From Oscillospiraceae bacterium (GTDB taxonomy: Bacteria; Bacillota; Clostridia; Oscillospirales; Acutalibacteraceae), in contig SVPN01000004.1 in NCBI GenBank assembly GCA_015065805.1, positions 17,186 through 81,185 on the forward strand: a stretch of 64,000 nt of DNA, read 5' to 3'. The notes beneath the pieces are model-generated. The model did not search any database. It was given only the letters and a program-made list of their open reading frames with translations, and was not told the DNA's origin. Made by a program: the position numbers and the translations under genes. This document shows, piece by piece, positions 1-64,000 of the stretch; positions within the stretch are counted from its first letter, which is position 1; every line of letters begins with the position of its first letter.

Positions 1-261
1 GACATAAGTACCGGTGTTATGCACCATAATGTACTTCAGGTTAAAGGCTCTCGTGCTCAACGAGGAACGGAAATCCACCGTCACCTTCGTTTCGGCATCG
101 GTGCCCGCACCGAGGGTATAGGTTGTGTTGTTGGTTCTACCGTTGTGCGAAGGCATCACGTACGGCGATGCCGACACCCATTCGGGCACCAGCGCGATCG
201 CGGGCATCATCGCCGCCATCATCACCAGGCACAGCAGGCCGGACAACAGGCGCTTCATCAT
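1..261 (-). CDS. Secreted protein, N-terminal fragment (gene runs off the left edge)
   Basis: Absent from the ORF track because it has no in-window stop. Reverse-strand ATGATG at 256-261 follows GGGAG with a 9-nt spacer. It opens MMKRLLSGLLCLVMMAAMMPAIALVPEW..., a signal-peptide-like N-terminus, and stays open for all 87 codons to position 1. Function is not recognisable from this fragment. Confidence 0.6.
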   Translation of the reverse strand, partial: MMKRLLSGLLCLVMMAAMMPAIALVPEWVSASPYVMPSHNGRTNNTTYTLGAGTDAETKVTVDFRSSLSTRAFNLKYIMVHNTGTYV

Positions 262-467
262 AAGGATCGTCTCCCTTCCTGATTTTGGGTGTTTTGCAAA
301 CTCTTACAGCTATCATTATACATAATAAGCCATATATTGTCAACCGACCCTTGTGATATTCATCAAAATTTCCTCACTTTTGCCGCTGTTTTCGTCAATA
401 TAAACAACAACATTCCGCTCCGTTTGGCTATTTCCAAACAAAAATTCATCCCGCTAATGCGCTGAAA

Positions 468-1310
468 TCAGACATTTTCTGCACACGTACGGACATTTTC
501 AGCAACCGTTATCTCCACAGCCGACTCCCCGATCCCGTTTTCGCACAACAATTGCTTCACCCGCTCTTTCACCTCAGGGAGATCTCCGTCCGCTGTCAGG
601 CACAGCATAACCGCCGTCTGTTCTCCGTCTGTGCTCCACACATACAACCGCTCAACCGACACAACGCCTTGTGCCGCCTGCACACTCTCACGTAACGCCT
701 TTGTATCCAGCGGTGACGCTTCCAGAAGGATGGGTGCGCCCTCCTTCAGATGCCCGATCGCGTGAATACCGATAAACACCGCCAGTGCGATCGACAACAG
801 AGGGTCGATCCACACCCAATCCGTCAGCCGTATGACAACCGCGGCAACCAGCACCGCAACCCATCCTAAAACATCCTCCAGTAAATGCCAGAACACCGCC
901 TTCTGGTTGAACGACTCTCCCCTGTGCGTCAGCAGGGCGGCAACGCCGTTCACTGCAATTCCTAAAACAGCAAAGATCAGCATCCCGTCATAATGAATCG
1001 TTGACGGCTCTCTCAGCTTTCCGATTGCGTGAACGATCACCGCCGCCGAACCGATCAACAGCAGTAACGCCGTTACAAGTCCGCCCAGCACGGTATAACG
1101 GGCATAGCCGAAGGTGTAGCGATCATCCGCCGCGCGCTTGCTTTTCCTTTCAAACCAATACGCCAGCGCGATCCCGAGCGCATCGATCAGATCGTGCACC
1201 GCGTCCGACAGGATCGCCGCACTTCCCGTAAACACGCCGCCGACAAATTCCAGCAGTGAAAACCCCGTGTTGAGCAAAAATGCCGTCAGCATCGTTTTTT
1301 CCGTTTTCAT
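468..1310 (-). CDS. Cation diffusion facilitator (CDF) family metal efflux transporter
   Basis: ORF 468..1418 trimmed to the internal ATG (MKTEKTMLTAF...) that follows a GGAGG-like RBS. About six TM segments, with CDF-type motifs (SDAVHDLIDALG, HLLEDVLGW) and a C-terminal cytoplasmic domain. Confidence 0.85.
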   Translation of the reverse strand: MKTEKTMLTAFLLNTGFSLLEFVGGVFTGSAAILSDAVHDLIDALGIALAYWFERKSKRAADDRYTFGYARYTVLGGLVTALLLLIGSAAVIVHAIGKLREPSTIHYDGMLIFAVLGIAVNGVAALLTHRGESFNQKAVFWHLLEDVLGWVAVLVAAVVIRLTDWVWIDPLLSIALAVFIGIHAIGHLKEGAPILLEASPLDTKALRESVQAAQGVVSVERLYVWSTDGEQTAVMLCLTADGDLPEVKERVKQLLCENGIGESAVEITVAENVRTCAENV

Positions 1311-1360
1311 CGAACCCCTCCTGTTGACACCATCCGAAAAATCGGATACAATAGAATTAT

Positions 1361-1379
1361 ATCGAACACATTGTTCGAT
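1361..1379. promoter_or_regulatory. Perfect 8-3-8 inverted repeat ATCGAACA-CAT-TGTTCGAT, candidate TetR operator
   Basis: The palindrome was read directly in the 167-bp divergent intergenic region between the CDF transporter and the TetR gene. The operator role is inferred from family behaviour. Confidence 0.5.
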
Positions 1380-1477
1380 TACTATTATATTCAAGCACTG
1401 GATTCTTTCAACAAACAAACCGCGGCAAATGTACGATACCGAACAGTTTTGCCGATCTGTACGAAGGAGAGATATGT

Positions 1478-2029
1478 ATGGACAGACGACAGCACAAAAC
1501 CCGCAAAGCCGTTTTCGACGCCTTCTCGGAACTGCTTTCCGTCAAAAGCTATCACCATATCACCGTCGGCGATATCCTTGCACGTGCCGACATCGGACGC
1601 GCAACCTTTTATGCCCATTTTGAAACCAAGGATTATCTGCTCAAGGAGCTGTGCGAGGAGCTGTTCTGTCATATTTTCGATGCCGCAAGCGATTCGCCGC
1701 CTGCCCACGATCACATTTTTCGGTGCGATGCTCCCGAATCGGTGTTTTTGCACCTGTTTGAGCACCTTGCGCACAACGACCGCCATTTGTTGCAACTGCT
1801 CACCGGTCAGAATGCACTGCTGTTTTCGCCGTATTTTAAAAGCGGACTGCGGCGACTGGTGCAGACACAATTGCCGCTGTTTGAAGCGCGCAGGCACGCC
1901 GAGCTACCCGACGATTTCTGGATCGATCACATTGTTTCCTGCTTTATGCAGACGCTTTTGTGGTGGCTCGAAAACGGCAAACAGCAATCCGCCGCCACCG
2001 TCACCTCCTATTTTCTGTTATCCGTATAA
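1478..2029 (+). CDS. TetR/AcrR family transcriptional regulator
   Basis: The N-terminus (KTRKAVFDAFSELLSVKSYHHITVGDILARADIGRATFYAHF) is a typical TetR HTH. Its length is 183 aa, and it lies divergent to a transporter. Confidence 0.9.
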   Translation: MDRRQHKTRKAVFDAFSELLSVKSYHHITVGDILARADIGRATFYAHFETKDYLLKELCEELFCHIFDAASDSPPAHDHIFRCDAPESVFLHLFEHLAHNDRHLLQLLTGQNALLFSPYFKSGLRRLVQTQLPLFEARRHAELPDDFWIDHIVSCFMQTLLWWLENGKQQSAATVTSYFLLSV

Positions 2030-2032
2030 CAA

Positions 2033-2079
2033 AACCCTCCGCAAGCCGACAGTTGTCGGTTTGCGGAGGGTTTATTTGC
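2033..2079. terminator. Bidirectional intrinsic terminator between TetR (+) and NUDIX (-)
   Basis: Long hairpin AAACCCTCCGCAAGCCGACA..TGTCGGTTTGCGGAGGGTTT followed by TTATTT. It is flanked by convergent stop codons. Confidence 0.7.
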
Positions 2080-2096
2080 CTTTGCCTAAGCTCAGC

Positions 2097-2651
2097 TTAC
2101 AGTAAGCCTTGCTCTTTCATCCGCGCCACTTTCAGAACAGCGACCTGTGTTTTGGAATCGCGCAGTTCATCCGCCATCACCATCTCCACCGCTTTTGCAA
2201 GCGGGATGCGCAACACATCCAGGAATTCATCCTCGTCCGTGTGCTGAGCACCGAACGACAGTCCCGTTGCCAGATACAGATGAATGATCTCCCCGCAGTA
2301 GCCCGGGGTCGGGTACAGCTTGCCGAGCGACACGATCGTTTTTGCCGTCGCGCCCGTCTCCTCGGACAGCTCGCGGATACCTGCCTTGAGAGGATCCTCG
2401 CCTTTTTCCAGCTTACCGGCAGGCAGCTCCGTGATCACCTCTTCATACGGACAGCGAAACTGCCGCACGAACAACAGCTCCTCATCCTCGGTCAACGCCG
2501 CCACGCACACGCCGCCCGGATGTGCCACAATTTCACGCATCGCGGTTTCGCCGTTTGGCAACAGTGCCTTGTTATGATAGACCGTGATCACGCGTCCGTC
2601 AAAAATCAATTGCTCCTGCAGTGTTTTTTCAACCAATTTTTCATCGTGCAT
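2097..2651 (-). CDS. nudF: NUDIX hydrolase, ADP-ribose pyrophosphatase type
   Basis: Nudix box GKLEKGEDPLKAGIRELSEETG. The overall layout matches ADP-ribose pyrophosphatases (184 aa). Confidence 0.8.
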   Translation of the reverse strand: MHDEKLVEKTLQEQLIFDGRVITVYHNKALLPNGETAMREIVAHPGGVCVAALTEDEELLFVRQFRCPYEEVITELPAGKLEKGEDPLKAGIRELSEETGATAKTIVSLGKLYPTPGYCGEIIHLYLATGLSFGAQHTDEDEFLDVLRIPLAKAVEMVMADELRDSKTQVAVLKVARMKEQGLL

Positions 2652-2721
2652 AGTGTATCATCCTTTCACATAGATATATACATATACTCTTTCTAACAGA
2701 CTACCAAAGGAGATCTGCTCT

Positions 2722-3624
2722 ATGTCCTGTATCGTTACCGCGCAGACCGCCGACAGTCAGGCGGTTTTGGCGCTCTCATCCGCACTGTGTCATGCGTATC
2801 CGTTTTTGCAACGTACCGTCATCGGCACCAGCGTCTGCGGCCGTCCCATTGAAGCGCTGTCCGTCGGTCACGGTGAAAACGCCGTACTGTTCGCCGCCGC
2901 CTTTCACGCACAGGAGTGGATGACCTCTCTTGTGGCGCTCAGGCTGTGCGAGGAGCTGTGCCGCCTGTACAGCGGCGAGGTGATCCCCGAGCGCTTCAAT
3001 TATCCGCTCGTCGCCGCCTCCCGCACCATCGTCATTGTGCCGCAGGTCAACCCGGACGGGGTGGACATCGCCGTTCACGGTTCCAAAGCAGGCGGCTCAC
3101 ACGCCGCTATGCTTCATATACAGGGAGCGGATATCAAAGGCTACTGGCAGGCAAACGCCGCAGGTGTGGATATCAATCACAATTTCAACGCAGGCCGTGA
3201 GCGGTTGCAGGCGCTGGAGCGCAGTCACGGCATTCACGCGCCCTGCGGCAGACAATTCGGCGGTACCTCCGCCGAAAGCGAACCCGAAACGCGCGCCCTC
3301 ACCGCCCTTTGCCGCCGTCTGCCGTTCACACACGTCGCCGCCCTGCATTCACAGGGAGAAGAGATCTATTGGCAATACGGTGAGCGCACCCCGCCGATCG
3401 CTCGTATGACAGCGCGGGTAATGGGCTCCTTAAGCGGCTATACCCCCGCCGCTCCCGACGGAATGGCATCCCACGGCGGCTTCAAGGATTGGTTTATAGA
3501 AGAAACGGGACGGATGGGCTTCACCTTTGAACTCGGCAAAGGACACAACCCGTTGCCCCTGAGCGACTTCGAACCGCTGTGGGAAAAGGTAAAGGAAATG
3601 CTGCTGTTCACCGCGGTGCTCTGA
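2722..3624 (+). CDS. M14 family zinc carboxypeptidase (gamma-D-glutamyl-meso-diaminopimelate peptidase-like)
   Basis: Zinc-ligand motifs HAQEW and ALHSQGE, plus NPDG and SEPET motifs typical of bacterial M14 peptidoglycan peptidases. No signal peptide is evident. Confidence 0.7.
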   Translation: MSCIVTAQTADSQAVLALSSALCHAYPFLQRTVIGTSVCGRPIEALSVGHGENAVLFAAAFHAQEWMTSLVALRLCEELCRLYSGEVIPERFNYPLVAASRTIVIVPQVNPDGVDIAVHGSKAGGSHAAMLHIQGADIKGYWQANAAGVDINHNFNAGRERLQALERSHGIHAPCGRQFGGTSAESEPETRALTALCRRLPFTHVAALHSQGEEIYWQYGERTPPIARMTARVMGSLSGYTPAAPDGMASHGGFKDWFIEETGRMGFTFELGKGHNPLPLSDFEPLWEKVKEMLLFTAVL

Positions 3625-4315
3625 CGCGACGAACCCAGATCAGCACCACTGTCGCTGTCACCGTTGCCGCCGCGACCACCGCGATCACAAGCCAAAGTGC
3701 CGCCTGTGAAACGGGCGGTGCTTTTTCATAATCGTACGTTTCTGCCATCGGCGGTATGCCGTTCGTATAGTCATTGTGCAAATAGGCCGGCAGGAACAGC
3801 GCCTGACAATCTTCATACACCTTCACGGTATCCCGCTGTGCCTTTGTCACGATCACGGGATCGTAGCCGTACGATTCCAGACGCTGTACCTCGTTGTCCG
3901 ACAGCGTGTGTGCAGAAATCAGCATCGTCTCGGGATCGTATTTCAGCCTCTCCACCGTTTCACCCAGACGGTTGATCATAAACGATTCCCCCGTTTCGGT
4001 ATCGCGGCAGACATCCAGCCTGCCGATCGTCAGAAACCCGCGGTGTCCCAGCTCCGCATCCACAAACGCATAGGCGTGCGCCTGCTTGGGAGCATCCGGC
4101 TCTCCCGCTTCGACGCTGAGAAGCTCCTTGCGTCCGTCAAGATCGACATCGATAAACTGCACCCAATACACGGGGTAATCCTCCGTCCACACGGGCTCGC
4201 AGTAAATCGCCTGCATAAATTCTTCTGTTTCGGCTTCCGTATACGGCGTTGCCGATACAGGCAAGGTCAGCAACAGCGTCAACAGCATCACAGCCATCAG
4301 CAGTATCCGTTTCAA
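3608..4315 (-). CDS. Hypothetical exported, membrane-anchored protein
   Basis: N-terminal signal peptide (MKRILLMAVMLLTLLLTLPVSA) and a C-terminal TM helix followed by a basic tail (WLVIAVVAAATVTATVVLIWVRRVR). Its 3' end overlaps the convergent M14 gene by 17 nt. I recognise no family. Confidence 0.55.
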   Translation of the reverse strand: MKRILLMAVMLLTLLLTLPVSATPYTEAETEEFMQAIYCEPVWTEDYPVYWVQFIDVDLDGRKELLSVEAGEPDAPKQAHAYAFVDAELGHRGFLTIGRLDVCRDTETGESFMINRLGETVERLKYDPETMLISAHTLSDNEVQRLESYGYDPVIVTKAQRDTVKVYEDCQALFLPAYLHNDYTNGIPPMAETYDYEKAPPVSQAALWLVIAVVAAATVTATVVLIWVRRVRAPR

Positions 4316-4403
4316 AGCATACCCTCCGTCGGTTCATTTGTGCTCAGTATAGCACATTCCGCCCGTCGGTGCAACCAAAAGTTCACCGCCGCATCGGATG
4401 CAC

Positions 4404-4432
4404 TTGCCGCATCGGTAGTTATGTGCTATACT
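4404..4432 (+). promoter_or_regulatory. Candidate sigma-A promoter TTGCCG-17-TATACT upstream of the TIR/TPR gene
   Basis: The hexamers and 17-nt spacer were read directly. It lies about 70 nt upstream of the ATG at 4503. Confidence 0.45.
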
Positions 4433-4502
4433 GATCTTGCGAAAACGCTCGGATTGTGTTGGTTACATATATACCCAAAAAATTTAAGGAAGTGAAACCG
4501 TA

Positions 4503-7196
4503 ATGGCAACATTGCTTTACAAAACCCGCGGATCGGCTTCTCCGCAGGGCAAACCCAAGGTCTACCTCTGCTGTCACCCCGAGGACGCCGAACGCTTCAC
4601 CGAAGCCGTGTGCGACGAACTGCTCCAAAAGCAAAACTGCGCCGTGTGGTATTTGGAAGACCCGCACGCCGTGCGCGACGAAGAGCTGCTCGACGATCTC
4701 AAATCGATGCAGTTGTTCGTGATGCCCGTCACAAGGCGACTGCTTTCCACCGAAAACCCCGCCATCGACACGGAGTTTGCGTTTGCGACGGAGCATCACA
4801 TCCCCGTGTTACCGCTGATGCAGGAGGACGGACTGGACGTGCTGTTCAACGAACGTTGCGGCGATCTGCAATACCTCAGCCGCTTTGTCTCCGACCCCAC
4901 CGCTATCCCCTATGACGAAAAGCTTGCAAACTATCTGTCCTCAGTGCTCATCGGTGACGAGCTTGCCGAAAAGATCCGCGCCGCCTTTGACGCGTATGTA
5001 TTTTTAAGCTACCGCAAAAAAGACCGCCGCTATGCGCAGGAGCTGATGTGCCTGATCCATAAGCACGACTTTGCGCGCGATATCGCCATCTGGTACGATG
5101 AATTCCTCACCCCGGGTGAAAACTTCACCGATGCCATCCGCAAAGCCTTGCGGGACAGCGAGCTGTTTGTGTTAGCGGTCACCCCGCACCTCACCGAACC
5201 CGACAACTACGTGATGACCACGGAATACCCGCTTGCGCGCGAAGAGGGCAAGCCCGTCTTACCCGCGCAGATGTGCCCGACCGACCGTGACGCACTGGCA
5301 GGTGCCTTTGACGGCATTCCCGCGTGCACCGATGCGCACGACGATGCGGCAATGTCCGACGCGTTGCTTGACGCATTGCGGGCGGTCGCCTGCCGCGAAA
5401 ACGACACCCCCGAGCACAATTTCTTTATCGGTCTTGCCTATCTCGGCGGTGTCGATGTGGAGGTAGACCGCGACCGCGCCCTGACGCTGATCACCTCCGC
5501 GGCAGAGGAAGGCTTGACCGAAGCACTCGACAAGCTCGTGGAGATGTACCGAAACGGCATCGGTGTCGAACGCAACTTCCGCACCGCTATTCACTGGTTA
5601 GAACGAAAAGCGCAGTTTGCGCAAAAGCGGTACACCGACAACCCCACCGAAGAAAACGCCAACGATCTCTTTTGGTGCTTTATGGATTGCGGCGATGCGT
5701 TAAAAGGCATTGCCGATCTTGACGGTGCAAAAGCGTACTATCAAAAAGGGTTGGAGCTTCGCGTCACCCTTGCCGACGAAACGGGAACGGTCGAAGCCCG
5801 CCGCGATCTGTCGGTCAGCTACGAAAGGTTAGGCGATATTGCGAAAGCCCAAGGCGATCTTGACGGTGCAAAAGCGTACTATCAAAAGGGCTTGGAGCTC
5901 TCGCTCACCCTTGCCGACGAAACGGGAACGGTGCAGGCGCGCCGTGATCTCTCAATCAGCTATAATAAGTTAGGCGATATTGCCGAGACCCAAGGCGATC
6001 TTGATGCAGCAAAAACGTATTACCAAAAAGGCTTGGAGCTTCGCGTCACCCTTGCCGACGAAACGGGAACGGTCGAAGCCCGCCGCGATCTCTCGATCAG
6101 CTACGAAAGGTTAGGCGATATTGCGAAAGTCCAAGGCGATCTTGACGGTGCAAAGGCGTACTATCAAAAAGGCTTGGAGCTTCGCGTCACCCTTGCCGAC
6201 GAAACGGGAACGGTCGAAGCCCGCCGCGATCTTTCAGTCAGCTACGATAAGTCAGGCGATATTGCCGAGGCTCAAGGCGATCTTGACGGTGCAAAGACGT
6301 ATTACCAAAAAGGCTTGGAGCTTGCCGTCACCCTTGCCGACGAAACGGGAACGGTAGAGGCGCGCCGTGATCTCTCGGTCAGCTACGAAAGGTTAGGCGG
6401 CATTGCCGAAGCCCAAGGCGATCTTGACGGCGCAAAAGCGTATTATCAAAAAAGCCTGGAGCTTGCCGTCACCCTTGCCGACGAAACGGAAACGGTGCAG
6501 GCCCGCCGTGATCTCTCGATCAGCTATAATAAGTTAGGCGATATTGCGAAAGTCCAAGGCGATCTTGACGGTGCAAAGACGTATTACCAAAAAGACTTGG
6601 AGCTTGCCGTCACCCTTGCCGACGAAACGGGAACGGTCGAAGCCCGCCGCGACCTGTCGGTCAGCTACGAAAAATTAGGCGATATTGCGAAAGCCCAAGG
6701 CGATCTTGACGGTGCAAAGACGTATTACCAAAAAGACTTGGAGCTCTCGCTCACCCTTGCCGACGAAACGGGAACGGTGTTAGCACGCCGCGATCTGTCG
6801 GTCAGCTATAACAGACTCGGTGATATTGCCGAGGCCCAAGGCGATCTTGACGGTGCAAAGGCGTACTATCAAAAGGGCTTGGAGCTTCGCATCACCCTTG
6901 CCGACGAAACGGGAACCGCTGAAAGCATCGATGATCTTGCCATATCGCACTACAAACTCGCCTTTGTCAGCGATACCGCCGAAAAAGTCACCCATCTTCG
7001 CGAAGCGTTGCGACTCTTCACCCTGCTTTGCGAGCAATGCCCGCAGGTGCCGATTTACCGACAAAGACGCGATATCGTGCAGAGCGAGCTTGACAAGCTC
7101 ACTCCCGCCGACACAAGCGGCAACAATACCTCCCCCAAAAAGCGCAACCCTCTTGAAAATGAACTGCAAAACCTCTTCAACAGCAAAAAGCCGTAA
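4503..7196 (+). CDS. Double TIR-domain protein with Sel1-like repeats and nine 47-aa TPR-like repeats
   Basis: RBS AAGGAAGTGA upstream. Residues ~165-260 (YVFLSYRKKD...LFVLAVTPHL...TTEYPLA...PVLP) form a TIR_2-type domain. Residues ~18-105 are a recognisable paralog of it (VYLCCHPED...LFVMPVTRRL...DTEFAFA...PVLP). Residues ~305-370 are Sel1-like (LAYLGG..., MYRNGIGVERNFRTAIHWLERKA). Nine GDLDGAKxYYQKGLEL..TLADETGTVEARRDLSVSYxxLGDIA units follow. No signal peptide or TM segment. Confidence 0.8.
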   Translation: MATLLYKTRGSASPQGKPKVYLCCHPEDAERFTEAVCDELLQKQNCAVWYLEDPHAVRDEELLDDLKSMQLFVMPVTRRLLSTENPAIDTEFAFATEHHIPVLPLMQEDGLDVLFNERCGDLQYLSRFVSDPTAIPYDEKLANYLSSVLIGDELAEKIRAAFDAYVFLSYRKKDRRYAQELMCLIHKHDFARDIAIWYDEFLTPGENFTDAIRKALRDSELFVLAVTPHLTEPDNYVMTTEYPLAREEGKPVLPAQMCPTDRDALAGAFDGIPACTDAHDDAAMSDALLDALRAVACRENDTPEHNFFIGLAYLGGVDVEVDRDRALTLITSAAEEGLTEALDKLVEMYRNGIGVERNFRTAIHWLERKAQFAQKRYTDNPTEENANDLFWCFMDCGDALKGIADLDGAKAYYQKGLELRVTLADETGTVEARRDLSVSYERLGDIAKAQGDLDGAKAYYQKGLELSLTLADETGTVQARRDLSISYNKLGDIAETQGDLDAAKTYYQKGLELRVTLADETGTVEARRDLSISYERLGDIAKVQGDLDGAKAYYQKGLELRVTLADETGTVEARRDLSVSYDKSGDIAEAQGDLDGAKTYYQKGLELAVTLADETGTVEARRDLSVSYERLGGIAEAQGDLDGAKAYYQKSLELAVTLADETETVQARRDLSISYNKLGDIAKVQGDLDGAKTYYQKDLELAVTLADETGTVEARRDLSVSYEKLGDIAKAQGDLDGAKTYYQKDLELSLTLADETGTVLARRDLSVSYNRLGDIAEAQGDLDGAKAYYQKGLELRITLADETGTAESIDDLAISHYKLAFVSDTAEKVTHLREALRLFTLLCEQCPQVPIYRQRRDIVQSELDKLTPADTSGNNTSPKKRNPLENELQNLFNSKKP
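5712..6980 (+). repeat. Nine in-frame tandem 141-bp repeats (47-aa units) inside the TIR/TPR gene
   Basis: Unit boundaries were checked at 5712 and 5853, a 141-nt period. Most units differ by only a few substitutions by eye. The last unit degenerates in its second half. Confidence 0.9.
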
Positions 7197-7205
7197 ACAT
7201 TCCCC

Positions 7206-7242
7206 GCCGCGGATCGATTTTTTCGATCCGCGGCATTTTTTT
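7206..7242 (+). terminator. Intrinsic terminator of the TIR/TPR gene
   Basis: GCCGCGGATCGA-TTTTT-TCGATCCGCGGC hairpin followed by ATTTTTTT, 10 nt after the stop codon. Confidence 0.85.
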
Positions 7243-7390
7243 GCGGATGCCCCGCCGTTTTGCGGCAACGCGGTGCCTTGGTGCCGCCACTTTGCCGCAA
7301 TTTTCAAATTCTCTGCCGAGGAATCCCCCCGACGACTTCGCCGTCGCCTTCCTCGCCGGAGACGGCAACCCCTTTGTCCGCGTTGCGGAC

Positions 7391-7735
7391 ATTTCCCCTG
7401 ACAGGGGAATCGCCTTTAACAAGGTGGTCAAGGATCAAGAAACACCTAAACAGGCGGATCTTCTTGCCTCCCTTGTCAAAGGGAGGTGGATTTCGGCGTC
7501 AGCCGAAAGACGGAGGGATTCTTCAAAGGGAATCCCCCCGTCACCGCATAGCGGTGCCGACCCCCTTTGACAAGGGGGTCAAGGACTTGGGGTGCCTCCT
7601 GCATAGTAGAAAACGGCAGTCTTCTTGCCTCCCTTGTCAAAGGGAGGTGGATTTCGGTATCACAAGATACCGAAAGACGGAGGGATTCTTTCCTACTCTC
7701 CGTTAAGGAATCCCCCCAACGGCGGCAGCAAGCCG
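7391..7735. repeat. Two tandem copies of a ~165-nt hairpin-rich non-coding element
   Basis: The near-identical cores at 7459-7523 and 7620-7690 read TCTTCTTGCCTCCCTTGTCAAAGGGAGGTGGATTTCGG..CCGAAAGACGGAGGGATTCTT. Each unit also carries GGTCAAGGA, GGAATCCCCCC and GC-rich terminal hairpins. All ORFs here translate the repeats and look non-coding. Confidence 0.7.
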
Positions 7736-7794
7736 CCGCCCCCGACGATGCCGGTGGATGGGATCCAACGACCGCCGTTTCGCGGGGATAAACC

Positions 7795-7836
7795 GAAAAA
7801 ACCGCCGATGCGATTTCTCGCATTCGGCGGTTTTTC
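7795..7836 (-). terminator. Intrinsic terminator downstream of the 7881..8246 gene
   Basis: CCGCCGATGCGA..TCGCATTCGGCGG hairpin flanked by an A-run and a T-run. Confidence 0.65.
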
Positions 7837-7880
7837 GAAAAAGAAGATAAATAAAAATAGAGAGGATTGGGCAAAATCGT

Positions 7881-8246
7881 TTATGCGGCAATGTCAATGT
7901 GTGCCGCGGCGCGCTGACGGCGAACCAGACGCAGGGGCTCCATCGTGTTGAACATATCCGCGCGGAAGCGGTTGCGCAAACGCACACGCGCCTTGAACTC
8001 CTCACGGTCATTCTTCATCGCTACGGCGCACGCGATCAGCACCGCCGCGCGAGCCGCCACCAAAAGCAGCATCACCGCGGGGTTGGTCACGCCCGACAGC
8101 AGTCCGAACAGCGCCACCTCACCGACCGCCATCAACAGGGCGATCCCCGCCACGCGACGCGTTGCCGCAAAATGTGCTTTGATCATCATATACCCGGTCA
8201 TCATCACAAACGCCGTGATGCTTACAATACTGATTACCATACTCAT
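7881..8246 (-). CDS. Small hypothetical membrane protein
   Basis: ORF 7881..8288 trimmed to the ATG that follows GGAGGT (MSMVISIVSITAFVMM...). It has three predicted hydrophobic helices and a basic C-terminal tail. I recognise no family. Confidence 0.5.
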   Translation of the reverse strand: MSMVISIVSITAFVMMTGYMMIKAHFAATRRVAGIALLMAVGEVALFGLLSGVTNPAVMLLLVAARAAVLIACAVAMKNDREEFKARVRLRNRFRADMFNTMEPLRLVRRQRAAAHIDIAA

Positions 8247-8587
8247 ACTTGTGTACCTCCTCGAACAACCGTTAGAACAAACGTTCAACTATATTATACC
8301 GAACATTTTCAAAAAATCAAGTCTTTTGGCACAAAAAGAAATGCCAATTTTGTAACGAAAGGTGTCGCATATCTGCACACCTTGTGGTGTTTTCCACGTT
8401 TTTGACGCAAAATGTGGGCAATTTCGGCGTTTTCACCGCCTTTTTCCACATCCCGCTCATTTGTTCGGCGTTCACCCATTGTTCGCTCGTTTGTTCGGCA
8501 ATTTTGTTCACTTTTCCACCGCACAAGCAACGAAAACAGCAGGCAAACGCGCCGCTTGTTCGGCACGCTTGCCTGCTTATCTTTGTT

Positions 8588-9046
8588 TTATTCGCCTTGT
8601 TCATCCCGATTGCCCGAGCCGGACGGTCTCACAACCCGTCTTGCGCGCGGCTTCTCCGTCAACCGCGGCGCATTGTGCAACAGCACCAACAAGCAATCGT
8701 GATACGGTTCCTCAAGCACCTCTTCCCTGCACGCAAGTGCCAGCGCTTCCATCTCCTCCGCCGTAAAGCTGTTGCACAGCCATTGCCGAAACCGCTTGCG
8801 CGCCCGACTGTCGTGTGTGGAGCACTCCCAGCCGCGGGAACGGTAATCCCCCCAACGCTCGCGGCTAATCACCATCACCGCATACGAAAGACTTGTGGCA
8901 GTGTCCTGATGCTCACGCCACGTGATCTCGGAGAGAACGGCATTCTTGAGCCTGGGCAGCTCGTTGCCGTATTGCTCCATCCGATCCGACTTTTCGGCAA
9001 TCAACTGAACAAAACGGGCCATCCGTCCGGCAAACGATGCCGTCAT
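8588..9046 (-). CDS. Hypothetical protein
   Basis: 152-aa ORF with a plausible RBS region and native-like composition. No motif recognised. Confidence 0.4.
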   Translation of the reverse strand: MTASFAGRMARFVQLIAEKSDRMEQYGNELPRLKNAVLSEITWREHQDTATSLSYAVMVISRERWGDYRSRGWECSTHDSRARKRFRQWLCNSFTAEEMEALALACREEVLEEPYHDCLLVLLHNAPRLTEKPRARRVVRPSGSGNRDEQGE

Positions 9047-9124
9047 TCTATGCGCCTCCTTTATTTGCGTATCATCATTGTACCATAAAAAACGAAAAAA
9101 TGAACATTCTCCAAAAAATGGTGC

Positions 9125-9153
9125 GGATATTCATCAAACTGTGTGTCACACTA
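9125..9153 (+). promoter_or_regulatory. Candidate forespore-type (sigma-G/F-like) promoter GGATA-17-CACACTA upstream of the SASP gene
   Basis: The motifs were read directly. They resemble the Bacillus sigma-G consensus (GHATR-17/18-CATNNTA) with mismatches. SASP genes are classically sigma-G dependent. This is inference only. Confidence 0.35.
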
Positions 9154-9218
9154 ACCTTGCAAACGCGGACACGATGCGCGGCGCAAAACGCCGCTTGAAT
9201 AAAAGGAGAATACACGTT

Positions 9219-9410
9219 ATGGCTAAGAACAAGAATGTTGTCCCCGAAGCCCGCGAGGGCCTCAACCGTTTCAAGATGGAAGCTGCCAACGAAGTCGGCG
9301 TCAACCTCAAGCAGGGTTACAACGGCGACCTGACCTCGAAGCAGGCGGGCTCTGTCGGCGGCCAGATGGTCAAGAAGATGATCGAGTCCTATGAGAACAG
9401 CCTGAAATAA
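9219..9410 (+). CDS. ssp: Small acid-soluble spore protein, alpha/beta type
   Basis: ORF 9078..9410 trimmed to the ATG after AAAAGGAGA. MAKNKNVVPEAREGLNRFKMEAANEVGV...SKQAGSVGGQMVKKMIE carries the two conserved alpha/beta SASP blocks. Length is 63 aa. Confidence 0.9.
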   Translation: MAKNKNVVPEAREGLNRFKMEAANEVGVNLKQGYNGDLTSKQAGSVGGQMVKKMIESYENSLK

Positions 9411-9433
9411 CGCTGATTCTTTCAGGGACACAA

Positions 9434-9460
9434 AACGGGCGACCTGTCGGGTCGCCCGTT
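9434..9460. terminator. Bidirectional terminator hairpin between ssp (+) and uvrC (-)
   Basis: AACGGGCGACC-TGTCG-GGTCGCCCGTT perfect hairpin between convergent stops. Confidence 0.7.
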
Positions 9461-9464
9461 CTCA

Positions 9465-11300
9465 TTACATCGGATGCTCTTCAAAATACCGCACGATCGC
9501 GGCGGCAGTCGGCTTGGTCATCCCTTTGACCGTCATCAATTCCTCCTCGGTGGCACCCGATACCGCCTTCACCGAGCCGAAATGCTTCAAAAGTGCCTTA
9601 GCGCGCGTCTCACCGACCCCCTCGATGGCGGTCAGCGTGGTCGAGATCTTCCGGCTGCGGGTCTTGCGGTGATACCCGATCGCATAGCGGTGAACCTCCT
9701 CCTGCATCGACGACACCAGCGTGAATGCGGTGCGATGCGATTGCACGGAAAGCTCCTCCCCGCCCGCCGTAATGGCACGGGTACGGTGATGTCCGTCCTT
9801 GACAAGGCCAAACAACGGCACCTCGATCGCCATTTGTCTGAACACCTCGGCAACTGCCTGCACCTGCGCTTCACCGCCGTCAAGCAGGATCAAATCGGGC
9901 AGGCGGTCAAACCCGTCCGCACCCTCTTTATATTCGGCAAAACGGCGCGCAAGCACCTCCTGCATCGAAGCGGGGTCATCACCGCCTTTGGCAATGCGGA
10001 TAGCAAAGCGGCGATACGCACTCTTAAGCGGCTTGCCGTGTTCATAGACGATCATACCCGCAACGGGATCCTGCCCCGCCGTATGCGAAATATCGTAGCA
10101 TTCGATATACTGCGGCGGAGCCGACAGTCCAAGAAGCGATGCCAGCTCGTTGAGTGCGGTCGTTTCCCTGCCGCTCATACCGAGCTGATCGGCAAGATAC
10201 TGCGCGGCATTGTCGCGGCACATCGCCACAAGCTTTGCCTGATCCCCTTTTTGCGGACACACGATATGCACCCGCCGACCTGCCCGCTCAGAAAGATACT
10301 GCTCAAGGATCTCGGCATCCTCGGGCAGACCGTCCACGGTGATCTGCGGCGGGATCTCGCGTCCGCCCGCATAGTAGCGGCTTAGGAATTCCCCGCGATC
10401 CGCCGCCTCGCCTTCAATTTCGTCCACTATGTATTCCTCGCGGTCGGTCAATGCACCGCCGCGCACACGAAACACCTCAAAGCACGACCGACCGCTCGCA
10501 CGCACCATCGCGACCACATCCTGCTCCGTGACACGCGACATCACGACCTTCTGACGGCTGTCAATGCGTCGGATCGCGGCAATGCGGTCACGCAGACGCG
10601 CCGCCTTTTCAAATTCCATATTCTCTGCCGCCTGCATCATCTCTTCCTGCAGCTTGGCGATCATCGCACCGCTGCCGTGGGTGAGCAGATCCACCGCTCC
10701 CGCGACCCGCTCGGCATATTCCGCCTCCGTGACACGTCCCGTGCACGGCGCACAGCATTGCCCCAAATGGTGATTCAGACACGGACGCTCGGTGCGAAGC
10801 GGCTTTTTCCCGTATTGCAACACCCGCGTGCAGGTGGACAGACCGAACACCTTGTTTGCCTCATCCACCGCCTGCTTGATGCCGTACGAGCTCATATACG
10901 GCCCGATATACCGCGCACCGTCCTCCTGCTTTTGCTTGACGACCGCAATACGTGAAAACGGCGGCGGCGACACGCGGATATAATGATAGCCCTTGTCATC
11001 CTTCAGAAGAATGTTGTATTTCGGCGCATATTGCTTGATCAGTGAGCATTCCAGCACCAGTGCCTCGAACTCACTGCCGACCACGATGTATTCAAAGCGC
11101 TCCACGTGCGCGACCATCTGCCGCACCTTCGCAGAATGATTCGTCTGCGACCCGAAGTATTGACTGACGCGATTTTTAAGCTGTTTTGCCTTGCCGACAT
11201 AGATCACCTTATCGGATTTGTCGTGCATAATATACACACCCGGCAACAGCGGCAACGCCATTGCCGTTTTGCGCAGACGTTCCATCCGTTCGTCATTCAT
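9465..11300 (-). CDS. uvrC: Excinuclease ABC subunit C
   Basis: 611 aa. It has an N-terminal GIY-YIG domain (GVYIMHDKSDKVIYVGKAKQLKNRVSQY), a UVR domain, an endonuclease V-like region and a C-terminal HhH2. Confidence 0.95.
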   Translation of the reverse strand: MNDERMERLRKTAMALPLLPGVYIMHDKSDKVIYVGKAKQLKNRVSQYFGSQTNHSAKVRQMVAHVERFEYIVVGSEFEALVLECSLIKQYAPKYNILLKDDKGYHYIRVSPPPFSRIAVVKQKQEDGARYIGPYMSSYGIKQAVDEANKVFGLSTCTRVLQYGKKPLRTERPCLNHHLGQCCAPCTGRVTEAEYAERVAGAVDLLTHGSGAMIAKLQEEMMQAAENMEFEKAARLRDRIAAIRRIDSRQKVVMSRVTEQDVVAMVRASGRSCFEVFRVRGGALTDREEYIVDEIEGEAADRGEFLSRYYAGGREIPPQITVDGLPEDAEILEQYLSERAGRRVHIVCPQKGDQAKLVAMCRDNAAQYLADQLGMSGRETTALNELASLLGLSAPPQYIECYDISHTAGQDPVAGMIVYEHGKPLKSAYRRFAIRIAKGGDDPASMQEVLARRFAEYKEGADGFDRLPDLILLDGGEAQVQAVAEVFRQMAIEVPLFGLVKDGHHRTRAITAGGEELSVQSHRTAFTLVSSMQEEVHRYAIGYHRKTRSRKISTTLTAIEGVGETRAKALLKHFGSVKAVSGATEEELMTVKGMTKPTAAAIVRYFEEHPM

Positions 11301-11403
11301 CGGTGATCACCTCGGTGTATGTATTATAGGTAGCCGCCGCAGGTTCGCGGCGATCGTTGCCTCCCTCCTTGTGGGTGTTTGATCGCAAGACCCACGGTAG
11401 GAT

Positions 11404-11460
11404 TGTAGGGAACGGATTTATCCGTTCCGTTCAAAACGGAAGGCATGAATGCCTCCCCTA
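11404..11460. other. 57-nt cloverleaf-like structured element (three 5-bp hairpins closed by a 6-bp stem)
   Basis: GTAGGGA|ACGGAtttaTCCGT|TCCGTtcaaaACGGA|AGGCAtgaaTGCCT|CCCCTAC was read directly in the uvrC-ptsH intergenic region. Confidence 0.5.
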
Positions 11461-11660
11461 CAAAATCTTATCGAAGGAGGATTCCGTCTTGTTTTACGCG
11501 ACCGCGCCCAAAGGACGCACGGTTCTCAGAGTCTGCGCGCCGCAAGCCTCCCCTTGCTTCAATGGGAGCACGCTTTCCCCTGCCCAACGATTTTACCCGT
11601 CCGCGCAATCTGTAAGTTGAGTATACCACACATCCGCTGCAAACACAATCGTAAAAACGC

Positions 11661-11699
11661 AAAAACGCCATCGGCAAGCTGCCGATGGCGTTTTTTTTC
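11661..11699 (-). terminator. Intrinsic terminator of ptsH (bidirectional in form)
   Basis: ACGCCATCGGCA-AGC-TGCCGATGGCGT hairpin flanked by A5 and T8 runs, immediately downstream of the ptsH stop. Confidence 0.85.
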
Positions 11700-11705
11700 T
11701 TGAAA

Positions 11706-11969
11706 TTAGTCAGCGAAACCGGACTGCACCAGCGCCACAAGCGCTTCGACAGCGTCTTCTTCGTCAGCGCCGTCCGCGATCACGCGGATGTCGGTGCCGC
11801 CGACGATGCCCAGAGAAAGGACACCCAGAAGGCTCTTCGCGTTGACGCGGCGCTCTTCCTTCTCAACCCAGATGGAAGCCTTGAACTCATTGGCCTTCTG
11901 GATAAAGAACGTTGCGGGACGAGCGTGCAGACCAACCTGATTCTGAACCATTACGTCTTTGACATACAT
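11706..11969 (-). CDS. ptsH: Phosphocarrier protein HPr
   Basis: 87 aa. It has the His15 motif GLHARPA and the Ser46 motif NAKSLLGVLSLG. Confidence 0.95.
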   Translation of the reverse strand: MYVKDVMVQNQVGLHARPATFFIQKANEFKASIWVEKEERRVNAKSLLGVLSLGIVGGTDIRVIADGADEEDAVEALVALVQSGFAD

Positions 11970-12244
11970 GATGCATCTATCTCCTTTTTTTCTTCACGGA
12001 TCATCCCCGCGAAAGAATGATTTGCCTTAATCGGAACACGCTTATTATACCACAAAAATATGCCGCGTCAAATGCTTTTGCGCCTGTTTTGACCAATTTT
12101 CGGCAATTTTGTACACCTGCCTTATTTTACGACTGTTTAAAAACCCCGATTTGGCCATTTTGACATAGTTTTTTCAAATATTTTTGGTTTTCCTTTACAA
12201 CAAAAGAGCCTGATTATCGTTATTTTAACCGAAAAATACGCCGA

Positions 12245-13000
12245 TCATTCCGGATCGGCGTTGTTTTCTTCGGTAAATGTTGCCAAAAACCCGATATCTC
12301 GTTTGGTCAGCTGAGCCGTTTCCAAAAGATCGGGGCGGTGTTGCTTGGTGCGGTAAAGCGATTGCCGACGCCGCCACAGCTCAATGCGCTTGTGATCGCC
12401 CGACAGCAACACCTGCGGGATCTCGCGTCCCTCCCACACCGCAGGACGGGTGTACTGCGGATATTCCAGCAATCCGCTGTAATGGCTCTCATCCTCAAAG
12501 CACACATCCTCCGACAGCACCCCGGGGATCATACGGGAAATGCAATCGGCAAGCACCAGCGCAGGAAGCTCACCGCCCGTCAGCACATAATCGCCGATGG
12601 AGATCTGCTCATCCACAAGAGCATCCAGCACACGCTCGTCCACGCCCTCGTAATGACCGCACAGAATGCACAGATTGTCCATCTTCGCCAGTTCTTTGGC
12701 GCGTTCCTGCGTCAGGGTTTTCCCCTGCGGAGACATATAGATCAGGTGCGGGCGCGTACCCGCCTGCTCACAGACGGCGCGGAAGCAATCGGCAATCGGC
12801 TGTGCATACATAATCATCCCCTGTCCGCCGCCGTAGGGATAGTCGTCCACCTGCTTTTGCTTGTTGAGTGTGTAATCACGGATCTGGTGAGTGTGAAACT
12901 CCAGGATCCCTTTTTTACGCGCTCTGCCGATAATGCTCTCGGACAACACCGTCTCGCACATATCGGTAAACAGCGTCATAATATCAATTCTCATCGTCAA
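12245..13000 (-). CDS. trmD: tRNA (guanine37-N1)-methyltransferase
   Basis: 251 aa. The MRIDIMTLFTDM start and YGGGQGM and GHYEGVDERV motifs are typical of TrmD. It overlaps the rimM stop by 17 nt. Confidence 0.95.
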   Translation of the reverse strand: MTMRIDIMTLFTDMCETVLSESIIGRARKKGILEFHTHQIRDYTLNKQKQVDDYPYGGGQGMIMYAQPIADCFRAVCEQAGTRPHLIYMSPQGKTLTQERAKELAKMDNLCILCGHYEGVDERVLDALVDEQISIGDYVLTGGELPALVLADCISRMIPGVLSEDVCFEDESHYSGLLEYPQYTRPAVWEGREIPQVLLSGDHKRIELWRRRQSLYRTKQHRPDLLETAQLTKRDIGFLATFTEENNADPE

Positions 13001-13499
13001 ACAAGCCTCCGATGGGTGTGATGCGGATCACACCGCCGTCGATATCCACCTCTTTGATGATGAGCGGCACAGCGGGAATGAGCACCTCACCGTTTGCCGT
13101 CTGCACGTGATACACGGCATTGGCACCCGTCTGGCTGACATCCGTCAGCGTACCGTATGTCTCACCGCTGTCCGCGTCGATCACGCTAAGCCCCTGCAGA
13201 TCCCGCACAAAATAACGGTCCTCGGGCAAGCGGAAATCGTCGCGGTGAGCAAAGAGCATTTTCCCACGCAACGCCTGCGCCTGCTCAACTGTCTGCACGC
13301 CGTCAAGCGTGACAAGCGCAATGTTCTTATGTACACGGGCACGCACCTTGACAGGTTTTGTGCCGTTTTCATCCCAGTACAGGGTCTTCATTTTGCATAA
13401 CTGTTCAGGCGAATCGCACCACGGCTGTACGCGCACTTCCCCGCGCACACCGTGCGTGCCGACGATCTCGCCCGCTTCCAGATACATCACTTTCGGCAT
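12984..13499 (-). CDS. rimM: 16S rRNA processing protein RimM
   Basis: 171 aa. It has the N-terminal GEIVGTHGVRGEVRV RimM motif and a PRC-barrel C-terminus, and lies immediately upstream of trmD. Confidence 0.9.
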   Translation of the reverse strand: MPKVMYLEAGEIVGTHGVRGEVRVQPWCDSPEQLCKMKTLYWDENGTKPVKVRARVHKNIALVTLDGVQTVEQAQALRGKMLFAHRDDFRLPEDRYFVRDLQGLSVIDADSGETYGTLTDVSQTGANAVYHVQTANGEVLIPAVPLIIKEVDIDGGVIRITPIGGLFDDEN

Positions 13500-13645
13500 T
13501 CCGATGCCCTCCTTATTTTAAGCCTGCAAATGAAAATTTCGTGTGATAGATTGCCTCAAAACTTGAAATACGACAGCCTTGCAAGGAGAATAACGCCGTT
13601 AAAGGCAAAACACACAATATCAGCGGCAGGTTCGGGTATCTCCTG

Positions 13646-14647
13646 TTACGCTAACCACAGCGCCTCGGTTTCGTGGCGCATCGGGCGGCACATCAAGGCT
13701 TTGAGTGCATCGCGCGGGGACGCATCCTCGTAGCAGATGCGATAGCACTGTTCCGTGATGGGCATATCCACACCCATTTTCTGTGCTAAACGGAACGCCG
13801 TTGCCGCGGCAAAATACCCTTCCACCGTACCGACCTCCGCAATGGCATCCTTGGGGGCTTTTCCTTTACCGATGAGGATGCCCGCACGGCGGTTACGCGA
13901 GTGCATACTGCCGCAGGTGACGATCAGATCGCCCATACCCGACAGTCCCGCAAACGTTTCCGCCCGCGCACCGAGTGCCGTTCCTAAGCGGGCGATCTCG
14001 GCAAGTCCGCGGGTCATCAGTGCCGCTTTGGTGTTGTCACCCATGCTCAGTCCGTCGCAGATACCCGCGGCAAGCGCAATGACGTTTTTAAGAGCGCCGC
14101 CGAGCTCCGCACCGATCACATCGTCGGTGACGTAAATGCGGAAGCTGCCGTTCATCAACAGCTCCTGCACCTGCTCTGCCGCCGACACATCGGCGCTTGC
14201 GCACACAATGGAGGTCGGCACGGCACGCGCGACCTCTTCAGCGTGAGAAGGACCTGTCAGTGCCACCACACGCGCGAAGGGAAGTTGCTCCTTCACAACC
14301 TCCGTCAGACGCTTGAACGTGGTATCCTCAAGACCCTTGCTGACATTGACGATCAACGCGCCGTCTGCAATGACACCCTGAAGCATTTCGGCAGTCTTCG
14401 ACACCGCAAAGGACGGCACCGCCATCAGCACCGCATCCGCACCGGCCGCACAGCCGATATCGGTCGTCAGCTCAATGGACGGCGGCACGGGCACTCCGGG
14501 CAACAGCCGACGGTGCTCTCCGTGACGACGGATCTCACAAAGCTCTTCTTCAAACGGTGACCACAAACGCACCGTATGCCCCTCACGGTCGGCCATCACG
14601 GCAAGTGCCGTGCCGAAGCCGGCACCGAGAACGGTAATTACAGCCAT
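13646..14647 (-). CDS. gpsA: NAD(P)H-dependent glycerol-3-phosphate dehydrogenase
   Basis: 333 aa. It has an N-terminal Rossmann GAGFGTALA and conserved GALKNVIALAAG and GDLIVTC blocks. Confidence 0.95.
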   Translation of the reverse strand: MAVITVLGAGFGTALAVMADREGHTVRLWSPFEEELCEIRRHGEHRRLLPGVPVPPSIELTTDIGCAAGADAVLMAVPSFAVSKTAEMLQGVIADGALIVNVSKGLEDTTFKRLTEVVKEQLPFARVVALTGPSHAEEVARAVPTSIVCASADVSAAEQVQELLMNGSFRIYVTDDVIGAELGGALKNVIALAAGICDGLSMGDNTKAALMTRGLAEIARLGTALGARAETFAGLSGMGDLIVTCGSMHSRNRRAGILIGKGKAPKDAIAEVGTVEGYFAAATAFRLAQKMGVDMPITEQCYRICYEDASPRDALKALMCRPMRHETEALWLA

Positions 14648-14659
14648 GGCGAGCCCTCC

Positions 14660-15340
14660 TTACGATTTCTTTTGACCGATTTTGTTTTCGGTTCCGTTGA
14701 GAATGCGTTTGATGTTCGCGCTGTGCTTCATAACCGCCAGACCGACCACAAAGATCGTCATAGCCGTGACAAACGCAATACACGCCGCACTTTCGTGCAC
14801 CACATATTTAAAACGGATAAAGATGGACAGGCACAGTGCCACACCCGCCAGAATGGAACCGAGGGACACCATTTTGGACAGCAATACCACAATCGCAAAT
14901 ACACCGAGTCCGATAAGTGCCGTCGGCCAGTCCACCACGAGCATCATCCCCAGCACCGTCAGCACACCCTTGCCGCCGCGGAAGCCGAAATACAGCGGAT
15001 ACATATGCCCGATCACACACGCGGCACCCGCGACAAACGCGCCGTAATATCCTAAATGGGCAACGCCGCACAGCGGAAACCACACAAATTGCGCGAGCAA
15101 CGCCGACACGACGGCTTTACCGACATCACCAAGCGATGTCAGTGCCGCTAATTTTTTGCCGTGGGAACGGAGCACATTGGTTGCACCCGCATTACCGCTT
15201 CCCTTTTCGCGGATATCCTCGTGGGTAAATGCCTTGGTCACGATAATCGCAAAATCCAGGCTGCCGAGCAAATACGCCGTCACCGCCGAAATCAGCAACG
15301 GCAGCCACGTATAGCTGAGTACCGTCAACACAAAATCCAT
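14660..15340 (-). CDS. plsY: Glycerol-3-phosphate acyltransferase PlsY
   Basis: Polytopic membrane protein with GSGNAGATNV and FRGGKGV motifs. Confidence 0.9.
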   Translation of the reverse strand: MDFVLTVLSYTWLPLLISAVTAYLLGSLDFAIIVTKAFTHEDIREKGSGNAGATNVLRSHGKKLAALTSLGDVGKAVVSALLAQFVWFPLCGVAHLGYYGAFVAGAACVIGHMYPLYFGFRGGKGVLTVLGMMLVVDWPTALIGLGVFAIVVLLSKMVSLGSILAGVALCLSIFIRFKYVVHESAACIAFVTAMTIFVVGLAVMKHSANIKRILNGTENKIGQKKS

Positions 15341-15363
15341 CGTTTATGACTCCTCTCGTCGGA

Positions 15364-16692
15364 TCACTTGCTTGATTCACCGCGCTCACGCACGATAAAG
15401 CGGATGGGGGTTCCTTCCAAGCCAAAGGTTTCGCGGATCTGATTTTCCAGGTAGCGTTGATAGGAGAAATGGAACAGCTCCGCGCTGTTAACAAAGCATA
15501 CAAAGGTCGGCGGTGCCACCGCCGCCTGCGTCATATAGAAAATGCGCAGACGGCGACCCTTATCCGACGGCGGCTGCACACGGGCAGTTGCCTGTGCCAG
15601 CACATCGTTGAGCATACCCGTGGCAATACGGGTCATATTCTGCTCGTGTACATAACAGATCAGCTCATACAAACGGTCAAGGCGCTGACCCGTTTTCGCG
15701 CTGATGAACACAAACGGCGCATAGGACATAAAGCTGAAGTCCTCCATCAGCTTTTTGCGCATCTGATCCATCGTCTTGTCGTCTTTTTCAACGGCATCCC
15801 ATTTGTTGACCGCAATGATGCACGCCTTGCCCTGTTCGTGTGCGATACCCGCCACCTTGCTGTCCTGCTCGGTAAAGCCTTCGGTAGCATCGATCATGAT
15901 CACGCACACATCCGCACGCTCCACCGCCATTTTGGCGCGGAGCACGCTGTATTTTTCAACATCGTCGTTGACCTTGCTCTTGCGGCGAAGTCCCGCCGTG
16001 TCGATAAAGAGGAAGCGTCCGAATTTGTTTTCCACTTCCGTGTCGATCGCATCGCGCGTTGTACCCGCAATATCCGACACAATGGAACGCTGTGTACCCG
16101 ACACCTTGTTCACAAGCGAGGATTTGCCGGCGTTGGGGCGACCGATCACCGCCACCTTGATTATGCCCTCTTCCTCTTCCTGCTCGGTCGGATCGGGCAG
16201 ATGCGCCGTCACCGCATCCAGCAAATCGCCCGTGCCGTGACCGTGCACCGAGGACACGGGAATGGGATCACCGAGTCCGAGGTTGTAAAATTCATAGAAA
16301 TCGGGAGGCACTTCACCGACACCGTCGCATTTGTTGACACACAGCACGACGGGTTTTCCCGAGCGTTGCAGCATACTTGCCACTTCCGCATCGTTAGCGG
16401 TCAGTCCCGAGCGCACATCGGTCACCAGTACGATCACATCCGCCTGTTCGATGGCAAGCTGTGCCTGATAGCGCATCTGCGACAAAATCACATCGTCGCT
16501 GTACGGCTCGATACCGCCCGTATCGGCAAGCATAAACGTGTGACCGTTCCATTCGCACGGCGCGAAAATACGGTCACGCGTCACACCGGGAGTATCCTTC
16601 ACAATGGACAGTCGCTGTCCGATGAGCTTATTGAACAAGGTGGATTTTCCCACATTCGGGCGGCCGACAACCGCCACAACCGGTCTTCCCAT
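15364..16692 (-). CDS. der: Ribosome-associated GTPase Der/EngA
   Basis: Two tandem GTPase domains (GRPNVGKST and GRPNAGKSS P-loops) plus a KH-like C-terminus. The start is set at the ATG after GGAGG; the ORF-track start is an upstream TTG. Confidence 0.95.
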   Translation of the reverse strand: MGRPVVAVVGRPNVGKSTLFNKLIGQRLSIVKDTPGVTRDRIFAPCEWNGHTFMLADTGGIEPYSDDVILSQMRYQAQLAIEQADVIVLVTDVRSGLTANDAEVASMLQRSGKPVVLCVNKCDGVGEVPPDFYEFYNLGLGDPIPVSSVHGHGTGDLLDAVTAHLPDPTEQEEEEGIIKVAVIGRPNAGKSSLVNKVSGTQRSIVSDIAGTTRDAIDTEVENKFGRFLFIDTAGLRRKSKVNDDVEKYSVLRAKMAVERADVCVIMIDATEGFTEQDSKVAGIAHEQGKACIIAVNKWDAVEKDDKTMDQMRKKLMEDFSFMSYAPFVFISAKTGQRLDRLYELICYVHEQNMTRIATGMLNDVLAQATARVQPPSDKGRRLRIFYMTQAAVAPPTFVCFVNSAELFHFSYQRYLENQIRETFGLEGTPIRFIVRERGESSK

Positions 16693-16724
16693 CCTCAAGC
16701 CCTCCTTTATATATAAAGTATTCC

Positions 16725-18050
16725 TTATTTTTCTTCTTCAAAACAAACGGCTTCCAAAAGCGCATAGCCGTTGACGGCAACCGGCACGACCGGCACGCCG
16801 ATCTCCCGACTGACCTCCTCCAAGGTGAGATCGTCCAGGAAGCAGTCGCCCTCATACCGAAGCATACAATCGGGGATGAGAACACGCGTCGCATCACAGC
16901 CTTTGAGCTGAGCGATCAGATCCCGACCCGTGACAAGCCCTGCCACCGTGATCGTTTCTCCGAAAAAGTCATTGCGGATGGCGCGCACCTCGCAATCGAT
17001 CTGCTCAAAACGTGCTTTTGCCGATTCCACCAATTCCTTGATAAACGGCGCGGCGGACACACCCGTCGCAATCCACGTTTTGCCCGCATTCGGTTCGCCC
17101 TCAAGATTGTCAAGTGCATCCGCAAACTCCTCACGTTGCAGACTGAGCACGCCGACACCGTTTTCTAACTGCGGATAGTCCCCGTAAAATGTCGGGGGCG
17201 GCAATTCGCGCTGTGCGATCAGGTAAAATTCATCCGACGGATACACCACGCGGTTTCCCGTTTCCTTGAGCAGGCGGTCACCGAATGCCGTCATCGTGTC
17301 GATCACCGCCGCGGCTTCCTCTTTGGTGAATAAGCGAAGCGGTGTCAGTCCGTCACGGTGCTTGGTCAGTCCCACGGGCACTGCCGCCACACTGTTCAGC
17401 GACGGAAGCAGCTTTGAAAGATCCTCGAGTGAGCGCATCAGCTCGTCTCCGTCATTCCACTCGGGACACAGCACCAGTTGACAGTTCAGCTCGATCCCCG
17501 CCTGCGCAAAACGCTCCAGCCAGCCGAGTGCTTCGCCCGCAAAACGGTTGTTCATCATTTTACAGCGCAGTTCGGGATTGGTGGTGTGCACGGAGACATT
17601 GACAGGACTGATGTGCATATCCATAATACGCTGACCCTCTTGCTCGGTCAGATTGGTCAGTGTGATATAGTTGCCGAACAAAAACGAAAGGCGGCTGTCG
17701 TCGTCTTTGAAATACAGACTGTCGCGCATCCCCTTGGGCATCTGATCAATGAAGCAAAACACACACTTGTTGCGACAGCTGTGCTGTTCATCCATCAGGT
17801 AGGTTGCGAATTCCAGACCGGGCTCTTCGCCCTCCACCGTGATCACACGGGTACGGGTATCGTCCGAACTGCGGAACACCATCTGCAGGCGGTCTTCGAT
17901 CACATAAAACCGATAGTCAAGTCCGTCGTTGATCTCGTGTCCGTTGATTTTGAGCAAGCGGTCACCCGCCTGGATGCCCTTATCGGCACAAGGGCTTTTC
18001 GGGATGACGCCGTCGATCACAACCGCCACATCCGCCGCCTCCTTTCGCAA
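16725..18050 (-). CDS. PDZ domain-containing radical SAM protein (DUF512 family)
   Basis: N-terminal PDZ-like segment (GIQAGDRLLKINGHEI) and a CX3CX2C cluster motif (CRNKCVFC). The architecture and position upstream of der are typical of the DUF512 family. Confidence 0.7.
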   Translation of the reverse strand: MRKEAADVAVVIDGVIPKSPCADKGIQAGDRLLKINGHEINDGLDYRFYVIEDRLQMVFRSSDDTRTRVITVEGEEPGLEFATYLMDEQHSCRNKCVFCFIDQMPKGMRDSLYFKDDDSRLSFLFGNYITLTNLTEQEGQRIMDMHISPVNVSVHTTNPELRCKMMNNRFAGEALGWLERFAQAGIELNCQLVLCPEWNDGDELMRSLEDLSKLLPSLNSVAAVPVGLTKHRDGLTPLRLFTKEEAAAVIDTMTAFGDRLLKETGNRVVYPSDEFYLIAQRELPPPTFYGDYPQLENGVGVLSLQREEFADALDNLEGEPNAGKTWIATGVSAAPFIKELVESAKARFEQIDCEVRAIRNDFFGETITVAGLVTGRDLIAQLKGCDATRVLIPDCMLRYEGDCFLDDLTLEEVSREIGVPVVPVAVNGYALLEAVCFEEEK

Positions 18051-18215
18051 AGGTCGTCATAATAAAACAAAAAGAGCTCTAAAAAATGGCAAAGCAGAAC
18101 CACCCACCCCTTTAAACGTTCACAAAACAGGACAAGCCTGCCTGTGCCGATCCAAGGGCAGTGATCCTGCCAATGACCATTTGTTACAGCTCTGTGTTAC
18201 GGGCAAGATGAAGAA

Positions 18216-18398
18216 TCAGTCCTCCACCTTCACAACTTGTCTGCCGTTGTAATAGCCGCAACTGCCACACAGACGGTGCGGGCGCTTGTAATCGCCGCAC
18301 TGCGGGCACTTCATCAGCGCCGGGGCGTCCATCTTCCAAACGTTGTTACGTCTCTTGTCACGACGAGCCTTGGAATGCTTTCTCTTCGGAACCGCCAT
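18216..18398 (-). CDS. rpmF: 50S ribosomal protein L32
   Basis: MAVPKRKHSKARRDKRR N-terminus and CPQCG...CGSCG zinc ribbon. Length is 60 aa. Confidence 0.95.
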   Translation of the reverse strand: MAVPKRKHSKARRDKRRNNVWKMDAPALMKCPQCGDYKRPHRLCGSCGYYNGRQVVKVED

Positions 18399-18430
18399 GT
18401 CAGCACCTCCTTAAATTTGATAATCAAGAG

Positions 18431-18937
18431 TTACTCTGTTTCTTCTGTCAGCAGGGATGCAAGCACTGCAAAGCGCGGGTCACCCTTTTTCTCCTGACAG
18501 CCACAGAGTCCGTCATTGAGATTCTTGCCGCAATGCTGACATAAACCGCGGCAGTCGCTTTTGCACAGAGTCTTTTGCGGAAGATTCAGATAAATATCTG
18601 TCTCTGCAAGGGGCTCAAGCTCCAGTTCATCGTTTTCCACGAGAATGAGCTCGTCCGAATCCTCGTCATTCAGCGAGGACACCAGAATATGCTCTGCAGT
18701 TGTCTCTGTTTCGAAGCGGACAGGAGCAAGACAGCGATCGCACACACCTTCAAACATATACACATACGTCACGGTCAGCCAAAGCATCTCCGCGCGTGCC
18801 ACGACCTCACCCTTTACCCTCACGGGAGCCGCCAGTGGATGCGTTCCCTGAAAGTCAAACGACGAAAGGTCAAGCTGTGTATCGATTGCCAGTCGGTCGA
18901 TCTCTCCCGCAAAAAGCGGTTTCAACTGTAAAGTCAT
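18431..18937 (-). CDS. yceD: YceD/DUF177 family protein
   Basis: 168 aa. It has the C-terminal Cys cluster (CKSDCRGLCQHCGKNLNDGLCGC) and a conserved position upstream of rpmF. Confidence 0.85.
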   Translation of the reverse strand: MTLQLKPLFAGEIDRLAIDTQLDLSSFDFQGTHPLAAPVRVKGEVVARAEMLWLTVTYVYMFEGVCDRCLAPVRFETETTAEHILVSSLNDEDSDELILVENDELELEPLAETDIYLNLPQKTLCKSDCRGLCQHCGKNLNDGLCGCQEKKGDPRFAVLASLLTEETE

Positions 18938-19040
18938 AGTCCACCTCTAAGCGTCACGCAGAATATTATATCCGCGCAGGTCAAATTTGTCAATACATTT
19001 TTTGAGGTTTTCCCGAAAAATGCACCGACTTATTGCGTTT

Positions 19041-19076
19041 TACAAAGAAAAGCGGCATTCGCAGGGAGCGAATGCC
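19041..19076 (-). terminator. Intrinsic terminator of the 19090..19506 gene
   Basis: GCGGCATTCGC-AGGGA-GCGAATGCCGC hairpin followed on the minus strand by TTTTCTTTG. Confidence 0.75.
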
Positions 19077-19089
19077 GCCCGTTTTCAAA

Positions 19090-19506
19090 TCAGATCTCTT
19101 CCGCGATGCCTTTCAGGCGCTCGGGAACCTCAGACGGATCTGCCGAAATAGACATCACCACGTTGGTGTTGGCTTTTTCCGCAAGAACACTCAGCTTCTC
19201 CACGAAGGTCGCCAGTGCTTCCATATCACGACCGCCGATCTTCAGCGTGGAATCCACGAAGATATCGGTGATATCGTAGTTACCTGCACACATACCGGCA
19301 ATATAACCATACAGCGCATCAAAGCCGACGATGCCGTACTCATCCGCAACCGCCAGGCGGGTCTTATGGCTCAGATCAAAGGTGAGCGTGCTGTCCTTTT
19401 CGATAAACACAACACAGCCGTTCGACGCATTGGTCGCCGCCGTGCACATATCGAGCAGACGCTTCGTTTTTCCCGAGCCTTTGTTACCGAGAATCAAAGT
19501 GATCAT
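19090..19506 (-). CDS. Small stand-alone P-loop NTPase (hypothetical)
   Basis: Walker A GNKGSGKT at residues 7-14 and a Walker B-like VVFIEKD. Length is 138 aa. I cannot name a family. Confidence 0.55.
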   Translation of the reverse strand: MITLILGNKGSGKTKRLLDMCTAATNASNGCVVFIEKDSTLTFDLSHKTRLAVADEYGIVGFDALYGYIAGMCAGNYDITDIFVDSTLKIGGRDMEALATFVEKLSVLAEKANTNVVMSISADPSEVPERLKGIAEEI

Positions 19507-19558
19507 AGTATTTGTCCTCCTTTATCTATCACACCGTCAGCGACGGTTCTATACCTAA

Positions 19559-20899
19559 TCAGCGGCCGAGACGAGCTTCCAATGCTTCCTTCTCGCTCTC
19601 ATAGCCGGGTTTGCCCAGAAGAGCAAACATATTCTTTTTGTAGCTTTCTACGCCGGGCTGATCAAACGGGTTGACGCCGAGCATATAACCCGAGATCGCG
19701 CAGGCCTTCTCAAGGAAATAGATCATATAACCGAGAGACGCTTCGTCTGCCGCCGGCATACGGAGCACCAGCGTCGGCGTGCCGCCGTCCGCGTGTGCAA
19801 GCACCGTGCCTTCGAACGCCTTTTCGTTGACAAAGCTCATCGGACGACCGGTCAGGAAGTTCAGACCGTCAACGTTTTCGGGATCCTCCTCGATGACCAG
19901 CTCCGAGGGAGCCTTGTCAATCATCACCGCCGTCTCGAACAGGATGTTTGAGCCGTCCTGCACGAACTGTCCGAGCGAGTGAAGATCGGTCGAGAAGATC
20001 GCCGATGCCGGGAACAAACCCTTGCCGTCCTTGCCTTCGGACTCACCGTACAGCTGCTTCCACCATTCGCTCATCAGCTGCCAGCAAGGCTCGTAGCTGA
20101 CCATCAGCTCCACTGCGCGACCCTTGCGATGCAGGATGCTGCGCAGAGCGGCATATTTATAACAATCGTTGGTTGCCAGATCGGGATCGGCAAGCTCCTC
20201 CTGAGCCTTGCGCGCACCCGCCATCAGAGCTTCAATGTCGCACCCTGCCACCGCGATGGGGAGCAGACCGACTGCCGTCAGCACCGAGAAGCGGCCGCCG
20301 ACATCGTCGGGCACGACAAAGGTTTCGTAGCCTTCGCGGTCTGCAAGTGCTTTCAGCGTACCGCGAGCGCGGTCGGTCGTCACGTAAATGCGTTTTTTCG
20401 CTTCTTCCGCACCCACCGTCTTTTCCAGATAGGCACGAAGCACACGGAACGCGATCGCCGGCTCGGTCGTAGTGCCGGATTTCGAGATCACGTTGATGGA
20501 CACACGCTTGCCCTCACACAGTGCGAGCAGATCGTTGAGTGCCGCGGAGCTGATGCTGTTGCCCGCGAAATACACATCGGGGGTGTCCTTTTTCTTGTTG
20601 TTGTAATACGGCGATTTCAAAAATTCGATCGCCGCGCGTGCGCCGAGGTAAGACCCGCCGATACCGATCGCAATGAAGATATCGGTGTCTTCTTTGATTC
20701 GCGCCGCCGCCGCCTGAATACGGGCGAATTCGTCTTTATCGTAGTTTGTCGGAAGATCAAGCCAGCCGAGGAAATCGTTTCCGAGACCGGACTTCGCGTG
20801 AAGCATATCGTGTGCCGATGTTACCGAAGCCTGCATCGCACCGAGCTCGTGCTCCCGGATAAAGCTCCCGACATAACGGGAATCCAATGTTACTGCCAT
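19559..20899 (-). CDS. pgi: Glucose-6-phosphate isomerase
   Basis: ORF trimmed to the ATG after GGAGGT ([10 protein letters not shown]...). 446 aa, Firmicutes-type PGI with IGIGGSYLG and [14 protein letters not shown] blocks. Confidence 0.95.
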
Positions 20900-20999
20900 A
20901 AGGGTACCTCCACATCCAATGGTATTCGGATATTGTACCCTTATTTTACAATATTTCCTTTCAATTTGCAACACTTTTGCGTGAATTTTTTCTGACTAT

Positions 21000-22205
21000 T
21001 TATACATTTTCGACAATTCCGACCGTCACCGCCGCCAAAAAGCGACAAAACGCTTTCCCGAAGCTCATCCGCGGAACTTCACACGCCGCCGTCAAGGGAT
21101 ACCGCGCCAACTCCTGCTCATCCGTGTACACAATAATATCCCCCACCGTCTGTCCCGCTTCCACAGGTGCTTCTAAATCAGCGGCACATTCCGCACGCAC
21201 CTTGATGTCACCGAGGATGGATTTCAAAACGGAAATGCCGCTGACAGCAGGCGGTGTCACCTCCACGCGTTTCTGTGTGCCGTGAAGCACTTTGATCGGC
21301 TCACACACAAGCGCTTCTGCGGGCGGCACATACTGGGCATAGGTAGCAAAGCCGTAGTCCAGCAGATTGCGTGCACCGTTGAAGCGGTCATTGCTTGACG
21401 GCGCACCCAGCACCACCGACACCAATTTCAGTCCGTCCCGCTCCGCAGTTGCCGCTAAACAGCAGCCTGCCGCCGAGGTCGTACCCGTTTTCAACCCCGT
21501 TGCACCGTTATAAAACCGCACCAGGCGGTTGGTATTGACAAGCTCGGACTGTCCGCCGCGCAGACTGTCCATCCATACGGTTGTATAGTTCTGAATAGCG
21601 GGGTGGCGCAGCATCAGCTCACGTGACATCAGTGCCAGATCGTGCGCCGAGGACATACCCGTGTCATCCAATCCACTGCAATCCACAAACCGCGTATCGG
21701 TTGCCCCCAAAGCAACCGCCCGTTCGTTCATCGCCGCCGTAAAGGCCTCCAACGTCCCGCAAAGATGCTCTGCCAGTGCCGCGCAGGCATCGTTTGCCGA
21801 CACGATGACCGCCGCTTTGAGAAGCTCCTCCACCGTCATCTGCTCATTTTCCTCCAGCCAGATCTGCGAGCCGCCCATCGACGCGGCGCGGGATGACGCC
21901 GTCACCACCTCATCGTAGCGAAGCCGCCCGCTGTCGATCGCCTCCATCACAAGAAGAAGCGTCATCACCTTTGTCACCGATGCGATCGGCAACGCCTCGT
22001 GACTGTTCTGCTCAAACAGCACCGTCCCGCTCGTCATATCCATCAGCACCGCCGATTTCGCGTTGACCGACAGCGCCGAGACCTCCCCCGCTGTCATAAT
22101 TGCCGCCTCTGTATCCGCATCGTCCGTGTTCACCACCCTCTGAGCCGATACCGTCACCGTCAGACACAAACACAACACCAATACACACGCAAGTACCCGT
22201 TTCAT
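21000..22205 (-). CDS. D-alanyl-D-alanine carboxypeptidase (S11, PBP5/DacB-like)
   Basis: ORF trimmed to MKRVLACVLVLCLCL (signal peptide). It has the SxxK motif (ASVTK), an SAN (SxN-type) motif and KTGTT. Confidence 0.9.
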   Translation of the reverse strand: MKRVLACVLVLCLCLTVTVSAQRVVNTDDADTEAAIMTAGEVSALSVNAKSAVLMDMTSGTVLFEQNSHEALPIASVTKVMTLLLVMEAIDSGRLRYDEVVTASSRAASMGGSQIWLEENEQMTVEELLKAAVIVSANDACAALAEHLCGTLEAFTAAMNERAVALGATDTRFVDCSGLDDTGMSSAHDLALMSRELMLRHPAIQNYTTVWMDSLRGGQSELVNTNRLVRFYNGATGLKTGTTSAAGCCLAATAERDGLKLVSVVLGAPSSNDRFNGARNLLDYGFATYAQYVPPAEALVCEPIKVLHGTQKRVEVTPPAVSGISVLKSILGDIKVRAECAADLEAPVEAGQTVGDIIVYTDEQELARYPLTAACEVPRMSFGKAFCRFLAAVTVGIVENV

Positions 22206-22304
22206 ACCACCGTCTCCTTTATTATATAATGGTATACAATGTATATGAAACCGCAAAAACAAATATGAGGCGATGCGCTCATCACCGCACCGCCTCATAT
22301 TTGT

Positions 22305-23030
22305 TTATAATCGGAATGCGTCCAGCTCCTCATACGGGATCTCAACCGTTTGATAATCTCCCAGTGCATGTGCAACCGGATAGCTGAACCCTACCCCTGT
22401 CTGTGTAAAATACGTCTGATATTCTATTTCATCCTCAAGCCCCTGCAAAAAGCGCTCTCTCGGACAAAGCACGGAAAATTCCGTGCCGTTCATCCACTGC
22501 TCATCCGCTTTCACAGCGAGAGCCTTCTCGGCGTACGTCCGAAAACAATCGTACAGTCCATCGTTTACCGCATACACATTTCCGAACATCAGGCGGTTGC
22601 CCGTTGCAGGATCGATGTTGAGTGTGAAAAGGCAATTCAGCGGATGCGCTGCCGTTTTCCGATTGAACATACCTTCAAACAGAACGCTGATTCTCTCCTC
22701 GGTGTTGCAGGTGATTTCGCAATCGATATTCACAAAACAGTCGCTGTAATCCCCCGCCTCGATATCCGTTGCAGACAGTGTCATCGTTTCCTCGAAATCG
22801 TAATGGAATCGCAACCGCTCCGTGATATAGCTTTGAATCTGTCGGTCGATCGCCTCGCTTTCAAACAGAGGGATTTGAACCGAAACCCGATGCTGTTCAG
22901 ACACATATGTCATATAGGCTGTTTTGTCCGGAACAGCCGGGTCTTCTCCCGTATGAATCCCTGTTGCCGCGCAGGATACCTGACTGACAATAACCGCAAT
23001 CAGCAGTAACACCCAACCGATTTTCTTCAT
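22305..23030 (-). CDS. Putative lipoprotein, DUF4163/DUF3298 (RsiV/PdaC C-terminal-like) domains
   Basis: MKKIGWVLLLIAVIVSQVSCA is a lipobox-like signal. The domain call rests on overall pattern recognition only (VSVQIPLFES..., GVGFSYPV...YQTVEIPYEEL). Confidence 0.5.
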   Translation of the reverse strand: MKKIGWVLLLIAVIVSQVSCAATGIHTGEDPAVPDKTAYMTYVSEQHRVSVQIPLFESEAIDRQIQSYITERLRFHYDFEETMTLSATDIEAGDYSDCFVNIDCEITCNTEERISVLFEGMFNRKTAAHPLNCLFTLNIDPATGNRLMFGNVYAVNDGLYDCFRTYAEKALAVKADEQWMNGTEFSVLCPRERFLQGLEDEIEYQTYFTQTGVGFSYPVAHALGDYQTVEIPYEELDAFRL

Positions 23031-23046
23031 ATTTCTCATCTCCGTA

Positions 23047-23982
23047 TCACCCTAATGCTTTCGCCAGTGCCATACACACAGGCATTGTCAGGATCGCCAA
23101 CATCGTCGTGAAGCCGCAAAGCTTGGATGCCACGCCTGCATCGTGACCGTATTTTGCCGAAAACATCACCGTATTCGTTGCAGTCGGCGCGGCAAGAAAC
23201 ACCGAGCAGGCAAGCAACAGCTCTGAGCGGATACCGATGACATACAGCGCTGTTATGCCGACAAGCGGCCACACAAGCAACTTGAGAAACGCGGCAAGAT
23301 AATTCTCCTTGCGTTTGAACATATCGGGCAGATCGGTGTGTGCGAGATACGTGCCGAGCATCAGCATAGCAAGCGGCGTATTCATCGATCCGAGATAACC
23401 GATCGGTGCCGCGATCACCGTCGGGAGCTTCACATTCAGCAAAAACAAGGGCAAGCCGATGAGAATACCGATCGCACCGGGGTTGATGATCAGCTTTTTC
23501 CAGTTCATCGCACCGTTTTCGCGGTCCATCAGCCGCACACCGTGCGTAAATGCAAAGATATTGAACACCGCCACTGCCGCCGAAGCATAGAACACACCCA
23601 TATCGCCCGCGACCGCCTGCGCAAGCGGCAAGCCCATATACCCGACATTGCCGTACATCGTGCCGAAACGGAACACCGTCTGATCCTTACCCGCCTTGCG
23701 GTATAACAACGGAACGATCAGTGACAGCAGGGTATGAAACACCACCGCGATCGCCGCCGCCGTCAAAAAGCCCAAGCCGTTTTCGGCTGTCAGCTCCACA
23801 TTCAGAAAGGAATTGACGATCACCGACGGGGTAATGATGTAAAACAGCAGATCGTTGGTGGCACGAGCGGTTTTCTCGGAATAAATGTGTGCTTTATCTG
23901 CCGTGAAGCCGACAACGATCAGCACCGCTAACGTCGCCACCTGCACAAATGCTGTCGGAATGTATTCCAAAAAGAGTTGCAT
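23047..23982 (-). CDS. AEC (auxin efflux carrier) family permease
   Basis: 311 aa with about 10 TM segments. Its two-halves topology and sequence are typical of AEC family transporters. Confidence 0.75.
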   Translation of the reverse strand: MQLFLEYIPTAFVQVATLAVLIVVGFTADKAHIYSEKTARATNDLLFYIITPSVIVNSFLNVELTAENGLGFLTAAAIAVVFHTLLSLIVPLLYRKAGKDQTVFRFGTMYGNVGYMGLPLAQAVAGDMGVFYASAAVAVFNIFAFTHGVRLMDRENGAMNWKKLIINPGAIGILIGLPLFLLNVKLPTVIAAPIGYLGSMNTPLAMLMLGTYLAHTDLPDMFKRKENYLAAFLKLLVWPLVGITALYVIGIRSELLLACSVFLAAPTATNTVMFSAKYGHDAGVASKLCGFTTMLAILTMPVCMALAKALG

Positions 23983-24006
23983 AGGAATTCCTCATTCGTA
24001 AAACAG

Positions 24007-24043
24007 CCGTACCCGCTCGAAAACAGCTTTCGGGCGGGTACGG
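24007..24043 (-). terminator. Intrinsic terminator of the alpha-glucosidase gene
   Basis: CCGTACCCGC...GCGGGTACGG hairpin directly after the stop at 24050. The T-rich tract on the minus strand is moderate. Confidence 0.6.
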
Positions 24044-24049
24044 ATCTGA

Positions 24050-25723
24050 TCAGATTTCAAACACGATTGCCTGATAGGGCTTCAGGATGAGCTTGTCGCC
24101 CTCGATCGCCACATCGTCGTAGTTGGAGAGAACCACGCTCTTGACCGCGCACGGCAGTGTGACCTCGTGCTCCGCCTTGAGGTAGTTGTTGATCACCAGT
24201 GCCGACGAGGTTTCGCCGATACGCTTGTAGGCGATGATGTCGCCGTCCTCAAGAAGGACCGGCTCGAAATCGCCCAGGCTCAGCGCATCCGACACCACCG
24301 ACTCCTTACGTGCCTTGACGAGCTTCTTGTAATAGCTCAGCACGGAGTTCGGGTCGTTCTGCTGTGCCTCCACGTTGATCTCCACGTGGTTGGGGTTGAT
24401 CGGGAGCCACGCCTTACCCGTGGTGAAGCCGGCATTCTCGCCTGCCGTCCACTGCATCGGGATGCGGTTCTGGTCACGGCTGTACTGCAGGCCCGCCATC
24501 TTTTGCTCAAGCGGCAGACCGGCGGCCGTCCAGCCTCTCCAGTTGTTCAGCGTGGAGATGTCATTGACCTCATCAATGGAATTGAAGATGATGTTGGTGG
24601 AGCCGATCTCCTGACCCTGATAGATGAACGGCGTACCGCGCAGATTCATATACATCGTTGCCAGCATCGTGACACCGTGATAATCGCGCTGATCGCCCGT
24701 CGGCAGATACTTGTTGACCGAGCGGGAATAATCGTGGTTTTCCAGATACACGGCCGTCCAGCCGACCTCCTGCGCATCCAGAATGTGCTTGTAAATCGAG
24801 TCACGCAGCTCGGTGGTCGGGATGTCCTCCTTCGGGCGGGCGCATTCCCAACCCGCGTTCCACAGATTGATTTCGGAATAGGTGAAATCAAACAGCATAC
24901 TGAAGAAGCCGTTTTCGCCGACGTAGAATTTCAGTTCTTCCTGCGGAACGCCGGGAGCCTCGGCAACGGTCATACACTCCACATCATAGCCCGTGAACGC
25001 CTTGTCGCGCATTTCCGCAAGGAAATCGTTGATGCCGGGGTAGTTGCGCGCGCAATCCAGCAGACCGCACATACCGTCCCACTGCGGCTCACGCGATGCA
25101 AGCGTGGGATCCTTCTTGATGTGCACGATCGCATCCACGCGGAAGCCCGCGATGCCGCGATCCAGCCACCAGCGGATGTTTTCATACAGCTTCTCGCGGA
25201 GCTTCGGGTTTTCCCAGTTGAGGTCGGGCTGCTTCTTGCCGAACAGGTGCATATAGTAGCGGTCGCCGCCGACATTTTCCCACACCGAGCCGCCGAACAT
25301 CGAACGCCAGTTGTTGGGAGGGCCGTCCTTGCTCTCACGGAAGTAGAAATAATCCGCTTCCTCGCAAGTCGGGTCGGCAAGTGCCTTTTGGAACCACTCG
25401 TGCTCGTCGGAGCAGTGGTTGATAACCAGGTCCATAATGATCTTGATGCCGCGTTTTTTGGCTTCATCGATCAGCTCGTACATATCCTCGTTGGTGCCGA
25501 AGAGCGGGTCAATGGCATAGTAGTCGGAAATATCGTAGCCGCAGTCATCCATCGGAGACTTGTACAGCGGGCTGATCCACACCACGTCGATGCCGAGATC
25601 CTGCAAGTGATCCAACTTTTCGATGATGCCGCGGATATCGCCGACACCGTCGCCGTTGCTGTCTTTAAAGCTGCGGGGGTAGATCTGGTACGCCACCGCA
25701 CTTTTCCACCACGGTTGTTTCAT
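24050..25723 (-). CDS. GH13 alpha-glucosidase / oligo-1,6-glucosidase family enzyme
   Basis: 557 aa. It has the WWKSAVAYQIYPRSFKDSNGDGVGDIRG N-terminus and the GH13 conserved regions (DLVINHCS, GFRVDAI, EA.., NHDY). Confidence 0.9.
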   Translation of the reverse strand: MKQPWWKSAVAYQIYPRSFKDSNGDGVGDIRGIIEKLDHLQDLGIDVVWISPLYKSPMDDCGYDISDYYAIDPLFGTNEDMYELIDEAKKRGIKIIMDLVINHCSDEHEWFQKALADPTCEEADYFYFRESKDGPPNNWRSMFGGSVWENVGGDRYYMHLFGKKQPDLNWENPKLREKLYENIRWWLDRGIAGFRVDAIVHIKKDPTLASREPQWDGMCGLLDCARNYPGINDFLAEMRDKAFTGYDVECMTVAEAPGVPQEELKFYVGENGFFSMLFDFTYSEINLWNAGWECARPKEDIPTTELRDSIYKHILDAQEVGWTAVYLENHDYSRSVNKYLPTGDQRDYHGVTMLATMYMNLRGTPFIYQGQEIGSTNIIFNSIDEVNDISTLNNWRGWTAAGLPLEQKMAGLQYSRDQNRIPMQWTAGENAGFTTGKAWLPINPNHVEINVEAQQNDPNSVLSYYKKLVKARKESVVSDALSLGDFEPVLLEDGDIIAYKRIGETSSALVINNYLKAEHEVTLPCAVKSVVLSNYDDVAIEGDKLILKPYQAIVFEI

Positions 25724-25787
25724 AGAGCATTCCCTCCTGAAGAGTACAAATTAAGGTAAGATAAGTGTAACACAAACAAGACAAAAA

Positions 25788-25823
25788 TACAACCCGTGAA
25801 AACCGGAATTTTCACGGGTTGTA
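25788..25823 (-). terminator. Intrinsic terminator of the flavoprotein gene (bidirectional in form)
   Basis: TACAACCCGTGAAAA-CCGGAA-TTTTCACGGGTTGTA 15-bp hairpin with flanking T/A runs. Confidence 0.85.
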
Positions 25824-25825
25824 TT

Positions 25826-26368
25826 TTAAATTTTTTGCAATTCTTCCTCCACCGCATCCCAGTCCACATCGCCGTCACTGCCTTTGATATGCAGGAATTT
25901 CGTGTCGGTGACGTGAAGCACCGTCAACTGCGGTTCAAGCTGATACAGCAGACACTCCCCATCGTTGCGGTCACTGCCGCAAACGGTGATGAGCACCGCC
26001 GTTTTCGCCTTTTCGATCGGCGGACGCACACCGCGGATAAACCGCTTTGCCCAATAGCACTGCAAGCGGTCGATCACCGCCTTGAGCGGAGCGGGAAACG
26101 AGCGGTTGTAAACGGGCGTCACAAGCACCAATCGGTCCGCTTGCTCGATTGCCTCATAGATATCGTCCATATCGCGTTTGACACAACCGTCGTGCGTGTA
26201 GCACCCGCGGCAATCGTCACAAGGCGCGACATTTCGCGCAAAGCAGTCGATCACTGTCACCTCGCCGTCAAGATGCCCGATAAGCATCGACAGCACTGTC
26301 GCTGTTGCGCCGTCCCGACGCGGTGAGCCGCAGAAAACAACCGTTTTACGGGAGCAAGGTGTGTTCAT
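25826..26368 (-). CDS. Flavodoxin-like fold NAD(P)H-dependent FMN reductase / iron-sulfur flavoprotein-like
   Basis: VVFCGSPRRDG N-terminus and a Cys cluster (CDDCRGCYTHDGC). The start is uncertain. The first in-frame ATG after the pyrB stop region overlaps the upstream gene by 23 nt and lacks a clear RBS. Confidence 0.6.
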   Translation of the reverse strand: MNTPCSRKTVVFCGSPRRDGATATVLSMLIGHLDGEVTVIDCFARNVAPCDDCRGCYTHDGCVKRDMDDIYEAIEQADRLVLVTPVYNRSFPAPLKAVIDRLQCYWAKRFIRGVRPPIEKAKTAVLITVCGSDRNDGECLLYQLEPQLTVLHVTDTKFLHIKGSDGDVDWDAVEEELQKI

Positions 26369-27416
26369 CACAGTAGTCGCACACAAGCATATCGCTCTCC
26401 CTTCGGAAGCTTCTGGGAACATACAGCTCACGGTTCGTAATGCAGTTGGGATTGCCGCAGCAGTGAAGCGAACCGACAGGCAGCGTTGCCAGCTCTTTTT
26501 TCGGCTCCTTAAGCATCGTCATAATCAGTGCCATACGGGCGTACAGACCGTACTCGGTCTGCTCAAAATACTTGGCGCGGGAATCGTCATCCACCTCGAT
26601 GGCGATCTCATCCACACGCGGCAGAGGATGCATCACGATCATATCCTCCTTGGCGAGCTTCATCTTCTCGCCGTCCAGAATATACACGCCGCTCTGCTCG
26701 TGATATTCCTCAATACTCGCAAAGCGCTCCTTCTGGATGCGTGTCATATACAGCACATCCAGCTCGCCGATCACATCGGCAAGGTTGTCCGCCTCAACGA
26801 ATTCACAGCCGCTTTTCACCAGCTGATCGCGCACATACAGCGGGATGCGCAGGGACGGCGTGGAGATCAGCACAAAGCGATTGCCCTTGAAGCGACTCAT
26901 CGTTTTCAGGAGTGAATGTACCGTTCTGCCGTTTTTCAGATCGCCGCACATACCGATGCACAGATCGTCAAACCGCCCTTTTTCGTTTCGCAGAGTCACA
27001 AGGTCGGTCAGCGTCTGCGTCGGATGCAGATGTCCGCCGTCGCCCGCATTGATCACGGGTACACGGGAATACATCGACGCCACCTTTGCCGCGCCTGCCA
27101 TCGGGTGACGCATCGTGATCAGGTCGGCATAGCCGCTGACAACGCGCACGGTATCTTTGAGCGATTCGCCCTTGGCAACCGAGGAATTTTCGGGATCGGA
27201 GAAGCCGATGATCTGTCCGCCCAGGCGCAGCATCGCCGTCTGGAAGGACATCTGTGTGCGGGTGGACGGCTCGTAAAACAGCGTCGCCATCACACGTCCG
27301 TCGCACACGTGCGCATACGCTTCCATATTGTCACGAATGTCGCAGGCAAGGCTTGTCAGCTCTTCCCATTCTTCGGTTGACAGGTCGCACAGATCGATCA
27401 TATGTCTTGTTTGCAT
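26346..27416 (-). CDS. pyrB: Aspartate carbamoyltransferase catalytic chain fused to a PyrI-type zinc-binding domain
   Basis: ORF trimmed to the ATG after GGAGA (MQTRHMIDL...). It has STRTQMSF, HPTQ and HPLPR ATCase motifs over about 305 aa. A C-terminal ~45-aa 4-Cys segment (CCGNPNCIT...CDYCD) matches the PyrI zinc domain. No PyrI allosteric domain is present. Confidence 0.8.
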   Translation of the reverse strand: MQTRHMIDLCDLSTEEWEELTSLACDIRDNMEAYAHVCDGRVMATLFYEPSTRTQMSFQTAMLRLGGQIIGFSDPENSSVAKGESLKDTVRVVSGYADLITMRHPMAGAAKVASMYSRVPVINAGDGGHLHPTQTLTDLVTLRNEKGRFDDLCIGMCGDLKNGRTVHSLLKTMSRFKGNRFVLISTPSLRIPLYVRDQLVKSGCEFVEADNLADVIGELDVLYMTRIQKERFASIEEYHEQSGVYILDGEKMKLAKEDMIVMHPLPRVDEIAIEVDDDSRAKYFEQTEYGLYARMALIMTMLKEPKKELATLPVGSLHCCGNPNCITNRELYVPRSFRRESDMLVCDYCDEHTLLP

Positions 27417-27487
27417 AGCGCATTCTCCTTTATTTTTTACAAGCAACTTTGAAAAAGCGGCGTGCCGTGAGGCACGCCGCCTCTGCA

Positions 27488-28702
27488 TTACAGGGCTTCG
27501 ACGATTGCTTTGGTATCGCGGGCGATAACCAATTCTTCGTTTGTGGGGATCACATAGGCCTTGACGGTCGAATCCGCGCCGCTGATCTCGATCTCGGTGC
27601 GGCGGGTGTTGTTCGCTTCCTCGTTGATCGTCACGCCGAGATACGCGAGAGACTCAAGGATCTCACGGCGAAGATCGCACTGGTTCTCGCCGACACCCGC
27701 GGTGAACACGATGGCATCAAGGCCGCCGAGTGCCGCGACATAGCCGCCGACCAGCTTGCGGATCTGATAGCTTCTCATATCCCAGGCAAGCTGAGCACGC
27801 TCGTTGCCCTCTTCCATTGCCTTGGCAAGGTCGCGGTCATCCGACGACACACCCGAAATACCCAGAATACCCGACTTCTTGTTCATAAGGGTATCCATCT
27901 CCGAAGGAGTCAGACCCTCTTTTTCCATAATAAAGGTGACGACCGAGGGGTCGATCGCGCCGCAACGCGAGCCCATCAGGAAGCCGTCCAGGGGAGTCAG
28001 ACCCATCGTGGTGTCGATGACCTTGCCGTCCTTCACAGCCGCGAGGGACGAGCCGTTGCCGATGTGACAGGTGATAATGCGGGTGCCTTCGGTCTTGCCT
28101 AAAAGCTCACAGCAACGCGCGGTCACATAGCGGTGCGAGGTGCCGTGGAAGCCGTAGCGGCGCACCGCGTACTTCTCATAGTATTCATAAGGAACACCGA
28201 ACATATACGCCTTGGCAGGCATCGTGGAATGGAACGAGGTGTCGAACACGACAACCTGCGGCACTTCCTCGCCGAAAGCGGCAACCGCCGCGCGGATGCC
28301 CTGCACGTGAGCGGGATTGTGCAGAGGAGCCAGCGGCGAGAGCTTGTCGATCTCGTCGATGACCTCGGGGGTGACCAGCACGGATTTGCTGAACACCGCG
28401 CCGCCCTGCACGATGCGGTGACCGATTGCCGCCACCTCGGACAGGGATTCCAGAACCTTACCCTCACCCTCGGTCAAAGCCGCCTTGACGCGACCGAACG
28501 CGACGGTGTGGTTGGGCATATCATACGTTTCCTTATCGATTTCATAGCCGTCCGCCGTCTCATACGAGAACAGACCGCCCTCCAGACCGATACGCTCGCA
28601 GTTACCCTTTGCGATGCACTTCTCGCCGTCCATATCGATCAGCTGATATTTCAGCGACGAGCTGCCTGCGTTGATGACCAGAATCTTCATAATGGTATTC
28701 AT
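27488..28702 (-). CDS. ackA: Acetate kinase
   Basis: KILVINAGSSSLKYQL N-terminus and the full-length ASKHA fold. The start is ambiguous between the ATG at 28702 (MNTIMKIL, GAGG upstream) and 28690 (MKILV). Confidence 0.95.
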   Translation of the reverse strand: MNTIMKILVINAGSSSLKYQLIDMDGEKCIAKGNCERIGLEGGLFSYETADGYEIDKETYDMPNHTVAFGRVKAALTEGEGKVLESLSEVAAIGHRIVQGGAVFSKSVLVTPEVIDEIDKLSPLAPLHNPAHVQGIRAAVAAFGEEVPQVVVFDTSFHSTMPAKAYMFGVPYEYYEKYAVRRYGFHGTSHRYVTARCCELLGKTEGTRIITCHIGNGSSLAAVKDGKVIDTTMGLTPLDGFLMGSRCGAIDPSVVTFIMEKEGLTPSEMDTLMNKKSGILGISGVSSDDRDLAKAMEEGNERAQLAWDMRSYQIRKLVGGYVAALGGLDAIVFTAGVGENQCDLRREILESLAYLGVTINEEANNTRRTEIEISGADSTVKAYVIPTNEELVIARDTKAIVEAL

Positions 28703-28858
28703 CCTTTCCTCTTCTTGCATTTTTCGAGCAAATGCGTTATACTACATATATACATAAGAGATATGTATTTACCATCTTCATATTATAGTACGGTTCGTTC
28801 CGTTTTTCAAGTCATTTTTACATTTTTCACCAAAACCCCGAAAAAGGAGTGCACAGCT

Positions 28859-30070
28859 ATGAAAATCGCCGGTATCGTTGCGGAATATAATCCGTTTCAC
28901 CACGGTCACGCCTATCAGATCGAGCACACCCGCGCCGAAAAAGAAGGCGACGCCTCCCACATCGTGGCGGTGATGAGCACCCATTTCACACAGCGCGGAG
29001 AGCCCGCTCTTGTCGATCCGCACATTCGCGCGCAAATGGCGTTGAAAAACGGCGTAGATCTGGTCATTGCCCTGCCTGTGCCGTGGTCGCTGTCCTCCGC
29101 ACAAGGCTTTGCCGAAGGCGGCGTGTTTCTTCTCCATGCGCTCGGTTGCGTGGATATGCTCAGCTTCGGCAGTGAAAGCGGCGATATCGACGCTCTGCGC
29201 AAGGTGCGCACCCTGTTGGATGATCCGCGCGTCACGGCACGGCTGAGAGGTCTTCTGGATATGGGAATGTCCTATGCCGAAGCACAGCGCAAGGCCGTCA
29301 CCGACATCGGCGGCGAAAACCGCGCGGTGTTGCTGGATACCCCGAACAACACCTTAGGCATCGAATATCTCGGTGCACTCGCACGCCTGAACAGCCCCAT
29401 CGAGCCGTTTACGGTCAAGCGGATGGGCGTAGCACACGATGCCCGCGCGCCCATCGGCGGTATGGCATCCGCCTCCTATCTGCGCGAGGTGCTTCGCGCG
29501 GGACGCACCGCCAACGTTGCCCCGTTTGTCCCGCAAAACGTTTGCGATCTGCTGATCGACGCGGTGGACCGCGGGGTATGTCCGTCCCGCGAAGAGCTTG
29601 CCGAGCGCGCCATTCTGGCGGTATTGCGTCTGCGCACCAAAGAACAGCTTGCCTCCCTGCCCGCTTTGAGCGAGGGGATCGAAAACCGTTTATACAACGC
29701 CATCTGTGAAGCGACCGATTTAGAAGAGCTGATCACCCTTGCGAAAACCAAACGCTATGCCCGCACACGCCTGCAACGGCTGATCTACTGTGCCTTTATC
29801 GGCATCACCGCCGATATGGCAAGCGGGATGCCGCCGTACATCCGCGTACTCGGTGCCACCGAAGCGGGATTGCAGATCCTGCGCGAAGCCAAGGATCGCG
29901 GCACAGCCGTTCCTGTCATCACCCGTGCATCACAGGTTGACGCTCTGGATGACCGCGCCAAAGCGATGTTCCGCCTGGAATGCCGTGCGGCGGATCTTTA
30001 TGCGCTGTCTCTTCCGAAGCCCTATCCCTGCGGCAGTGAAATGACCACCGCCTTGCTCCGCGAGGTATAA
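28859..30070 (+). CDS. tmcAL: tRNA(Met) cytidine acetate ligase (UPF0348/YlbM family nucleotidyltransferase)
   Basis: The real start is the ATG at 28859 after AAAAAGGAG (MKIAGIVAEYNPFHHGHAYQI, HxGH nucleotidyltransferase motif). The upstream 242 codons of ORF 28133..30070 are antisense to ackA. Confidence 0.85.
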   Translation: MKIAGIVAEYNPFHHGHAYQIEHTRAEKEGDASHIVAVMSTHFTQRGEPALVDPHIRAQMALKNGVDLVIALPVPWSLSSAQGFAEGGVFLLHALGCVDMLSFGSESGDIDALRKVRTLLDDPRVTARLRGLLDMGMSYAEAQRKAVTDIGGENRAVLLDTPNNTLGIEYLGALARLNSPIEPFTVKRMGVAHDARAPIGGMASASYLREVLRAGRTANVAPFVPQNVCDLLIDAVDRGVCPSREELAERAILAVLRLRTKEQLASLPALSEGIENRLYNAICEATDLEELITLAKTKRYARTRLQRLIYCAFIGITADMASGMPPYIRVLGATEAGLQILREAKDRGTAVPVITRASQVDALDDRAKAMFRLECRAADLYALSLPKPYPCGSEMTTALLREV

Positions 30071-30100
30071 TCCGTCCCGCACCTTCATACAGTATTAAAA

Positions 30101-30583
30101 ATGCTGTATGGGAGTGTGTTCTCTATGTTTGTGGTTTCGATGAAGGCATCGGGCAAACGCCTGTTCCCCGTGCTGCTGTGTCTTGCGCTGATCGCGGCAA
30201 TGTTGATTGCCGGGCTGTGCTTTCCCACCTCACGCACAATGATGACCGCCGTCTCCGTAGCAGGCGACAGCGACGAAGCCTGCGCCGCCTTTCTGACATC
30301 GCTCGGCTATACACCGTCTCTCCCTGCAAACGATGTGCGGGAAATCACCCTGCCGACCGTGTTCGACGAAGCCCTTGCCGCCTACAATGCCGCACAGTCT
30401 GCAAGCGGATTTGATCTGAGCGGCTATGCGGGGCAACGGGTAAAATACCGCACCTACACTCTTGCCGACAACGCAGGAGTTGCCCATATATATGTATATA
30501 ACGGCCGCATTATCGGCGGCGATATCACGGCGAACGGTATCGCTTCGCCGCTTTCGGGAAGTGTTGATAATGGAACGCCTTGA
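30101..30583 (+). CDS. DUF4830-like membrane-anchored protein
   Basis: An N-terminal TM anchor is followed by FLTSLGY...QSASGFDLSGYAGQRVKYRTY...IYVYNGRIIGGDI, which resembles DUF4830. The start is uncertain; the ATG at 30125 has a better RBS spacing. Confidence 0.5.
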   Translation: MLYGSVFSMFVVSMKASGKRLFPVLLCLALIAAMLIAGLCFPTSRTMMTAVSVAGDSDEACAAFLTSLGYTPSLPANDVREITLPTVFDEALAAYNAAQSASGFDLSGYAGQRVKYRTYTLADNAGVAHIYVYNGRIIGGDITANGIASPLSGSVDNGTP

Positions 30584-31271
30584 CAAATACCTCAGTGCAC
30601 AGACCACCCTCAGCCGCCGTGACGCGACCGCCGCTATCCGCCGCGGTCGTGTCACCGTAAACGGCATTGCGGTGCGCGATCCTGCGCAAAAGCTTGACCC
30701 CGCAATCGCGACTGTCACGCTTGACGGACAAGCTGTTGCCTACCACCGCTATGTATATATATTGTTGAATAAGCCGGCAGGGATTCTGTGCGTCTCCCGC
30801 GACCCGAAGACAGAAACCGTCGTGGATCTGCTCCCCGACGAGTGGCGCACACGCGGGCTGTTTCCCGCAGGTCGTCTTGATAAGGATACCACGGGAATGG
30901 TACTGCTGACCGATGACGGCGACTATGCCCATCGGATGTTAGCACCGAAAAAGCACGTCCCCAAGCGCTATTTAGCCACGTTGGATGCACCCGCCGATCA
31001 GGCGGTCTGCGACGCCTTTAAAAACGGTATGACTCTTGCCAACGGTGAGGTGTGCCTGCCTGCCGATTGCGAGCTCGCCGAGGGGTGCAACGCGGTTGTC
31101 ACCCTGCATGAAGGAAAATACCATCAGGTCAAGCGGATGTTCGCCGCGTGCGGTCGCCACGTGGAACGTCTGCACCGTTTGTCTATGGGTGGTCTTCCTC
31201 TTGACGAATCCCTCGCTCCGGGTGAGTACCGCTTGCTGACCGAAGAGGAAGCGATGACAGTTTTTCTGTGA
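30570..31271 (+). CDS. RsuA/RluB-family pseudouridine synthase with S4 domain
   Basis: MERLDKYLS...SRRDA S4 domain and catalytic GRLDKDTTG motif. ORF 30462 was trimmed to the ATG at 30570. Confidence 0.85.
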   Translation: MERLDKYLSAQTTLSRRDATAAIRRGRVTVNGIAVRDPAQKLDPAIATVTLDGQAVAYHRYVYILLNKPAGILCVSRDPKTETVVDLLPDEWRTRGLFPAGRLDKDTTGMVLLTDDGDYAHRMLAPKKHVPKRYLATLDAPADQAVCDAFKNGMTLANGEVCLPADCELAEGCNAVVTLHEGKYHQVKRMFAACGRHVERLHRLSMGGLPLDESLAPGEYRLLTEEEAMTVFL

Positions 31272-31450
31272 CAGTTTTATGAACATTCGCGAATTTTTAG
31301 TTGTTTTAGATAAACTTCCCCTTGAAACTTTGTAAATTCCAAGTATGGCTATTCTTCGAAAAATTTGGTATAGTATATGTACGATATAAAATCGTTGTGA
31401 GATCCGTCAAGGAGAACACAACGAATCAACATCTTAGGAGGTTTGTTACA

Positions 31451-32596
31451 ATGGCAAGCTTGTCTCTTAAAAACATTTACAAGCGTTATCCCGGCGGTGT
31501 CACCGCGGTCTCGGACTTCAACCTCGAGATCAAGGACAAGGAATTCATCATCCTGGTCGGTCCTTCCGGTTGCGGTAAGTCCACCACCCTGCGTATGATC
31601 GCAGGCCTCGAGGAGATCTCGGACGGTGAGCTCCACATCGGTGACCGCCTTGTCAACACCGTGGCCCCGAAGGACCGCGATATTGCGATGGTGTTCCAGA
31701 ACTACGCTCTGTATCCGCATATGACCGTGTTTGATAACATGGCATTCGGTCTGAAGCTCCGCAAGACCCCGAAGGATCAGATCAAGCGCCGCGTGGAAGA
31801 GGCTGCCCGCATCCTCGACATCGCTCACCTGCTCGACCGTAAGCCGAAGGCTCTCTCCGGCGGTCAGCGTCAGCGTGTTGCTCTGGGTCGTGCAATCGTC
31901 CGTGAGCCGAAGGTCTTCCTTCTTGACGAGCCTCTGTCCAACCTGGACGCTAAGCTCCGTGCCCAGATGCGTACGGAGATCTCCAAGCTTCACCAGAAGC
32001 TCGGTACCACCTTCATCTACGTTACCCACGACCAGGTCGAAGCTATGACCATGGGTGACCGCATCGTCGTTATGAAGGACGGCCTGATCCAGCAGGTCAA
32101 CACCCCGCAATATCTGTATGACAAGCCCTGCAATATGTTCGTTGCCGGCTTCATCGGCAGCCCGCAGATGAACTTCATTGACTCGAAGCTCCTCAAGGAA
32201 GGCGATACCTTCTATGTGGAATTCGGCACCGAGGCTACCAAGACGAAGCGCGAGATCAAGTTCCGCATTCCCCTGCCCGCCTCCAAGAACGCCGACGGCG
32301 CTCTGGATGCCTATGTCGGCAAGGAAGTCATTATGGGTATCCGTCCTGAGGATGTCCACGACGAGCCCCGTCTGCTCGAGCAGTACAAGGACTGCATCGT
32401 GCCCGCTAAGGTCGAAGTGACCGAGCTTATGGGCGCGGAGACCTTCCTGTACCTCGACGTCAACACCTTCAGCTTCACCGCTCGCGTGGAACCCACCTCC
32501 ACTGCCCGCCCGGGTGACGAGAACGTTTCGATCGCTCTTTCGAACGACAAGATCCACCTGTTCGACAAGGACACCGAGCAAACCATCTGCAACTAA
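31451..32596 (+). CDS. Sugar ABC transporter ATP-binding protein (MsmK/MalK/UgpC type)
   Basis: The start follows TAGGAGG. It has Walker [10 protein letters not shown], signature LSGGQRQR, Walker [12 protein letters not shown] and a C-terminal MalK-like regulatory domain. It is an orphan ATPase with no adjacent permease genes. Confidence 0.9.
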
Positions 32597-32608
32597 GATG
32601 TATACAAA

Positions 32609-32645
32609 ACACCGTCTGCTTTCACCGGCAGACGGTGTTTTTTCT
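32609..32645 (+). terminator. Intrinsic terminator of the msmK-like gene
   Basis: ACACCGTCTGC...GCAGACGGTGT hairpin followed by TTTTTTCTG. Confidence 0.85.
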
Positions 32646-32748
32646 GTTTGTCCGCCCTTGATTCTGCCGTTTTATGGTAAATTCCATTAAAAATCCGTAA
32701 ATATTACGAAAAAGACATCGTTTTTTGCGCAAAATTCGGTGTTTTGCC

Positions 32749-32777
32749 TTGAAATTTCACAAAAAATTGTGTACAAT
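32749..32777 (+). promoter_or_regulatory. Candidate sigma-A promoter TTGAAA-17-TACAAT (TGTG immediately upstream of the -10)
   Basis: Read directly, about 80 nt upstream of the CdaR-like gene. Confidence 0.55.
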
Positions 32778-32858
32778 GGTATGTAGGAATATCGCGGATA
32801 CATTTCCGCTTTCATTGAAACCCGTATGTCAAATTTAAACAGCGAGGAGACTTGACTT

Positions 32859-33944
32859 ATGTCGAACAGATTATTTCAGGGCGTTGTTCATCAGATGCGT
32901 GATGCGATCGACCGCACCATCGGTGTGATCGACGAAACCGCTTCCATCATTGCCTGCAGTGACCTCGGCCGCGTGGGCGAGCTCAGCACTGCCGTTACCG
33001 CCGATTCCTTTACGGAAACCGATACGTTTATCAGCGGCGACTACACCTTCAAGCCGTTCGGTTCGCATCCTCACGCGGAGTACATTCTGTTTGTCAGCGG
33101 TACGGATGAGCAAGCGGCAAAATACGCCTCGCTTCTTTCCGTCTCGCTCTCAAGCATCAAGCAATACTATGATGAAAAATACGATCGCGGTAATTTTGTC
33201 AAGAACATCATTCTGGACAATATCCTGCCCGGTGACATCTATCTGAAAGCACGCGAACTGCATTTCAACAACGATGTCAGCCGCGTGGTTCTGCTCATCC
33301 GCATCTCCAACCGCACGGACATCTCCACCTTTGATGTGGTGCAGAACCTCTTCCCCGACAAAACCAAGGACTTCGTCATCAACATCAGCGAAAACGACAT
33401 TGCCCTGGTTAAGGAAGTACGCTCCAACATCGACTCGGCACATCTTGAAAAGCTCGCCCGCTCCATCGTCGATACTCTCGGCAGTGAGTTCTATACCCCT
33501 GCCACCGTCGGCATCGGCACCGTTGTCGAAGGCATCAAGGATCTGGCGCGTTCGTTCAAGGAAGCGCAGGTTGCCTTGGAGGTCGGTAAGGTGTTCGACA
33601 CCGAAAAAACCATCTGCAGCTACGACAACCTGGGCATCGCCCGCCTGATTTATCAGTTGCCCACCACGCTTTGCGAAATGTTCCTGCGTGAGGTGTTCAA
33701 GAAGAGCTCCATCGATTCGTTGGATCAGGAGACCCTTTTCACCATTCAGCGCTTCTTTGAAAACAACCTGAACGTTTCGGAAACCTCCCGCAGACTGTTC
33801 GTGCACCGCAACACACTGGTGTATCGCCTTGAAAAGATCAAGCGTCTGACCGGTCTTGATCTGCGCGAATTTGATGACGCGATCGTCTTCAAAGTGGCAT
33901 TGATGGTCAAAAAGTATCTGCAGGCGAACCCCGTGAAATATTGA
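32859..33944 (+). CDS. CdaR/PucR family transcriptional regulator
   Basis: C-terminal PucR-type HTH (NVSETSRRLFVHRNTLVYRLEKIKRLTGLDLREFDD). Length is 361 aa. Confidence 0.8.
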   Translation: MSNRLFQGVVHQMRDAIDRTIGVIDETASIIACSDLGRVGELSTAVTADSFTETDTFISGDYTFKPFGSHPHAEYILFVSGTDEQAAKYASLLSVSLSSIKQYYDEKYDRGNFVKNIILDNILPGDIYLKARELHFNNDVSRVVLLIRISNRTDISTFDVVQNLFPDKTKDFVINISENDIALVKEVRSNIDSAHLEKLARSIVDTLGSEFYTPATVGIGTVVEGIKDLARSFKEAQVALEVGKVFDTEKTICSYDNLGIARLIYQLPTTLCEMFLREVFKKSSIDSLDQETLFTIQRFFENNLNVSETSRRLFVHRNTLVYRLEKIKRLTGLDLREFDDAIVFKVALMVKKYLQANPVKY

Positions 33945-34130
33945 TACGTCCAAACGAGGCGAGCAACGGGGGAAAGACCGTTGCCCGCATTTCGTTTTTT
34001 ATCCGACCGTTATTTTTCCGTGCGGACAGCCTGCCGACTTTGTTTGTCGGATGTCGGTATTCTTTCGCAATTGCGAAACAGGCTTTATACCGTTGTTTAT
34101 TCTTTGTATGACTAAAGGAGGTGCGTTCCT

Positions 34131-34952
34131 TTGATCGAGTTCAGAGGCGTGCATAAAACATATGATAACGGCACAAAGGCGCTGCGCGATGTCAACATCA
34201 ACATCGAAAAGGGCGAATTTGTGTTTATCGTCGGCTCCTCGGGCGCCGGCAAATCCACCTTTCTCAAGCTCATTATGCGCGAGGAGGTTCCCAACGCCGG
34301 TGAGGTGATCGTCAACGGCTACAAGCTCTCGAAGCTTAAGCGCCGCGAGATCCCGTATTTCCGCCGTACGATGGGCATCGTGTTTCAGGATTTCCGCCTG
34401 ATCCCCACGATGAACGTGTTTGACAACGTGGCGTTTGCTATGCGCGTAACGGGTGCATCCAAGCGCGAGGTGCGCAAACGTGTCCCCTATATTTTGGGAC
34501 TTGTCGGTCTGCAGAATAAAGCTCGTTGCTTCCCGCAGGAGCTGTCGGGCGGCGAACAGCAGCGTGTCAGCCTGGCACGTGCACTTGTCAACAACCCTTC
34601 GCTGATCATCGCGGACGAGCCCACGGGTAATATCGACCCCGAAATGTCCTATGAAATTATGGAGCTTCTCACCGAGATCAACCGCCGCGGCACGACCATC
34701 CTGGTGGTCACGCACGAGCACGATCTGGTGCAGGCATTCAAGCGCCGTGTCATCGTGATCGACGGCGGTACGGTCGTATCCGATGTCCCGCAGGAGGACA
34801 ATGCCGAAACACCGCCCACAGCAGGAAGCGACGTCGTCTCGGATGTGCTGGATACCATTCAGGAAACCGCGGCACCCGAAACCGATCCCGTGGATGCAGT
34901 GCTTGCGGACTTTGCAAGCGATTATAAGGCAAACGGAGGTGACGCACAATGA
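34131..34952 (+). CDS. ftsE: Cell division ATP-binding protein FtsE (with ~45-aa acidic C-terminal extension)
   Basis: TTG start after AAAGGAGGTG. It has Walker [10 protein letters not shown], signature LSGGEQQR and Walker [12 protein letters not shown], and overlaps ftsX by 4 nt. Confidence 0.9.
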
Positions 34953-35869
34953 AGCTGAGCAGTCTCGGATATCTCATCAAAGAAGGCTTTCGCAACATCA
35001 AGCAAAACAGCTTTATGTCCATCGCCTCCGTGCTGGTGCTGGTTTCCTGCCTGTTGCTGTCGGGTGCCGCCTATCTCGTGTTTGTCAACGTGGAATACGG
35101 CTTTGAATGGGCGTACGACCAGAACATCGCCATTGTCTGGGCAACAGAGGATGTTGACGAGGCACAGCTGACAACGCTCGGCGATCAGTTGCGTTCCCTC
35201 AACAACGTCGGCAGTGTGGAATTCATTTCCAAAGAACAGGTTCTGCAGGATTACACCAACCAGATCCCCGAAGCGACCTTTGAGTCGTTGCAGGGAGAAA
35301 ACAACCCGATGCTCGACGCCTACAAGGTCACCTTTGTGGATCTGAACCTTGCCACACAGACGCTGGATCAGATCCGTACCTTTGAGAATGTCGATGATAT
35401 CTCCTACTACGCCGACGTTGCGCAGGTTCTTGTGTCCATCCGCAACGCCGTGATGAAGATCGGCGGTTGCATCATTGCCATGCTGCTGTTCGTGTCCCTT
35501 TTCATCATCTCCAACACCATCAAGCTGACGGTGTACAGCCGCCGCCTGGAGATCGGTATTATGAAATCGGTCGGTGCAACCAAAGCGTTCATCCGACTGC
35601 CCTTTATGGTGGAAGGTATGGTGCTCGGCTTCTGCGCGGGCTCTCTTGCCTTCGGTATTCTCTATTTTGTCTATGCACGACTGATCACGGTGCCCATCGG
35701 ACAGATCCAATTTGTGTCGATGTCCGTTGAGGGTATGCTGGCGACATTCCCCGTGTGGGCGGAACTGCTGGTCGGCTTCCTGCTGATCGGTACGCTGACG
35801 GGTATGATCGGCAGCGGCATCTCCATCGGTCGTTACCTGAAAGAAGAAAGCGGTGTCTCAGTTGACTGA
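34949..35869 (+). CDS. ftsX: Cell division permease FtsX
   Basis: IKEGFRNIKQN N-terminus, a large extracellular loop after TM1 and a C-terminal FtsX permease domain with 3 TM segments. Confidence 0.9.
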   Translation: MKLSSLGYLIKEGFRNIKQNSFMSIASVLVLVSCLLLSGAAYLVFVNVEYGFEWAYDQNIAIVWATEDVDEAQLTTLGDQLRSLNNVGSVEFISKEQVLQDYTNQIPEATFESLQGENNPMLDAYKVTFVDLNLATQTLDQIRTFENVDDISYYADVAQVLVSIRNAVMKIGGCIIAMLLFVSLFIISNTIKLTVYSRRLEIGIMKSVGATKAFIRLPFMVEGMVLGFCAGSLAFGILYFVYARLITVPIGQIQFVSMSVEGMLATFPVWAELLVGFLLIGTLTGMIGSGISIGRYLKEESGVSVD

Positions 35870-37445
35870 TCTGTTGAAAAACAGACAAATCCGAATATTC
35901 GTACTTCGCGCGATCGCTTTGGTGCTTTGCACAGCGATGCTTCTTTCGCTGTGCCCGAACAGCTCCTTTTCCGCCCCTGCTGTCTATGCGCAGGGATCGG
36001 TGGAGGATCTGACCGCACAAAAAGAAGCGCTTGCCGCCGAGCAAGCGTTGCTTGCTCAGCAACGCGATGAAACCGCTTCTTCCCTGGAAGAACAAAAACT
36101 CCAGGACGAGATCATTCGCAAACAGATCGAAGCCAAATCCGAAGAGATCGGCATCAACCAGGCGTTGTTAGCCGCCCTTGAGGAAGCGATCGCCTCGAAA
36201 ACCGCGGGCATCGCCGCGCAGGACAGCGCCATCGCCGCACTGGATAAGGAAATCGCACAACAGCAAGCGGATCTGCGCGTTCAGCTGCGCGGCATCTCGC
36301 AAAAAAACGGTGTGCTGTCGGTTCTTCAGCTGATCCTCAACAGCAGTACATACACCGAATATCTCATCGGCTTTAAGGTGTCTGAGCAGATTTCTCAGCG
36401 AAACGAACAGCTTCTGATGCAGCTTGAGCAAAACATCCAAGCCGCTCAAAACGCACGCAACACCCTCAAGACCGACAAGGCGGCGCTGGAGATCGAACAC
36501 TCTCAGGCCGCCGCTGTGCAGGCGGAGCTGGAAAACGGCAAAGCCCACCTGCAACAGCTTTACAACGAATCCCACGCTTTGTCCGAGCAGATGGAGCAAA
36601 ACGTTGAATACCTCAACGAACAGATCGCCGTTATGGAGCAAGAGCAGGCGTATATGCAAAGCACCATTGAGGCGATCAAGGAGCAGATCCGTCTGGAAGA
36701 AGAGGCAAAGCGCCGTGAGGAAGAGGAAAAGAGACGTCAGGAGGAAGAAGAGCAAAAGCGTCTGGAAGAGGAACAGCGCCGTGAAGAGGAAGAAAACGGT
36801 GACAACGAAAGCTCCGATGACGAAAGCTCCGATGACGAAAGCTCCGATGACGACGAGGATCCCTCCGAGGATACCGGATCCGACGGCGAAGACGGCACCG
36901 AGGATGAAAACGATCCCGAGGACGATCCCGAAGATGACTCCGAGGACGATCCCGAGGATGACTCCGAGAACGATTCTGAAGACTCTTCGCTTGAAACAAT
37001 GCTTTGGCCCGCTCCCACCTGCCTTGTGATCACCAGCAGCTTTAAACTCCGTGATCTTGAAGAGGACAGCGCGGGTGCCAAATGGCACAACGGTGTGGAT
37101 ATCGCCTGCTACGGTGATGCCGAAGGCGAACCGATCATTGCCGCCGCATCGGGCAAAGTCCGCGTGTCCAACCGCTACGATTCCTACGGCGGCGGATACG
37201 GATATTACACCACGATCGACCACGGCTACGATTCCTACGGCCGACGCATCATCACTCTATACGCCCACTGCAGTGAAGTCCTCGTGTACGAAGGACAGGA
37301 AGTGGAAGCAGGCGAAGTGATCGGCTATGTCGGCAACACGGGCAACTCCTACGGTGCCCACCTGCACTTTGAGGTGCTTGTGGATTTTGTTGCCGTCGAT
37401 CCTACCGACTACCTTGACATCAGCGATATCGACATTTTGGGCTAA
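35853..37445 (+). CDS. Coiled-coil M23 (LytM-type) metallopeptidase, EnvC/PcsB-like candidate FtsEX partner, paralog 1
   Basis: Signal anchor, about 270 aa of heptad-rich coiled coil, then an acidic low-complexity linker and an M23 domain with HxxxD (WHNGVD), YAHC and HxH (AHLHFEV). The GTG start overlaps ftsX; a TTG at 35874 is an alternative start. Confidence 0.85.
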   Translation: MSQLTDLLKNRQIRIFVLRAIALVLCTAMLLSLCPNSSFSAPAVYAQGSVEDLTAQKEALAAEQALLAQQRDETASSLEEQKLQDEIIRKQIEAKSEEIGINQALLAALEEAIASKTAGIAAQDSAIAALDKEIAQQQADLRVQLRGISQKNGVLSVLQLILNSSTYTEYLIGFKVSEQISQRNEQLLMQLEQNIQAAQNARNTLKTDKAALEIEHSQAAAVQAELENGKAHLQQLYNESHALSEQMEQNVEYLNEQIAVMEQEQAYMQSTIEAIKEQIRLEEEAKRREEEEKRRQEEEEQKRLEEEQRREEEENGDNESSDDESSDDESSDDDEDPSEDTGSDGEDGTEDENDPEDDPEDDSEDDPEDDSENDSEDSSLETMLWPAPTCLVITSSFKLRDLEEDSAGAKWHNGVDIACYGDAEGEPIIAAASGKVRVSNRYDSYGGGYGYYTTIDHGYDSYGRRIITLYAHCSEVLVYEGQEVEAGEVIGYVGNTGNSYGAHLHFEVLVDFVAVDPTDYLDISDIDILG

Positions 37446-37481
37446 GCCCTTCGTGCTATAATTCAGAAAGTAGGTACTTTT

Positions 37482-38798
37482 GTGTTCGATTCTTACAAAT
37501 CATTCGCTTTGCGCATACTTTGTGTTCTGTTATCCCTTGCCTTGCTGGCGGGCAGTGCGGTCTGCGTATATGCAGAGGACAGCATCGACGAACTGACTTC
37601 ACAAAAGGACGATCTTGCTCTTCGTCAGGAAGAGCTTGCCGCCAAGCGCGACGAAGCGGCTGCTTCGCTGGAAGAACAACAGGAGCAAAGCAATGTGATC
37701 CGTGAGCAGATTGCCGCAAAGTCCGAGGAGATCGCACTCAACGAACAAATCCTGACAGAACTGGACCGAAAGATCCGAAACACCTCGGAGATGATCGCCT
37801 CAAAAGAGGAAGAAATTGCAAAGCGGGAACAGGAAATCCATCTGCGCCGCGAGACCCTTCGCACACGTCTGCGTGCCATCTCAAAAAAGAGTGTGTTGTT
37901 GTCCTTTTTTCAGTTCCTGTTCGGCAGAAATTCTTATGCGGATTTTTTGATGGGGTTTAAAGTGACCGAACGTGTCTCCGAAAACGACCAACAGATGATG
38001 GATGCACTGGAAGCCGACATCGCCGCACTGGAAACCGCCAAAAACAAGCTCAAAACCGACAAGGCCGCTCTGGAGATCGAACGCAGTCAGGCGGAAGCGA
38101 TCCGTAACGATACAGCACAAGACAAAGATTCTCTCCAACAGCTTTACAACGAATCCGACGCACTCGCGCAGGAAATGGCACAGGATGTGAACTACCTGCA
38201 ACATCAACTCGATGAAACCCTCTCAAAGCAACAAGCGCTTCAGACGGAGATCGATGCGATTCTTGAACGTATTCGTGCCGAAGAAGAAGCCGCACGCAAG
38301 GAAGCGGAAGAAAACGGCGAGGAATACCGTCCTTCCGATGACCTGATCTTCACGGGAAACGGCGACGGCACCATGCTTTGGCCGACTCCCACCTGTCCCG
38401 TCATCACCAGCAGCTTCGGCTGGCGCGAATGGAGCGAGACCTGGCACAAGGGCATTGATATTGCGTGCTACGGTGACGCCGAAGGAGAACCGATTGTTGC
38501 CGCGGCAGACGGGGTCGTCCACGTATTCTATGACGAATACGGCTACGGCAATTATATCACAATTGACCACGGCTATGACAGCGACGGTTGCCGTGTTCTG
38601 ACGGTGTATGCCCACTGCAGTCGTGTAGATGTCTCCTACGGCGATACCGTTACCGCCGGTCAACAGATCGGTCTTGTGGGAGACACCGGCAGATCCGATG
38701 GTGCTCATCTCCATTTTGAGGTCAATATTGACGGTGTCGCCGTTGATCCGATCTCAAACGGCTATCTGACAACGGACGGCATCGACGTCCTGAACTGA
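37482..38798 (+). CDS. Coiled-coil M23 metallopeptidase, paralog 2
   Basis: Same architecture as paralog 1: WHKGID, YAHC, AHLHFEV. The GTG start follows AGAAAGTAGGT. Confidence 0.85.
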   Translation: MFDSYKSFALRILCVLLSLALLAGSAVCVYAEDSIDELTSQKDDLALRQEELAAKRDEAAASLEEQQEQSNVIREQIAAKSEEIALNEQILTELDRKIRNTSEMIASKEEEIAKREQEIHLRRETLRTRLRAISKKSVLLSFFQFLFGRNSYADFLMGFKVTERVSENDQQMMDALEADIAALETAKNKLKTDKAALEIERSQAEAIRNDTAQDKDSLQQLYNESDALAQEMAQDVNYLQHQLDETLSKQQALQTEIDAILERIRAEEEAARKEAEENGEEYRPSDDLIFTGNGDGTMLWPTPTCPVITSSFGWREWSETWHKGIDIACYGDAEGEPIVAAADGVVHVFYDEYGYGNYITIDHGYDSDGCRVLTVYAHCSRVDVSYGDTVTAGQQIGLVGDTGRSDGAHLHFEVNIDGVAVDPISNGYLTTDGIDVLN

Positions 38799-38831
38799 TC
38801 TGCCGCATATTACCACACAGCGACCCTCTCT

Positions 38832-40148
38832 TTGTCGCTGTATCGAGAAAGTAGGTGTTGCGATTTGAATCGTGTATTCTGTGTCGCTCAACCGTTTATA
38901 AAATGTCTGTGTGTTCTGCTGGCTATGTCGGTGCTTCTCAGCTCCGTTTCCGTATTTTGGGAGAACGCTCCCGCTTCGGTTTGCGTTTCTGCAGAGGAAA
39001 GCGAAGAGGAACTGCGTGATCAGAAGGAAGAACTGCAACAAAAGCAGGAGGAGTTAGAGGCACTTCGGAACGAATCCGCCGCCACACTCGAAGAGCAGGA
39101 AGCACAAAAGGATATCATCTCCGAACAAATCGCTCTGAAAATTGAAGAGATCGAACTCAATCAACAGCTTGTCAACGAGATGGATGCCAAAATCGAGGAT
39201 GCCAATTATCAGATCGCCCTCAAACAGCAATCCATCGCCGAAAAGGAAGCCGAGATCGCCGTGGCTTTTGAAGCACTGCAGGTTCGCCTTCGCGCCCTCT
39301 CCAAAACCGGCTCTCTCACCTCTCTCCTTCAGATGATCATCAGCTCCGACGGTTTTCTTGATTATCTCCTGAAAGCCAAGGCAATGCAACGTCTTGCAAA
39401 AGAAAACGAACGCCTGATGCAGGAGCTGGAAGGCGAAATGCAGGCGATCAATGCACAAAAAGATGCTTTGGAAGCAGAAAAAGCCAAGATCGAAGAGGAA
39501 CGCAAGCCGATCGTTCAGCTCCAGACAGACCTGAACAACGCCAAGATGGACCTGGATGTGCTTTACAGTGAGGCAAACGCCATCACCGAAAAGCTTAACC
39601 AGGACATTGATCATTACAACGCCGCCATCGCACAATCCGAAGCGGATCAGGCGGCACTGGAAGAAAAGATCAACGAGCTGCTGATGCAAAACGCCGGCAG
39701 CGGTCAGGCATACCTGAGCGGCTCGATGTACTGGCCCGCTCCCAGCTGTAACTACATCTCCTCCACCTTCAAGTTCCGCTGGGGCAAATGGCACAACGGC
39801 ATCGACATCTGCGGCGGCGGTTGCTACGGCACCTCCGTTGTAGCGGGTGCCGACGGTATCGTCACCTACGCCGACTGGATGAGCGGCTACGGCTGGTGTG
39901 TGATCGTGGATCACGGTACCGATTCCAACGGCTACAACGTTACCACCCTGTACGCACACTGCGCCGAGCTGTATGTGTACGAGGGTCAGTCCGTGTCGGG
40001 CGGCGAAACCATTGCCGCTGTCGGCAGCTCGGGTAATTCCACCGGTCCCCACCTGCATTTTGAGGTGCGTCTTGACGGTTCGGCGGTTGACCCCATCTCC
40101 AACGGCTATGTTTCCACCGGCGGCATCATCATTGACGAGTCGCTGTAA
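38832..40148 (+). CDS. Coiled-coil M23 metallopeptidase, paralog 3
   Basis: Same architecture: WHNGID, YAHC, PHLHFEV. The likely true start is the TTG at 38865, which sits behind the same AGAAAGTAGGT motif seen before paralog 2. Confidence 0.85.
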   Translation: MSLYRESRCCDLNRVFCVAQPFIKCLCVLLAMSVLLSSVSVFWENAPASVCVSAEESEEELRDQKEELQQKQEELEALRNESAATLEEQEAQKDIISEQIALKIEEIELNQQLVNEMDAKIEDANYQIALKQQSIAEKEAEIAVAFEALQVRLRALSKTGSLTSLLQMIISSDGFLDYLLKAKAMQRLAKENERLMQELEGEMQAINAQKDALEAEKAKIEEERKPIVQLQTDLNNAKMDLDVLYSEANAITEKLNQDIDHYNAAIAQSEADQAALEEKINELLMQNAGSGQAYLSGSMYWPAPSCNYISSTFKFRWGKWHNGIDICGGGCYGTSVVAGADGIVTYADWMSGYGWCVIVDHGTDSNGYNVTTLYAHCAELYVYEGQSVSGGETIAAVGSSGNSTGPHLHFEVRLDGSAVDPISNGYVSTGGIIIDESL

Positions 40149-40176
40149 CAGGCTTAACCGAAAGGAACGATTCTTT

Positions 40177-41484
40177 ATGATCCGTTCTTCTTATCTGAAA
40201 ATTGTATTGGCTGTGCAGATCATCGCTCTGGTGATCTGCACATTCCCATACCCTGCCCTTGTCAGCTCGGCACAGGGAACGACCGTTCCGAGCGCACCGC
40301 AATCCATCGGCGAAACCTTTAACCCCGGGGATGCCTCCTATGTGCAATCGCTTGAGGATCAGCGCGCGCAATTACAGCATCAGGCAAACGAATTACAGCA
40401 AGCGCGCCAATTCTATTCTGATTCCTTAGACGGTCTGATCCAGCAAAAAGACAACATCGAAAAGCAGATCACGCTCAAGCAACAGGAGATCGACATCAAT
40501 GCGCTTATTTTGGAAAGCCTCAATGCGCAGATCGACATCACCGACGAACAGCTGATCCTCGCTGAACAAACGATGCTTCTCAAGCGCCAGACCCTGCTGA
40601 CGCGCTTTGAAGAATTGCGTCAAAAGCTCCGCGATCTGTCCAAGGGCGGCAGTATGACGCCGATTCAGATGCTGTTGAATACCGATAGCTTCACGAGCTT
40701 TCTCATCAATATGAAAATGGCATCCCGTATTTCGCAGGCTGATCAGCAAGCGATCAGTGCTCTGGAAACGGAGCTTGCCGAAGTACAGGCACAGCAGGAA
40801 GAGCTGTCACAACAGCAGACCCGTCTTGAGGAAGCGCGCCGACCGCACGAAGCCGCCTCTGTCGAGCTGGAAATCGCCAAAACAGAGCTGCTGTCGCTTC
40901 ACGCGGAATCGATAAAGATCGAAGATATGCTCTCGGAAAACCTGACCTATTACCGCACGCAGTATCTGGAGCTTCTCAACGAACAGCGTAAGCTGCATCT
41001 GCAGCTCACCGATATCCTCGGCAAATACGATATGAGCGGTGTTGCCGCCCCGACCCTGATGTTCTGGCCGACACCCGAATGCACCATTATCACCAGCTCC
41101 TATAAAGCACGCTGGGGCAAGTGGCACTACGGTCTGGACATCGCCTGCTACGGTGACGCAACAGGCAAGTCGGTTCTTGCCGCGGCAGACGGCACCGTGA
41201 TTTTTGCGGGCTATGACGAAAGCGGCTACGGCAATTATGTCATCATCGATCACGGCTACGATGTGTTCGGCAGACGCGTTGTCACTTTGTACGGACATTG
41301 CCACGAATTACTTGTCAAAGAGGGCGACATCGTGCTCGGCGGTCAGACCCGCATCGCCCTTGTGGGAGATACCGGCCGTTCCTCGGGCGCACATCTGCAT
41401 TTTGAGGTGCGCCTTGACGGCTCAGCAGTTGACCCCGTCGGCGAAGGCTTCGTGCTCACCGACAACATCGCCATCGTCGGGTGA
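40177..41484 (+). CDS. Coiled-coil M23 metallopeptidase, paralog 4
   Basis: ORF 39973 trimmed to the ATG at 40177 (MIRSSYLKIVLAV..., signal anchor). It has WHYGLD, YGHC and AHLHFEV. Confidence 0.85.
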   Translation: MIRSSYLKIVLAVQIIALVICTFPYPALVSSAQGTTVPSAPQSIGETFNPGDASYVQSLEDQRAQLQHQANELQQARQFYSDSLDGLIQQKDNIEKQITLKQQEIDINALILESLNAQIDITDEQLILAEQTMLLKRQTLLTRFEELRQKLRDLSKGGSMTPIQMLLNTDSFTSFLINMKMASRISQADQQAISALETELAEVQAQQEELSQQQTRLEEARRPHEAASVELEIAKTELLSLHAESIKIEDMLSENLTYYRTQYLELLNEQRKLHLQLTDILGKYDMSGVAAPTLMFWPTPECTIITSSYKARWGKWHYGLDIACYGDATGKSVLAAADGTVIFAGYDESGYGNYVIIDHGYDVFGRRVVTLYGHCHELLVKEGDIVLGGQTRIALVGDTGRSSGAHLHFEVRLDGSAVDPVGEGFVLTDNIAIVG

Positions 41485-41500
41485 GCAATTTCGATTTTTA

Positions 41501-41529
41501 TTGACAATATTTCTTTAGTTTTGTATAAT
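41501..41529 (+). promoter_or_regulatory. Perfect-consensus sigma-A promoter TTGACA-17-TATAAT
   Basis: The hexamers at 41501-41506 and 41524-41529 and the 17-nt spacer were read directly. It sits in AT-rich DNA 35-53 nt upstream of the TIR-LRR start codons. Confidence 0.7.
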
Positions 41530-41563
41530 TGAAATATGTTCTTTATCTCTGTATATATAATTT

Positions 41564-43240
41564 ATGAAAGGCGTGCTGTTTATGTCTGACTCCAAGCCGA
41601 TGGAAATTGCTCTGGATCCCAACTTTAAAGATGTTCCCGCACCGTTTGATCCCAAAAAAGAATTGCGTGAAGGTGACCCCTTCATTTTTGTGAGTTATTC
41701 ACATCACAATAAAGCACAGGTCTATCCGGTTCTCGATTATCTCCATAACGAAAAAAAATTCCACATCTGGTATGACCCTGCTATGGAATGTGGCGTTCAG
41801 GATTTCCGCGATGAATTACGCAGAAAAATCGAAAGCTGTACAGCTGTTCTTCTGTTCGTTTCCAAAGAATCGATGTCCTCTATCTACTGCGGTATGGAAA
41901 TTATCGTGGCACAAGAGAACCAAAAACCGTTTTATATCGTCCGTCTTGACAAAACCGAATATCCTCCCGCTTTCGAGATTCTGCTCGGAAAAATCCACGC
42001 AATTGACGGAACAAATCCCCAGGCTGCCGGCCGCGATCTCAAAGATGTTCTTCCCCCGGAAACAATGGAACGCCTGATTTACGAAGGCAATGTATTGACA
42101 AGCTGCGAACATTACGGTGCTACTATTGAAATCGGAAAAGAAGCCAGTTTTATCGGTGACAGTGCTTTTCACGGTAATCTCACGCTGGAGAACATCTCCT
42201 TCCCCGAAACGATCCGTGCAATCGGAAAGGAAAGCTTCCGCGGATGCACGAATCTGACCGAAATTCTGATTCCGTATGCAACCGAACGCATCGGTGAAAG
42301 CGCATTCCGCGACTGCACAAGTCTGAAGAAACTGGTTGTGCAAAATCAGTGCATCAAGATCGGCGAGCGAGCTTTTGAAAACTGCTCCACCCTTGAGGAT
42401 GTTCAACTCCCCGAAGGCCTGACCGAGATTTACGGCGGTGTCTTTAACAGTTGCCGCGGCCTGAAACATATTACTCTTCCTAAAATGTTGACTGTTCTCG
42501 GCGAAAGTGCATTTTCGGATTGTTCAAGCCTCACAGATATCGACATTCCCGCCTCCGTAACCAAGATCGACGATCTGGTTTTTAACGGGTGTACTAAACT
42601 GACAACCATCACTCTTCACGAAGGCTTGAAAAAGATCGGTAAAGGTGCTTTCAAAAATTGCTCGGTACTGGAAGAAGTTGAAATCCCGGCGTCTGTTTCA
42701 TTGATCAATGACGCTGTATTCCGCGGCTGTAAAGCTTTGTTTTCCATTAAGGTTTCGCCGAAAAACAAACATTATAAATCTGAGTTGACTTGTCTGGAAG
42801 GTTCTCGTTCTCACGTTCTGTTCAACAAAAACAAGTCCATCTTACTCGCCTACCCGGGTGCCGTTGTTGAGCAGGATTATACCGTCCCCGACAGTGTTGT
42901 TACGATCAGTGACTGGGCCTTCTGCGAAGCAAGAAATCTGTCTAAGGTGATCATTCCCGACAGTGTACAGTCCATCGGTGAAGGTGCATTCTGCAATTGC
43001 ACCAATTTGCTTAGGGTATCGATTCCCGATTCCGTTACACAAATTGATGATTGTGCTTTCCGCGGATGCAGCGGCTTGAAGGAAATCCACATTCCCTCTT
43101 CGGTCGTTGAATTCGGTTGGGGTGTGTTTGACGGTTGTGATGAGCAGCTGAAAGTGTACTGTGAAATGGGTTCTGCGATTGACACCTATTGCAAAGGAAA
43201 CCGTATCAACACGGTATATTTAGATAAAGTTGAGGCATAA
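41564..43240 (+). CDS. Cytosolic TIR domain protein fused to BspA-type leucine-rich repeats
   Basis: Residues ~38-130 are a TIR_2-like domain: PFIFVSYSHHNK...HIWYD...AVLLFVSKESMSSIYCGMEIIVA...PFYIVRL, with candidate catalytic Glu112 (nt 41897-41899). Residues ~185-545 hold about 14 repeats of the I..AF..C..L..I.IP.SV..I pattern (LRR_5/BspA type). No signal peptide or TM segment. An alternative start ATG at 41582 has a better SD (GAAAGG). Confidence 0.8.
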   Translation: MKGVLFMSDSKPMEIALDPNFKDVPAPFDPKKELREGDPFIFVSYSHHNKAQVYPVLDYLHNEKKFHIWYDPAMECGVQDFRDELRRKIESCTAVLLFVSKESMSSIYCGMEIIVAQENQKPFYIVRLDKTEYPPAFEILLGKIHAIDGTNPQAAGRDLKDVLPPETMERLIYEGNVLTSCEHYGATIEIGKEASFIGDSAFHGNLTLENISFPETIRAIGKESFRGCTNLTEILIPYATERIGESAFRDCTSLKKLVVQNQCIKIGERAFENCSTLEDVQLPEGLTEIYGGVFNSCRGLKHITLPKMLTVLGESAFSDCSSLTDIDIPASVTKIDDLVFNGCTKLTTITLHEGLKKIGKGAFKNCSVLEEVEIPASVSLINDAVFRGCKALFSIKVSPKNKHYKSELTCLEGSRSHVLFNKNKSILLAYPGAVVEQDYTVPDSVVTISDWAFCEARNLSKVIIPDSVQSIGEGAFCNCTNLLRVSIPDSVTQIDDCAFRGCSGLKEIHIPSSVVEFGWGVFDGCDEQLKVYCEMGSAIDTYCKGNRINTVYLDKVEA

Positions 43241-43242
43241 CT

Positions 43243-44370
43243 ATGACCGCGTTGCAAACCGTATTAGGATTCATCAAAAAAAACGTGGTTATGACGGTGG
43301 CGCTTTGCGCTGCCGTCATAACCTCCTTTCTTGTACCTATCGATAAAGAGTATCTGGGGTATTTCGATTTCAAAACGCTCACCTGTCTGTTTTGTGTATT
43401 GGCGGTCGTGTGCGCACTTCGGAACATCCGCTTTTTCTACATTCTCGCAAAAAAGATCGTGCAGCTCTTTAAAAATGCCCGTATGAGCATTCTGGGATTG
43501 GTGTATATCACCTTTATCGGCTCTATGCTGATTGCTAACGATATGGCATTGTTGACGTTTCTGCCGCTCGGTTTCTTTGTACTGAGCACAACCGGCAAAG
43601 AAAAATATATGGCGTTCACGTTCATTATGCAAAATATCGCCGCCAACCTTGGCGGTATGCTTACCCCGTTCGGTAATCCGCAAAACCTGTATTTATACAC
43701 CGCCTTTGAAATTCCCAATCTCGAATTTATGGCGATTATGGCGCCACCCTTTATTGTCTCGATTCTTTTGATCACGCTGTGTTGTATTGTTTTCGTAAAA
43801 CCGGAGCCGTTGGAAATTGAGGATGACCGCGCAACACTTCCCGTCGGTCGCACCGTTTTGTATCTTTGCCTGTTCGCATTGTCGATCGTCATTATTTTTC
43901 GCGGTATTCCGTACTGGATCGGCCTGATCATCATTCCGATCGTACTGCTGTTTGCGGACCGTAAAGCCTTGCTGGATGTTGACTATCCGTTGCTGTTCAC
44001 CTTTGTGTTTTTCTTTATTTTTGCAGGCAATATGGCACGCATTGATATCGTCCGTGACTTCTTCTCGACGCTTCTTGAAAAAAGCACACTGCTGTTCAGC
44101 GCTCTTTCCTGCCAGATCATCAGTAATGTTCCCTCGGCGATTCTGCTCTCGCAATTCACCGAAAACTACCGTGATCTTCTGGTTGGTGTTAACATCGGCG
44201 GTGTCGGCACCCTGATCGCATCGCTGGCGAGTCTCATCACTTTCCGTGAGTATACCAAGCACAACCCCGGTAAAGGTGGCTATTATATCAAAGTGTTTTC
44301 CGCTTTCAACTTCGGTTTTCTGGTGATTTTGATCGGCTTTATGATGGTGTGGAATCATTTTGTTATTTAA
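43243..44370 (+). CDS. ArsB/NhaD-superfamily (CitMHS-like) anion/ion permease
   Basis: 375 aa, about 10-11 TM segments. The GSMLIANDMALLTFLP and LTPFGNPQNLYLY motifs are typical of this superfamily. It starts 2 nt after the TIR-LRR stop, behind a GAGG RBS. Confidence 0.65.
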   Translation: MTALQTVLGFIKKNVVMTVALCAAVITSFLVPIDKEYLGYFDFKTLTCLFCVLAVVCALRNIRFFYILAKKIVQLFKNARMSILGLVYITFIGSMLIANDMALLTFLPLGFFVLSTTGKEKYMAFTFIMQNIAANLGGMLTPFGNPQNLYLYTAFEIPNLEFMAIMAPPFIVSILLITLCCIVFVKPEPLEIEDDRATLPVGRTVLYLCLFALSIVIIFRGIPYWIGLIIIPIVLLFADRKALLDVDYPLLFTFVFFFIFAGNMARIDIVRDFFSTLLEKSTLLFSALSCQIISNVPSAILLSQFTENYRDLLVGVNIGGVGTLIASLASLITFREYTKHNPGKGGYYIKVFSAFNFGFLVILIGFMMVWNHFVI

Positions 44371-44378
44371 AAAAGGAG

Positions 44379-45191
44379 ATGACTTCTTTGCCGGCATATT
44401 TCCACTATACCATTGACGCTTACGGTTGCCTATCACAGCAAACCAATAAACTGATGGTGATCAATGATTTTTTGGTGACCACGGCAACAGAATTGGATAT
44501 GCAGCCCGTTATGCCACCGTTTCTTGTTCCCTATTATTATTGTGACGATGCTCAGGATGTCGGCATCAGCGCCTTTTGCATTTGCGCAGACGGGTCGCAC
44601 ATCACCATCCACACGTTCCCTGAGCGTTCCTGCTACTTCATTGACATTCTGACCAATTCCTTTTTGGAGGAGGCAAAGGTCAAAGATCTTGTGTGCAAAC
44701 AGCTTTACGCGGGCAACTTCAGCATTCAGACATTGGATCGCCGCGATTTTGCATCCGATCCGAGTGCCGTTGACACACAAAATGATTTCGGTCCGCATTT
44801 TATGATTACGGTCAATAATCCCAAGACCTCTTTTGAGGCAATCTACAAGTGGCTGGAAACCATTGCCCCGAAAATCAATATGAACCCCATTTCCCGCCCG
44901 TATGTCATTTATGACCGTGTTGAGGACCCGCAAACCATTTCCGGTATTTTAGTCGTCGCACAAAGTCACATTGCCTTCCATTACTGCATTGAAGACGATG
45001 TTGCCAACATCGATATCTTTTCCTGCAGCTTTCTGGATCTGGATGTGATCGAAGCCATTATCCACGAGGACTTCGGTATGGACGCACGGATCGATCTGTT
45101 TGCGCGCGGCAGTAAGCATCGCTATGAATGCCAGCACTATTCGCGTCAGACCCGCATCGAAAAAAATAAAACCTGGCAAAAAAATCTGTAA
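44379..45191 (+). CDS. Fused double S-adenosylmethionine decarboxylase (SpeD/AdoMetDC)-fold protein, non-canonical
   Basis: The N-terminal half has HYTIDAYGC and GISAFCICADGSHITIHTFPE...FIDILT. The C-terminal half has SGILVVAQSHIAFHYCIED...NIDIFSCS. Both match the class 1 SpeD pattern (H...YGC; G.S..V.ISESH...HT.PE...D.FTC), but the ES cleavage dipeptide is replaced by GS and QS. The start is the ATG at 44379 or the TTG at 44388 (better SD spacing). Confidence 0.6.
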   Translation: MTSLPAYFHYTIDAYGCLSQQTNKLMVINDFLVTTATELDMQPVMPPFLVPYYYCDDAQDVGISAFCICADGSHITIHTFPERSCYFIDILTNSFLEEAKVKDLVCKQLYAGNFSIQTLDRRDFASDPSAVDTQNDFGPHFMITVNNPKTSFEAIYKWLETIAPKINMNPISRPYVIYDRVEDPQTISGILVVAQSHIAFHYCIEDDVANIDIFSCSFLDLDVIEAIIHEDFGMDARIDLFARGSKHRYECQHYSRQTRIEKNKTWQKNL

Positions 45192-45195
45192 TAAC

Positions 45196-45227
45196 AAAAA
45201 ACGCAACCGAAACGGTTGCGTTTTTTG
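45196..45227 (+). terminator. Intrinsic terminator closing the TIR-LRR/permease/SpeD-like operon
   Basis: AACGCAACCG-AAA-CGGTTGCGTT hairpin followed by TTTTTT, 5 nt after the stop. Confidence 0.9.
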
Positions 45228-45300
45228 TTGCTTTGGGGTTGATTCGGGTAAGGTATCTGGTGTATAATTAAAGTATACAATCGTACTTTTGAGGTGTGTT

Positions 45301-47694
45301 ATGAACTTTCGGGATTACTTACACGATCATATCGTGATACTTGACGGCGGCATGGGGACGCTGTTGCAGGCACAAGGTCTGCAACCCGGCGAATACCCCG
45401 AGCGGTGGAACCTTACCCATCCCGACGCTGTTGTTGCCGTTCATAAAGCCTATTACGAGGCAGGTAGCACCATCGTTTCCACCAACACCTTCGGCGCCAA
45501 TTCGCTGAAATTTTCTTCGGATGAGCTGGCATCGATCGTGAAAGCGGCGGTTGCCAATGCCAACGCCGCCAAAGCGCAATGCAAGGACGGTCTTCCCCGC
45601 TTTGTCGCGCTGGATATCGGTCCGACGGGTAAGCTACTCAAACCCCTTGGCGATCTTGATTTTGAGGACGCCGTCTCCGTTTTTGCGCAAACCGTCCGGT
45701 TGGGCGTTCAATGCGGTGTCGATGCCATTCTCATCGAAACGATGAACGACAGCTACGAAACCAAAGCGGCATTGCTTGCCGCCAAGGAGAACAGCGATCT
45801 TCCCGTGCTTGTATCCAACGCCTACGGCGAAGACGGCAAGCTGATGACGGGAGCTACTCCCGCCGCAATGGTCGCGATGGCCGAAGGCTTAGGCGCGGAT
45901 GCCATCGGTGCCAACTGCTCACTCGGTCCTGCACAGCTCCGCGGTGTCGTGGAGGAATTGCTTGCCAATGCCTCCATCCCCGTGCTGTTCAAGCCGAATG
46001 CAGGCCTCCCGAAGATGGACAACGGCAACACGGTGTTTGATATCACCCCTGCCGAATTTGCCGACGAGGTAGCATCGCAATTGGCAAAGGGTGTGCGGCT
46101 TGCCGGTGGCTGCTGCGGTACAACCCCCACCTATATCGCCTTATTAAGCGAACGTGCCGCCACGGTATCCCCCGTCCCTCTCACAAGCAAAAACCGCACC
46201 GTGGTGTCCTCCTATTCGCACGCTGTGGTCTTTTCGGACACCCCCGTGCTGATCGGTGAACGCATCAACCCCACGGGTAAAAAACGCTTTAAGCAGGCAC
46301 TTGTTGAGCAGGATATGGACTATATCCTCAACGAAGGCATCCGTCAGCAGGAAAAGGGTGTCCATATTTTGGATGTCAATGTCGGTCTGCCCGATATCGA
46401 CGAGCCTGCGATGCTGACACGAACGGTATGTGACCTGCAGGCGATTCTGGACTTACCGCTGCAGATCGACACCTCCGACCCTGTGGCGATGGAAGCCGCT
46501 TTGCGCCGCTATAACGGCAAGGCGCTCATCAACTCCGTCAACGGCAAAAAGGACAGTATGGCCGCAATTTTTCCGCTTGTCAAAAAATACGGCGGCGTGG
46601 TAGTAGCACTGACGCTGGACGAAAACGGCATTCCCGAAACCGCCGAAGGTCGCGTTGCCATTGCTCAAAGGATTCTCGACACGGCTGCCTCCTACGGCAT
46701 CGATAAACGCGATATCGTATTTGATACCCTGGCAATGACCGTCAGCGCCGATAACCGTGCCGCTCTTGCAACCCTCGGTGCTTTACACACCATTCGCTAT
46801 ACGCTCGGCTGTCACACCTCGCTTGGCGTATCCAATGTTTCCTTCGGACTTCCCTGCCGCGATGCGGTCAACAGCACCTTCTTTGCACTGGCGCTTCAAA
46901 GCGGGCTGTCTGCCGCCATTATGAATCCGCATTCGGCGGATATGATGAAGGTATACTATGCCTACAATGCCCTGAAAGGCACAGATGAGAATTGTGCCGC
47001 TTACATTGCGCACGCAGAGGAATTTGCCGTTACAGCCGCTTCTGCGCCCACTGTCGGGGCTTCTGCCGCGATCGACGCCGCATCAGAACTCCAGCACGCC
47101 GTTATCAAAGGCTTGCAGGAGAAAGCCGCCACGCTAACACGTGCCCTTCTTGCACACACAGCGCCGCTGGATATTGTCAACAACGACATCATCCCCGCAC
47201 TGAATGTTGTCGGGGACGGCTTCGAAAAGAAGACGATGTATCTTCCTCAGCTTCTGATGAGTGCCGAAGCCGCCAAAAGTGCTTTTGAGGTGATCAAATC
47301 CACTATGAACAGCGACGCCTCTCACGCAAACGGCACGGTTGTTTTGGCAACGGTACACGGCGATATTCACGATATCGGCAAAAACATCGTCAAGCTATTG
47401 CTGGAAAACTACGGCTTTTGCGTTGTGGATCTCGGCAAGGATGTTCCGCCCGAAGTCATCGTGCAGCAGGCAGTCACGCTTCACGCACCCCTTGTAGGGC
47501 TCAGTGCGTTGATGACCACCACCGTTCCTGCAATGGAGGAAACCATCCGACAGCTTCGCTGTGATGCACCGTGGTGCAAGGTCGTTGTCGGCGGTGCCGT
47601 GCTGACACAGGACTATGCCGACCGCATCGGCGCCGATAAATATGCCAAGGACGCGATGGAAACGGTTCGCTACGCACAGGAGCTTCTCTTATAA
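45301..47694 (+). CDS. metH: Methionine synthase (cobalamin-dependent, lacking the C-terminal AdoMet activation domain)
   Basis: ATG at 45301 after GAGG. It has a homocysteine S-methyltransferase domain, a pterin-binding domain, a B12 cap and a B12-binding domain with DxHxxG (DIHDIGKN). About 797 aa, as in the Clostridia/Thermotoga-type short MetH. Confidence 0.9.
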   Translation: MNFRDYLHDHIVILDGGMGTLLQAQGLQPGEYPERWNLTHPDAVVAVHKAYYEAGSTIVSTNTFGANSLKFSSDELASIVKAAVANANAAKAQCKDGLPRFVALDIGPTGKLLKPLGDLDFEDAVSVFAQTVRLGVQCGVDAILIETMNDSYETKAALLAAKENSDLPVLVSNAYGEDGKLMTGATPAAMVAMAEGLGADAIGANCSLGPAQLRGVVEELLANASIPVLFKPNAGLPKMDNGNTVFDITPAEFADEVASQLAKGVRLAGGCCGTTPTYIALLSERAATVSPVPLTSKNRTVVSSYSHAVVFSDTPVLIGERINPTGKKRFKQALVEQDMDYILNEGIRQQEKGVHILDVNVGLPDIDEPAMLTRTVCDLQAILDLPLQIDTSDPVAMEAALRRYNGKALINSVNGKKDSMAAIFPLVKKYGGVVVALTLDENGIPETAEGRVAIAQRILDTAASYGIDKRDIVFDTLAMTVSADNRAALATLGALHTIRYTLGCHTSLGVSNVSFGLPCRDAVNSTFFALALQSGLSAAIMNPHSADMMKVYYAYNALKGTDENCAAYIAHAEEFAVTAASAPTVGASAAIDAASELQHAVIKGLQEKAATLTRALLAHTAPLDIVNNDIIPALNVVGDGFEKKTMYLPQLLMSAEAAKSAFEVIKSTMNSDASHANGTVVLATVHGDIHDIGKNIVKLLLENYGFCVVDLGKDVPPEVIVQQAVTLHAPLVGLSALMTTTVPAMEETIRQLRCDAPWCKVVVGGAVLTQDYADRIGADKYAKDAMETVRYAQELLL

Positions 47695-47707
47695 ATAACG
47701 ATGATGC

Positions 47708-47749
47708 AAAAAAAAGACCTTGTACGGATTGCCCGTACAAGGTCTTTTG
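47708..47749. terminator. Bidirectional terminator between metH (+) and ftsZ (-)
   Basis: GACCTTGTACGG-ATTGC-CCGTACAAGGTC hairpin flanked by A8 and T4. Confidence 0.85.
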
Positions 47750-47757
47750 CTATTCTC

Positions 47758-48819
47758 TTAGTGCTTGCTGCCGAACAGGTGCATAATGTCGCCGAAGCCG
47801 GAGTCATCGTCGTCATCCTGTGCCGCAAAGCTCATCGGAGTCGAGCCGGGGACATTGCCGCCGTTCTCGTCAAAGCCCGTTGCCACAACCGTCACGACCA
47901 TCTCGTCATCGAGGGTGTCGTCGAACGCCATACCCCAGATGATGTTTGCATCGGGATGTGCCGCCTTTTGGATGGTGGTTGCCGCCACATCGACATCTTC
48001 GAGGTCAATGTCGGGGGACGCGGTGATGTTGATGATCACGCCGCGGGCACCCTTGATGGATGTCTCAAGCAGGGGGCTGGCGATCGCGCGCTCAGCAGCT
48101 TCGGAAGCCTTCTCCTTGCCTGCCGCACGGCCAAAGCCCATATGTGCATAGCCGGCGTCCTTCATAACGGCGCTGACATCCGCAAAGTCAAGGTTGACCA
48201 TTGCCTGCTGGGTGATCAGGTCGGAGATGGACTGCACGCCCTGACGGAGAACATCATCCGCCATATTGAAGGCGTTCGCAAGGGTAATGCGCTGCTCGCT
48301 GATAAGCTTCAGGCGCTCATTGGGGATGACAAGCAGGCTGTCCACGTGCTCGCGAAGGTTCGCGATACCGGCCTCTGCTTGCTCCAGACGGCGACGACCC
48401 TCAAAAGCGAAGGGCTTGGTGACGATACCGACGGTAAGAATGCCGAGGTCACGGGCAATGTTCGCCACAACGGGAGCCGCACCCGTACCGGTGCCGCCGC
48501 CCATACCGGCGGTGATGAACACCATATCGGTGCCCTTGAGTGCCGCTTCGATCTCTTCGCGGCTCTCCTCAGCAGCGCGCTGACCCTTGTCGGGGTTTGC
48601 GCCGGCGCCCATACCGTGCGTCAGCTTCTCACCGATCTGCAGCTTGAGCGTTGCCTGCGAACGGGCAATTGCCTGACGGTCAGTGTTGATCGCCACAAAC
48701 TCAACGCCCTGAAGACCCGAGCGCACCATACGGTCAACAGCGTTACCGCCGCCGCCACCGACACCGACGATCTTTATCTGCACGCCGCTTGCGTAATCGT
48801 TTTCAATTTGAAATCCCAT
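47758..48819 (-). CDS. ftsZ: Cell division protein FtsZ
   Basis: [10 protein letters not shown] tubulin signature, GGGTGTG T4 loop, an acidic linker and a C-terminal peptide ([11 protein letters not shown]). The start is set at the second ATG, 9 nt after GAGAGG. Confidence 0.95.
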
Positions 48820-49010
48820 AAAAAACATCCTCTCTGTTTAGTATAGACATAATTATAACATTGCCATTATTCTAATCATACCACGGACTCGCCGCAATAT
48901 CAACAGAAAATTTGCAATTTTCGACCCACTTTACAAAAAATTTTTATTCGCCGCGATTGTATTAACGAATTAGTAACTATTTCGGCAAATAACGGTAACA
49001 GCTCTGTTGC

Positions 49011-50120
49011 TTATTCTCCGCTGTCGCCCTCATAATCGGATTCTTCTTCATAATACGAATCTTCTTCCGTGTAATCGGAGTCCTCCTCTTCGTAATACGG
49101 ATCCTCTTCGTAATACGAATCCTCTTCCTCATATTCCGAGTCTTCCTCGGACGGAGTGTCCGAATCCTCCTCGGATTCATCCTCTTCGGGCGTGTCAAGT
49201 ATTTCGCCCGGAGCAGGCTGACGCGGAGCGGTCGGCTTGGTCGGCAACAAAGAGGAGGGTGTAAAGACCGCCTGCTTATCCACCGCTTCATCGCTCGAAT
49301 AAGAAACCAGATTCAACCGCCCCGATGCCTGCTCGCCTCGACTCTGCAGGATCTTCGGGATCGTTGCGGCGACAACGCCGATCTCGTGCTCCAGATTGGA
49401 GGTGTTTCCAAGCCAGACCTCGATCTGCGAGCGCCATACAAGACGGATATCCGTCATATCCGTGATATTGATCTCCGTAACATCGGACAACGCGTATCGG
49501 TTGATTGCCGACAGCAGTGTCCCCAAAACGCTTGCTTCGTATTCGTCCAGCGCCTGCGCACCGACGCTGATACCGTCTTTGGGAGCTTTCGCTTTAATGT
49601 ACAGGCTGTTTTTCGGGCGGTCGGAGGTGATGGGCTGTTTATCCAACACCTTACCGTTCCCGCCGATCGGAATCCAGTGTCCATCCGCATACATCACGCC
49701 GATGCAGTCGGTTTCCGTCACCGTGATACGTACCTCTTTCATCCGCAGAGTCTGTACATCTACATCCGCATAATACGGAAATGTATTGAGTAAATGCTCT
49801 TCAACAGCATTGCTTTTCACTTTAAAAATACTTTGTCCGATCAGCACGCCGCTTTCGCCGATCACGGATTCCTCTAAATACTTGGTGTTTCCTTCCAGCG
49901 TGATCGTCTCCACCGCAAACATATTTCCCTCCGTTGAAGGAGGCGTGTTGCTTTCGGGACGCGGGGTGATGATCCACAGCACGATGGAGGAAACCACCAA
50001 CGCCACGATCAGCAACAGCATCACGATCAGCAGATAAAACCGTTTCGTTGTCAATGCATTTTCCTTTGCCCGACGGCGTTGCTCCTCGGTCATTTCTTCT
50101 TCTTTGATTTTTCTTGCCAC
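49011..50120 (-). CDS. ftsQ: Cell division protein FtsQ/DivIB-like (POTRA) with acidic Tyr-rich C-terminal tail
   Basis: GTG start after GGCGGTGA. It has a basic N-terminus, a single TM segment (FYLLIVMLLLIVALVVSSIVLWII) and a POTRA-like region (FAVETITLEGN). It lies between murA and ftsZ. The last ~60 aa are D/E/Y/S-rich. Confidence 0.7.
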   Translation of the reverse strand: MARKIKEEEMTEEQRRRAKENALTTKRFYLLIVMLLLIVALVVSSIVLWIITPRPESNTPPSTEGNMFAVETITLEGNTKYLEESVIGESGVLIGQSIFKVKSNAVEEHLLNTFPYYADVDVQTLRMKEVRITVTETDCIGVMYADGHWIPIGGNGKVLDKQPITSDRPKNSLYIKAKAPKDGISVGAQALDEYEASVLGTLLSAINRYALSDVTEINITDMTDIRLVWRSQIEVWLGNTSNLEHEIGVVAATIPKILQSRGEQASGRLNLVSYSSDEAVDKQAVFTPSSLLPTKPTAPRQPAPGEILDTPEEDESEEDSDTPSEEDSEYEEEDSYYEEDPYYEEEDSDYTEEDSYYEEESDYEGDSGE

Positions 50121-50140
50121 GGTTTCACCGCCTTTTCTTA

Positions 50141-51403
50141 TCAATTGATACGTTTTATATCGGCACCGAGCTGTGTCAACAGCTTTTCGGGATACGCATA
50201 ACCACGATCCAGATGGCACAGACGACCGATTTGCGTCACGCCCTGAGCGGCAATCCCCGCCACCAGCAGCGCCGCACCGCCGCGCAGATCCGTGCAACAC
50301 ACGCTTGCGCCGTGCAGACACGGAACCCCTTCCACGACCGCCATTCTTCCCTCGGTTTTAATATTCGCACCCATTCGAACCAGTTCACACACGTGCTTAT
50401 AGCGACTGTCAAAAATATTCTCGATGATCACGCTGGTTCCCGATGCCACGGCGGTCATCGCCATGATCGGTGCCTGCGCATCGGTCGGGAAACCGGGATA
50501 CGGCATTGTGCGGATCAGTCCCACGCGCGACAGACGAGCGGGTGCCTTGAGCCGAACCGAATTCTCACGGATATGCAGTGTGCATCCTGCTTCTTCAAAT
50601 ACGCTGAGTACCGCCGTCATATGCGAGGGCTTCAGCCCGTGAAGGGTGATATCCCCCGCCGTAACAGCCGCCGCGGCAAGAAAGGTCGCCGCTTCAATGC
50701 GGTCGGGCATCACGCTGTACCGACAACCGATCAGCCGTTCCACACCCTCAATATACAACACGCTTTCGCCTGCCCCGCAAATACGCGCACCGCACGCATT
50801 CAGAAATGTACACAGATCAATGATCTCGGGCTCCTTCGCCGCATTGCTGAGTACGGTCTGACCTTTGGCAAGCACCGCGGCAAGAAGCACATTCTCCGTT
50901 GCACCGACACTCGGGAAGGACAACGCGATCCGTGCACCGTGCAAGCCCTTAGGTGCCGCACAATGCAGTGCACAGCCGTCCTCGCGTATCTCCGCACCCA
51001 TCTGGCGCAACGCCTGCAAGTGTAGGTCGATCGGACGGGGACCCAGCTCACAGCCGCCCGGGAAACACAGCCTTGCGCTTCCCGCCTTGGCGAGCACCGC
51101 ACCGAGAAACACAATGGAACTGCGCATTTCTCTCATCAGATGCTCGGGGATGCTGTTTGCACATTCTGCAGACGGGATCACCTCAACGCTGTTGCCGTCA
51201 CGGTGCACCGTGCATCCCAAATGCGTCAGAATCGCCACGGATGCTTCCACATCCGTCAGCATCGGCAGACGGTCTAATATGACAGGAGAAGAGGAGAGCA
51301 CCGTTGCCGCCAATAACGGCAAGGCGCTGTTTTTCGCCCCGTGCGGTGTCAGCTCACCCTCTAACCGTCTTCCGCCGTTGATCACCAATTTGCTCATAGC
51401 CAT
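50141..51403 (-). CDS. murA: UDP-N-acetylglucosamine 1-carboxyvinyltransferase
   Basis: 420 aa. It has LVINGGRRLEGEL...HGAKNSALP at the N-terminus and the catalytic-loop Cys region (GGCELGPRPIDLH). Confidence 0.95.
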   Translation of the reverse strand: MAMSKLVINGGRRLEGELTPHGAKNSALPLLAATVLSSSPVILDRLPMLTDVEASVAILTHLGCTVHRDGNSVEVIPSAECANSIPEHLMREMRSSIVFLGAVLAKAGSARLCFPGGCELGPRPIDLHLQALRQMGAEIREDGCALHCAAPKGLHGARIALSFPSVGATENVLLAAVLAKGQTVLSNAAKEPEIIDLCTFLNACGARICGAGESVLYIEGVERLIGCRYSVMPDRIEAATFLAAAAVTAGDITLHGLKPSHMTAVLSVFEEAGCTLHIRENSVRLKAPARLSRVGLIRTMPYPGFPTDAQAPIMAMTAVASGTSVIIENIFDSRYKHVCELVRMGANIKTEGRMAVVEGVPCLHGASVCCTDLRGGAALLVAGIAAQGVTQIGRLCHLDRGYAYPEKLLTQLGADIKRIN

Positions 51404-51491
51404 ACCCCTTTTCCATCAACCGACATCAAAGCCGTTTCTGTTGATATGGTATGCTATTTTGCAAAAATCGGTGAATTTACCGTCAAAGAAC

Positions 51492-52616
51492 TTATTGTTT
51501 GGCTGTTTTTAAGGCATCTGCCACAACCTCCAGGATGCGGTCCATAGCCCCCGTGACAGCCCCTTTACGGGCGTTTTCGCCCATACGCAACAGCTTGGCA
51601 GGATCATCCGTAATGCTTTTGACCGCCTCCCATAAGGAAGCCGCCGTCAGATCCTTTTCCTCCATACACAACGCCGCCTCACGGGAAACCAGCGCCTGCG
51701 CATTGTGGAATTGGTGATTTTCCGCCACATAGGGCGACGGGATCAGGATGGACGGCTTTCCGCACGCCTGCAATTCCGTCAGCGTCATCGCCCCGCAACG
51801 GCAAATGACCACATCCGCCGCCGCCATACAATCCTTCATATTATCAATATACTCACGCACATCAATGCCGTCGGCGTGAAGCGGAATCCCGCTTGCTTTC
51901 AGTGCGTCACACATCGCCGCATAGCCCGCGCGACCGGCACCGTGAATATGCTGCAGCTTCCCTTCGCGGCGGCTTTTTTCCAGCATACCGCTGACAGCGC
52001 AGTTGATCGCCGACGCGCCGAGACTGCCGCCGAACGACAGCACAAGCGGTCTTTCATCCAATCCCAGACGCTTACGCGCTTCCTCCTTGGGGATCTGCGC
52101 AAAATCGGCAGGTAACGGATTCCCCGTCACGACCACCTTCGCATCGGACGGCAGATACGCCTTTGCCGATTCCTCCGACACGCACACCGTCGCCCATTTG
52201 CTGAGCATCTTCACCGTCACCCCGGGAAGGGCGTTCGATTCGTGTACCACAACGGGGATCCCGCGTTTGGCGGCTTTTCTGAGGATCGGACCGCAGACAT
52301 AGCCACCCGTACCGATGGCGATGTCCGGCTTGAACTCGCGGATAATGCGGTCCGCACGTCCACCCGCTGTCAGTGCCTGCCACGCCGCGCCGATATTGTG
52401 GCCGATCGCCGCGGGTGTCAGCTTGCGCATAAAGCCGCTGACCTTCATTGTTTCAATGCGATAACCCGCCGCCGGCACCAGACGGGTCTCCATCCGACCC
52501 TCTGCACCGACAAACAGGATCTCACAATCGGGATAGGTGTCCCCAAGAGCCTTGGCAATCGTCAGCGCGGGGTTAATATGCCCCGCTGTACCGCCGCCCG
52601 TCATCAATACGCGCAT
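51492..52616 (-). CDS. murG: UDP-N-acetylglucosamine--N-acetylmuramyl-(pentapeptide) pyrophosphoryl-undecaprenol GlcNAc transferase
   Basis: MRVLMTGGGTAGHINPAL N-terminus and a GT28 two-domain layout. Confidence 0.95.
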   Translation of the reverse strand: MRVLMTGGGTAGHINPALTIAKALGDTYPDCEILFVGAEGRMETRLVPAAGYRIETMKVSGFMRKLTPAAIGHNIGAAWQALTAGGRADRIIREFKPDIAIGTGGYVCGPILRKAAKRGIPVVVHESNALPGVTVKMLSKWATVCVSEESAKAYLPSDAKVVVTGNPLPADFAQIPKEEARKRLGLDERPLVLSFGGSLGASAINCAVSGMLEKSRREGKLQHIHGAGRAGYAAMCDALKASGIPLHADGIDVREYIDNMKDCMAAADVVICRCGAMTLTELQACGKPSILIPSPYVAENHQFHNAQALVSREAALCMEEKDLTAASLWEAVKSITDDPAKLLRMGENARKGAVTGAMDRILEVVADALKTAKQ

Positions 52617-52627
52617 ATCAAAAACTC

Positions 52628-53791
52628 CTACGATTGTTTATTTGTGGATTGCCGTGATATCGACAGCAAAATACCCATCTGTCCTAACAGCATAATCAGC
52701 GAGGAACCGCCGTAACTGAAGAACGGCAGGCTGATGCCCGTATTCGGAAGAAGGTTCGTCACAACGGCAATGTTAAGTGCCACCTGAATGGCGATCTGCA
52801 CCGACAGACCGACCGCCAGCATAAACCCGAATTTGTCGGGGGAGTGCATCGCAATGCCGAAGCCGCGCCAGACAAGCACCGCAAACAGCACAATGATCAG
52901 TACCGCCCCCACAAAGCCGAGTTCCTCACAAACGATGGCAAAAACGAAGTCGTTTTGCGGTTCGGGAAGGAACAGATGCTTCTGGCGGGAATTACCGAAG
53001 CCCTGCCCCATCAGTCCGCCCGAGCCGATGGCGTACAGCGACTGCATCGTCTGCCACGCCTGATCGCGGTTATTTTCATACACCTCAAAAATGTTCAACC
53101 ACACTTCGATGCGGTCCTGCTCATATCCGAGCACCGCGATCATAAACACGACCGCGCCGCCGCAAAGCAGTACCGTGCCGACAGCAAGCAAAATATTGGT
53201 GCCGCCGACAAACATCATCACAAGACCGATGGCAAAAATCAGGATCGTACCCGAAAGGTGCGGCTCAAGGATCGTCAGGAGGCACAGCAGCACAAGCACC
53301 GCCATAAACGGAAGATAGCCCTTTGTGATTTTCCCCATCTGTTTATGGTTCAGGGATATCATATGGGCAAACACCAGTATCAACCCAAACTTTGCCACCT
53401 CGGACGGCTGGATGTTACCGAGCCCCGGCAACGGAATCCAGCGTTGCACACCGTCAGACGTAGGAATGAACAGCACCACGATCAGCAAAATAACGGAGAT
53501 GCCTAAAATGGGAAGAGACAGCTGATGCCAGATGTGATAATCAATACACGAGCAAATCAGCATCGCCGCAATACCGACGGCGGCAAAGATCAACTGCTTT
53601 TTAATATAGAAATAGCTGTCATCCTCGCGATAGTATGCGTTGACATAGCTCGCCGAAAACATACACGCAAGGCCGATGGTCAGCAAGACGAGCAACAGGA
53701 TCAGAAACGGCGCATCAAACGATTCGCCGATGAAAAACAAACGCGTTTTTTTCTTTTTCAAAGGGGTTTCTTTCTTTTCCGCCGTCGCCAT
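52628..53791 (-). CDS. ftsW: SEDS family peptidoglycan glycosyltransferase FtsW/SpoVE
   Basis: About 10 TM segments and conserved SEDS blocks (QPSEVAKF, GISLPFFSYGGSS). Confidence 0.9.
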   Translation of the reverse strand: MATAEKKETPLKKKKTRLFFIGESFDAPFLILLLVLLTIGLACMFSASYVNAYYREDDSYFYIKKQLIFAAVGIAAMLICSCIDYHIWHQLSLPILGISVILLIVVLFIPTSDGVQRWIPLPGLGNIQPSEVAKFGLILVFAHMISLNHKQMGKITKGYLPFMAVLVLLCLLTILEPHLSGTILIFAIGLVMMFVGGTNILLAVGTVLLCGGAVVFMIAVLGYEQDRIEVWLNIFEVYENNRDQAWQTMQSLYAIGSGGLMGQGFGNSRQKHLFLPEPQNDFVFAIVCEELGFVGAVLIIVLFAVLVWRGFGIAMHSPDKFGFMLAVGLSVQIAIQVALNIAVVTNLLPNTGISLPFFSYGGSSLIMLLGQMGILLSISRQSTNKQS

Positions 53792-53834
53792 ATCCCCGCC
53801 GCTCCTTTCTGATGTCCGTCAATTTCACCCGGAA

Positions 53835-54866
53835 TTATGTTGTCAGTACCATTGCCGCGATCGCCGCAATACCGGCAACAGCGGTAATGCTTGAAAAGAC
53901 CGTCACGATCTTATTTTCACTCCATCCGCACATCTCGAAATGATGATGGATGGGACTCATTTTGAACAAACGCTTGCCGTGCGTCAGCTTGAAATAGCTG
54001 ACCTGCAACATCACCGACAAGGTTTCCACGATATACATAATGCCAAAGGGCAACAGCAAAAACGGCCGTCCGATACCGAATGCCAGCGCGCACAGCACAC
54101 CGCCGATCAGCAACGAACCCGTGTCGCCCATAAACACCTTGGCAGGATGCAGATTCCACATCAGGAATCCGACCAGCGCGCCCGCAAAGGCGATCGCCAC
54201 AAGGCTCTGTCCGAAATGTGCCGTCACCGTTGCCGCAATCATCATACAGCACGATGCCACCACGGTGATCGAACCGCAAAGACCGTCCACGCCGTCGGTG
54301 AGGTTGGTCGCGTTGGAAAAGCCGACGGTGAAGAAGATGCACAGCGGCAGATACCACCAGCCGATGTCCGTCTCCCCCACAAACGGTACGTAAATAACCG
54401 AGCCTTCGCCTAAGAAATACATAATGGCCGCATAACCCGCGCCGACGATCAACTGCAGAATGATCTTCTGCAACGACGTCAGACCGAGGTTGCGCTTTTT
54501 TACCACCTTGATATAATCATCCGCAAAGCCGATCGCACCGCACGCCAGCGCCATCACGATGCCGCTGATCAAGCGAACACGCTCCGTAAACGCCACGCCC
54601 GAAAGCGGCTTGAGCGGCGTTGCCGCTTCACACACAAGAACCGCCGCGATCATCGCGACCAGAAAGCCGACAATAAACATCACACCGCCCATCGTGGGGG
54701 TTCCCTGCTTGTTTTTATGCCACGCAGGGCCGACATCACGGATCGTCTGTCCGAATTTCAGCCGGTGAAGCATCGGCACAAAATACCGACCCGACAGCCA
54801 CGATACCAGAAAAGCCACCGCCGCCGTACCGAGCAAGATCGCCATACGCATCATAGATTCGTTCAT
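53835..54866 (-). CDS. mraY: Phospho-N-acetylmuramoyl-pentapeptide transferase
   Basis: KxGTPTMGG, NATNLTDGVDGL and MGDTGSL motifs. Confidence 0.95.
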   Translation of the reverse strand: MNESMMRMAILLGTAAVAFLVSWLSGRYFVPMLHRLKFGQTIRDVGPAWHKNKQGTPTMGGVMFIVGFLVAMIAAVLVCEAATPLKPLSGVAFTERVRLISGIVMALACGAIGFADDYIKVVKKRNLGLTSLQKIILQLIVGAGYAAIMYFLGEGSVIYVPFVGETDIGWWYLPLCIFFTVGFSNATNLTDGVDGLCGSITVVASCCMMIAATVTAHFGQSLVAIAFAGALVGFLMWNLHPAKVFMGDTGSLLIGGVLCALAFGIGRPFLLLPFGIMYIVETLSVMLQVSYFKLTHGKRLFKMSPIHHHFEMCGWSENKIVTVFSSITAVAGIAAIAAMVLTT

Positions 54867-54884
54867 ACCGCGTTCCCTTTTCCT

Positions 54885-56306
54885 TTACTTCAAAATCTCG
54901 GCGATGACTTCACGCTCATCAAAATGAATGACACCGTCTTTTAAAATCTGATAGGTTTCGTGACCTTTTCCCGCCAGAAGCACCGTATCACCGCTTTTCG
55001 CCGATTGCAACGCAAACGCAATGGCATCACGGCGGTTTTCGATCACCGTATGTTCGCATCCCTCGGGAACGCCGACAAGAATATCCTGCAGGATCGCCTG
55101 CGGATCCTCCGTGCGGGGGTTATCCGAGGTGATCACTAAATAATCGGCATACTGTGCCGCGATCGTCGCCATTCTCGGACGCTTGGTCTTGTCGCGGTCA
55201 CCGCCGCAGCCAAACAGAACGATCAGACGCCCCGTCGCGCAATCCTTCAACGTGCGGCAGATATTTTCCAGTCCGTCGGGCGTGTGCGCGTAGTCGATCA
55301 CCACCGTGTAATCACGGTCGGTCGGCACGACCTCTGCACGGCCCTTGACACCGCAGGTGCCGCAAAGAGCCGCTTTGACCGTTTCAAACGGAATGCCGAG
55401 TGACAGCGCGCACACAGCACTTGCCATCGCGTTGTACACCGAAAAGCGACCGGGGATCGGCAACGACAGCGTGCCGATGCGCACACCGTGCTCCAGCAGA
55501 TCAAACGTCACGCCGTCAGCACGCATCACGATATTGTCCGCACGATACGCCGCATCCTGCGACCGTGTCGCAAAGCCGAAAATATCGCCTTCAAAACCCT
55601 CGGTGATGGCATCCGCCCACGCATCATCCGCATTGACAATGGCACGCGAAGCACGCTTAAACAAACGCTTTTTGGCGTCACAGTAGTTCTCCATAGTCTT
55701 ATGGTAATCCAGATGATCCTGCGTCAGGTTTGTGAACACCGCCGCGTCAAACAGACAGCCTTCCACACGGTCCTGATCAAGAGCGTGCGAACTGACCTCC
55801 ATCACCGCGTAGGTGCACCCCTCTTTGAGCATAATGGAGAGCATACTCTGCAGATCATACGGGTCGGGAGTGGTGTGCCCCGACGGCAGAATGCGATCGC
55901 CGACCATATTCTGGATCGTACCGATCAGTCCCACCTTGTGCCCCGCTTTCTCAAGGATCGCCTTGAGCATATAGGTCATCGTGGTCTTACCGTTCGTGCC
56001 CGTAATGCCGATCAGGTGCAGCTGCGAGGCAGGATTGCCGAACCAGTTTGCGCACAGCTGTGCCCACGCGCGGCGGGTCGAAGGCAATGTCAGTTCACGC
56101 TCAAGTCCCATCGGACGTTGCGTCACCACCAGAGCCGCGCCCGCATCGTGTGCCGCCTGCGCAAAGCGATGACCGTCAACGGCGGTACCCTCGATACACA
56201 CAAAGACATAGCCCGGTTCCACACGTCTGGAATCACAGGTAAGTCCCGAAACAACCGCATCATTATCCGACGCGACGATGCCGTCAAGCAATTGCTGAAC
56301 CGTCAT
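54885..56306 (-). CDS. murE: UDP-N-acetylmuramoyl-L-alanyl-D-glutamate--2,6-diaminopimelate ligase
   Basis: GITGTNGKTT P-loop, plus a DNPR motif (ITSDNPRTEDP) indicating meso-DAP specificity. Confidence 0.95.
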   Translation of the reverse strand: MTVQQLLDGIVASDNDAVVSGLTCDSRRVEPGYVFVCIEGTAVDGHRFAQAAHDAGAALVVTQRPMGLERELTLPSTRRAWAQLCANWFGNPASQLHLIGITGTNGKTTMTYMLKAILEKAGHKVGLIGTIQNMVGDRILPSGHTTPDPYDLQSMLSIMLKEGCTYAVMEVSSHALDQDRVEGCLFDAAVFTNLTQDHLDYHKTMENYCDAKKRLFKRASRAIVNADDAWADAITEGFEGDIFGFATRSQDAAYRADNIVMRADGVTFDLLEHGVRIGTLSLPIPGRFSVYNAMASAVCALSLGIPFETVKAALCGTCGVKGRAEVVPTDRDYTVVIDYAHTPDGLENICRTLKDCATGRLIVLFGCGGDRDKTKRPRMATIAAQYADYLVITSDNPRTEDPQAILQDILVGVPEGCEHTVIENRRDAIAFALQSAKSGDTVLLAGKGHETYQILKDGVIHFDEREVIAEILK

Positions 56307-56327
56307 GGCAGTTTCTCCTCTTTCTTC

Positions 56328-58601
56328 TTATTCTATCGTATCCTGGTAAATAAATTCAACCGTAATGATCGTACCGAGCGGAACCTCTGTCCCGGGTGCG
56401 ATGCTTTGCAGGGATGCCAGTGCACCGCCGTCCTCAAGATCCGTACCGCTGAGATACAGATTCAGTCCGCAGCTCTCCGCCAGCTCCGACGCACCCGACA
56501 CCGAATACCCCGTGAAATCGGGAACGGTGGTCATTTCGGATTCATAGCTGAGCTGATCGGTATACAGCACCACCGTGCCGTCCGCAGGGATCGACTGTCC
56601 GGCTTCGGGGACCTGCTTGACGACCGTTGCGCCGTCACCCTTCACGCGAACCGTCAGTCCTTCGCTTTGAACCATTGCTTCCGCCGTAGCGATATCCAGT
56701 CCCTCCACAGCGGGTGTGCTGCGGTTGAGATCGGCAAGCTCACTTTGCGTGTAGTGCGGTTCAATGCCGAGATACGGCAGGGTATCCTGCAGGATCTTTT
56801 TGGCAACCGGTGCCGCGATCGTGCCGCCGTAGCGAACCGCACACTGCGGCTCATCGATCAGGACAAGCACCGCGATCTGCGGATTGTCGGCAGGCGCAAA
56901 GCCGCCGAACGACGCGACAACATTGGTGCCGCCCGTTTCGGTCTTTTCGGACGTACCGGTTTTACCCGCCACGCGATAGCCGGGAACGTAGGCGTTTTTA
57001 CCGCCGCCCGATTCCACCGCCACGCGGAGAAGCTCCGACACGCGCGAAGCGGTATCGGACGAGATCACCTGACGCTTGATGGTCGTCGAGGTGTTGGAAA
57101 CCACGTTTCCGTCCGCATCCAGTACCTGCTTCACCACGTACGGCTGTAACAGCTTGCCGCCGTTGGCGATGGAGGAGATCGCTGTGATCATCTGGATCGG
57201 GGTCAGCTTAAAGGTCTGACCCATCGACGAAACCGCTAACTGAACGGGATCCAGATCGTCCTCGGAGTGATACAGGCTCTGCGAGATCGAGCCCTCACCA
57301 AGCATATCAATAGCGGTCATTTCGGTAAACCCGAAGCCCGTGTAGTATTTATAAAACAGATTGCGTCCGACCGACAGACCGATCTGGATGAACGCCGGGT
57401 TGCAGGAATTGCAGATGGCATCCCCAAGTGACTGCGTGGAGTGTGCATTCGGGTACACGTGACAGTGAACCGTTGTATCCAGCACCGTTTCCGCACCACC
57501 GCAGTAATACGAGCTGTTTTCCGTGGCAACGCCTTCCTCCAGTGCCATAGCGGTGGTAAACATTTTGAACACGGAACCGGGCTCGTAATACTCGGAAATG
57601 GCTTTGTTCTTCCACTGCTTTTCCAGTGCCGCCACGATTGCCGCCGATTTCTCGTCGCCCGCAAGCTCCGCGATCGCCGCCGCGTCGGTTTTGTTCATCA
57701 CGGTCATCGGATCGTTGGGGTCATAGTCATCCTTGGTTGCCATCGCTAAAATCGCGCCGGTGTTGACATCCATCACGATCGCGCAGGCGCGGTTGGTCGC
57801 GCCCGTGTTCAAAAGCGCTTCCTCCAGATACTTTTCGCAGTAGTGCTGGATCGTCTGATCGATAGACAGCACAAGACTGTTGCCGTCCTCGGCATCGATC
57901 GTTTTTTCATAGGACAACAGATTGGGCAGGTTTTCGCCCCAGCCGTTCTGCGCGGTCACGATGCGGCCGGCTTTTCCTTCCAGCAGCTCGTTGTATTCCG
58001 CCTCCAGTCCTTCAAGGCCCGTATTATCCGCACCCGTGAACCCAAGAAAGCTGGATGCCAGCGTGCCGTAAGGGTACACGCGCTTATAGTCGGTGATCAG
58101 GCGGAACACGCCGCCCATCTCATTTTTTTGCACCCATTCGTTGAGCTTTTCGGCAAGCGGCCGTTCGATCTTGCTTTTGATCACCTCATACTGCGAATCG
58201 GTGCGGGAAGCTTTCTTATACAGTGTTTCTCGGTCAACCTCCAATAATACCGAAAGGTCGTCGGCGATTTTTTGACGCTCTTCCTCCTTCTCGATCTGAT
58301 CGGGGTCCATAATCACCGTCCACACCTGCATACTCTCCGCAAGCGTTTCCATATTGGTGTCATAAATCGCGCCGCGATTCGGCGAAATGATGCTGTCGGA
58401 CAGCTGCTGCTCCGTTGCGCGGCGTTGCCAGTCATCGGTCTGCACGATCTGCAGCATCACAAGCTGCGCAACGATCAGTCCGAATGCCAGCACAGTCAAC
58501 AGCACCAGCATCACCACCGCACGGCGCCACATCTGCTGGGTCGGGCGTTTACCTGCCGCTTTTTCGCGGGACTGCGCAGGTTCGTTTTTCGGCTCTCGCA
58601 T
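56328..58601 (-). CDS. Class B penicillin-binding protein (FtsI/SpoVD type) with C-terminal PASTA domains
   Basis: ORF trimmed to the ATG after GGAAAGGAG. It has a TM anchor, a dimerisation domain, a transpeptidase domain with STFK-type SxxK (GSVFK), SxN and KTGT(S), and two PASTA-like repeats at the C-terminus. Confidence 0.9.
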   Translation of the reverse strand: MREPKNEPAQSREKAAGKRPTQQMWRRAVVMLVLLTVLAFGLIVAQLVMLQIVQTDDWQRRATEQQLSDSIISPNRGAIYDTNMETLAESMQVWTVIMDPDQIEKEEERQKIADDLSVLLEVDRETLYKKASRTDSQYEVIKSKIERPLAEKLNEWVQKNEMGGVFRLITDYKRVYPYGTLASSFLGFTGADNTGLEGLEAEYNELLEGKAGRIVTAQNGWGENLPNLLSYEKTIDAEDGNSLVLSIDQTIQHYCEKYLEEALLNTGATNRACAIVMDVNTGAILAMATKDDYDPNDPMTVMNKTDAAAIAELAGDEKSAAIVAALEKQWKNKAISEYYEPGSVFKMFTTAMALEEGVATENSSYYCGGAETVLDTTVHCHVYPNAHSTQSLGDAICNSCNPAFIQIGLSVGRNLFYKYYTGFGFTEMTAIDMLGEGSISQSLYHSEDDLDPVQLAVSSMGQTFKLTPIQMITAISSIANGGKLLQPYVVKQVLDADGNVVSNTSTTIKRQVISSDTASRVSELLRVAVESGGGKNAYVPGYRVAGKTGTSEKTETGGTNVVASFGGFAPADNPQIAVLVLIDEPQCAVRYGGTIAAPVAKKILQDTLPYLGIEPHYTQSELADLNRSTPAVEGLDIATAEAMVQSEGLTVRVKGDGATVVKQVPEAGQSIPADGTVVLYTDQLSYESEMTTVPDFTGYSVSGASELAESCGLNLYLSGTDLEDGGALASLQSIAPGTEVPLGTIITVEFIYQDTIE

Positions 58602-58798
58602 CACTGTTGACTCCTTTCCTTGTAGGATCTTTACAAACAAGAATTACGGTACAGTCTTTAGACTGAAATAACAAACGAGAGTTAAGACACAGTGTTCTCA
58701 ACTCCCGAAATGCGTGCGAACATCGGGCATGCGAGCCTCTATACATTCGTATGCCGAAATTCAGCGGGTATTCACGTTCCGTACAGGTTTGACACGCA

Positions 58799-59275
58799 TC
58801 AGGCGTCGAACCAACCGGCAATCAGCGCGCCGATCGTTTCGAAAATGCCGTCGGGCGCGGGATCGGACACTTCGATCTTGTCGCCGCCGTCCACCGTTAT
58901 GTACTCGATCTGATGCGATTCGATTTTTTCCATGCCATGCTCGTCCGCATACGCGTCAACACTTTCCGCAGAGGTCTTTGCCGACAGCTCATTGGTCAGA
59001 CGGCTTGTCTCACTGCGGAGAATGGCAAGCTCCTCGCGGCTGGCGGAGATCTGATCGTTCAATTCTGTCAGCTGTACGCGGCTGACGATCATCAGCGCAA
59101 ACACAGCGACAAGCAGGACGGAAATGATAATATTGGAAGCCAGACGTCCGTTGCGGGCGCGGCGCTCTTTCTTTTCTTGCATCTCGGCGGTCTTCTCAGG
59201 AGAATTGACCGCGCGAAGCCGGGGCTGAGTCTCAAACAAGGAGAGATCGTACGCTTCCGAGGATCCTCTTGCCAT
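58799..59275 (-). CDS. ftsL: Cell division protein FtsL-like (septum formation initiator)
   Basis: Single TM segment followed by a coiled coil (LTELNDQISASREELAILRSETSRLTNEL). It lies between rsmH and the PBP gene. Confidence 0.75.
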   Translation of the reverse strand: MARGSSEAYDLSLFETQPRLRAVNSPEKTAEMQEKKERRARNGRLASNIIISVLLVAVFALMIVSRVQLTELNDQISASREELAILRSETSRLTNELSAKTSAESVDAYADEHGMEKIESHQIEYITVDGGDKIEVSDPAPDGIFETIGALIAGWFDA

Positions 59276-59299
59276 GGCTATCCTTCCTTTCTGTAACGT

Positions 59300-60250
59300 T
59301 TACACGTATCGTTCATGCAGTTTCCGAACACAGCGCAAGGTGGCACTGCGACTGCGGGGGTTATCGAGAAGTTCTTGTTCACACGCGCGCACGGGCTTGC
59401 GCGTAATAAGTTCGGCGGCGGGAGTACGCTGACACGTACACACCGGCGCCTGCGGCGGACAAATGCATCCTTGCCGCCATTCGGCGAAGCGTTGCTTGAC
59501 CATCCGATCCTCCAGCGAGTGGAAGGTGATGATTGCCAACCGTCCGCCGACATCCAGCAGATCAAACGCCGTATCAAGTGCCCTTGACAGACAGCCCAGC
59601 TCGTCGTTGACCGCAATGCGGAGTGCTTGAAATACGCGGCGCGCGGGATGCTTTTCGCGTCGTGCCGCCGCAGGAACAGCCGCCTTGATCAGTTCGGCAA
59701 GCTGAAGAGTCGTCTGAATCGGTGCGGATTCGCGCTCGCGCACGATCGCCGCCGCGATCCGTCGTGAGAATTTTTCCTCCCCGTAACGGAAGAAGATCTC
59801 GGCGAGTTGTTCCTCGCTCATCGTATTGCAAAGATCGGCGGCTGTTGTCCCCTCTTGACTCATACGCATATCCAGCGGCGCATCCTCGTGGAACGAGAAG
59901 CCGCGCGCGCCGTCGTCGAGCTGATGAGACGAAACGCCGATATCCATCAAAATGCCGTTTACCTTGTGAACGCCGCGCGCATTCAGCACCGTGTCCATCT
60001 GTGCAAAGTTGGTGCGGATCACCGTCGCAGGAAGTCCTTCAAGACGCTTGCCTGCCGCGATAATCGCATCGGGATCCTGATCCAGTGCATACAGATGACC
60101 GCCGTCAAGCAAGGACGCGATCGCAAACGAATGACCGCCTCCGCCCGCCGTGCCGTCCACATAAATGCCGTTCGGCTGTACATCAAGTGCCTCTAAAACA
60201 GGCTCCAGAAGCACCGGTAAATGGTACCCGCTTCCCGGTACTTTTGCCAC
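59300..60250 (-). CDS. rsmH: 16S rRNA (cytosine1402-N4)-methyltransferase
   Basis: HLPVLL, GIYVDGTAGGGGHS and DLGVSS-type (DIGVSSHQLD) motifs. Confidence 0.95.
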   Translation of the reverse strand: MAKVPGSGYHLPVLLEPVLEALDVQPNGIYVDGTAGGGGHSFAIASLLDGGHLYALDQDPDAIIAAGKRLEGLPATVIRTNFAQMDTVLNARGVHKVNGILMDIGVSSHQLDDGARGFSFHEDAPLDMRMSQEGTTAADLCNTMSEEQLAEIFFRYGEEKFSRRIAAAIVRERESAPIQTTLQLAELIKAAVPAAARREKHPARRVFQALRIAVNDELGCLSRALDTAFDLLDVGGRLAIITFHSLEDRMVKQRFAEWRQGCICPPQAPVCTCQRTPAAELITRKPVRACEQELLDNPRSRSATLRCVRKLHERYV

Positions 60251-60415
60251 AGCCGTTCACCGCCTTTGCGTTGTTATAATTATAGCACAAATCGTTACAA
60301 AGCACAAGCACTTTTGCAAACAAATTGTAACTTTTTGTAACCGTTTTCCGTAGATTTTGTGAAACTTTTCGGCTTAAAAATTATGCAAAATAGCCAAATT
60401 TTAAGATGGTAAATA

Positions 60416-60835
60416 TTACAAACCGAGAGCGGCAAAATCTTCCATCACCGATGCATCGGTCATCGAACCGACCATCTCGTCATACAGCGCGGGATTCCAG
60501 ATCTCCGCACGGCCTGCACCCGCACCGATCACCAGCGCTTCCTTTGTGAGCTGTGCGTATTCCAGCAGGTGCTTAGGGATCAGGATGCGCCCCTGCGCAT
60601 CCACCGTCACATCCGCCGCGTTGGAGGACAAATAACGCAGAAGAGGACGCGATTTCGTCATCGGCAGCTCTTCTAACTTCTCAAGCATCGCGTTCCAGCC
60701 GTCGAGGGTGTACAAGCTGACGCAAGGCTCCATCACCGCGGCAACGACAAACGTATCACCGAGAACTTCGCGCATTTTGGCAGGCACGATCATACGCCCT
60801 TTGGTGTCGATATTGTGGGAATACCGTCCGCGCAT
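60416..60835 (-). CDS. mraZ: Transcriptional regulator MraZ
   Basis: ORF trimmed to the ATG after GGAGGTG. It has two DxxxR-type SpoVT/AbrB-like repeats (NIDTKGRMIVP, VDAQGRILIP). Length is 139 aa. Confidence 0.95.
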   Translation of the reverse strand: MRGRYSHNIDTKGRMIVPAKMREVLGDTFVVAAVMEPCVSLYTLDGWNAMLEKLEELPMTKSRPLLRYLSSNAADVTVDAQGRILIPKHLLEYAQLTKEALVIGAGAGRAEIWNPALYDEMVGSMTDASVMEDFAALGL

Positions 60836-60885
60836 CCTTGTACACCTCCTTCTTTTACGGTAATCGGTTAAAAAAGCAGGGCTTT

Positions 60886-60938
60886 TTGTGGAAAAGTCGG
60901 TGGAAAACGTGGAAAACTCACCACTTTCCACCACAATC
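60886..60938 (-). promoter_or_regulatory. Cluster of GTGG/TTTTCCAC repeats in the mraZ leader, candidate MraZ operator
   Basis: On the + strand, GTGGAAAA occurs three times (starting at 60888, 60900 and 60909), followed by CCACTTTCCACCAC. The cluster lies between the candidate promoter and the mraZ RBS. Confidence 0.45.
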
Positions 60939-60964
60939 ACGGCAAAACCCGCCACTTTTTCTTC

Positions 60965-60993
60965 ATTATACTGTACTATTCAGGAAATTGCAA
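60965..60993 (-). promoter_or_regulatory. Candidate dcw (mraZ) promoter TTGCAA-17-TATAAT
   Basis: Read on the minus strand: -35 at 60988-60993, -10 at 60965-60970, 17-nt spacer. Confidence 0.6.
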
Positions 60994-61037
60994 GGGGATT
61001 TCGAGAAAAAGTTAAAAAAATTTAACCTTTTTCGGGC

Positions 61038-61076
61038 ACAAAAATACCCCGCAGTCCGTCACGCAGACTGCGGGGT
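61038..61076 (-). terminator. Intrinsic terminator of glyQS
   Basis: ACCCCGCAGTC...GACTGCGGGGT hairpin followed on the minus strand by ATTTTTG. Confidence 0.8.
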
Positions 61077-61088
61077 GAATTTCGATGA

Positions 61089-62462
61089 TTAAAATGCCAT
61101 TTTTTGAGCGATGTAGTCGGCAAGTGCTTCGATCTTGACGCGCTCCTGCTCCATCGTGTCGCGGTCACGCACGGTCACGCAACCGTCCTCTTCGGACTCA
61201 AAATCATAGGTAATGCAAAGCGGCGTACCGATCTCGTCCTGGCGGCGATAACGCTTGCCGATAGAGCCGGCATCGTCATAGTCCACCATAAAGAGCGGCG
61301 ACAGGCGGTCGCGAACCGCCTTTGCCTGCTCGGAGAGCTTCTTGGACAGCGGAAGAACCGCCGCCTTGAAGGGCGCCAGTGCCGGATGCAGACGAAGCAC
61401 CACGCGGGTATCCTTCTCGTCGAGCTTCTCCTCGTCATATGCCTCGCACAGGAACGCCAGAAGCACACGGTCGGCACCGAGCGACGGCTCGATGACATAC
61501 GGGATGTAGTGCTCGTTGGTCTCGGGATCGAAATACTCAAGCTTCTGACCCGAATGGTTGCTGTGCTGGGTCAGGTCAAAGTCGGTGCGATCCGCAATGC
61601 CCCACAGCTCGCCCCAGCCGAACGGGAACATAAACTCAAAGTCAGTGGTGGCATTGGAATAGTGCGACAGCTCCTTGGGATCGTGATCGCGGAGCTTGAG
61701 GTTTTCATCCTTCATACCGAGAGACAACAGCCACTTATGGCAGAAATCCTTCCAGAATGCAAACCACTCCAGATCGGTGCCGGGCTTGCAGAAGAACTCC
61801 AACTCCATCTGCTCAAACTCACGGGTACGGAAAATGAAGTTACCCGGCGTGATCTCGTTGCGGAAGCTCTTGCCGATCTGCGCCACGCCGAAGGGGAGCT
61901 TGCGGCGGGTGGTGCGCTGGACATTGGAGAAGTTGACAAAGATTCCCTGTGCCGTTTCGGGACGGAGATACATTTCGCTCTTGGCATCCTCCGTCACGCC
62001 CTGGAAGGTCTTGAACATCAGGTTGAAGGTGCGGATATCGGTGAAGTTGTGCTCACCGCACTCGGGGCAGACGATATTATGCTCATCAATGTACGCCTTC
62101 ATCTCATCAAAGCTCCAGCCGCCGGGATTCTCACCGCGCTCTTCGATGAGCTTATCCGCGCGATGACGGGTCTTGCAGCTCTTGCAGTCCATCAGCGGGT
62201 CGGAGAAGTTGCCCACGTGCCCCGATGCCACCCACACCTGCGGGTTCATCAGGATCGCACTGTCAAGACCGACGTTGTAGGGACTCTCCTGCACGAACTT
62301 CTTCCACCAGGCTCTCTTGATGTTGTTTTTCAGCTCCACGCCGAGAGGGCCGTAGTCCCAGGAGTTTGCAAGACCGCCGTAGATGTCCGAGCCCGGATAC
62401 ACATAGCCGCGGCTTTTGCACAGGGCAACGATGGTTTCCATTGATTTTTCACAGTTGTTCAT
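61089..62462 (-). CDS. glyQS: Glycine--tRNA ligase (homodimeric class II, GlyQS type)
   Basis: Start set at the ATG 9 nt after GGAG. It has the [32 protein letters not shown]-terminus, class II motifs and a C-terminal anticodon-binding domain. Confidence 0.95.
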
Positions 62463-62513
62463 ATTGATTGACTCCTTTCGCATGGCTGGCTGCCATGAGA
62501 TGTATTCTCATCT

Positions 62514-62541
62514 ATTATACACATATTAAAAGAAAAATCAA
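62514..62541 (-). promoter_or_regulatory. Candidate glyQS promoter TTGATT-16-TATAAT
   Basis: Read on the minus strand: -35 at 62536-62541, -10 at 62514-62519, with TGTG upstream of the -10. It leaves a leader of only about 50 nt. Confidence 0.5.
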
Positions 62542-62557
62542 GAGGTGAAATGCACAC

Positions 62558-62604
62558 AAATCGCCTTCGGCCTGCGCAAGCAACGCAAACCGAAGGCGAT
62601 GTCT
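62558..62604 (-). terminator. Terminator hairpin after the dockerin-protein gene
   Basis: ATCGCCTTCGG...CCGAAGGCGAT 11-bp stem with an inner TGCG/CGCA stem. The downstream T-tract is only moderate (TTTGTGTG). Confidence 0.5.
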
Positions 62605-62610
62605 GTTTCG

Positions 62611-64000
62611 TTATTGAATCAGCGAACTGAGCAGAACACGCAGATCACGGGAGTTGATCTCCCCGCTTCCGTCCACATCTGCCAAGTGCTTTTGCGTCAC
62701 CGTCAGCTTCGACGTGTCGTAAAGCAGATCCTTGACAATAATGCGGGCATCCACCGTGGAGGGTTCACCGTCCATATCCACATCCCCGGGCGCATACAGT
62801 GTCCATTTAAACACCACGTCGCCGTTTGCCGCCGCAACCTCCTCAAGCTCAAAGCCTCCAAGCGCTTCAAGAGCCCTCTGATACACCCCATCCGCGTGGC
62901 TGTTAAATGCCGCCGCAATCGTCGCGGCATCGTTGGAGCGTGTCCCCTGCGCATCGGTGACTGCCGTACCGTTCGAAAGCGTGTACCAATGGTACAGGTT
63001 GTGGTAGTCATCGGAATAATCCGAGACGGTGAACGCATCGGGCTTGTCACCGCCGAGTACACCGTGGGTGTACGTGTTATAGGTGAAGCTGTAATTCGAA
63101 TACGCCAGACCGTTGGCGCACGCCGCCGACAGCTCCATATCCGCAAGGATATTCACCGCACTGCCGTACAGCGAGCGGATGGGCTGTGCGCCCTCGTCGG
63201 CAACGATCCGTCCTTTAAAATGCAGATTGGCAATCGTACCGTAGGTGTACGGAAACACCGAGCGCATCCCGTAGGACTGAATATCCACCGTCAGCGTATG
63301 ACCGCCGCCGTTGTAGATGCCTGCAAAATAGGTCTTTGCACCGCTGTTCGCCGTTGTGCCGCTGTAGCCCGCAACACCCGTCATATCAATATCCGCCGTT
63401 TGCAGGAAATACTTGCCGTAGCCGTACATCTCCGTTTCCGCGGATGACACAGAGCTGTTGAAGCCGTTTGTGAGTGCCTTGAAATCGGCGGCATCCTGAA
63501 TAAGGTACGGCTCTTCAAGTGTTCCCTTACCCTCGAATGCCTCCTCCGGATCGGCAGGCACCTCTACGGGCAGGATGTAACACGCCGACGGAATGATCTT
63601 GCCCGTTGTCAGGTTGTGTCCCGTAAACACAATATACTCGTCATACACTCGCACGGTGTACGCCTCACTGCCGTAGGACGCATTCACCGTATGGCGACCG
63701 TCACCGCTTCCGAGTGCATTGTTCGCGTTGTTGTAGGTGGCAGGCTGGCATCCCGAAGGCACGTGCACCATACGACAGGAGGTGCCGTTTTCGGTAGAAT
63801 AGTTTTCGTTGTCATACAGCGAAAGATGCGTGTGCCCCGACAGATGAATGAGATTTTTATAGGTTTCCAGTAACCCCTTCAGACGCATATTCTGCGGGAA
63901 TTTGTCTGCGAACGTGATCATTCTGCTGTAATCGCCCGGATGGCGGTCGCCCGCTCCGTAATTAAGAAACGGCGAATGCTCGATCAGGAAGATATTCGTC
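62611..64000 (-). CDS. Dockerin-containing secreted protein with N-terminal metallophosphoesterase domain (5' end outside the window)
   Basis: The reading frame stays open upstream of the tracked Met to position 64000 (..IFLIEHSPFLNYGAGDRHPGDYSRMITF..). It has a GHTH calcineurin-like phosphoesterase motif (LSGHTHLS). The C-terminal type I dockerin has two Ca-binding repeats (GDVDMDGEPSTVDARII, ADVDGSGEINSRDLRVL). Confidence 0.75.
   Translation of the reverse strand, partial: TNIFLIEHSPFLNYGAGDRHPGDYSRMITFADKFPQNMRLKGLLETYKNLIHLSGHTHLSLYDNENYSTENGTSCRMVHVPSGCQPATYNNANNALGSGDGRHTVNASYGSEAYTVRVYDEYIVFTGHNLTTGKIIPSACYILPVEVPADPEEAFEGKGTLEEPYLIQDAADFKALTNGFNSSVSSAETEMYGYGKYFLQTADIDMTGVAGYSGTTANSGAKTYFAGIYNGGGHTLTVDIQSYGMRSVFPYTYGTIANLHFKGRIVADEGAQPIRSLYGSAVNILADMELSAACANGLAYSNYSFTYNTYTHGVLGGDKPDAFTVSDYSDDYHNLYHWYTLSNGTAVTDAQGTRSNDAATIAAAFNSHADGVYQRALEALGGFELEEVAAANGDVVFKWTLYAPGDVDMDGEPSTVDARIIVKDLLYDTSKLTVTQKHLADVDGSGEINSRDLRVLLSSLIQ

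Follow-up and report, generated by a model that had tools for sequence, protein, structure and literature searches.

A double-TIR protein family of gut and rumen Clostridia with Sel1-like and TPR repeats: domain anatomy, distribution and candidate function

NADases with TIR domains take part in immune and cell-death pathways in bacteria, plants and animals alike, and becoming active normally requires them to self-associate under the control of a separate switch. A gene whose single product carries two TIR domains ahead of a long repeat array raises the question of whether such a protein could sense and respond on its own. The preliminary description of the stretch of DNA analysed here (64 kb, hereafter the window) proposed such a role for one of its genes: a self-contained, NAD+-depleting or signalling sensor built from a pair of TIR domains and a repeat array. 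We asked which parts of this proposal hold for the gene and its relatives, and which function fits them best.

Gene structure and domain anatomy

The 897-aa open reading frame with two TIR-fold domains, Sel1-like repeats and nine 47-aa units was borne out by ORF calls, Pfam, structural models and a repeat finder. From the N-terminus the protein reads as TIR1, TIR2, Sel1-like helices, nine 47-aa TPR units and a C-terminal cap, and the features of the locus are as follows.

3608-4315, opposite strand: divergent upstream gene
4404..4432, + strand: promoter-like TTGCCG, 17-nt spacer and TATACT, with TG before the -10 (consensus scan, 9/12 matches)
4486..4492, + strand: Shine-Dalgarno-like AAGGAAG, 10 nt 5' of the ATG (direct sequence reading)
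4503..7196, + strand: 897-aa ORF with an ATG start; same gene in the JGI call on the source contig
4503..4877, + strand: N-terminal strand/motif and TIR1 (aa 19-125), a divergent, probably non-catalytic TIR fold
4773..4775, + strand: E91 codon, the TIR1 equivalent of E241 (aligned by BLASTP and hhalign)
4878..4991, + strand: inter-TIR linker of two helices (aa 126-163), strongly conserved (15/38 columns at least 90% conserved)
4992..5282, + strand: TIR2, canonical TIR_2 domain (aa 164-260), with motifs FLSYRKKD, IWYDE, PGE, VTP, NY and EY
5223..5225, + strand: E241 codon, candidate catalytic glutamate in helix alphaC (invariant, aligned to SARM1 E642)
5343..5711, + strand: Sel1-like alpha-solenoid (aa 281-403) bridging the TIR module to the TPR array (Pfam, PDB, Foldseek)
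5712..6980, + strand: nine tandem 47-aa TPR_12-type units (aa 404-826; Tandem Repeats Finder, Pfam)
6981..7193, + strand: C-terminal capping helices, then a low-complexity tail (consensus L..CP..P.Y..RRD.V)
7206..7242, + strand: intrinsic-terminator-like hairpin with a 12-bp stem (9 GC pairs) and a 5-nt loop, followed by a T-run

The gene is monocistronic in the window, with the divergent gene on its 5' side and the terminator on its 3' side. Both the promoter and the terminator proposed for it were found again, the latter with its stem and T-run at 7206-7234, as consensus matches only. The promoter-like site sits in the 187-nt gap between the divergent gene and the ORF, and it is weak evidence because the scanned region held four such sites compared to 2.5 expected by chance. 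GC content (0.53-0.60) equals that of the flanks and agrees with the native GC noted earlier. Genes near the double-TIR gene encode SASP, UvrC, HPr, TrmD and RimM, and Rfam and tRNA scans of the window gave no match. The 897-aa protein has no transmembrane segment (maximum Kyte-Doolittle 19-residue mean 0.65) and is predicted to be cytosolic.

The domain that begins with VFLSYRKKD had been called a TIR, and by its Pfam score TIR2 is a bona fide TIR_2 domain. In isolation it scored 40.3 bits (E=5e-10) with TIR_2 (PF13676), above the cut-off of 28, the whole protein reached 52.2 bits against the same cut-off, and AbTir was among the PDB profile matches of TIR2. TIR2 is also the best-conserved region, with a mean identity of 70% and conservation of 90% or more in 55 of its 97 columns. 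A phmmer search with a 61-aa TIR2 fragment gave eIF2 as its only match, which was rejected as spurious.

Alignment of the human SARM1 TIR (sequence checked as identical to the PDB chains) to the TIR2 family profile with hhalign (E=4.6e-5, probability 68%) paired Y170, R171 and K172 with Y568, R569 and R570 of SARM1, and E241 with the catalytic E642. Further pairs were A245 with A646, G249-K250 with G650-K651, and P254 with P655. E241 is invariant (121/121 homologs), as are the SARM1-aligned residues and approximately 20 other TIR2 positions. We read the aligned residues as a candidate NADase active site on the strength of prior SARM1 knowledge. In HMMER alignments against AbTir, the presumed catalytic Glu of AbTir, which we take to be that of its NYE motif, falls on V237, four residues from E241. 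This register disagrees with that of hhalign against SARM1, and E241 is best regarded as a candidate catalytic Glu.

The two N-terminal halves had been described as paralogs of each other, and they proved to be so both by BLASTP, which aligned aa 1-160 to aa 161-300 at 31% identity over 91 aa (E=6e-8), and by hhalign of the TIR1 and TIR2 family profiles (97% probability, E=1e-10). TIR1 alone gave no Pfam match and no PDB sequence match. Its AlphaFold2 model (pLDDT 89.9) shows strand-helix alternation, and Foldseek searches of the PDB with this model returned mainly TIR domains, including those of SARM1, RPS4/RRS1, PdTIR, AbTir and BtpA. Target-normalised TM-scores reached 0.63, and scores of 0.5-0.63 denote a TIR match at the fold level only. 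By its profile-profile match to TIR2 and its predicted fold, TIR1 is a TIR. The proposed TIR fold of both N-terminal domains thus agrees with the AlphaFold2 models and their Foldseek matches.

Each TIR domain had been credited with a catalytic-type Glu, and this claim stood for E241 and fell for E91. The E91 position is Glu in 87 of the 121 homologs (72%), Asp in 23, and V, A or L in 11, and because Glu is retained at only this frequency TIR1 is probably a non-catalytic partner. TIR1 has neither an SYR[RK] nor a PGE motif, shows no profile similarity to SARM1, and has 27 of 107 columns at least 90% conserved. The built-in pair of equivalent catalytic TIRs envisaged in the preliminary description is therefore replaced by a degenerate TIR1 beside TIR2. 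Ahead of TIR1 lies a conserved motif (consensus YKTRGxxSPQGKPRVYFCCH; ...GKPKVYLCCH in the window protein). A P-loop in its GxxSPQGKP portion was considered and rejected, since the spacing is not GxxxxGK and strand-loop-strand is the wrong topology.

The AlphaFold2 model of aa 1-400 is one confidently packed unit (pLDDT 93.6, pTM 0.89) with strand-helix alternation in the TIRs. Its top Foldseek matches were Sel1 proteins, and its other matches included SARM1, the SPARTA TIR, a Bacillus cereus TIR structure (8fz9) and MilB. The Sel1-like repeats and TPR-like units noted earlier were both recovered by Pfam, and at the protein level nine units run from aa 404. Isolated aa 281-440 scored 40.8 bits against 30.7 for Pfam Sel1, and the PDB matches of the Sel1 region included the Sel1 protein 6ok3 (E=2.4e-22). 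The array matched TPR_12, TPR_2 and related Pfam models, and Tandem Repeats Finder gave a 141-nt period with 8.5 copies and 86% matches at 5714-6916. The first eight of the nine units have a mean pairwise identity of 85%, and variation between units is mainly synonymous (pS 0.325, pN 0.082). The resulting pN/pS of 0.25 gives no sign of positive selection on the array as a whole, and diversifying selection over its full length was rejected. The C-terminal cap is conserved family-wide, with the same C-termini in members P0001, P0004, P0015, P0021 and others, as well as at the most closely related locus, L002.

Family distribution and genomic neighbourhood

Clustering at 50% identity divides the double-TIR family into at least 1,450 clusters, and species-representative genomes carry at least 533 of its loci. 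All loci read were from gut or rumen Clostridia metagenome-assembled genomes (MAGs), to which the family seems confined. Two TIRs, a degenerate one beside an intact one, are always present, an NTPase, a Thoeris-type effector and a conserved neighbour gene are lacking, and members range from approximately 600 to 1,350 aa. The family is often multi-copy, with tandem paralogs at four loci (L015, L025, L031 and L052), and 10 of 83 members have homogenised their 47-aa arrays independently. Multiple copies, variable length and homogenised arrays are, by analogy, traits typical of immune-receptor families.

Comparison with L002 showed that the double-TIR gene, and its repeat array especially, has changed much more quickly than the genes on either side. 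Identity is 93-97% for the flanking genes and 76% for the TIR-Sel1 region, and the array has six heterogeneous units in L002 compared to nine near-identical units in the window protein. Across MAGs labelled Lachnospiraceae, Oscillospiraceae and Acutalibacteraceae, the N-terminal 400 aa are 53-77% identical, which is unusually conservative for a defence gene. A UvrC-based metagenome scan for close relatives without the gene returned only relatives of at most 49% identity.

Genes at related loci were predicted from codon usage, with the TIR gene as the seed; on locus L001 this procedure gave the same genes as the JGI annotation. Across 80 related loci no recurrent neighbour or partner gene was found, ThsA-like or other, in line with the earlier statement that no ThsA-like partner lies nearby. 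The largest non-family neighbour cluster was that of ABC ATPases (10 genes in 9 of the 80 loci), and the clusters that were repeated were ABC transporters, RpoD, DegV, two-component systems and transketolase. A conserved two-gene system was rejected on these grounds. Adjacent genes are highly diverse and mostly housekeeping, with 202 Pfam families in 131 genes and none of these families in more than four; at locus L082, for example, the neighbours are YqfD, YabP and RecA. Gene order around the locus seems to be maintained within genera: loci from MAGs that carry one genus label have neighbour clusters in common, although the majority of these clusters are common gene families. No secretion-system genes were found to recur in the neighbourhood.

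An enrichment of homologs near known defence genes, which had been suggested as a check, was not supported. Adjacent genes matched 44 PADLOC families compared to 86 for distal control genes, so that no excess of defence-model matches was seen beside family members. In addition, tblastn of aa 1-300 found no copies in phage and plasmid collections, and PHROGs gave no match to the TIR module or five orphan neighbours. IMG/VR yielded two loci only, each located in the final third of its contig and with the retrieved region reaching the contig end, and these are possibly the host flank of a prophage call. When the window protein itself was searched against PADLOC and NCBIfam defence models, only sub-threshold TIR matches were obtained (PADLOC ThsB, E=6.6e-3; NCBIfam ThcB4, 14.3 bits against a cut-off of 220). 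The PADLOC version used (v2, 2023) is older than TIR-II, a system discussed below. The stated lack of an NTPase switch held up, as the 897-aa protein has no Walker A motif, no STAND or AAA match in Pfam, and no NTPase match in PADLOC or NCBIfam.

Candidate function and alternative readings

The reading that we tentatively favour, at slightly under an even chance, is a self-contained, NTPase-free TIR sensor-effector with a catalytic TIR2, which is plausible. We infer that TIR2 would be the NAD+-cleaving domain, with Y170, R171, K172 and E241 as its candidate active site, and that TIR1 would be a duplicated, degenerate TIR whose Glu is no longer needed and which, packed with the Sel1 helices, probably serves TIR2 as a partner or cap. 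The 47-aa TPR solenoid may be a ligand-binding or oligomerisation platform, whose engagement would gather or release the TIR2 domains of several molecules and so lead to NAD+ hydrolysis. With no conserved partner gene, the effector role would fall to the TIR itself, which implies NAD+ depletion or growth arrest. The role would most plausibly be defence against phage or in another conflict, as in E. coli TIR-II. A more specific version is possible but unlikely: that the family represents Clostridia-wide, NTPase-free receptors in which the degenerate TIR caps the catalytic one until a trigger bound by the TPR array, which evolves concertedly, releases the cap and allows an NAD+-depleting assembly.

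By analogy, the closest precedent of the family is TIR-II of E. coli, a validated single-protein TIR and TPR antiphage system encoded by a stand-alone gene (PMC11350192). In TIR-II the TIR lies at the N-terminus and the TPR repeats at the C-terminus, an NTPase is missing from most members, and defence needs a TIR active-site residue (PMC11350192). The likeness, drawn from described architecture only, lies in a TIR and TPRs in one chain and a stand-alone gene. The window protein differs in having a degenerate TIR in addition to the intact one, Sel1 helices that bridge TIRs and TPRs, and repeats of a 47-aa type; TIR-II is found in Proteobacteria whereas this family is found in Clostridia, and TIR-II is reported in Caudoviricetes whereas no phage-borne copies of the double-TIR family were found here. 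The earlier remark that the protein is not a named system must be qualified, since a single-protein TIR and TPR system has already been validated (PMC11350192). A literature search for tandem TIR and for TIR with Clostridia family names found nothing on the double-TIR family.

Human SARM1, one of the top fold matches, is a further parallel, in that it has a TIR NADase controlled by an alpha-solenoid (ARM) of one polypeptide and no NTPase. It has in common with TIR2 an SYR[RK] motif and, around its catalytic Glu, the spacing E...A...GK..xP. However, its domain order is reversed relative to the window protein, which lacks SAM oligomerisation domains and has an extra degenerate TIR, and sequence similarity is at the profile level only. 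In the case of BcTir/BcTpr of B. cereus, an inactive TIR works with an NADase-TPR protein (bioRxiv 10.1101/2023.05.26.542521), and a related pairing of TIR with ThsI, a nucleosidase-TPR protein, constitutes Thoeris types VII/VIII (10.64898/2025.12.03.692087). What these systems would share with the window protein is a catalytically dead TIR-fold unit that works with an active N-glycosidase or NADase unit carrying TPR repeats. The B. cereus system is a two-gene operon with a MilB-like catalytic domain, whereas in the window both units are fused in one gene, and the TIR module has no sequence match to PDB MilB or 8fz9. The plant proteins RPS4/RRS1, whose TIR structures are top fold matches of TIR1, combine an active TIR with a restraining, non-signalling one. 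They are two separate NLRs with NB-ARC NTPases and LRRs, and the analogy is structural and conceptual only. An intramolecular TIR1 cap would be the built-in equivalent of the RRS1/RPS4 or BcTir/BcTpr pairing. Two other assignments were rejected: a STAND/Avs-like protein, since there is no NTPase and Sel1 helices fill the interval between TIR2 and the TPRs, and canonical Thoeris, since there is no adjacent effector gene and ThsB-type models stay below cut-off.

Four other functions were weighed against an NADase sensor-effector. The protein could be a non-enzymatic adaptor, with its TIRs acting as interaction modules like animal TLR adaptors and its Sel1/TPR repeats scaffolding a housekeeping or regulatory Clostridia complex (e.g., in sporulation, cell envelope or stress signalling). 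We consider this unlikely. It would suit the housekeeping neighbours in the window and at L082, the apparently stable synteny within genera, the lack of defence-model excess, the near absence from mobile elements (phage and plasmid collections, two IMG/VR loci) and the strong N-terminal conservation across bacterial families. However, the invariant residues are those that hhalign sets on the SARM1 SYRR motif and catalytic Glu, which a pure adaptor has no obvious need to retain; tandem paralogs, variable repeat number and faster-than-flank divergence are atypical of a core scaffold, and no partner gene is conserved. It is distinctly unlikely that TIR2, triggered through the TPRs, makes a cADPR-type or ADPR-derived messenger for an effector encoded elsewhere, as in Thoeris. 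TIRs of the AbTir/7uxr class make cADPR isomers, and TIR2 has profile matches to this class. The weak ThsB and ThcB4 matches point in the same direction, as do the TPR domains proposed in TIR signalling, such as ThsI (10.64898/2025.12.03.692087), but the genes of known Thoeris systems lie in operons, the 80 loci show no recurring effector gene close by, and ThsB-type models fall far under their cut-offs.

The fold searches also allow for an N-glycosidase with a non-NAD+ substrate, in which one TIR-fold domain would work like MilB or hydrolases of the nucleoside 2-deoxyribosyltransferase type, a mode proposed for BcTpr and ThsI, and would process nucleotides or nucleosides under TPR control. 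MilB (4ohr) weakly matched the aa 1-400 model (E=1.2e-2, target-normalised TM-score 0.56), and a MilB-like domain is combined with TPR repeats in both BcTpr and ThsI (bioRxiv 10.1101/2023.05.26.542521; 10.64898/2025.12.03.692087). TIR domains, however, score equally well or better in these searches, and the TIR_2 signature and a SYR[RK]...E motif that matches SARM1 make this reading very doubtful. A host-directed, Tcp-like effector, released by gut commensals against host TLR/MyD88 signalling or host NAD+, is the most improbable of the four. The gut or rumen origin of all loci read would accommodate it, as would matches to the Sel1 proteins LpnE and LceB of Legionella and HcpC of Helicobacter and the presence of BtpA/TcpB among fold matches; against it, no signal-peptide-like or transmembrane hydrophobic segment was found by Kyte-Doolittle analysis, secretion-system genes do not recur nearby, and a multi-copy, variable-repeat family better fits intracellular sensing.

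The double-TIR family is very large and uncharacterised, and it resembles, by analogy, single-protein TIR-TPR phage-defence proteins. If TIR1 regulates TIR2, the protein would offer a small and tractable system in which to study how TIRs are autoinhibited and activated. If the reading as capped receptors holds, few uncharacterised families of immune sensors in the gut microbiome would be more abundant, and TIR enzymes would prove to be regulated in a new way. Should the members be antiphage, the family would form a major component, not yet listed, of the defences of dominant gut commensals, which would matter for phage-microbiome ecology and phage therapy. If the family has no part in immunity, an NAD+-linked function of TIRs that is conserved in the physiology of Clostridia would merit interest by itself.

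One further protein of similar layout is the 824-aa "Tetratricopeptide repeat protein" of PDB entries 9m0n and 9umd, which is stand-alone with an N-terminal TIR_2 domain and a long helical region. No Pfam TPR or Sel1 repeats were detected in it, and a search for literature on 9M0N/9UMD found no paper. It differs from the window protein in having a single TIR, and the similarity is limited to 71 aa of TIR (BLASTP E=9e-4). A homolog of this protein, WP_080176002.1, is carried on a Photobacterium plasmid.

The TIR gene, its surroundings and its domain anatomy

The open reading frame at 4503-7196 on the forward strand is a real gene encoding an 897-aa protein. The JGI caller annotated the same gene on metagenome contig Ga0318466_10006771 (83.7 kb), which contains the window, and this identical call confirms the 897-aa ORF reported in the preliminary description. 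Its GC content, thought there to look native, is 0.53-0.60 and equals that of the flanks. An intergenic gap of 187 nt lies upstream of the gene, and its expression signals and upstream neighbour are as follows.

3608-4315, (-): neighbouring upstream gene, on the opposite strand to the TIR gene; no Pfam or PHROG match
4404-4432, (+): promoter-like site, by consensus match only
Within the 187-nt gap 5' of the TIR gene, (+): Shine-Dalgarno-like AAGGAAG, from sequence
7206-7242, (+): hairpin with 12-bp stem and T-run, 3' of the stop codon, by consensus match only

The single-gene layout is consistent with the candidate promoter and terminator. The surroundings are housekeeping in character (a cation-efflux protein, NUDIX, M14 peptidase, SASP, UvrC, HPr, TrmD, RimM, GpsA, PlsY and Der). 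Five small genes without Pfam or PHROG match, namely the upstream neighbour and those at 7247-7570 (+), 7881-8246 (-), 8309-8479 (-) and 8588-9046 (-), form a patch between the M14 peptidase and SASP/UvrC; only one of them (119 aa, 85% identity) has a homolog in L002, the locus of the closest relative among those listed. A NUDIX hydrolase gene (2097-2651, (-)) lies two genes upstream of the TIR gene, and NUDIX enzymes can degrade ADP-ribose. This proximity is probably a coincidence, because NUDIX is absent from the families listed as recurring beside family members.

In the scan of the whole protein, Pfam reported TIR_2 and numerous TPR models, with Sel1 matching weakly. Scanned alone, aa 161-300 exceeded the TIR_2 threshold (40.3 bits vs 28) and aa 281-440 the Sel1 threshold (40.8 vs 30.7); aa 1-160 gave no Pfam match. 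The two TIR halves (TIR1, aa 19-125; TIR2, aa 164-260) are paralogs (BLASTP E=6e-8), and hhalign comparison of their family profiles gave 97% probability (E=1e-10) with E91 aligned to E241. In every family gene, an HMM of either half detects the two of them. AlphaFold2, given 120 homologs, produced a confident model of aa 1-400 (pLDDT 93.6, pTM 0.89), which comprises two domains of alternating strands and helices, then paired helices. A model of TIR1 only (pLDDT 89.9) matched mainly TIR domains in the PDB (SARM1, RPS4/RRS1, PdTIR, AbTir, RPV1, RUN1 and BtpA; target-normalised TM-scores 0.5-0.63). Paralogy and predicted fold therefore show that the original assignment of two tandem TIR domains was right, with TIR1 highly divergent. 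The Sel1 repeats and the nine-unit array also stand, the former by the score of aa 281-440 and the latter by count: the C-terminal half consists of nine 47-aa TPR_12-type units (141-nt period) starting at aa 404 and followed by a conserved capping helix. Scans of the whole sequence revealed neither a TM segment nor a Walker A motif, in agreement with the suggestion that the protein has no NTPase switch.

An N-terminal motif (4503-4580, aa 1-26; consensus YKTRGxxSPQGKPRVYFCCH, ...GKPKVYLCCH in the window protein) sits ahead of, and takes in, the first strand of TIR1. Within it, conservation is 90% or higher at T8, P14, G16 and H25, and the predicted model has an extra beta-strand at aa 4-7. The motif was considered as a Walker A motif and is not one.

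Candidate catalytic residues in TIR1 and TIR2

Across the protein, conservation is highest in TIR2, where 55 of 97 columns are conserved at 90% or above; the corresponding figure for TIR1 is 27 of 107. Among 121 sequences, F167, S169, Y170, R171, K172, D174, R175, W197, D199, P204, G205, E206, T227, P228, N235, E241 and Y242 of TIR2 are invariant, and Y198, E200 and Y236 are kept in 120. Aligned by hhalign to the human SARM1 TIR (sequence identical to the PDB chains; E=4.6e-5, probability 68%), the TIR2 profile pairs Y170/R171/K172 with Y568/R569/R570, E241 with the catalytic E642, A245 with A646, G249-K250 with G650-K651 and P254 with P655. HMMER alignment against AbTir and one related TIR placed N235-Y236 on the 'NY' ahead of the AbTir catalytic Glu, which we presume to be the residue directly after this 'NY'; in that register the AbTir Glu aligns with V237, a helical turn before E241. 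We take E241 as the candidate catalytic equivalent, because it is invariant and position 237 is simply hydrophobic.

The TIR1 profile showed no similarity to SARM1, and TIR1 has neither the SYR[RK] nor the PGE motif. Of the two Glu residues named in the preliminary description, E241 is invariant and E91 is not: at the latter position 87 homologs have Glu, 23 have Asp and 11 have V/A/L. This pattern of residues suggests that the protein likely has one predicted catalytic TIR (TIR2) and one degenerate partner (TIR1), not two equivalent active sites.

Family distribution, genomic context and repeat divergence

A search with aa 1-400 recovered at least 815 clusters, formed at 90% identity, whose identity to the query is 53-77%; those that have a name are annotated as "TIR domain-containing protein" or "tetratricopeptide repeat protein" and come from Clostridia MAGs. 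The TIR1 profile, used in an exhaustive HMM search, matched 2,384 clusters at 50% identity, of which 1,450 had E<=1e-30. All of its best 150 matches contain at least two TIR stretches, and in 148 of them TIR1 starts within 10 residues of the N-terminus. Family lengths are about 520-1,400 aa. The proteins with internal TIR1 are P0181 (1,110 aa, TIR1 from residue 186) and P0121 (1,903 aa, four TIR stretches, a second TIR1 from residue 937), the latter probably two family genes, fused or read through.

With one genome per GTDB species, at least 533 loci were found. The labels of the 79 listed are almost all gut or rumen Clostridia MAGs (Acutalibacteraceae, Oscillospiraceae, Lachnospiraceae, Ruminococcus, Lawsonibacter and others), and one is Muribaculaceae. 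In several MAGs, copies of the gene lie on two or three contigs, and tandem arrays of two or three same-strand paralogs occur at five loci (L015, L025, L031 at 5305-12050, L045 and L052 at 25-7259). The family was absent from the phage and plasmid collections searched; in IMG/VR it occurred on only two contigs, near one end of each and the fetched window reaching the contig end.

Genes of 80 loci were predicted with a codon-usage caller matching the JGI calls on the source contig, and 971 proteins were clustered. The largest non-family cluster comprised 10 genes in 9 loci, which, with the missing effector gene, upholds the view that no ThsA-like partner accompanies the protein. Recurrent clusters (ABC transporters, RpoD, DegV, two-component systems, transketolase and a surface repeat protein) were rejected as partner genes, all being common paralog families. 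The 131 directly adjacent genes represent 202 Pfam families, none in more than four genes, and a few resemble defence genes (a Card1-type CARF nuclease, Zeta toxin, other TIR genes, Mad proteins, DpdF and DolB). Enrichment of homologs near defence genes, which the preliminary description proposed to check, was not seen locally by PADLOC: a size-matched control set at least six positions from the family gene matched 86 PADLOC families, and the 131 adjacent genes matched 44.

At a handful of loci, family members have unrelated TIR genes (e.g., TIR_2 plus LRR, 549 aa) no more than a few kb away (L081:7131-8780; L079:12992-15565 and 16726-17745; L041:1042-2073), a hint that TIR genes form small clusters. 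At three loci (L022:8565-9806, L023:8566-9807 and L073:6575-7840), a Card1-like CARF endonuclease, of the cyclic-oligoadenylate-activated type, is encoded immediately upstream of the family gene or near it. A DUF6788 plus Fic (AMPylase-type) gene (L082:8965-9903) is directly upstream of family member P0070 on the same strand, and also occurs at L083 and L084; the P0070 locus is near HPr-TrmD-RimM, as in the window, with different intervening genes.

The best locus among the matches listed is L002, an Acutalibacteraceae MAG (77% identity), whose family gene (L002:1708-3930) was compared with that of the window. Synteny ends exactly at the upstream edge of the TIR gene.

Identity of window proteins and regions to L002
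SASP (flank): 97%
UvrC (flank): 93%
Small hypothetical (flank): 85%
TIR2: 85.5%
TIR1: 76%
Sel1: 69%
aa 1-403 overall: 76%

The array is entirely different, with six heterogeneous units in L002 vs nine in the window at 85% mean pairwise identity. A period of 47 aa is shared across the family (70 of 83 members), and homogenised arrays (at least 70% self-identity over three units) occur in 10 of the 83, in different lineages. Variation in the window array falls at about 10 of 47 positions, the variable ones being 8, 13, 17, 18, 28, 35, 38, 39, 45 and 46, with an overall pN/pS of 0.25; this pattern indicates concerted evolution under constraint, not blanket positive selection.

Possible mechanisms and related systems

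Our leading reading, held tentatively, is that TIR2 would be an effector cleaving NAD+, that TIR1 and the Sel1 helices would restrain or position it, and that the TPR array would govern it, the enzyme itself being the output. The proposal of a self-contained TIR pair with a repeat sensor is partly supported: the TIR fold and the lack of an NTPase and of a conserved partner stand, and equivalence of the pair, given the variable E91, and a defence association found no support. A conflict or defence role is plausible by analogy with precedents and from the copy-number and repeat dynamics of the family; genomic context gives it no support.

With E241 invariant, a non-enzymatic adaptor seems unlikely. 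A signal generator acting on an unlinked effector, considered beside the lack of a recurrent partner, appears improbable, and a glycosidase with a different substrate slightly more so. That the protein is a host-directed effector we consider highly improbable.

An Avs/STAND protein was ruled out because the NTPase is missing, and canonical Thoeris because there is no effector gene and ThsB model scores are sub-threshold. Among validated systems, E. coli TIR-II comes closest as a precedent, by description and not by sequence. It unites TIR and TPR in one protein and protects against phages in a manner that depends on the TIR active site; in the survey that reported it, no other TIR system was as widespread (PMC11350192). 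BcTir/BcTpr (preprint, bioRxiv 10.1101/2023.05.26.542521) and the TIR + ThsI Thoeris types (10.64898/2025.12.03.692087) combine a TPR-linked N-glycosidase with a TIR that is either inactive or signalling, a concept close to the fusion of a degenerate TIR, a predicted active TIR and TPRs; however, each of them consists of two genes and has a MilB-like catalytic domain, whereas the window protein comes from a single gene. SARM1, a TIR NADase under solenoid control without an NTPase, is the best functional analogy. The family is a variation on single-protein TIR-plus-repeat systems, distinguished by its obligatory degenerate-TIR/TIR tandem, its size and its taxonomic restriction.

The solved TIR-plus-solenoid protein PDB 9m0n/9umd ('Tetratricopeptide repeat protein'), for which a literature search found no paper, and its Photobacterium plasmid homolog have a single TIR and resemble the window protein only at the TIR level. 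The homolog (L087:4917-7382, Photobacterium toruni plasmid NZ_AP024856.1) has 821 aa, with a helical C-terminus, and is 67% identical to 9m0n/9umd over a 39-aa fragment. Upstream of its gene is a CoiA-nuclease-like gene (923 aa), and a VasX toxin gene is nearby.

Follow-up and report, generated by a model that had tools for sequence, protein, structure and literature searches.

Directly behind a single ftsEX pair in a gut MAG of the Acutalibacteraceae (Oscillospirales), we found four tandem genes encoding diverged, full-length homologues of EnvC, all of which retain the complete catalytic residue set of an M23 peptidase. We propose, with a probability of slightly over one half (about 0.55), that several FtsEX-gated endopeptidases share one FtsX and divide the labour among them, a reading in which FtsX binding, autoinhibition and activity are assigned by homology. 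To our knowledge, every FtsEX system that has been solved structurally or studied genetically couples a single ABC "mechanotransmitter" to a single coiled-coil partner, and a full-text literature search returned no paper on several EnvC-like partners behind one ftsEX or on catalytically active EnvC-fold proteins from Firmicutes. Across a genus, three or four catalytically intact enzymes of the EnvC fold have been stably retained behind one ftsEX, and such arrays have evolved anew in other gut Clostridia. This raises the questions of how several partners might share one FtsX dimer, whether the EnvC fold can act as a direct hydrolase in Gram-positive bacteria, and whether differences in tether length and groove loops apportion the cleavage of a thick wall. 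Hosts of the Acutalibacteraceae type are common, little-studied gut anaerobes. Clostridioides difficile is reported to be without FtsEX (PMC12132525).

Organization of the ftsEX locus

Six open reading frames on the + strand of the window (the whole 64,000-nt stretch of DNA analysed) encode FtsE, FtsX and four M23 proteins in the order A1-A2-B-C (Table 1), and both the reading frames and their Pfam domains bear out the tandem arrangement of coiled-coil M23 genes directly after ftsE-ftsX that the original prediction had described. At its C-terminus FtsE is extended by about 60 aa in which acidic residues, Pro, Thr and Ala abound. The overlap of ftsX is 4 nt with ftsE and 8-17 nt with the first M23 gene, and A1 may start at TTG 35862 rather than at GTG 35853, behind the Shine-Dalgarno-like AGAAAGCGGTG. 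A single FtsX, with one FtsX_ECD match, was found in the genome, although a second ftsX is possible in a MAG that is 78.6% complete. Direct linkage of the EnvC-type gene or genes to ftsEX was kept in 59 loci.

Table 1. Positions of genes and sequence features in the window
Feature	Positions	Strand	Evidence and remarks
PucR-family regulator gene, PucR C-terminal HTH and GGDEF_2-like domain	32859..33944	+	Pfam HTH_30 7e-20, GGDEF_2 1.8e-14
ftsE, FtsEX ATPase	34131..34952	+	NCBIfam TIGR02673 293 bits (cut-off 264.85), residues 1-213 of 273; Pfam ABC_tran 1.1e-34
ftsX	34949..35869	+	NCBIfam NF038347 FtsX_Gpos 243 bits (cut-off 225); Pfam FtsX_ECD and FtsX
Paralog A1, 530 aa: putative signal peptide, EnvC-type coiled-coil stalk, 99-aa tether, M23	35853..37445	+	Pfam M23 2.6e-25; clade A in both trees
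A1 tether	36702..36998	+	99 aa in linker table, 56% D+E; tandem repeats; pLDDT <50 at residues 317-380
AGAAAGTAGGT copy 1, Shine-Dalgarno variant	37465..37475	+	6 nt 5' of A2 GTG start
Paralog A2, 438 aa, 29-aa tether, GTG start	37482..38798	+	Pfam M23 5.7e-29; CC_PcsB 33.3 bits
AGAAAGTAGGT copy 2	38846..38856	+	8 nt 5' of in-frame TTG 38865
Paralog B, 427 aa from TTG 38865, 7-aa tether	38865..40148	+	Pfam M23 2.4e-28; CC_PcsB 33.5 bits
Paralog C, 435 aa, 6-aa tether	40177..41484	+	Pfam M23 5.5e-27

Gaps within the M23 array measure 28-66 nt, and each gene is preceded by a Shine-Dalgarno sequence, which ahead of ATG 40177 of copy C reads GAAAGGA. The motif AGAAAGTAGGT, earlier placed upstream of the second and third paralogs, does occur at exactly two places in the window (0.32 matches with no more than one mismatch are expected from shuffles), but its second copy falls inside the third reading frame as first reported, which is open from 38832. 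Paralog B is therefore more likely to start at TTG 38865, in which case the gap before it would be 66 nt and not 33; the claim that no gap exceeds 36 nt would then fail at this one point. One mismatch separates AGAAAGTAGGT from AGAAAGGAGGT, the complement of the canonical 16S rRNA 3' tail, and judged by its sequence AGAAAGTAGGT is a ribosome-binding site variant and not a regulatory element.

By gene spacing and consensus scans, ftsE, ftsX and the four EnvC-family genes look co-transcribed as one operon. Promoter-like sites (sigma-70 scan) and terminator-like sites between the array genes did not rise above shuffle expectation, and the sole weak sigma-70 match within the array overlaps the start codon of copy C. 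This layout speaks against differential expression as a basis for the partner switching suggested in the original prediction. In such a scheme internal promoters would bring on different paralogs during vegetative division, asymmetric septation or engulfment, each taking the place of another on FtsEX. The genome does encode Spo0A and SpoIIP, so that the host is probably spore-forming, FtsEX is linked to sporulation entry in Bacillus subtilis, and the copies are old and distinct, all of which would suit such a temporal scheme; yet with gaps that hold Shine-Dalgarno sites only and no terminators between genes, we consider it unlikely. Directly 5' of ftsE lies the PucR-family gene, whose product is a candidate regulator of the ftsEX-M23 operon; where Oscillospirales loci extend far enough upstream, a homologue nearly always takes the same place.

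EnvC-type fold and divergent tethers

The proteins have the full-length architecture of EnvC, in which a signal peptide, an antiparallel coiled-coil hairpin and a helix precede a C-terminal LytM/M23 domain. The family profile matched the EnvC chains 8i6o_E, 8tzk_E, 8hd0_E and 6tpi_A at E = 1e-44 to 1e-46 over positions 46-409, and the PcsB stalk 4cgk_A at 3.9e-06. In the AF2 model of A2 (pLDDT 88), helices at residues 63-135, 138-148, 152-233 and 236-277 are followed by the M23 domain, and the top Foldseek matches of this model were 8tzl_E and 6tpi_A, both full-length EnvC in FtsEX complexes. The A1 model (pLDDT 81) comprises helices at 78-150 and 167-315, a disordered stretch at 317-380 and then the M23 fold. 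Of the architecture first described for the four paralogs, the coiled coil and the M23 domain stand, while the coiled-coil part extends over some 230-250 aa instead of about 270, and the N-termini, which end in VYA, VYA, VSA and SSA (A1, A2, B and C) after the hydrophobic stretch, resemble cleavable signal peptides more than they do anchors.

This is the fold of the FtsEX-EnvC systems of Escherichia coli, Vibrio cholerae and Pseudomonas aeruginosa (6TPI, 8HD0, 8TZK/8TZL, 8I6O), where the EnvC gene likewise adjoins ftsEX; those species have one EnvC per FtsEX, in contrast to the four partners encoded in the window. The greatest differences among the four copies lie in the length of the tether between stalk and M23 domain, which is clade-specific, and in the loop beside HxxxD. 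The restraining arm of EnvC (222-278) directly joins its LytM domain (278-419) (PMC7668044), whereas A1 interposes its long tether. This opens with an E/K/R-rich, predicted helical segment, after which come about 65 D/E/S-rich, disordered aa, and its DNA is made of tandem repeats with units of 12, 15, 21, 24 and 45 bp (one 15-bp unit is repeated 3.3 times at 100%). Among the four copies, divergence is greatest in the helix that takes the restraining-arm position (236-277 in the A2 model; 14-41% identity), and because some 65 disordered residues part this helix from the M23 domain in A1, cis-autoinhibition may not hold for every copy.

Age, selection and copy number of the paralogs

The tree resolves three old paralog clades, A (support 97/98), B (100/99) and C (100/100), that were fixed at the base of the genus, after which A duplicated again; grouping the four window copies as one clade was rejected (p-AU 0.0002). 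Copy C is the most diverged, and identity to A1 is 51, 39 and 36% for the other three proteins. The copies share no long stretches of identical DNA (their best short segments reach 71-89% identity) and there has been no gene conversion, so the four genes represent neither an assembly artefact nor a recent duplication, as had been argued from their divergence alone. Values of dN/dS for the four copies (0.09-0.21) compare with 0.13-0.19 for ftsX and indicate purifying selection on all four, though they are rough because dS exceeds 1 in most comparisons.

Nine genus relatives carry two to three copies each and the sister group carries one, whereas in an order-wide sample of 300 genomes about 247 had one copy, about 24 had two, four had three and none had four. 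Had relatives routinely carried the same genes with known, separate functions, the array would have been unremarkable; genus relatives do routinely carry three (A, B and C), none of them with a known function. In the closest relative (L011), the gene after the third copy, considered as a possible fourth, encodes a permease and is not a decayed copy C.

These data bear on the possibility that A1 alone is the FtsEX partner and that the later copies are free or otherwise regulated autolysins keeping the ancestral architecture. A1 runs across the stop codon of ftsX, and translation of the two genes may be coupled. We had expected the hairpin tip, where FtsX presumably docks, to be the best-conserved part of the stalk; with 30-37% identity among the four copies it does not surpass the arms (25-54%), and tip conservation was set aside as evidence. 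Scores against CC_PcsB, the Pfam coiled-coil domain that matches the hairpin region of the window proteins (cut-off 27 bits), also vary between copies. But the best of these scores belong to B and A2, which lie above the cut-off (Table 1), and not to A1 (21.7 bits), which falls below it together with C (26.2 bits); moreover, the full stalk is kept in all copies under purifying selection over genus-level divergence, where one would expect a stalk that plays no part in docking to decay or vanish. We therefore regard a sole partnership of A1 as improbable.

An intact M23 catalytic domain

All four C-terminal domains are M23 domains, with Peptidase_M23 scores of 88.9, 100.6, 98.6 and 94.2 bits against a Pfam cut-off of 28.7, and none is of the CHAP type found in PcsB. 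H412, D416, H472, H503 and H505 (A1 numbering) are invariant across the four copies, in agreement with the intact motifs first noticed in the DNA, and of 69 family members drawn from 59 loci, 68 retain this H-D-H-H-H set. Domain score and motifs place the proteins in the M23 family, and from homology we infer peptidoglycan endopeptidase activity. Four of the nine clade-specific residues cluster at positions 330-336, directly after HxxxD, and in paralog B the groove loop at this point reads DI-CGGGCYGTSV.

In E. coli, by contrast, EnvC has a degenerate LytM domain, with W320, V324 and Y401 at the zinc positions (PMC11627006), and activates AmiA and AmiB. It could be argued that the four window proteins are likewise amidase activators and not enzymes, each perhaps serving a different hydrolase, given that they are full-length EnvC homologues, that the genome holds two Amidase_3 genes and that LytM factors, DipM among them, govern several autolysins (PMC10336132). 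The near-universal retention of zinc ligands and catalytic His, which E. coli EnvC has lost (PMC11627006), and scores of 25.4, 74.0, 61.6 and 48.2 bits against the NCBIfam EnvC equivalog NF008644, all below its cut-off of 270, make this quite unlikely. A functional parallel may be found in FtsEX-PcsB of Streptococcus pneumoniae, FtsEX-CwlO of B. subtilis and FtsEX-RipC of mycobacteria and corynebacteria, where the coiled-coil partner of FtsX is itself an autoinhibited hydrolase; these differ from the window in that their catalytic domains are CHAP or NlpC/P60, not M23, and in that each is described with a single partner rather than four.

Proposed sharing of one FtsX by several enzymes

Under the proposed sharing of one FtsX, ATP-driven movement of FtsX would release an autoinhibited M23 domain, which would then cut peptide links of peptidoglycan directly, so that the logic of PcsB, CwlO and RipC would be executed with the fold of EnvC. 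Because the genome has one FtsX, the four proteins would most probably take turns in docking on the same FtsEX, and the division of labour would arise from differences between the proteins (tether length and the HxxxD-adjacent loop) and not from timing. The earlier view of four potentially active partners for one FtsEX is upheld to this extent: it agrees with the single FtsX recovered (within the limits of an incomplete MAG), the full-length EnvC homology, the purifying selection and the presence of spo0A and spoIIP.

That the four instead assemble through their coiled coils into a hetero-oligomer on one FtsEX complex is highly improbable: co-transcription would supply matched amounts, and PcsB was crystallised as a dimer according to the passage of PMC11627006 that cites 4CGK, but solved FtsEX-EnvC complexes contain one EnvC per FtsX dimer (PMC11627006), the AF2 monomer models of A1 and A2 are closed intramolecular hairpins, and an obligate complex fits poorly with a copy number that varies from 2 to 4 in the genus (L011 is without C, L019 without A2).

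As a tentative and rather doubtful extension of the shared-FtsX reading, the four endopeptidases, all driven by FtsEX, may form a series graded by reach. One copy would carry its catalytic domain on a long spacer, a rigid E/K/R helix plus about 65 disordered acidic residues, and the others would hold the same domain on tethers of 29, 7 and 6 residues; with tethers so different, one membrane switch could bring about cleavage of a thick Gram-positive wall at several depths simultaneously. Tandem expansions behind ftsEX also arose independently in other Oscillospirales lineages, one of which independently evolved a combination of long and short tethers, there with Thr/Ser-rich spacers.

The FtsEX locus and its four M23 paralogs

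The four-paralog array behind ftsEX is real and more than chance. Four consecutive coiled-coil M23 genes had been predicted directly after ftsE-ftsX, and this placement is correct, with open reading frames and Pfam and NCBIfam domains in agreement; Peptidase_M23 scores 89 to 101 bits in all four (A1, A2, B, and C, in gene order) against a Pfam cut-off of 28.7, and CC_PcsB passes its 27-bit cut-off in A2 and B (33.3 and 33.5 bits) but falls below it in C and A1 (26.2 and 21.7 bits). FtsX_ECD matched once in this MAG, which is 78.6% complete (1.77 Mb in 56 contigs), and M23 matched six times, in the four array paralogs and in two short proteins elsewhere (228 and 246 aa). The description of one FtsEX with several active partners is thus upheld by a single ftsX match and four intact M23 paralogs, their activity being predicted from sequence. 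The genome also carries both spo0A and spoIIP, and the host therefore probably sporulates.

Features of the ftsEX locus in the window
Feature	Position	Strand	Evidence or content
PucR-family regulator gene	32859-33944		PucR HTH and GGDEF_2-like domain, ~361 aa
ftsE	34131-34952	+	Pfam ABC_tran; NCBIfam FtsE over cut-off
FtsE C-terminal extension	34770-34952		residues 214-273, ~60 aa
ftsX	34949-35869	+	Pfam FtsX_ECD and FtsX; NCBIfam Gram-positive-type FtsX over cut-off
Paralog A1, first M23 gene	35853-37445	+	ORF; CC_PcsB then Peptidase_M23 (Pfam)
A1 tether DNA	36699-36982		nested tandem repeats
Paralog A2, second M23 gene	37482-38798	+	ORF; CC_PcsB then Peptidase_M23 (Pfam)
Paralog B, third M23 gene	38832-40148 (reported ORF)	+	CC_PcsB then Peptidase_M23 (Pfam)
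Paralog C, fourth M23 gene	40177-41484	+	ORF; CC_PcsB then Peptidase_M23 (Pfam)
TIR-LRR gene	41564-43240		after the array

The motif reported upstream of the second and third paralogs does exist: the window has two copies of AGAAAGTAGGT and no more, one at 37465 and one at 38846 (38846-38856), but the latter falls within the reported third ORF. The motif differs by one mismatch from AGAAAGGAGGT, which is complementary to the 3' end of canonical 16S rRNA, and is therefore a Shine-Dalgarno variant. The start of paralog B is probably the in-frame TTG at 38865, 8 nt after this motif, and the annotated start at 38832 would then lie 33 nt too far upstream. A similar element, AGAAAGCGGTG, lies 5' of TTG 35862 in A1, and GAAAGGA lies 5' of ATG 40177 in paralog C.

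Catalytically intact EnvC-fold proteins

H412, D416, H472, H503, and H505 (A1 numbering) are invariant in the four paralogs, bearing out the prediction of intact catalytic motifs; they make up the HxxxD and HxH motifs and the extra catalytic histidine of family M23, as known from LytM and lysostaphin. Every copy in every array examined keeps these residues, the sole exception being one long-branch, single-copy protein. Three cysteines of the M23 domain (C390, C419, and C473, in the settings WPxPxC, DIxC, and AHC, the last adjoining the catalytic His) are likewise invariant in the four, which is unusual for an exported enzyme.

A family profile built from 69 members matched the full-length EnvC chains 8i6o_E, 8tzk_E, 8hd0_E, and 6tpi_A, from solved FtsEX-EnvC complexes, over nearly the entire length at E = 1e-44 to 1e-46, and the PcsB stalk more weakly. 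The AF2 model of A2 (pLDDT 88) contains a signal helix, two long helices (63-135 and 152-233) connected by a short one (138-148), another helix at 236-277, and an M23 fold; its best structural matches were EnvC of the Vibrio cholerae FtsEX-EnvC complex and Escherichia coli EnvC on the FtsX periplasmic domain. These full-length profile and structural matches mark the four as EnvC-fold proteins. They nevertheless depart from EnvC in two respects: the EnvC equivalog model scores 25 to 74 bits, short of its cut-off of 270, and the active site is intact, whereas that of E. coli EnvC is degenerate and without zinc ligands (PMC11627006). Their logic recalls that of PcsB, CwlO, and RipC, FtsX partners that act as hydrolases themselves (PMC7668044). 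The array appears to be an FtsEX-EnvC/PcsB module with a multicopy set of EnvC-fold partners predicted to be active, and not a new type of system.

Origin and distribution of the copies

In 65 species-level ftsX loci with flanks, where coiled-coil-M23 genes were called by profiles from the four paralogs, two to three copies directly follow ftsX in the nine closest species with sequence past ftsX (FtsX 66-84% identical), one in the next group (45-55%), and mostly one, in several cases two to three, in more distant Oscillospirales. The sources of these loci were animal and human gut MAGs labeled Acutalibacteraceae, Oscillospirales, or "Clostridia bacterium". The comparison of copy number proposed with the original prediction thus finds multiple copies (2-3) usual in the genus, with four seen only in the window's own genome. 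A coiled-coil-only profile run on 300 Oscillospirales genomes (≥90% complete), scoring up to eight candidates per genome, counted no copy in 25 genomes, one in ~247, two in ~24, three in 4, and four in 0, all of these counts being lower bounds. Two genomes of another family of the order (G060, at C1:1718738, 1800889, and 2094133, and G081) have three coiled-coil EnvC-like genes dispersed on the chromosome, not in tandem behind ftsEX.

One tree of 86 proteins and a second, more careful one limited to the 34 closest resolved three well-supported clades within the genus (A 97/98, B 100/99, and C 100/100) that correspond to array positions 1, 2, and 3 and all arose once the single-copy sister group had branched off. 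A single clade for the window's four copies was rejected (p-AU 0.0002). The window array reads A1-A2-B-C, its extra A duplication being common to the closest relative, L011, which lacks C; L019 reads A-B-C. That the copies are diverged and no recent duplication holds, given these old clades, identities to A1 of 51, 39, and 36% (A2, B, and C), and the absence of long identical tracts between the window's copies. All four are under constraint similar to that on ftsX, with dN/dS against orthologues of 0.09-0.21 (0.13-0.19 for ftsX) and dS near saturation. The 86-protein tree shows separate tandem expansions in at least the L044/L060/L065/L045/L064 clade, L049/L043, L041, and L063, and a multicopy partner set is recurrent in gut Clostridia. 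We found no paper in the literature describing several coiled-coil partners behind one ftsEX. For work on FtsEX, the array is a naturally occurring example of multiple partners.

Divergence in a loop beside the active site and in the tether

Pairwise identity among the four is 52-66% in the M23 domain, 25-54% in the coiled-coil arms, and 14-41% in the helix at the restraining-arm position. The hairpin tip, the presumed docking site, is not specially conserved, at 30-37% against 25-54% for the arms, and carries no weight as evidence here. Clades A, B, and C have nine positions fixed differently from one another, and four of these fall at 330-336, just past HxxxD. The loop there is DIACYGDAEGEP in clade A, DI-CGGGCYGTS in clade B, and DIACYGDATGKS in copy C of the window (the clade C consensus has W at 330); judging from homologous LytM-type enzymes, it would border the substrate groove.

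The tether linking helical stalk to M23 domain measures 99 aa in A1, 29 in A2, 7 in B, and 6 in C; it is 68-101 aa in clade-A orthologues of six of eight species, always 6-10 aa in B and C, and 6-11 aa in the single-copy sister group. In A1 its first part is E/K/R-rich and predicted with high confidence to be helical and continuous with the stalk (helix 167-315), followed by ~65 D/E/S-rich residues with pLDDT <50. The underlying DNA consists of short tandem repeats (15 bp x 3.3 at 100%, 12/24 bp x 5.4/2.8, and 21/24/45 bp), which makes the tether easy to lengthen or shorten, and since orthologues use other acidic units, such as DSDYEE, its length probably changes by slippage. The independent L044/L060/L065/L045/L064 expansion likewise has a long tether in its first copy (71-84 aa, Thr/Ser-rich), and arrays reaching past the second gene have at least one later short-tethered copy (10-16 aa); in L065 and L045 the second copy is long-tethered as well (93 and 77 aa), the L049 pair shows no difference in tether length, and long tethers also occur in some proteins seen alone, all at contig ends. 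The long-plus-short pattern is suggestive, not established.

Proposed mechanism

We propose that all four paralogs, whose N-termini end in VYA, VYA, VSA, and SSA past a hydrophobic stretch (A1, A2, B, and C), are exported, that their hairpins dock on one FtsEX complex, and that they would remain autoinhibited until ATP turnover by FtsE shifts the extracellular domains of FtsX, a release mechanism that has been put forward for EnvC and is predicted to extend to Gram-positive partners (PMC7668044, PMC11627006). Once released, they would cleave peptidoglycan peptide bonds directly. The original prediction suggested partner switching, and stage-specific switching from internal promoters is an unlikely alternative, weakened by the operon layout: the genes are tightly spaced, and a scan of the window's array found no promoter-like or terminator-like sites above chance between them. 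Equally improbable is that FtsEX governs only the first copy, which overlaps ftsX. We doubt still more that the paralogs act as amidase activators, although the genome does have two Amidase_3 genes. A hetero-oligomeric assembly of the paralogs seems very improbable. Because the genes look co-transcribed, we favor simultaneous use of the four, with labor divided according to reach and substrate, over expression-based switching, and the array yields a specific idea about tether length that can be tested.

Neighboring features

The FtsE model has 214 positions and its match covers residues 1-213 of 273, the remaining extension being rich in acidic residues, Pro, Thr, and Ala. A PucR-family gene lies directly upstream of ftsE, as it does in almost every Oscillospirales locus (L011-L067) whose upstream flank is long enough, and since the pairing is kept across family-level divergence, its product may regulate the operon. 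After the L011 array comes a permease gene only. Several loci of the single-copy sister group also have TIR-LRR homologues, 2-3 kb downstream of ftsX (L020, 7258-9282; L022, 13597-15663; L025, 13591-15651; L024, 4074-4538), and the TIR-LRR/ftsEX neighborhood therefore predates the array expansion.

Follow-up and report, generated by a model that had tools for sequence, protein, structure and literature searches.

We tentatively interpret three tightly packed genes, g1-g2-g3, in the 64-kb stretch of DNA analysed here (the window) as a single horizontally acquired operon that would be a lineage-specific chimera of two TIR-centred modules of gut Clostridia, with a role in signalling or conflict. 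An exact consensus promoter precedes them and a strong terminator follows, and their G+C content is the lowest in the window. The features discussed below are:

41501..41529, + strand: sigma-70-type promoter, TTGACA-17-TATAAT with a TG upstream of the -10 box, matching the consensus at 12/12 positions
41564..43240, + strand: g1, cytosolic TIR-LRR protein of 558 aa (Pfam, AF2, Foldseek)
43243..44370, + strand: g2, ArsB/CitMHS-superfamily permease of 375 aa with ~9-10 TM segments (Pfam, profile search)
43287..43323, + strand: strong 17-bp hairpin in the 5' end of g2 (TM1-coding), followed by a T-rich tract (dG -30.5, z -7.1)
44388..45191, + strand: g3 (dDC), fused pseudo-dimeric pyruvoyl-type decarboxylase of 267 aa (Pfam, alignment, AF2/Foldseek)
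45193..45229, + strand: intrinsic terminator (dG -25.8, z -6.5)

The preliminary description of this DNA, made by eye, had proposed a textbook promoter, a strong terminator and co-transcription of the three genes, all of which closer sequence analysis supported. The TTGACA-17-TATAAT element at 41501-41529 is the sole 12/12 match within 41000-45600, and the search of this interval found no promoter belonging to g3 itself. The terminator is formed by perfectly complementary 17-nt arms (45193-45209 and 45213-45229) around a 3-nt loop and is followed by T-rich sequence. Open reading frame coordinates place 2 nt between g1 and g2, and 8 or 17 nt between g2 and g3 depending on the start of g3, for which the public call is TTG at 44388 and the alternatives are ATG at 44379 and GTG at 44349. 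Ribosome-binding sites are present in the operon, that of g3 lying 9 nt before the TTG start. Since one perfect promoter, one terminator, short gaps, ribosome-binding sites and an equal G+C content are shared by g1-g3, we consider them a single operon.

The suggestion that the block is a compositional island was likewise confirmed, with a G+C content of 0.460 (g1, 0.459; g2, 0.457; g3, 0.468) versus 0.548 in the rest of the window. Across 3.6-kb segments of the 64-kb stretch, G+C averages 0.543 with an SD of 0.022, and the minimum of 0.457 falls exactly at 41400. A foreign origin of the block is suggested, its G+C being the minimum for the window and ~3.9 SD under the mean. As described before, no integrase or transposase accompanies the block; a search for a target-site duplication was also negative, and the one repeat shared by the flanks is a 15-nt match lying within two ORFs. 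The flanks originally reported, namely FtsX and four M23/PcsB paralogues upstream and metH downstream, also agree with public gene calls for the contig of this organism; the neighbourhood in the window is thus one of housekeeping genes (cell division, metH).

All of the domain assignments made earlier, TIR_2, LRR_5, CitMHS and AdoMet_dc, were recovered by Pfam, and the double fold of g3 by AF2. In g1 (TIR_2, 1.2e-15; LRR_5, 1.1e-81), a TIR domain at about residues 38-160 precedes a BspA-type LRR_5 solenoid at about residues 196-558, a layout reproduced by the AF2 model (pLDDT 86). The public call starts at the alternative ATG at 41582 and gives 552 aa. No TM or signal segment was predicted in g1. 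Judged from the alignment, the catalytic glutamate appears intact: the putative residue, Glu112 (GAA, 41897-41899), does not vary among 21 aligned TIR-LRR proteins or among 56 cassette TIRs (see below). The top Foldseek matches of the g1 model are gut-bacterial LRR_5 structures, and the plant protein RPP1 is also among its matches. Like animal TLRs and plant TNLs such as RPP1, g1 combines a TIR domain and an LRR solenoid in one polypeptide. Unlike these receptors it is bacterial and cytosolic, lacks an NB-ARC or TM domain, and carries its TIR domain N-terminal to a solenoid of the BspA type. The LRR is also not hypervariable, with 59% identity to other lineages versus 50% for the TIR domain.

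The second gene, g2, resembles ArsB/CitMHS permeases in its Pfam CitMHS score (8.4e-26; 91 bits against a gathering threshold of 31.9), in its ~9-10 TM segments, and in a profile match of residues 44-370, the whole core, to solved ArsB (10tp; 2.2e-17). It differs in being 375 aa long, where ArsB has ~430-450 aa, and in its conserved position beside a TIR-LRR gene. An ArsB/CitMHS permease adjoins the TIR-LRR gene in 22 of the 24 de-replicated lineages, in either gene order, and a CitMHS gene lies directly downstream in 47/56 close relatives. In L153 the permease identified by Pfam is instead directly upstream, and homologous upstream ORFs in its cluster-mates L141 and L142 scored as adjacent permeases when the L153 permease served as the search seed. 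The TIR-LRR gene and its translationally coupled permease are therefore a widespread conserved module. A 4TM protein with a RyR domain is found near the TIR-LRR gene in 16 of these 24 lineages; this recurrent partner, which is absent from the window, has a weak TrkA_N-like region in addition to its TM segments and C-terminal RyR domain. RyR (PF02026) domains recognise cADPR isomers and bind or cleave TIR-made 2'/3'cADPR (PMC13232231).

These findings raise the possibility, which we consider unlikely, that the system serves physiological second-messenger signalling. The TIR-LRR protein would sense a conserved cellular ligand and make a cADPR-type messenger that tunes transport through the permease, elsewhere also through the RyR-domain membrane protein, and here putrescine or agmatine synthesis as well, a bacterial counterpart of the cADPR-RyR axis in animals. 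The RyR-domain partner and the housekeeping neighbourhood in the window are in keeping with this, as is the conservation of both module proteins, LRR included, across hosts of 27-62% G+C, with the G+C of the module tracking that of the host. The conserved LRR, the 80-90% identity among g2 homologues and a solo permease that shares 82% identity with g2 and occurs without any TIR form a pattern closer to that of a physiological module than to that of an arms-race gene. Against this, the modules vary in genomic location, are patchily spread and have a G+C content below that of their flanks in most loci. Some also have defence-like neighbours, which speak for the conflict role: in L175 a ThsB-like TIR and an IetA-type ATPase (1.5e-32), and in L093 TIR-HD and TIR-DUF4190. 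A TraG-like gene adjoins the module in L088. To our knowledge, moreover, the bacterial TIR enzymes that have been characterised to date all act in conflict systems.

The third gene, g3, matches Pfam AdoMet_dc (5.6e-25) in two stretches, and its AF2 model shows a double fold (pLDDT 80, pTM 0.81). Each half matches the AdoMetDC of T. maritima and A. aeolicus in Foldseek (TMt 0.76-0.80), and the whole protein matches the human proenzyme 1msv (TMq 0.44). Alignments within the family and to T. maritima SpeD place Gln192-Ser193-His194, His198 and Cys213 in the C-terminal half, Ser193 being encoded by AGT at 44964-44966. Across the dDC family the C-half Ser, His and Cys are universal, and most members have Gly at the position of the N-half Ser. 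By its residues, the C-terminal half of g3 would thus hold the single competent pyruvoyl site, and the N-terminal half is a conserved pseudo-site. Its substrate is probably L-arginine or L-ornithine rather than SAM, such that g3 would not be an AdoMetDC, since deeper relatives have agmatinase-type partners, one relative (P0409) is a fusion of a dDC-type domain to a PAD_porph domain, from a family that includes agmatine deiminase, and no speE was found near the relatives of g3. Genes of the arginase family occur immediately upstream of the dDC gene in L062, L065 and L081, and at the head of the cassette in L057 and L060. With 38 clusters at E<=1e-30 in a set of 1.84 billion representatives, the dDC family is a small one of patchy distribution.

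Two known protein types resemble g3. The SpeD1-SpeD2 fusions of Li et al. (JBC 2023, PMC10407285) likewise carry two class-1b AdoMetDC-fold domains in one chain of ~270 aa, and, as in the SpeD-derived pyruvoyl ADC/ODC of the same study, the fold in g3 appears neofunctionalised away from SAM, with speE absent and an arginine/ornithine context. In the published fusions the N-half is a bona fide AdoMetDC and the C-half an ODC (or degraded), followed by speE (PMC10407285), whereas g3 keeps the Ser/His/Cys set only in its C-half, has QSH instead of ESH, belongs to a family whose neighbours are usually TIR and three further genes rather than speE, and comes from Bacillota, a phylum unreported for the fusions in that study. 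Eukaryotic class 2 AdoMetDC likewise joins two AdoMetDC-fold halves into a pseudo-dimer that has one pyruvoyl site, but its active half is N-terminal, it shares the fold but no sequence relationship with g3, and the two probably act on different substrates.

The usual home of the dDC gene is a five-gene cassette, TIR / A (~740 aa) / B (ParA-like) / C (~770 aa) / dDC, present in 55 of 79 species-level loci; five further loci hold B and/or C on contigs that end before the expected TIR position. In all 55 cassettes the gene order is fixed, the genes share one strand, the flanks differ and dDC comes last; in 11 the lead gene is itself a TIR-LRR. This cassette and the TIR-LRR/permease pair both appear to be undescribed modules. 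The full trio, in turn, was found only in the present organism (3 contigs): the permease occurs in 0/79 species-level dDC loci and the decarboxylase in 0/24 de-replicated TIR-LRR lineages. The trio proposed earlier therefore fails as a recurring unit, and the comparison lends no support to a functional link of g3 to g1-g2.

One explanation of this pattern, improbable in our view, is that g3 has no such link: left over from a broken cassette, it would have come to lie downstream of the TIR-LRR/permease pair by recombination, and would now either be drifting or act only as a stand-alone putrescine-pathway enzyme. The restriction of the trio to one organism fits, as does the phylogeny of its genes: in a neighbour-joining tree g3 nests on a long branch within the crown cassette clade, sister to L006/L008, and the TIR domain of g1, only ~30% identical to cassette TIRs, belongs to a different TIR lineage. 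Deeper relatives also occur in simple arginase-dDC pairs. However, g3 retains every family-invariant residue, follows g2 closely with its own ribosome-binding site and no promoter of its own, and shares the foreign G+C of g1 and g2; no agmatinase-type gene was found in the 64-kb window. As dDC is tied to a TIR gene in 55/79 loci, a chance landing beside another TIR gene is also unlikely.

The least probable explanation, to which we give very little weight, was one of two offered in the preliminary description: that g2 and g3 form a precursor/product antiport and decarboxylation pair, with the TIR-LRR protein as a recruited regulator. Such a pair would serve pH or proton-motive-force generation, as in AdiA/AdiC or HdcA/HdcP. 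The permease does directly adjoin a pyruvoyl-type amino-acid decarboxylase in one operon, and pyruvoyl decarboxylases such as HdcA pair with antiporters. Yet g2 and g3 never recur together, and the conserved neighbour of the permease is the TIR-LRR gene. Characterised arginine/agmatine exchangers belong to APC-type families, and we know of none in the ArsB/CitMHS ion-transporter superfamily, to which g2 belongs.

The other, a TIR-based sensor system, fared better in part. The conserved TIR-LRR/permease module, often with a RyR-domain membrane protein, and the TIR-led cassette that usually houses the decarboxylase support it; the LRR that is not hypervariable and the lack of a phage link, with no relatives of g2 or g3 found in viral contigs, do not. 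In the chimeric operon that we favour, g1-g2 would derive from the TIR-LRR/permease module, joined in most other lineages by the RyR-domain 4TM protein, and g3 would have been taken from the end of the cassette, the TIR domain being the hub common to both partners. The LRR solenoid may bind a conserved protein ligand or partner and so control the TIR domain, which would convert NAD+ to an ADP-ribose-derived product or deplete it. The permease would be the output at the membrane, through altered ion or metabolite flux or de-energisation, and the decarboxylase may extend that response with an arginine/agmatine/putrescine arm. What g3 decarboxylates, what the TIR domain produces and what g2 carries are all inferred here. 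The predicted role is most likely that of a conflict system, anti-phage and of the abortive-infection type.

Among known defences the operon most recalls Thoeris (types I-XI; ThsB plus effector): both are compact and TIR-led, with a catalytic Glu and an adjoining membrane protein; in related loci a partner carries a RyR domain able to bind cADPR-type TIR signals, and some relatives lie beside other defence-type genes. Here, though, one protein combines the TIR domain with a long BspA-type LRR, the partner that stays constant is a complete ArsB/CitMHS permease in which no signal-binding domain is recognisable, and the operon also includes a pyruvoyl decarboxylase. The defence role is also putative: PADLOC gave g1 only weak TIR-domain matches (best 3.2e-4), which would suit the physiological alternative too, gave cassette protein B only weak PDC-M28B matches, and found no match for g2, g3 or cassette proteins A and C. 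The main text of a 2025 survey of 29 Thoeris configurations mentions no decarboxylase, LRR or permease, and we judge correct the earlier statement that no described system combines the three gene types.

Finally, the hairpin within g2 recurs at the same position in ~9/15 homologues, including a solo permease (L090), where compensatory changes maintain a stem of 13-15 bp. The hairpin may serve attenuation or the control of translation, and might limit transcription of g2-g3, which we count against the chimeric-operon interpretation.

ORF analysis and public gene calls recovered the three-gene block much as the preliminary description had drawn it, with its promoter, terminator and tight gaps, and Pfam upheld the domain assignments of all three genes. 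The features of the block are as follows.

41501-41529, promoter, matching the consensus at 12/12 positions and the sole perfect match in the region
41564-43240, or from an ATG at 41582 (public gene call, 552 aa), gene 1, encoding a TIR-LRR protein
43243-44370, gene 2, encoding an ArsB/CitMHS-type permease
44388 (TTG; public gene call, 267 aa) to 45191, gene 3, encoding a protein with a double AdoMetDC fold; alternative starts are an ATG at 44379 and a GTG at 44349
directly 3' of gene 3, terminator, a perfect 17-bp hairpin with T-rich sequence after it (dG -25.8, z -6.5)

Genes 1 and 2 are separated by 2 nt, and genes 2 and 3 by 8 or 17 nt. The block is also a compositional island, as had been proposed from hand counts: its G+C is 0.460 (0.457-0.468 for each gene) versus 0.548 in the remainder of the window, and of all 3.6-kb segments (mean 0.543, SD 0.022) the one with the lowest value coincides exactly with the block. 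On the contig of the same organism, public gene calls place the block between the FtsX/M23 array and metH, in the order FtsX, four M23/PcsB-type paralogues, block, metH and dcw cluster. The array itself consists of four tandem coiled-coil M23 (PcsB-like) peptidase paralogues of 502, 438, 407 and 435 aa directly 3' of ftsX (~36000-41484, + strand), an unusual amplification of an FtsEX-activated hydrolase; locus L174 (637-6184) was listed together with it.

No mobility gene or target-site duplication was found around the block, in agreement with the preliminary description, and when the exact MetH protein was looked up in search of an empty site, every contig returned was from the same organism and carried the block. 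A search for flanking repeats gave nothing beyond a 15-nt match within two ORFs and a likeness between two consensus -10 regions, both of which were rejected as insertion scars. The match is an exact direct repeat, GTCAGACCCGCATCG, at 41342-41356 in the last M23 gene and 45145-45159 at the 3' end of gene 3. Both copies encode Q-T-R-I, and ~0.01 such matches would be expected by chance in 5.1 kb; the repeat is not a target-site duplication, and the gene 3 copy falls within a family-conserved motif.

Gene 1 matched TIR_2 (1.2e-15) and LRR_5 (1.1e-81) in Pfam, and the ThsB_TIR model gave 0.0073, under its cut-off. All 21 aligned TIR-LRR proteins share Glu112, and together with the TIR_2 match this identifies the product as a TIR-domain protein with a Thoeris-type putative catalytic glutamate. 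The LRR_5 solenoid shows a 69-nt periodicity in the DNA, and its top Foldseek matches were 4fs7 and 4gt6; as the LRR dominated this search, it carried no information on the TIR subtype. Identity to other lineages is 59% for the LRR versus 50% for the TIR, and the LRR of TIR-LRR proteins is not hypervariable. The best relatives of gene 1 are ~58% identical, and there are thousands of the same length.

The predicted product of gene 2 is a complete ArsB/CitMHS-type permease, with a CitMHS match of 8.4e-26 (91.3 bits versus a cut-off of 31.9) and no other domain in Pfam, a profile match to ArsB 10tp at 2.2e-17 over residues 44-370, and about 9 predicted TM segments. Its best relatives are 80-90% identical, thousands share its length, and a solo permease 82% identical to it occurs without a TIR gene. 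PADLOC (2023) returned only weak TIR-domain matches for gene 1 and no match for gene 2 or gene 3, and scans of viral contigs with gene 2 and with the gene 3 profile found no relatives. Inside gene 2, the region coding for TM1 contains a 17-bp hairpin (43287-43323, + strand, z -7.1) with a T-rich tract after it. In ~9/15 homologues, including a solo permease that lacks a TIR-LRR (L090), this position is occupied by a stem of 13-15 bp that shows compensatory substitutions, and the hairpin may be an attenuator or translation-control element. Another homologue, P0121 (490 aa, on a 7086-bp NCBI contig), contains an internal tandem duplication of ~115 residues, 'LAVVCALKNV...MAPPF' occurring twice, that may be real or an assembly artefact.

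In unrelated contexts, locus look-ups showed a TIR-LRR gene followed by a permease gene whose start codon overlaps the TIR-LRR stop codon. A metagenome scan yielded 60 close TIR-LRR relatives, and the permease lies directly downstream in 47 of the 56 with room downstream; no decarboxylase was found near the TIR-LRR gene in any of these close relatives. At locus L153 an ArsB/CitMHS permease (Pfam) is directly upstream instead, and its cluster-mates L141 and L142 have homologous ORFs upstream, which were scored as adjacent permeases in a search started from the L153 permease. After de-replication at 90% identity, 24 lineages remained, 22 of which have the permease. Genes 1 and 2 are thereby members of a conserved module of its own.

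A third component, a TM-RyR protein family that we term U, lies within 3.5 kb in 16 of the 24 lineages; none is encoded in the window. U proteins begin with 3-5 TM helices and end in a RyR domain (PF02026, 1.4e-6 in L068), and they also have a weak TrkA_N-like region. The U genes are listed here by locus.

L093, 5184-6983
L068, 952-2667
L175, 8643-10727
L111, 10213-12573

Work from 2026 showed that RyR domains recognise TIR signals of the cADPR type (PMC13232231), so that a TM-RyR protein beside a TIR gene looks like a signal-reading membrane partner, and U is a candidate sensor of such signals; the same finding makes the TIR-LRR/permease(/RyR) module timely. Across hosts of 27-62% G+C, the G+C of the module follows that of the host, with a mean 3.5 points lower than in its flanks. 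Some of the loci have defence-like neighbours, such as an IetA-type ATPase (1.5e-32) and a ThsB-like TIR at L175, or a TIR gene cluster including TIR-HD and TIR-DUF4190 at L093; others do not, and the flanks in the window are cell-division genes and metH. That the operon is a physiological cADPR-type signalling module is, in our estimation, unlikely. Near one TIR-LRR pair, at L176 (135-3362), is a SNF2 helicase matching DpdE/ZorD models (1.7e-147).

Gene 3 matched AdoMet_dc in Pfam (5.6e-25, in two stretches). Its family, of ~267-272 aa proteins, is small, with 383 matches in a 90%-clustered database and 38 clusters at E<=1e-30 among 1.84 billion representatives. The AF2 model (pLDDT 80, pTM 0.81) consists of two tandem AdoMetDC-fold halves, each of which can be superposed on the AdoMetDC of T. 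maritima and of A. aeolicus (TMt 0.76-0.80), and the entire model aligns to the human AdoMetDC proenzyme. The C-terminal half carries Ser193, the putative pyruvoyl-site residue, along with His194, His198 and Cys213, with Gln rather than Glu before the Ser. Throughout the family this half retains an invariant Gln/Glu-Ser-His...His...Cys, which the alignment pairs with Ser63 (the processing serine), His68 and Cys83 of the SpeD from T. maritima. The N-terminal half has lost the Cys, and its counterpart of the Ser varies among S, T, A, E and G, with Gly in most clades; the motif around this degenerate position is nonetheless invariant. Since the Ser-His-Cys set is complete in the C-terminal half only, gene 3 is predicted to be a pseudo-dimer with a single pyruvoyl site in its C-terminal half.

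In fold and fusion this organisation resembles SpeD-derived decarboxylases and SpeD1-SpeD2 fusions; it differs from them in having the other half active, in its partners and in its phylum. In the SpeD1-SpeD2 fusions of Li et al. 2023 (PMC10407285), the N-terminal AdoMetDC half carries the processing Ser, the C-terminal half is of ODC type and speE is found downstream, whereas gene 3 has a variable N-terminal Ser position, no speE, and metH as the next gene downstream. The active half of eukaryotic AdoMetDC is likewise opposite to that of gene 3. As a putative prokaryotic AdoMetDC-fold pseudo-dimer with one site, in the C-terminal half, gene 3 bears on models for the origin of the eukaryotic enzyme.

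No speE was found beside any examined locus encoding a gene 3-type double decarboxylase, including those pairing it with an arginase. The family is linked to the agmatine and putrescine pathways without speE, through adjacent or cassette-leading arginase-family genes and a fusion: in L062, L065 and L081 the decarboxylase gene is preceded, at a distance of -3 to 7 nt, by an agmatinase-type member of the arginase family, such a gene heads the cassette in L057 and L060, and the distant relative P0409 joins a decarboxylase domain to a PAD_porph domain, whose family includes agmatine deiminase. The window holds no agmatine- or putrescine-pathway gene. Following the reasoning of Li et al. 2023 (PMC10407285), in which a SpeD homologue that lacks speE and has agmatine-pathway partners is an arginine/ornithine decarboxylase, gene 3 probably decarboxylates L-arginine (or L-ornithine). 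An AdoMetDC function was rejected on the same grounds and on the QSH motif. Two further relatives have the decarboxylase domain fused to a radical SAM domain (P0417) and to a CxxCxxCC domain (P0491).

The genomic setting of the family was established from four independent look-ups and a scan with our own HMMs, with one genome per species, giving 79 loci. In 55 of these the decarboxylase is part of a fixed, same-strand cassette in the order TIR / A (~740 aa) / B (~310 aa) / C (~770 aa) / decarboxylase. In 5 more loci with B and/or C, the contig ends before the expected TIR position. Two examples, from the range L001-L073, are given here.

L001, 1329-8804, cassette
L003, 1411-8819, cassette

The decarboxylase is always last, the flanks vary among loci, and the hosts are gut Clostridia. 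The catalytic Glu is invariant in 56/56 cassette TIRs. B resembles ParA/MinD and carries a P-loop, KGGAGR[ST], that never varies; for A and C there are no sequence relatives in Pfam, PADLOC or the PDB. A profile search against solved structures found nothing significant for A or C and only ParA/MinD N-termini (E ~0.1) for B, and PADLOC (2023) gave no match for A or C and weak PDC-M28B matches for B. The proposal that the C-terminal domain of the cassette TIR is a divergent LRR was rejected, since profile-profile comparison aligned the TIR parts only. At L057 (3903-10798) and L060 (3831-10795) an arginase-family (agmatinase-type) gene takes the place of the TIR as lead gene, and in L057 the gap between it and A is 0 nt. 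At L003, a separate CxxCxxCC gene (907-1386) lies just upstream of the TIR gene, and a large Tubulin_2-domain protein is encoded downstream of the cassette (15685-16819).

In a deep branch of the cassette (11/55), the lead gene is itself a TIR-LRR fusion. In one member of this branch, L068, the gene immediately before the TIR-LRR gene is of the U family, and weaker U-like matches occupy the same position in L059 and L063, linking the two module types. The TIR is the element common to both conserved associations.

Neighbour-joining placed gene 3 deep within the crown cassette clade, on a long branch as sister to L006/L008, and this nested position indicates that it was extracted from such a cassette. 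Gene 1 was considered as the cassette's own TIR gene and rejected: its TIR is ~30% identical to cassette TIRs, versus 67% for gene 3 and its nearest cassette counterpart. The same disparity marks the operon as recombinant. The exact trio was found in this organism only, so the expectation that it would recur as a co-occurring unit was not borne out, and the operon in the window may be an evolutionary one-off.

The preliminary description had also offered genes 2 and 3 as a decarboxylation-antiport pair that recruited the TIR-LRR as a regulator. Their adjacency in the block is not conserved: a CitMHS-type gene is present at 0/79 double-decarboxylase loci and a double decarboxylase in 0/24 TIR-LRR/permease lineages. 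As gene 2 never recurs with gene 3, and the permease family also contradicts this explanation, an antiporter/decarboxylase pair is most improbable. Juxtaposition without a functional link is, in our judgement, unlikely; were it correct, the window's operon would be ordinary, and both parent modules would still be worth testing. Use as a single unit is favoured by the tight spacing, the one promoter and terminator, the common foreign G+C, and the retention in gene 3 of all family-invariant residues. We therefore tentatively read the block as a chimeric, TIR-centred conflict or signalling operon, although with somewhat less than even confidence. In such an operon, the LRR would control the TIR, the TIR would process NAD+, the permease would provide a membrane output, and the decarboxylase would contribute an arginine/agmatine/putrescine arm.

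A further reading, which we regard as quite improbable, is that decarboxylase and TIR are chemically coupled. The pyruvoyl enzyme would make agmatine (or putrescine), which the TIR would use as acceptor for ADP-ribose from NAD+, and the resulting amine-ADPR messenger would be read by the permease here, by RyR-domain proteins elsewhere and by the A/B/C machinery in the cassette. Histidine-ADPR, the signal of type II Thoeris (bioRxiv 10.1101/2024.01.03.573942), offers an analogue of this messenger. If true, the coupling would explain why an agmatinase and a TIR are alternative lead genes of one cassette, and would define a new class of TIR system with a dedicated enzyme supplying the co-substrate.

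The logic of the chimeric operon is similar to that of Thoeris, but no adjacent effector with a signal-binding domain (SLOG, Macro and similar) is demonstrable in the block, where the permease domain is the only one matched by gene 2. The main text of a survey of 29 Thoeris types mentions no decarboxylase, LRR or permease. We found neither parent module described in PADLOC 2023 or in the literature returned by a non-exhaustive search on TIR, Thoeris or defence with AdoMetDC, SAM/arginine decarboxylase or BspA. Starting from the operon, two conserved, testable TIR-linked modules thereby come to light in gut Clostridia. To our knowledge, each new partner so far has revealed new signal or effector logic. 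In the cassette, a TIR is combined with a ParA-like protein, a fused pyruvoyl decarboxylase that likely acts on arginine, and two large proteins of unknown fold. Any connection of TIR chemistry with the metabolism of arginine, agmatine or polyamines would be new and unexpected.

The window encodes a second TIR-repeat protein, of 897 aa (4503-7196, + strand), between a Peptidase_M14 gene and uvrC, in which a TIR_2 domain (residues 166-258, 1.1e-13) is followed by a long TPR array.
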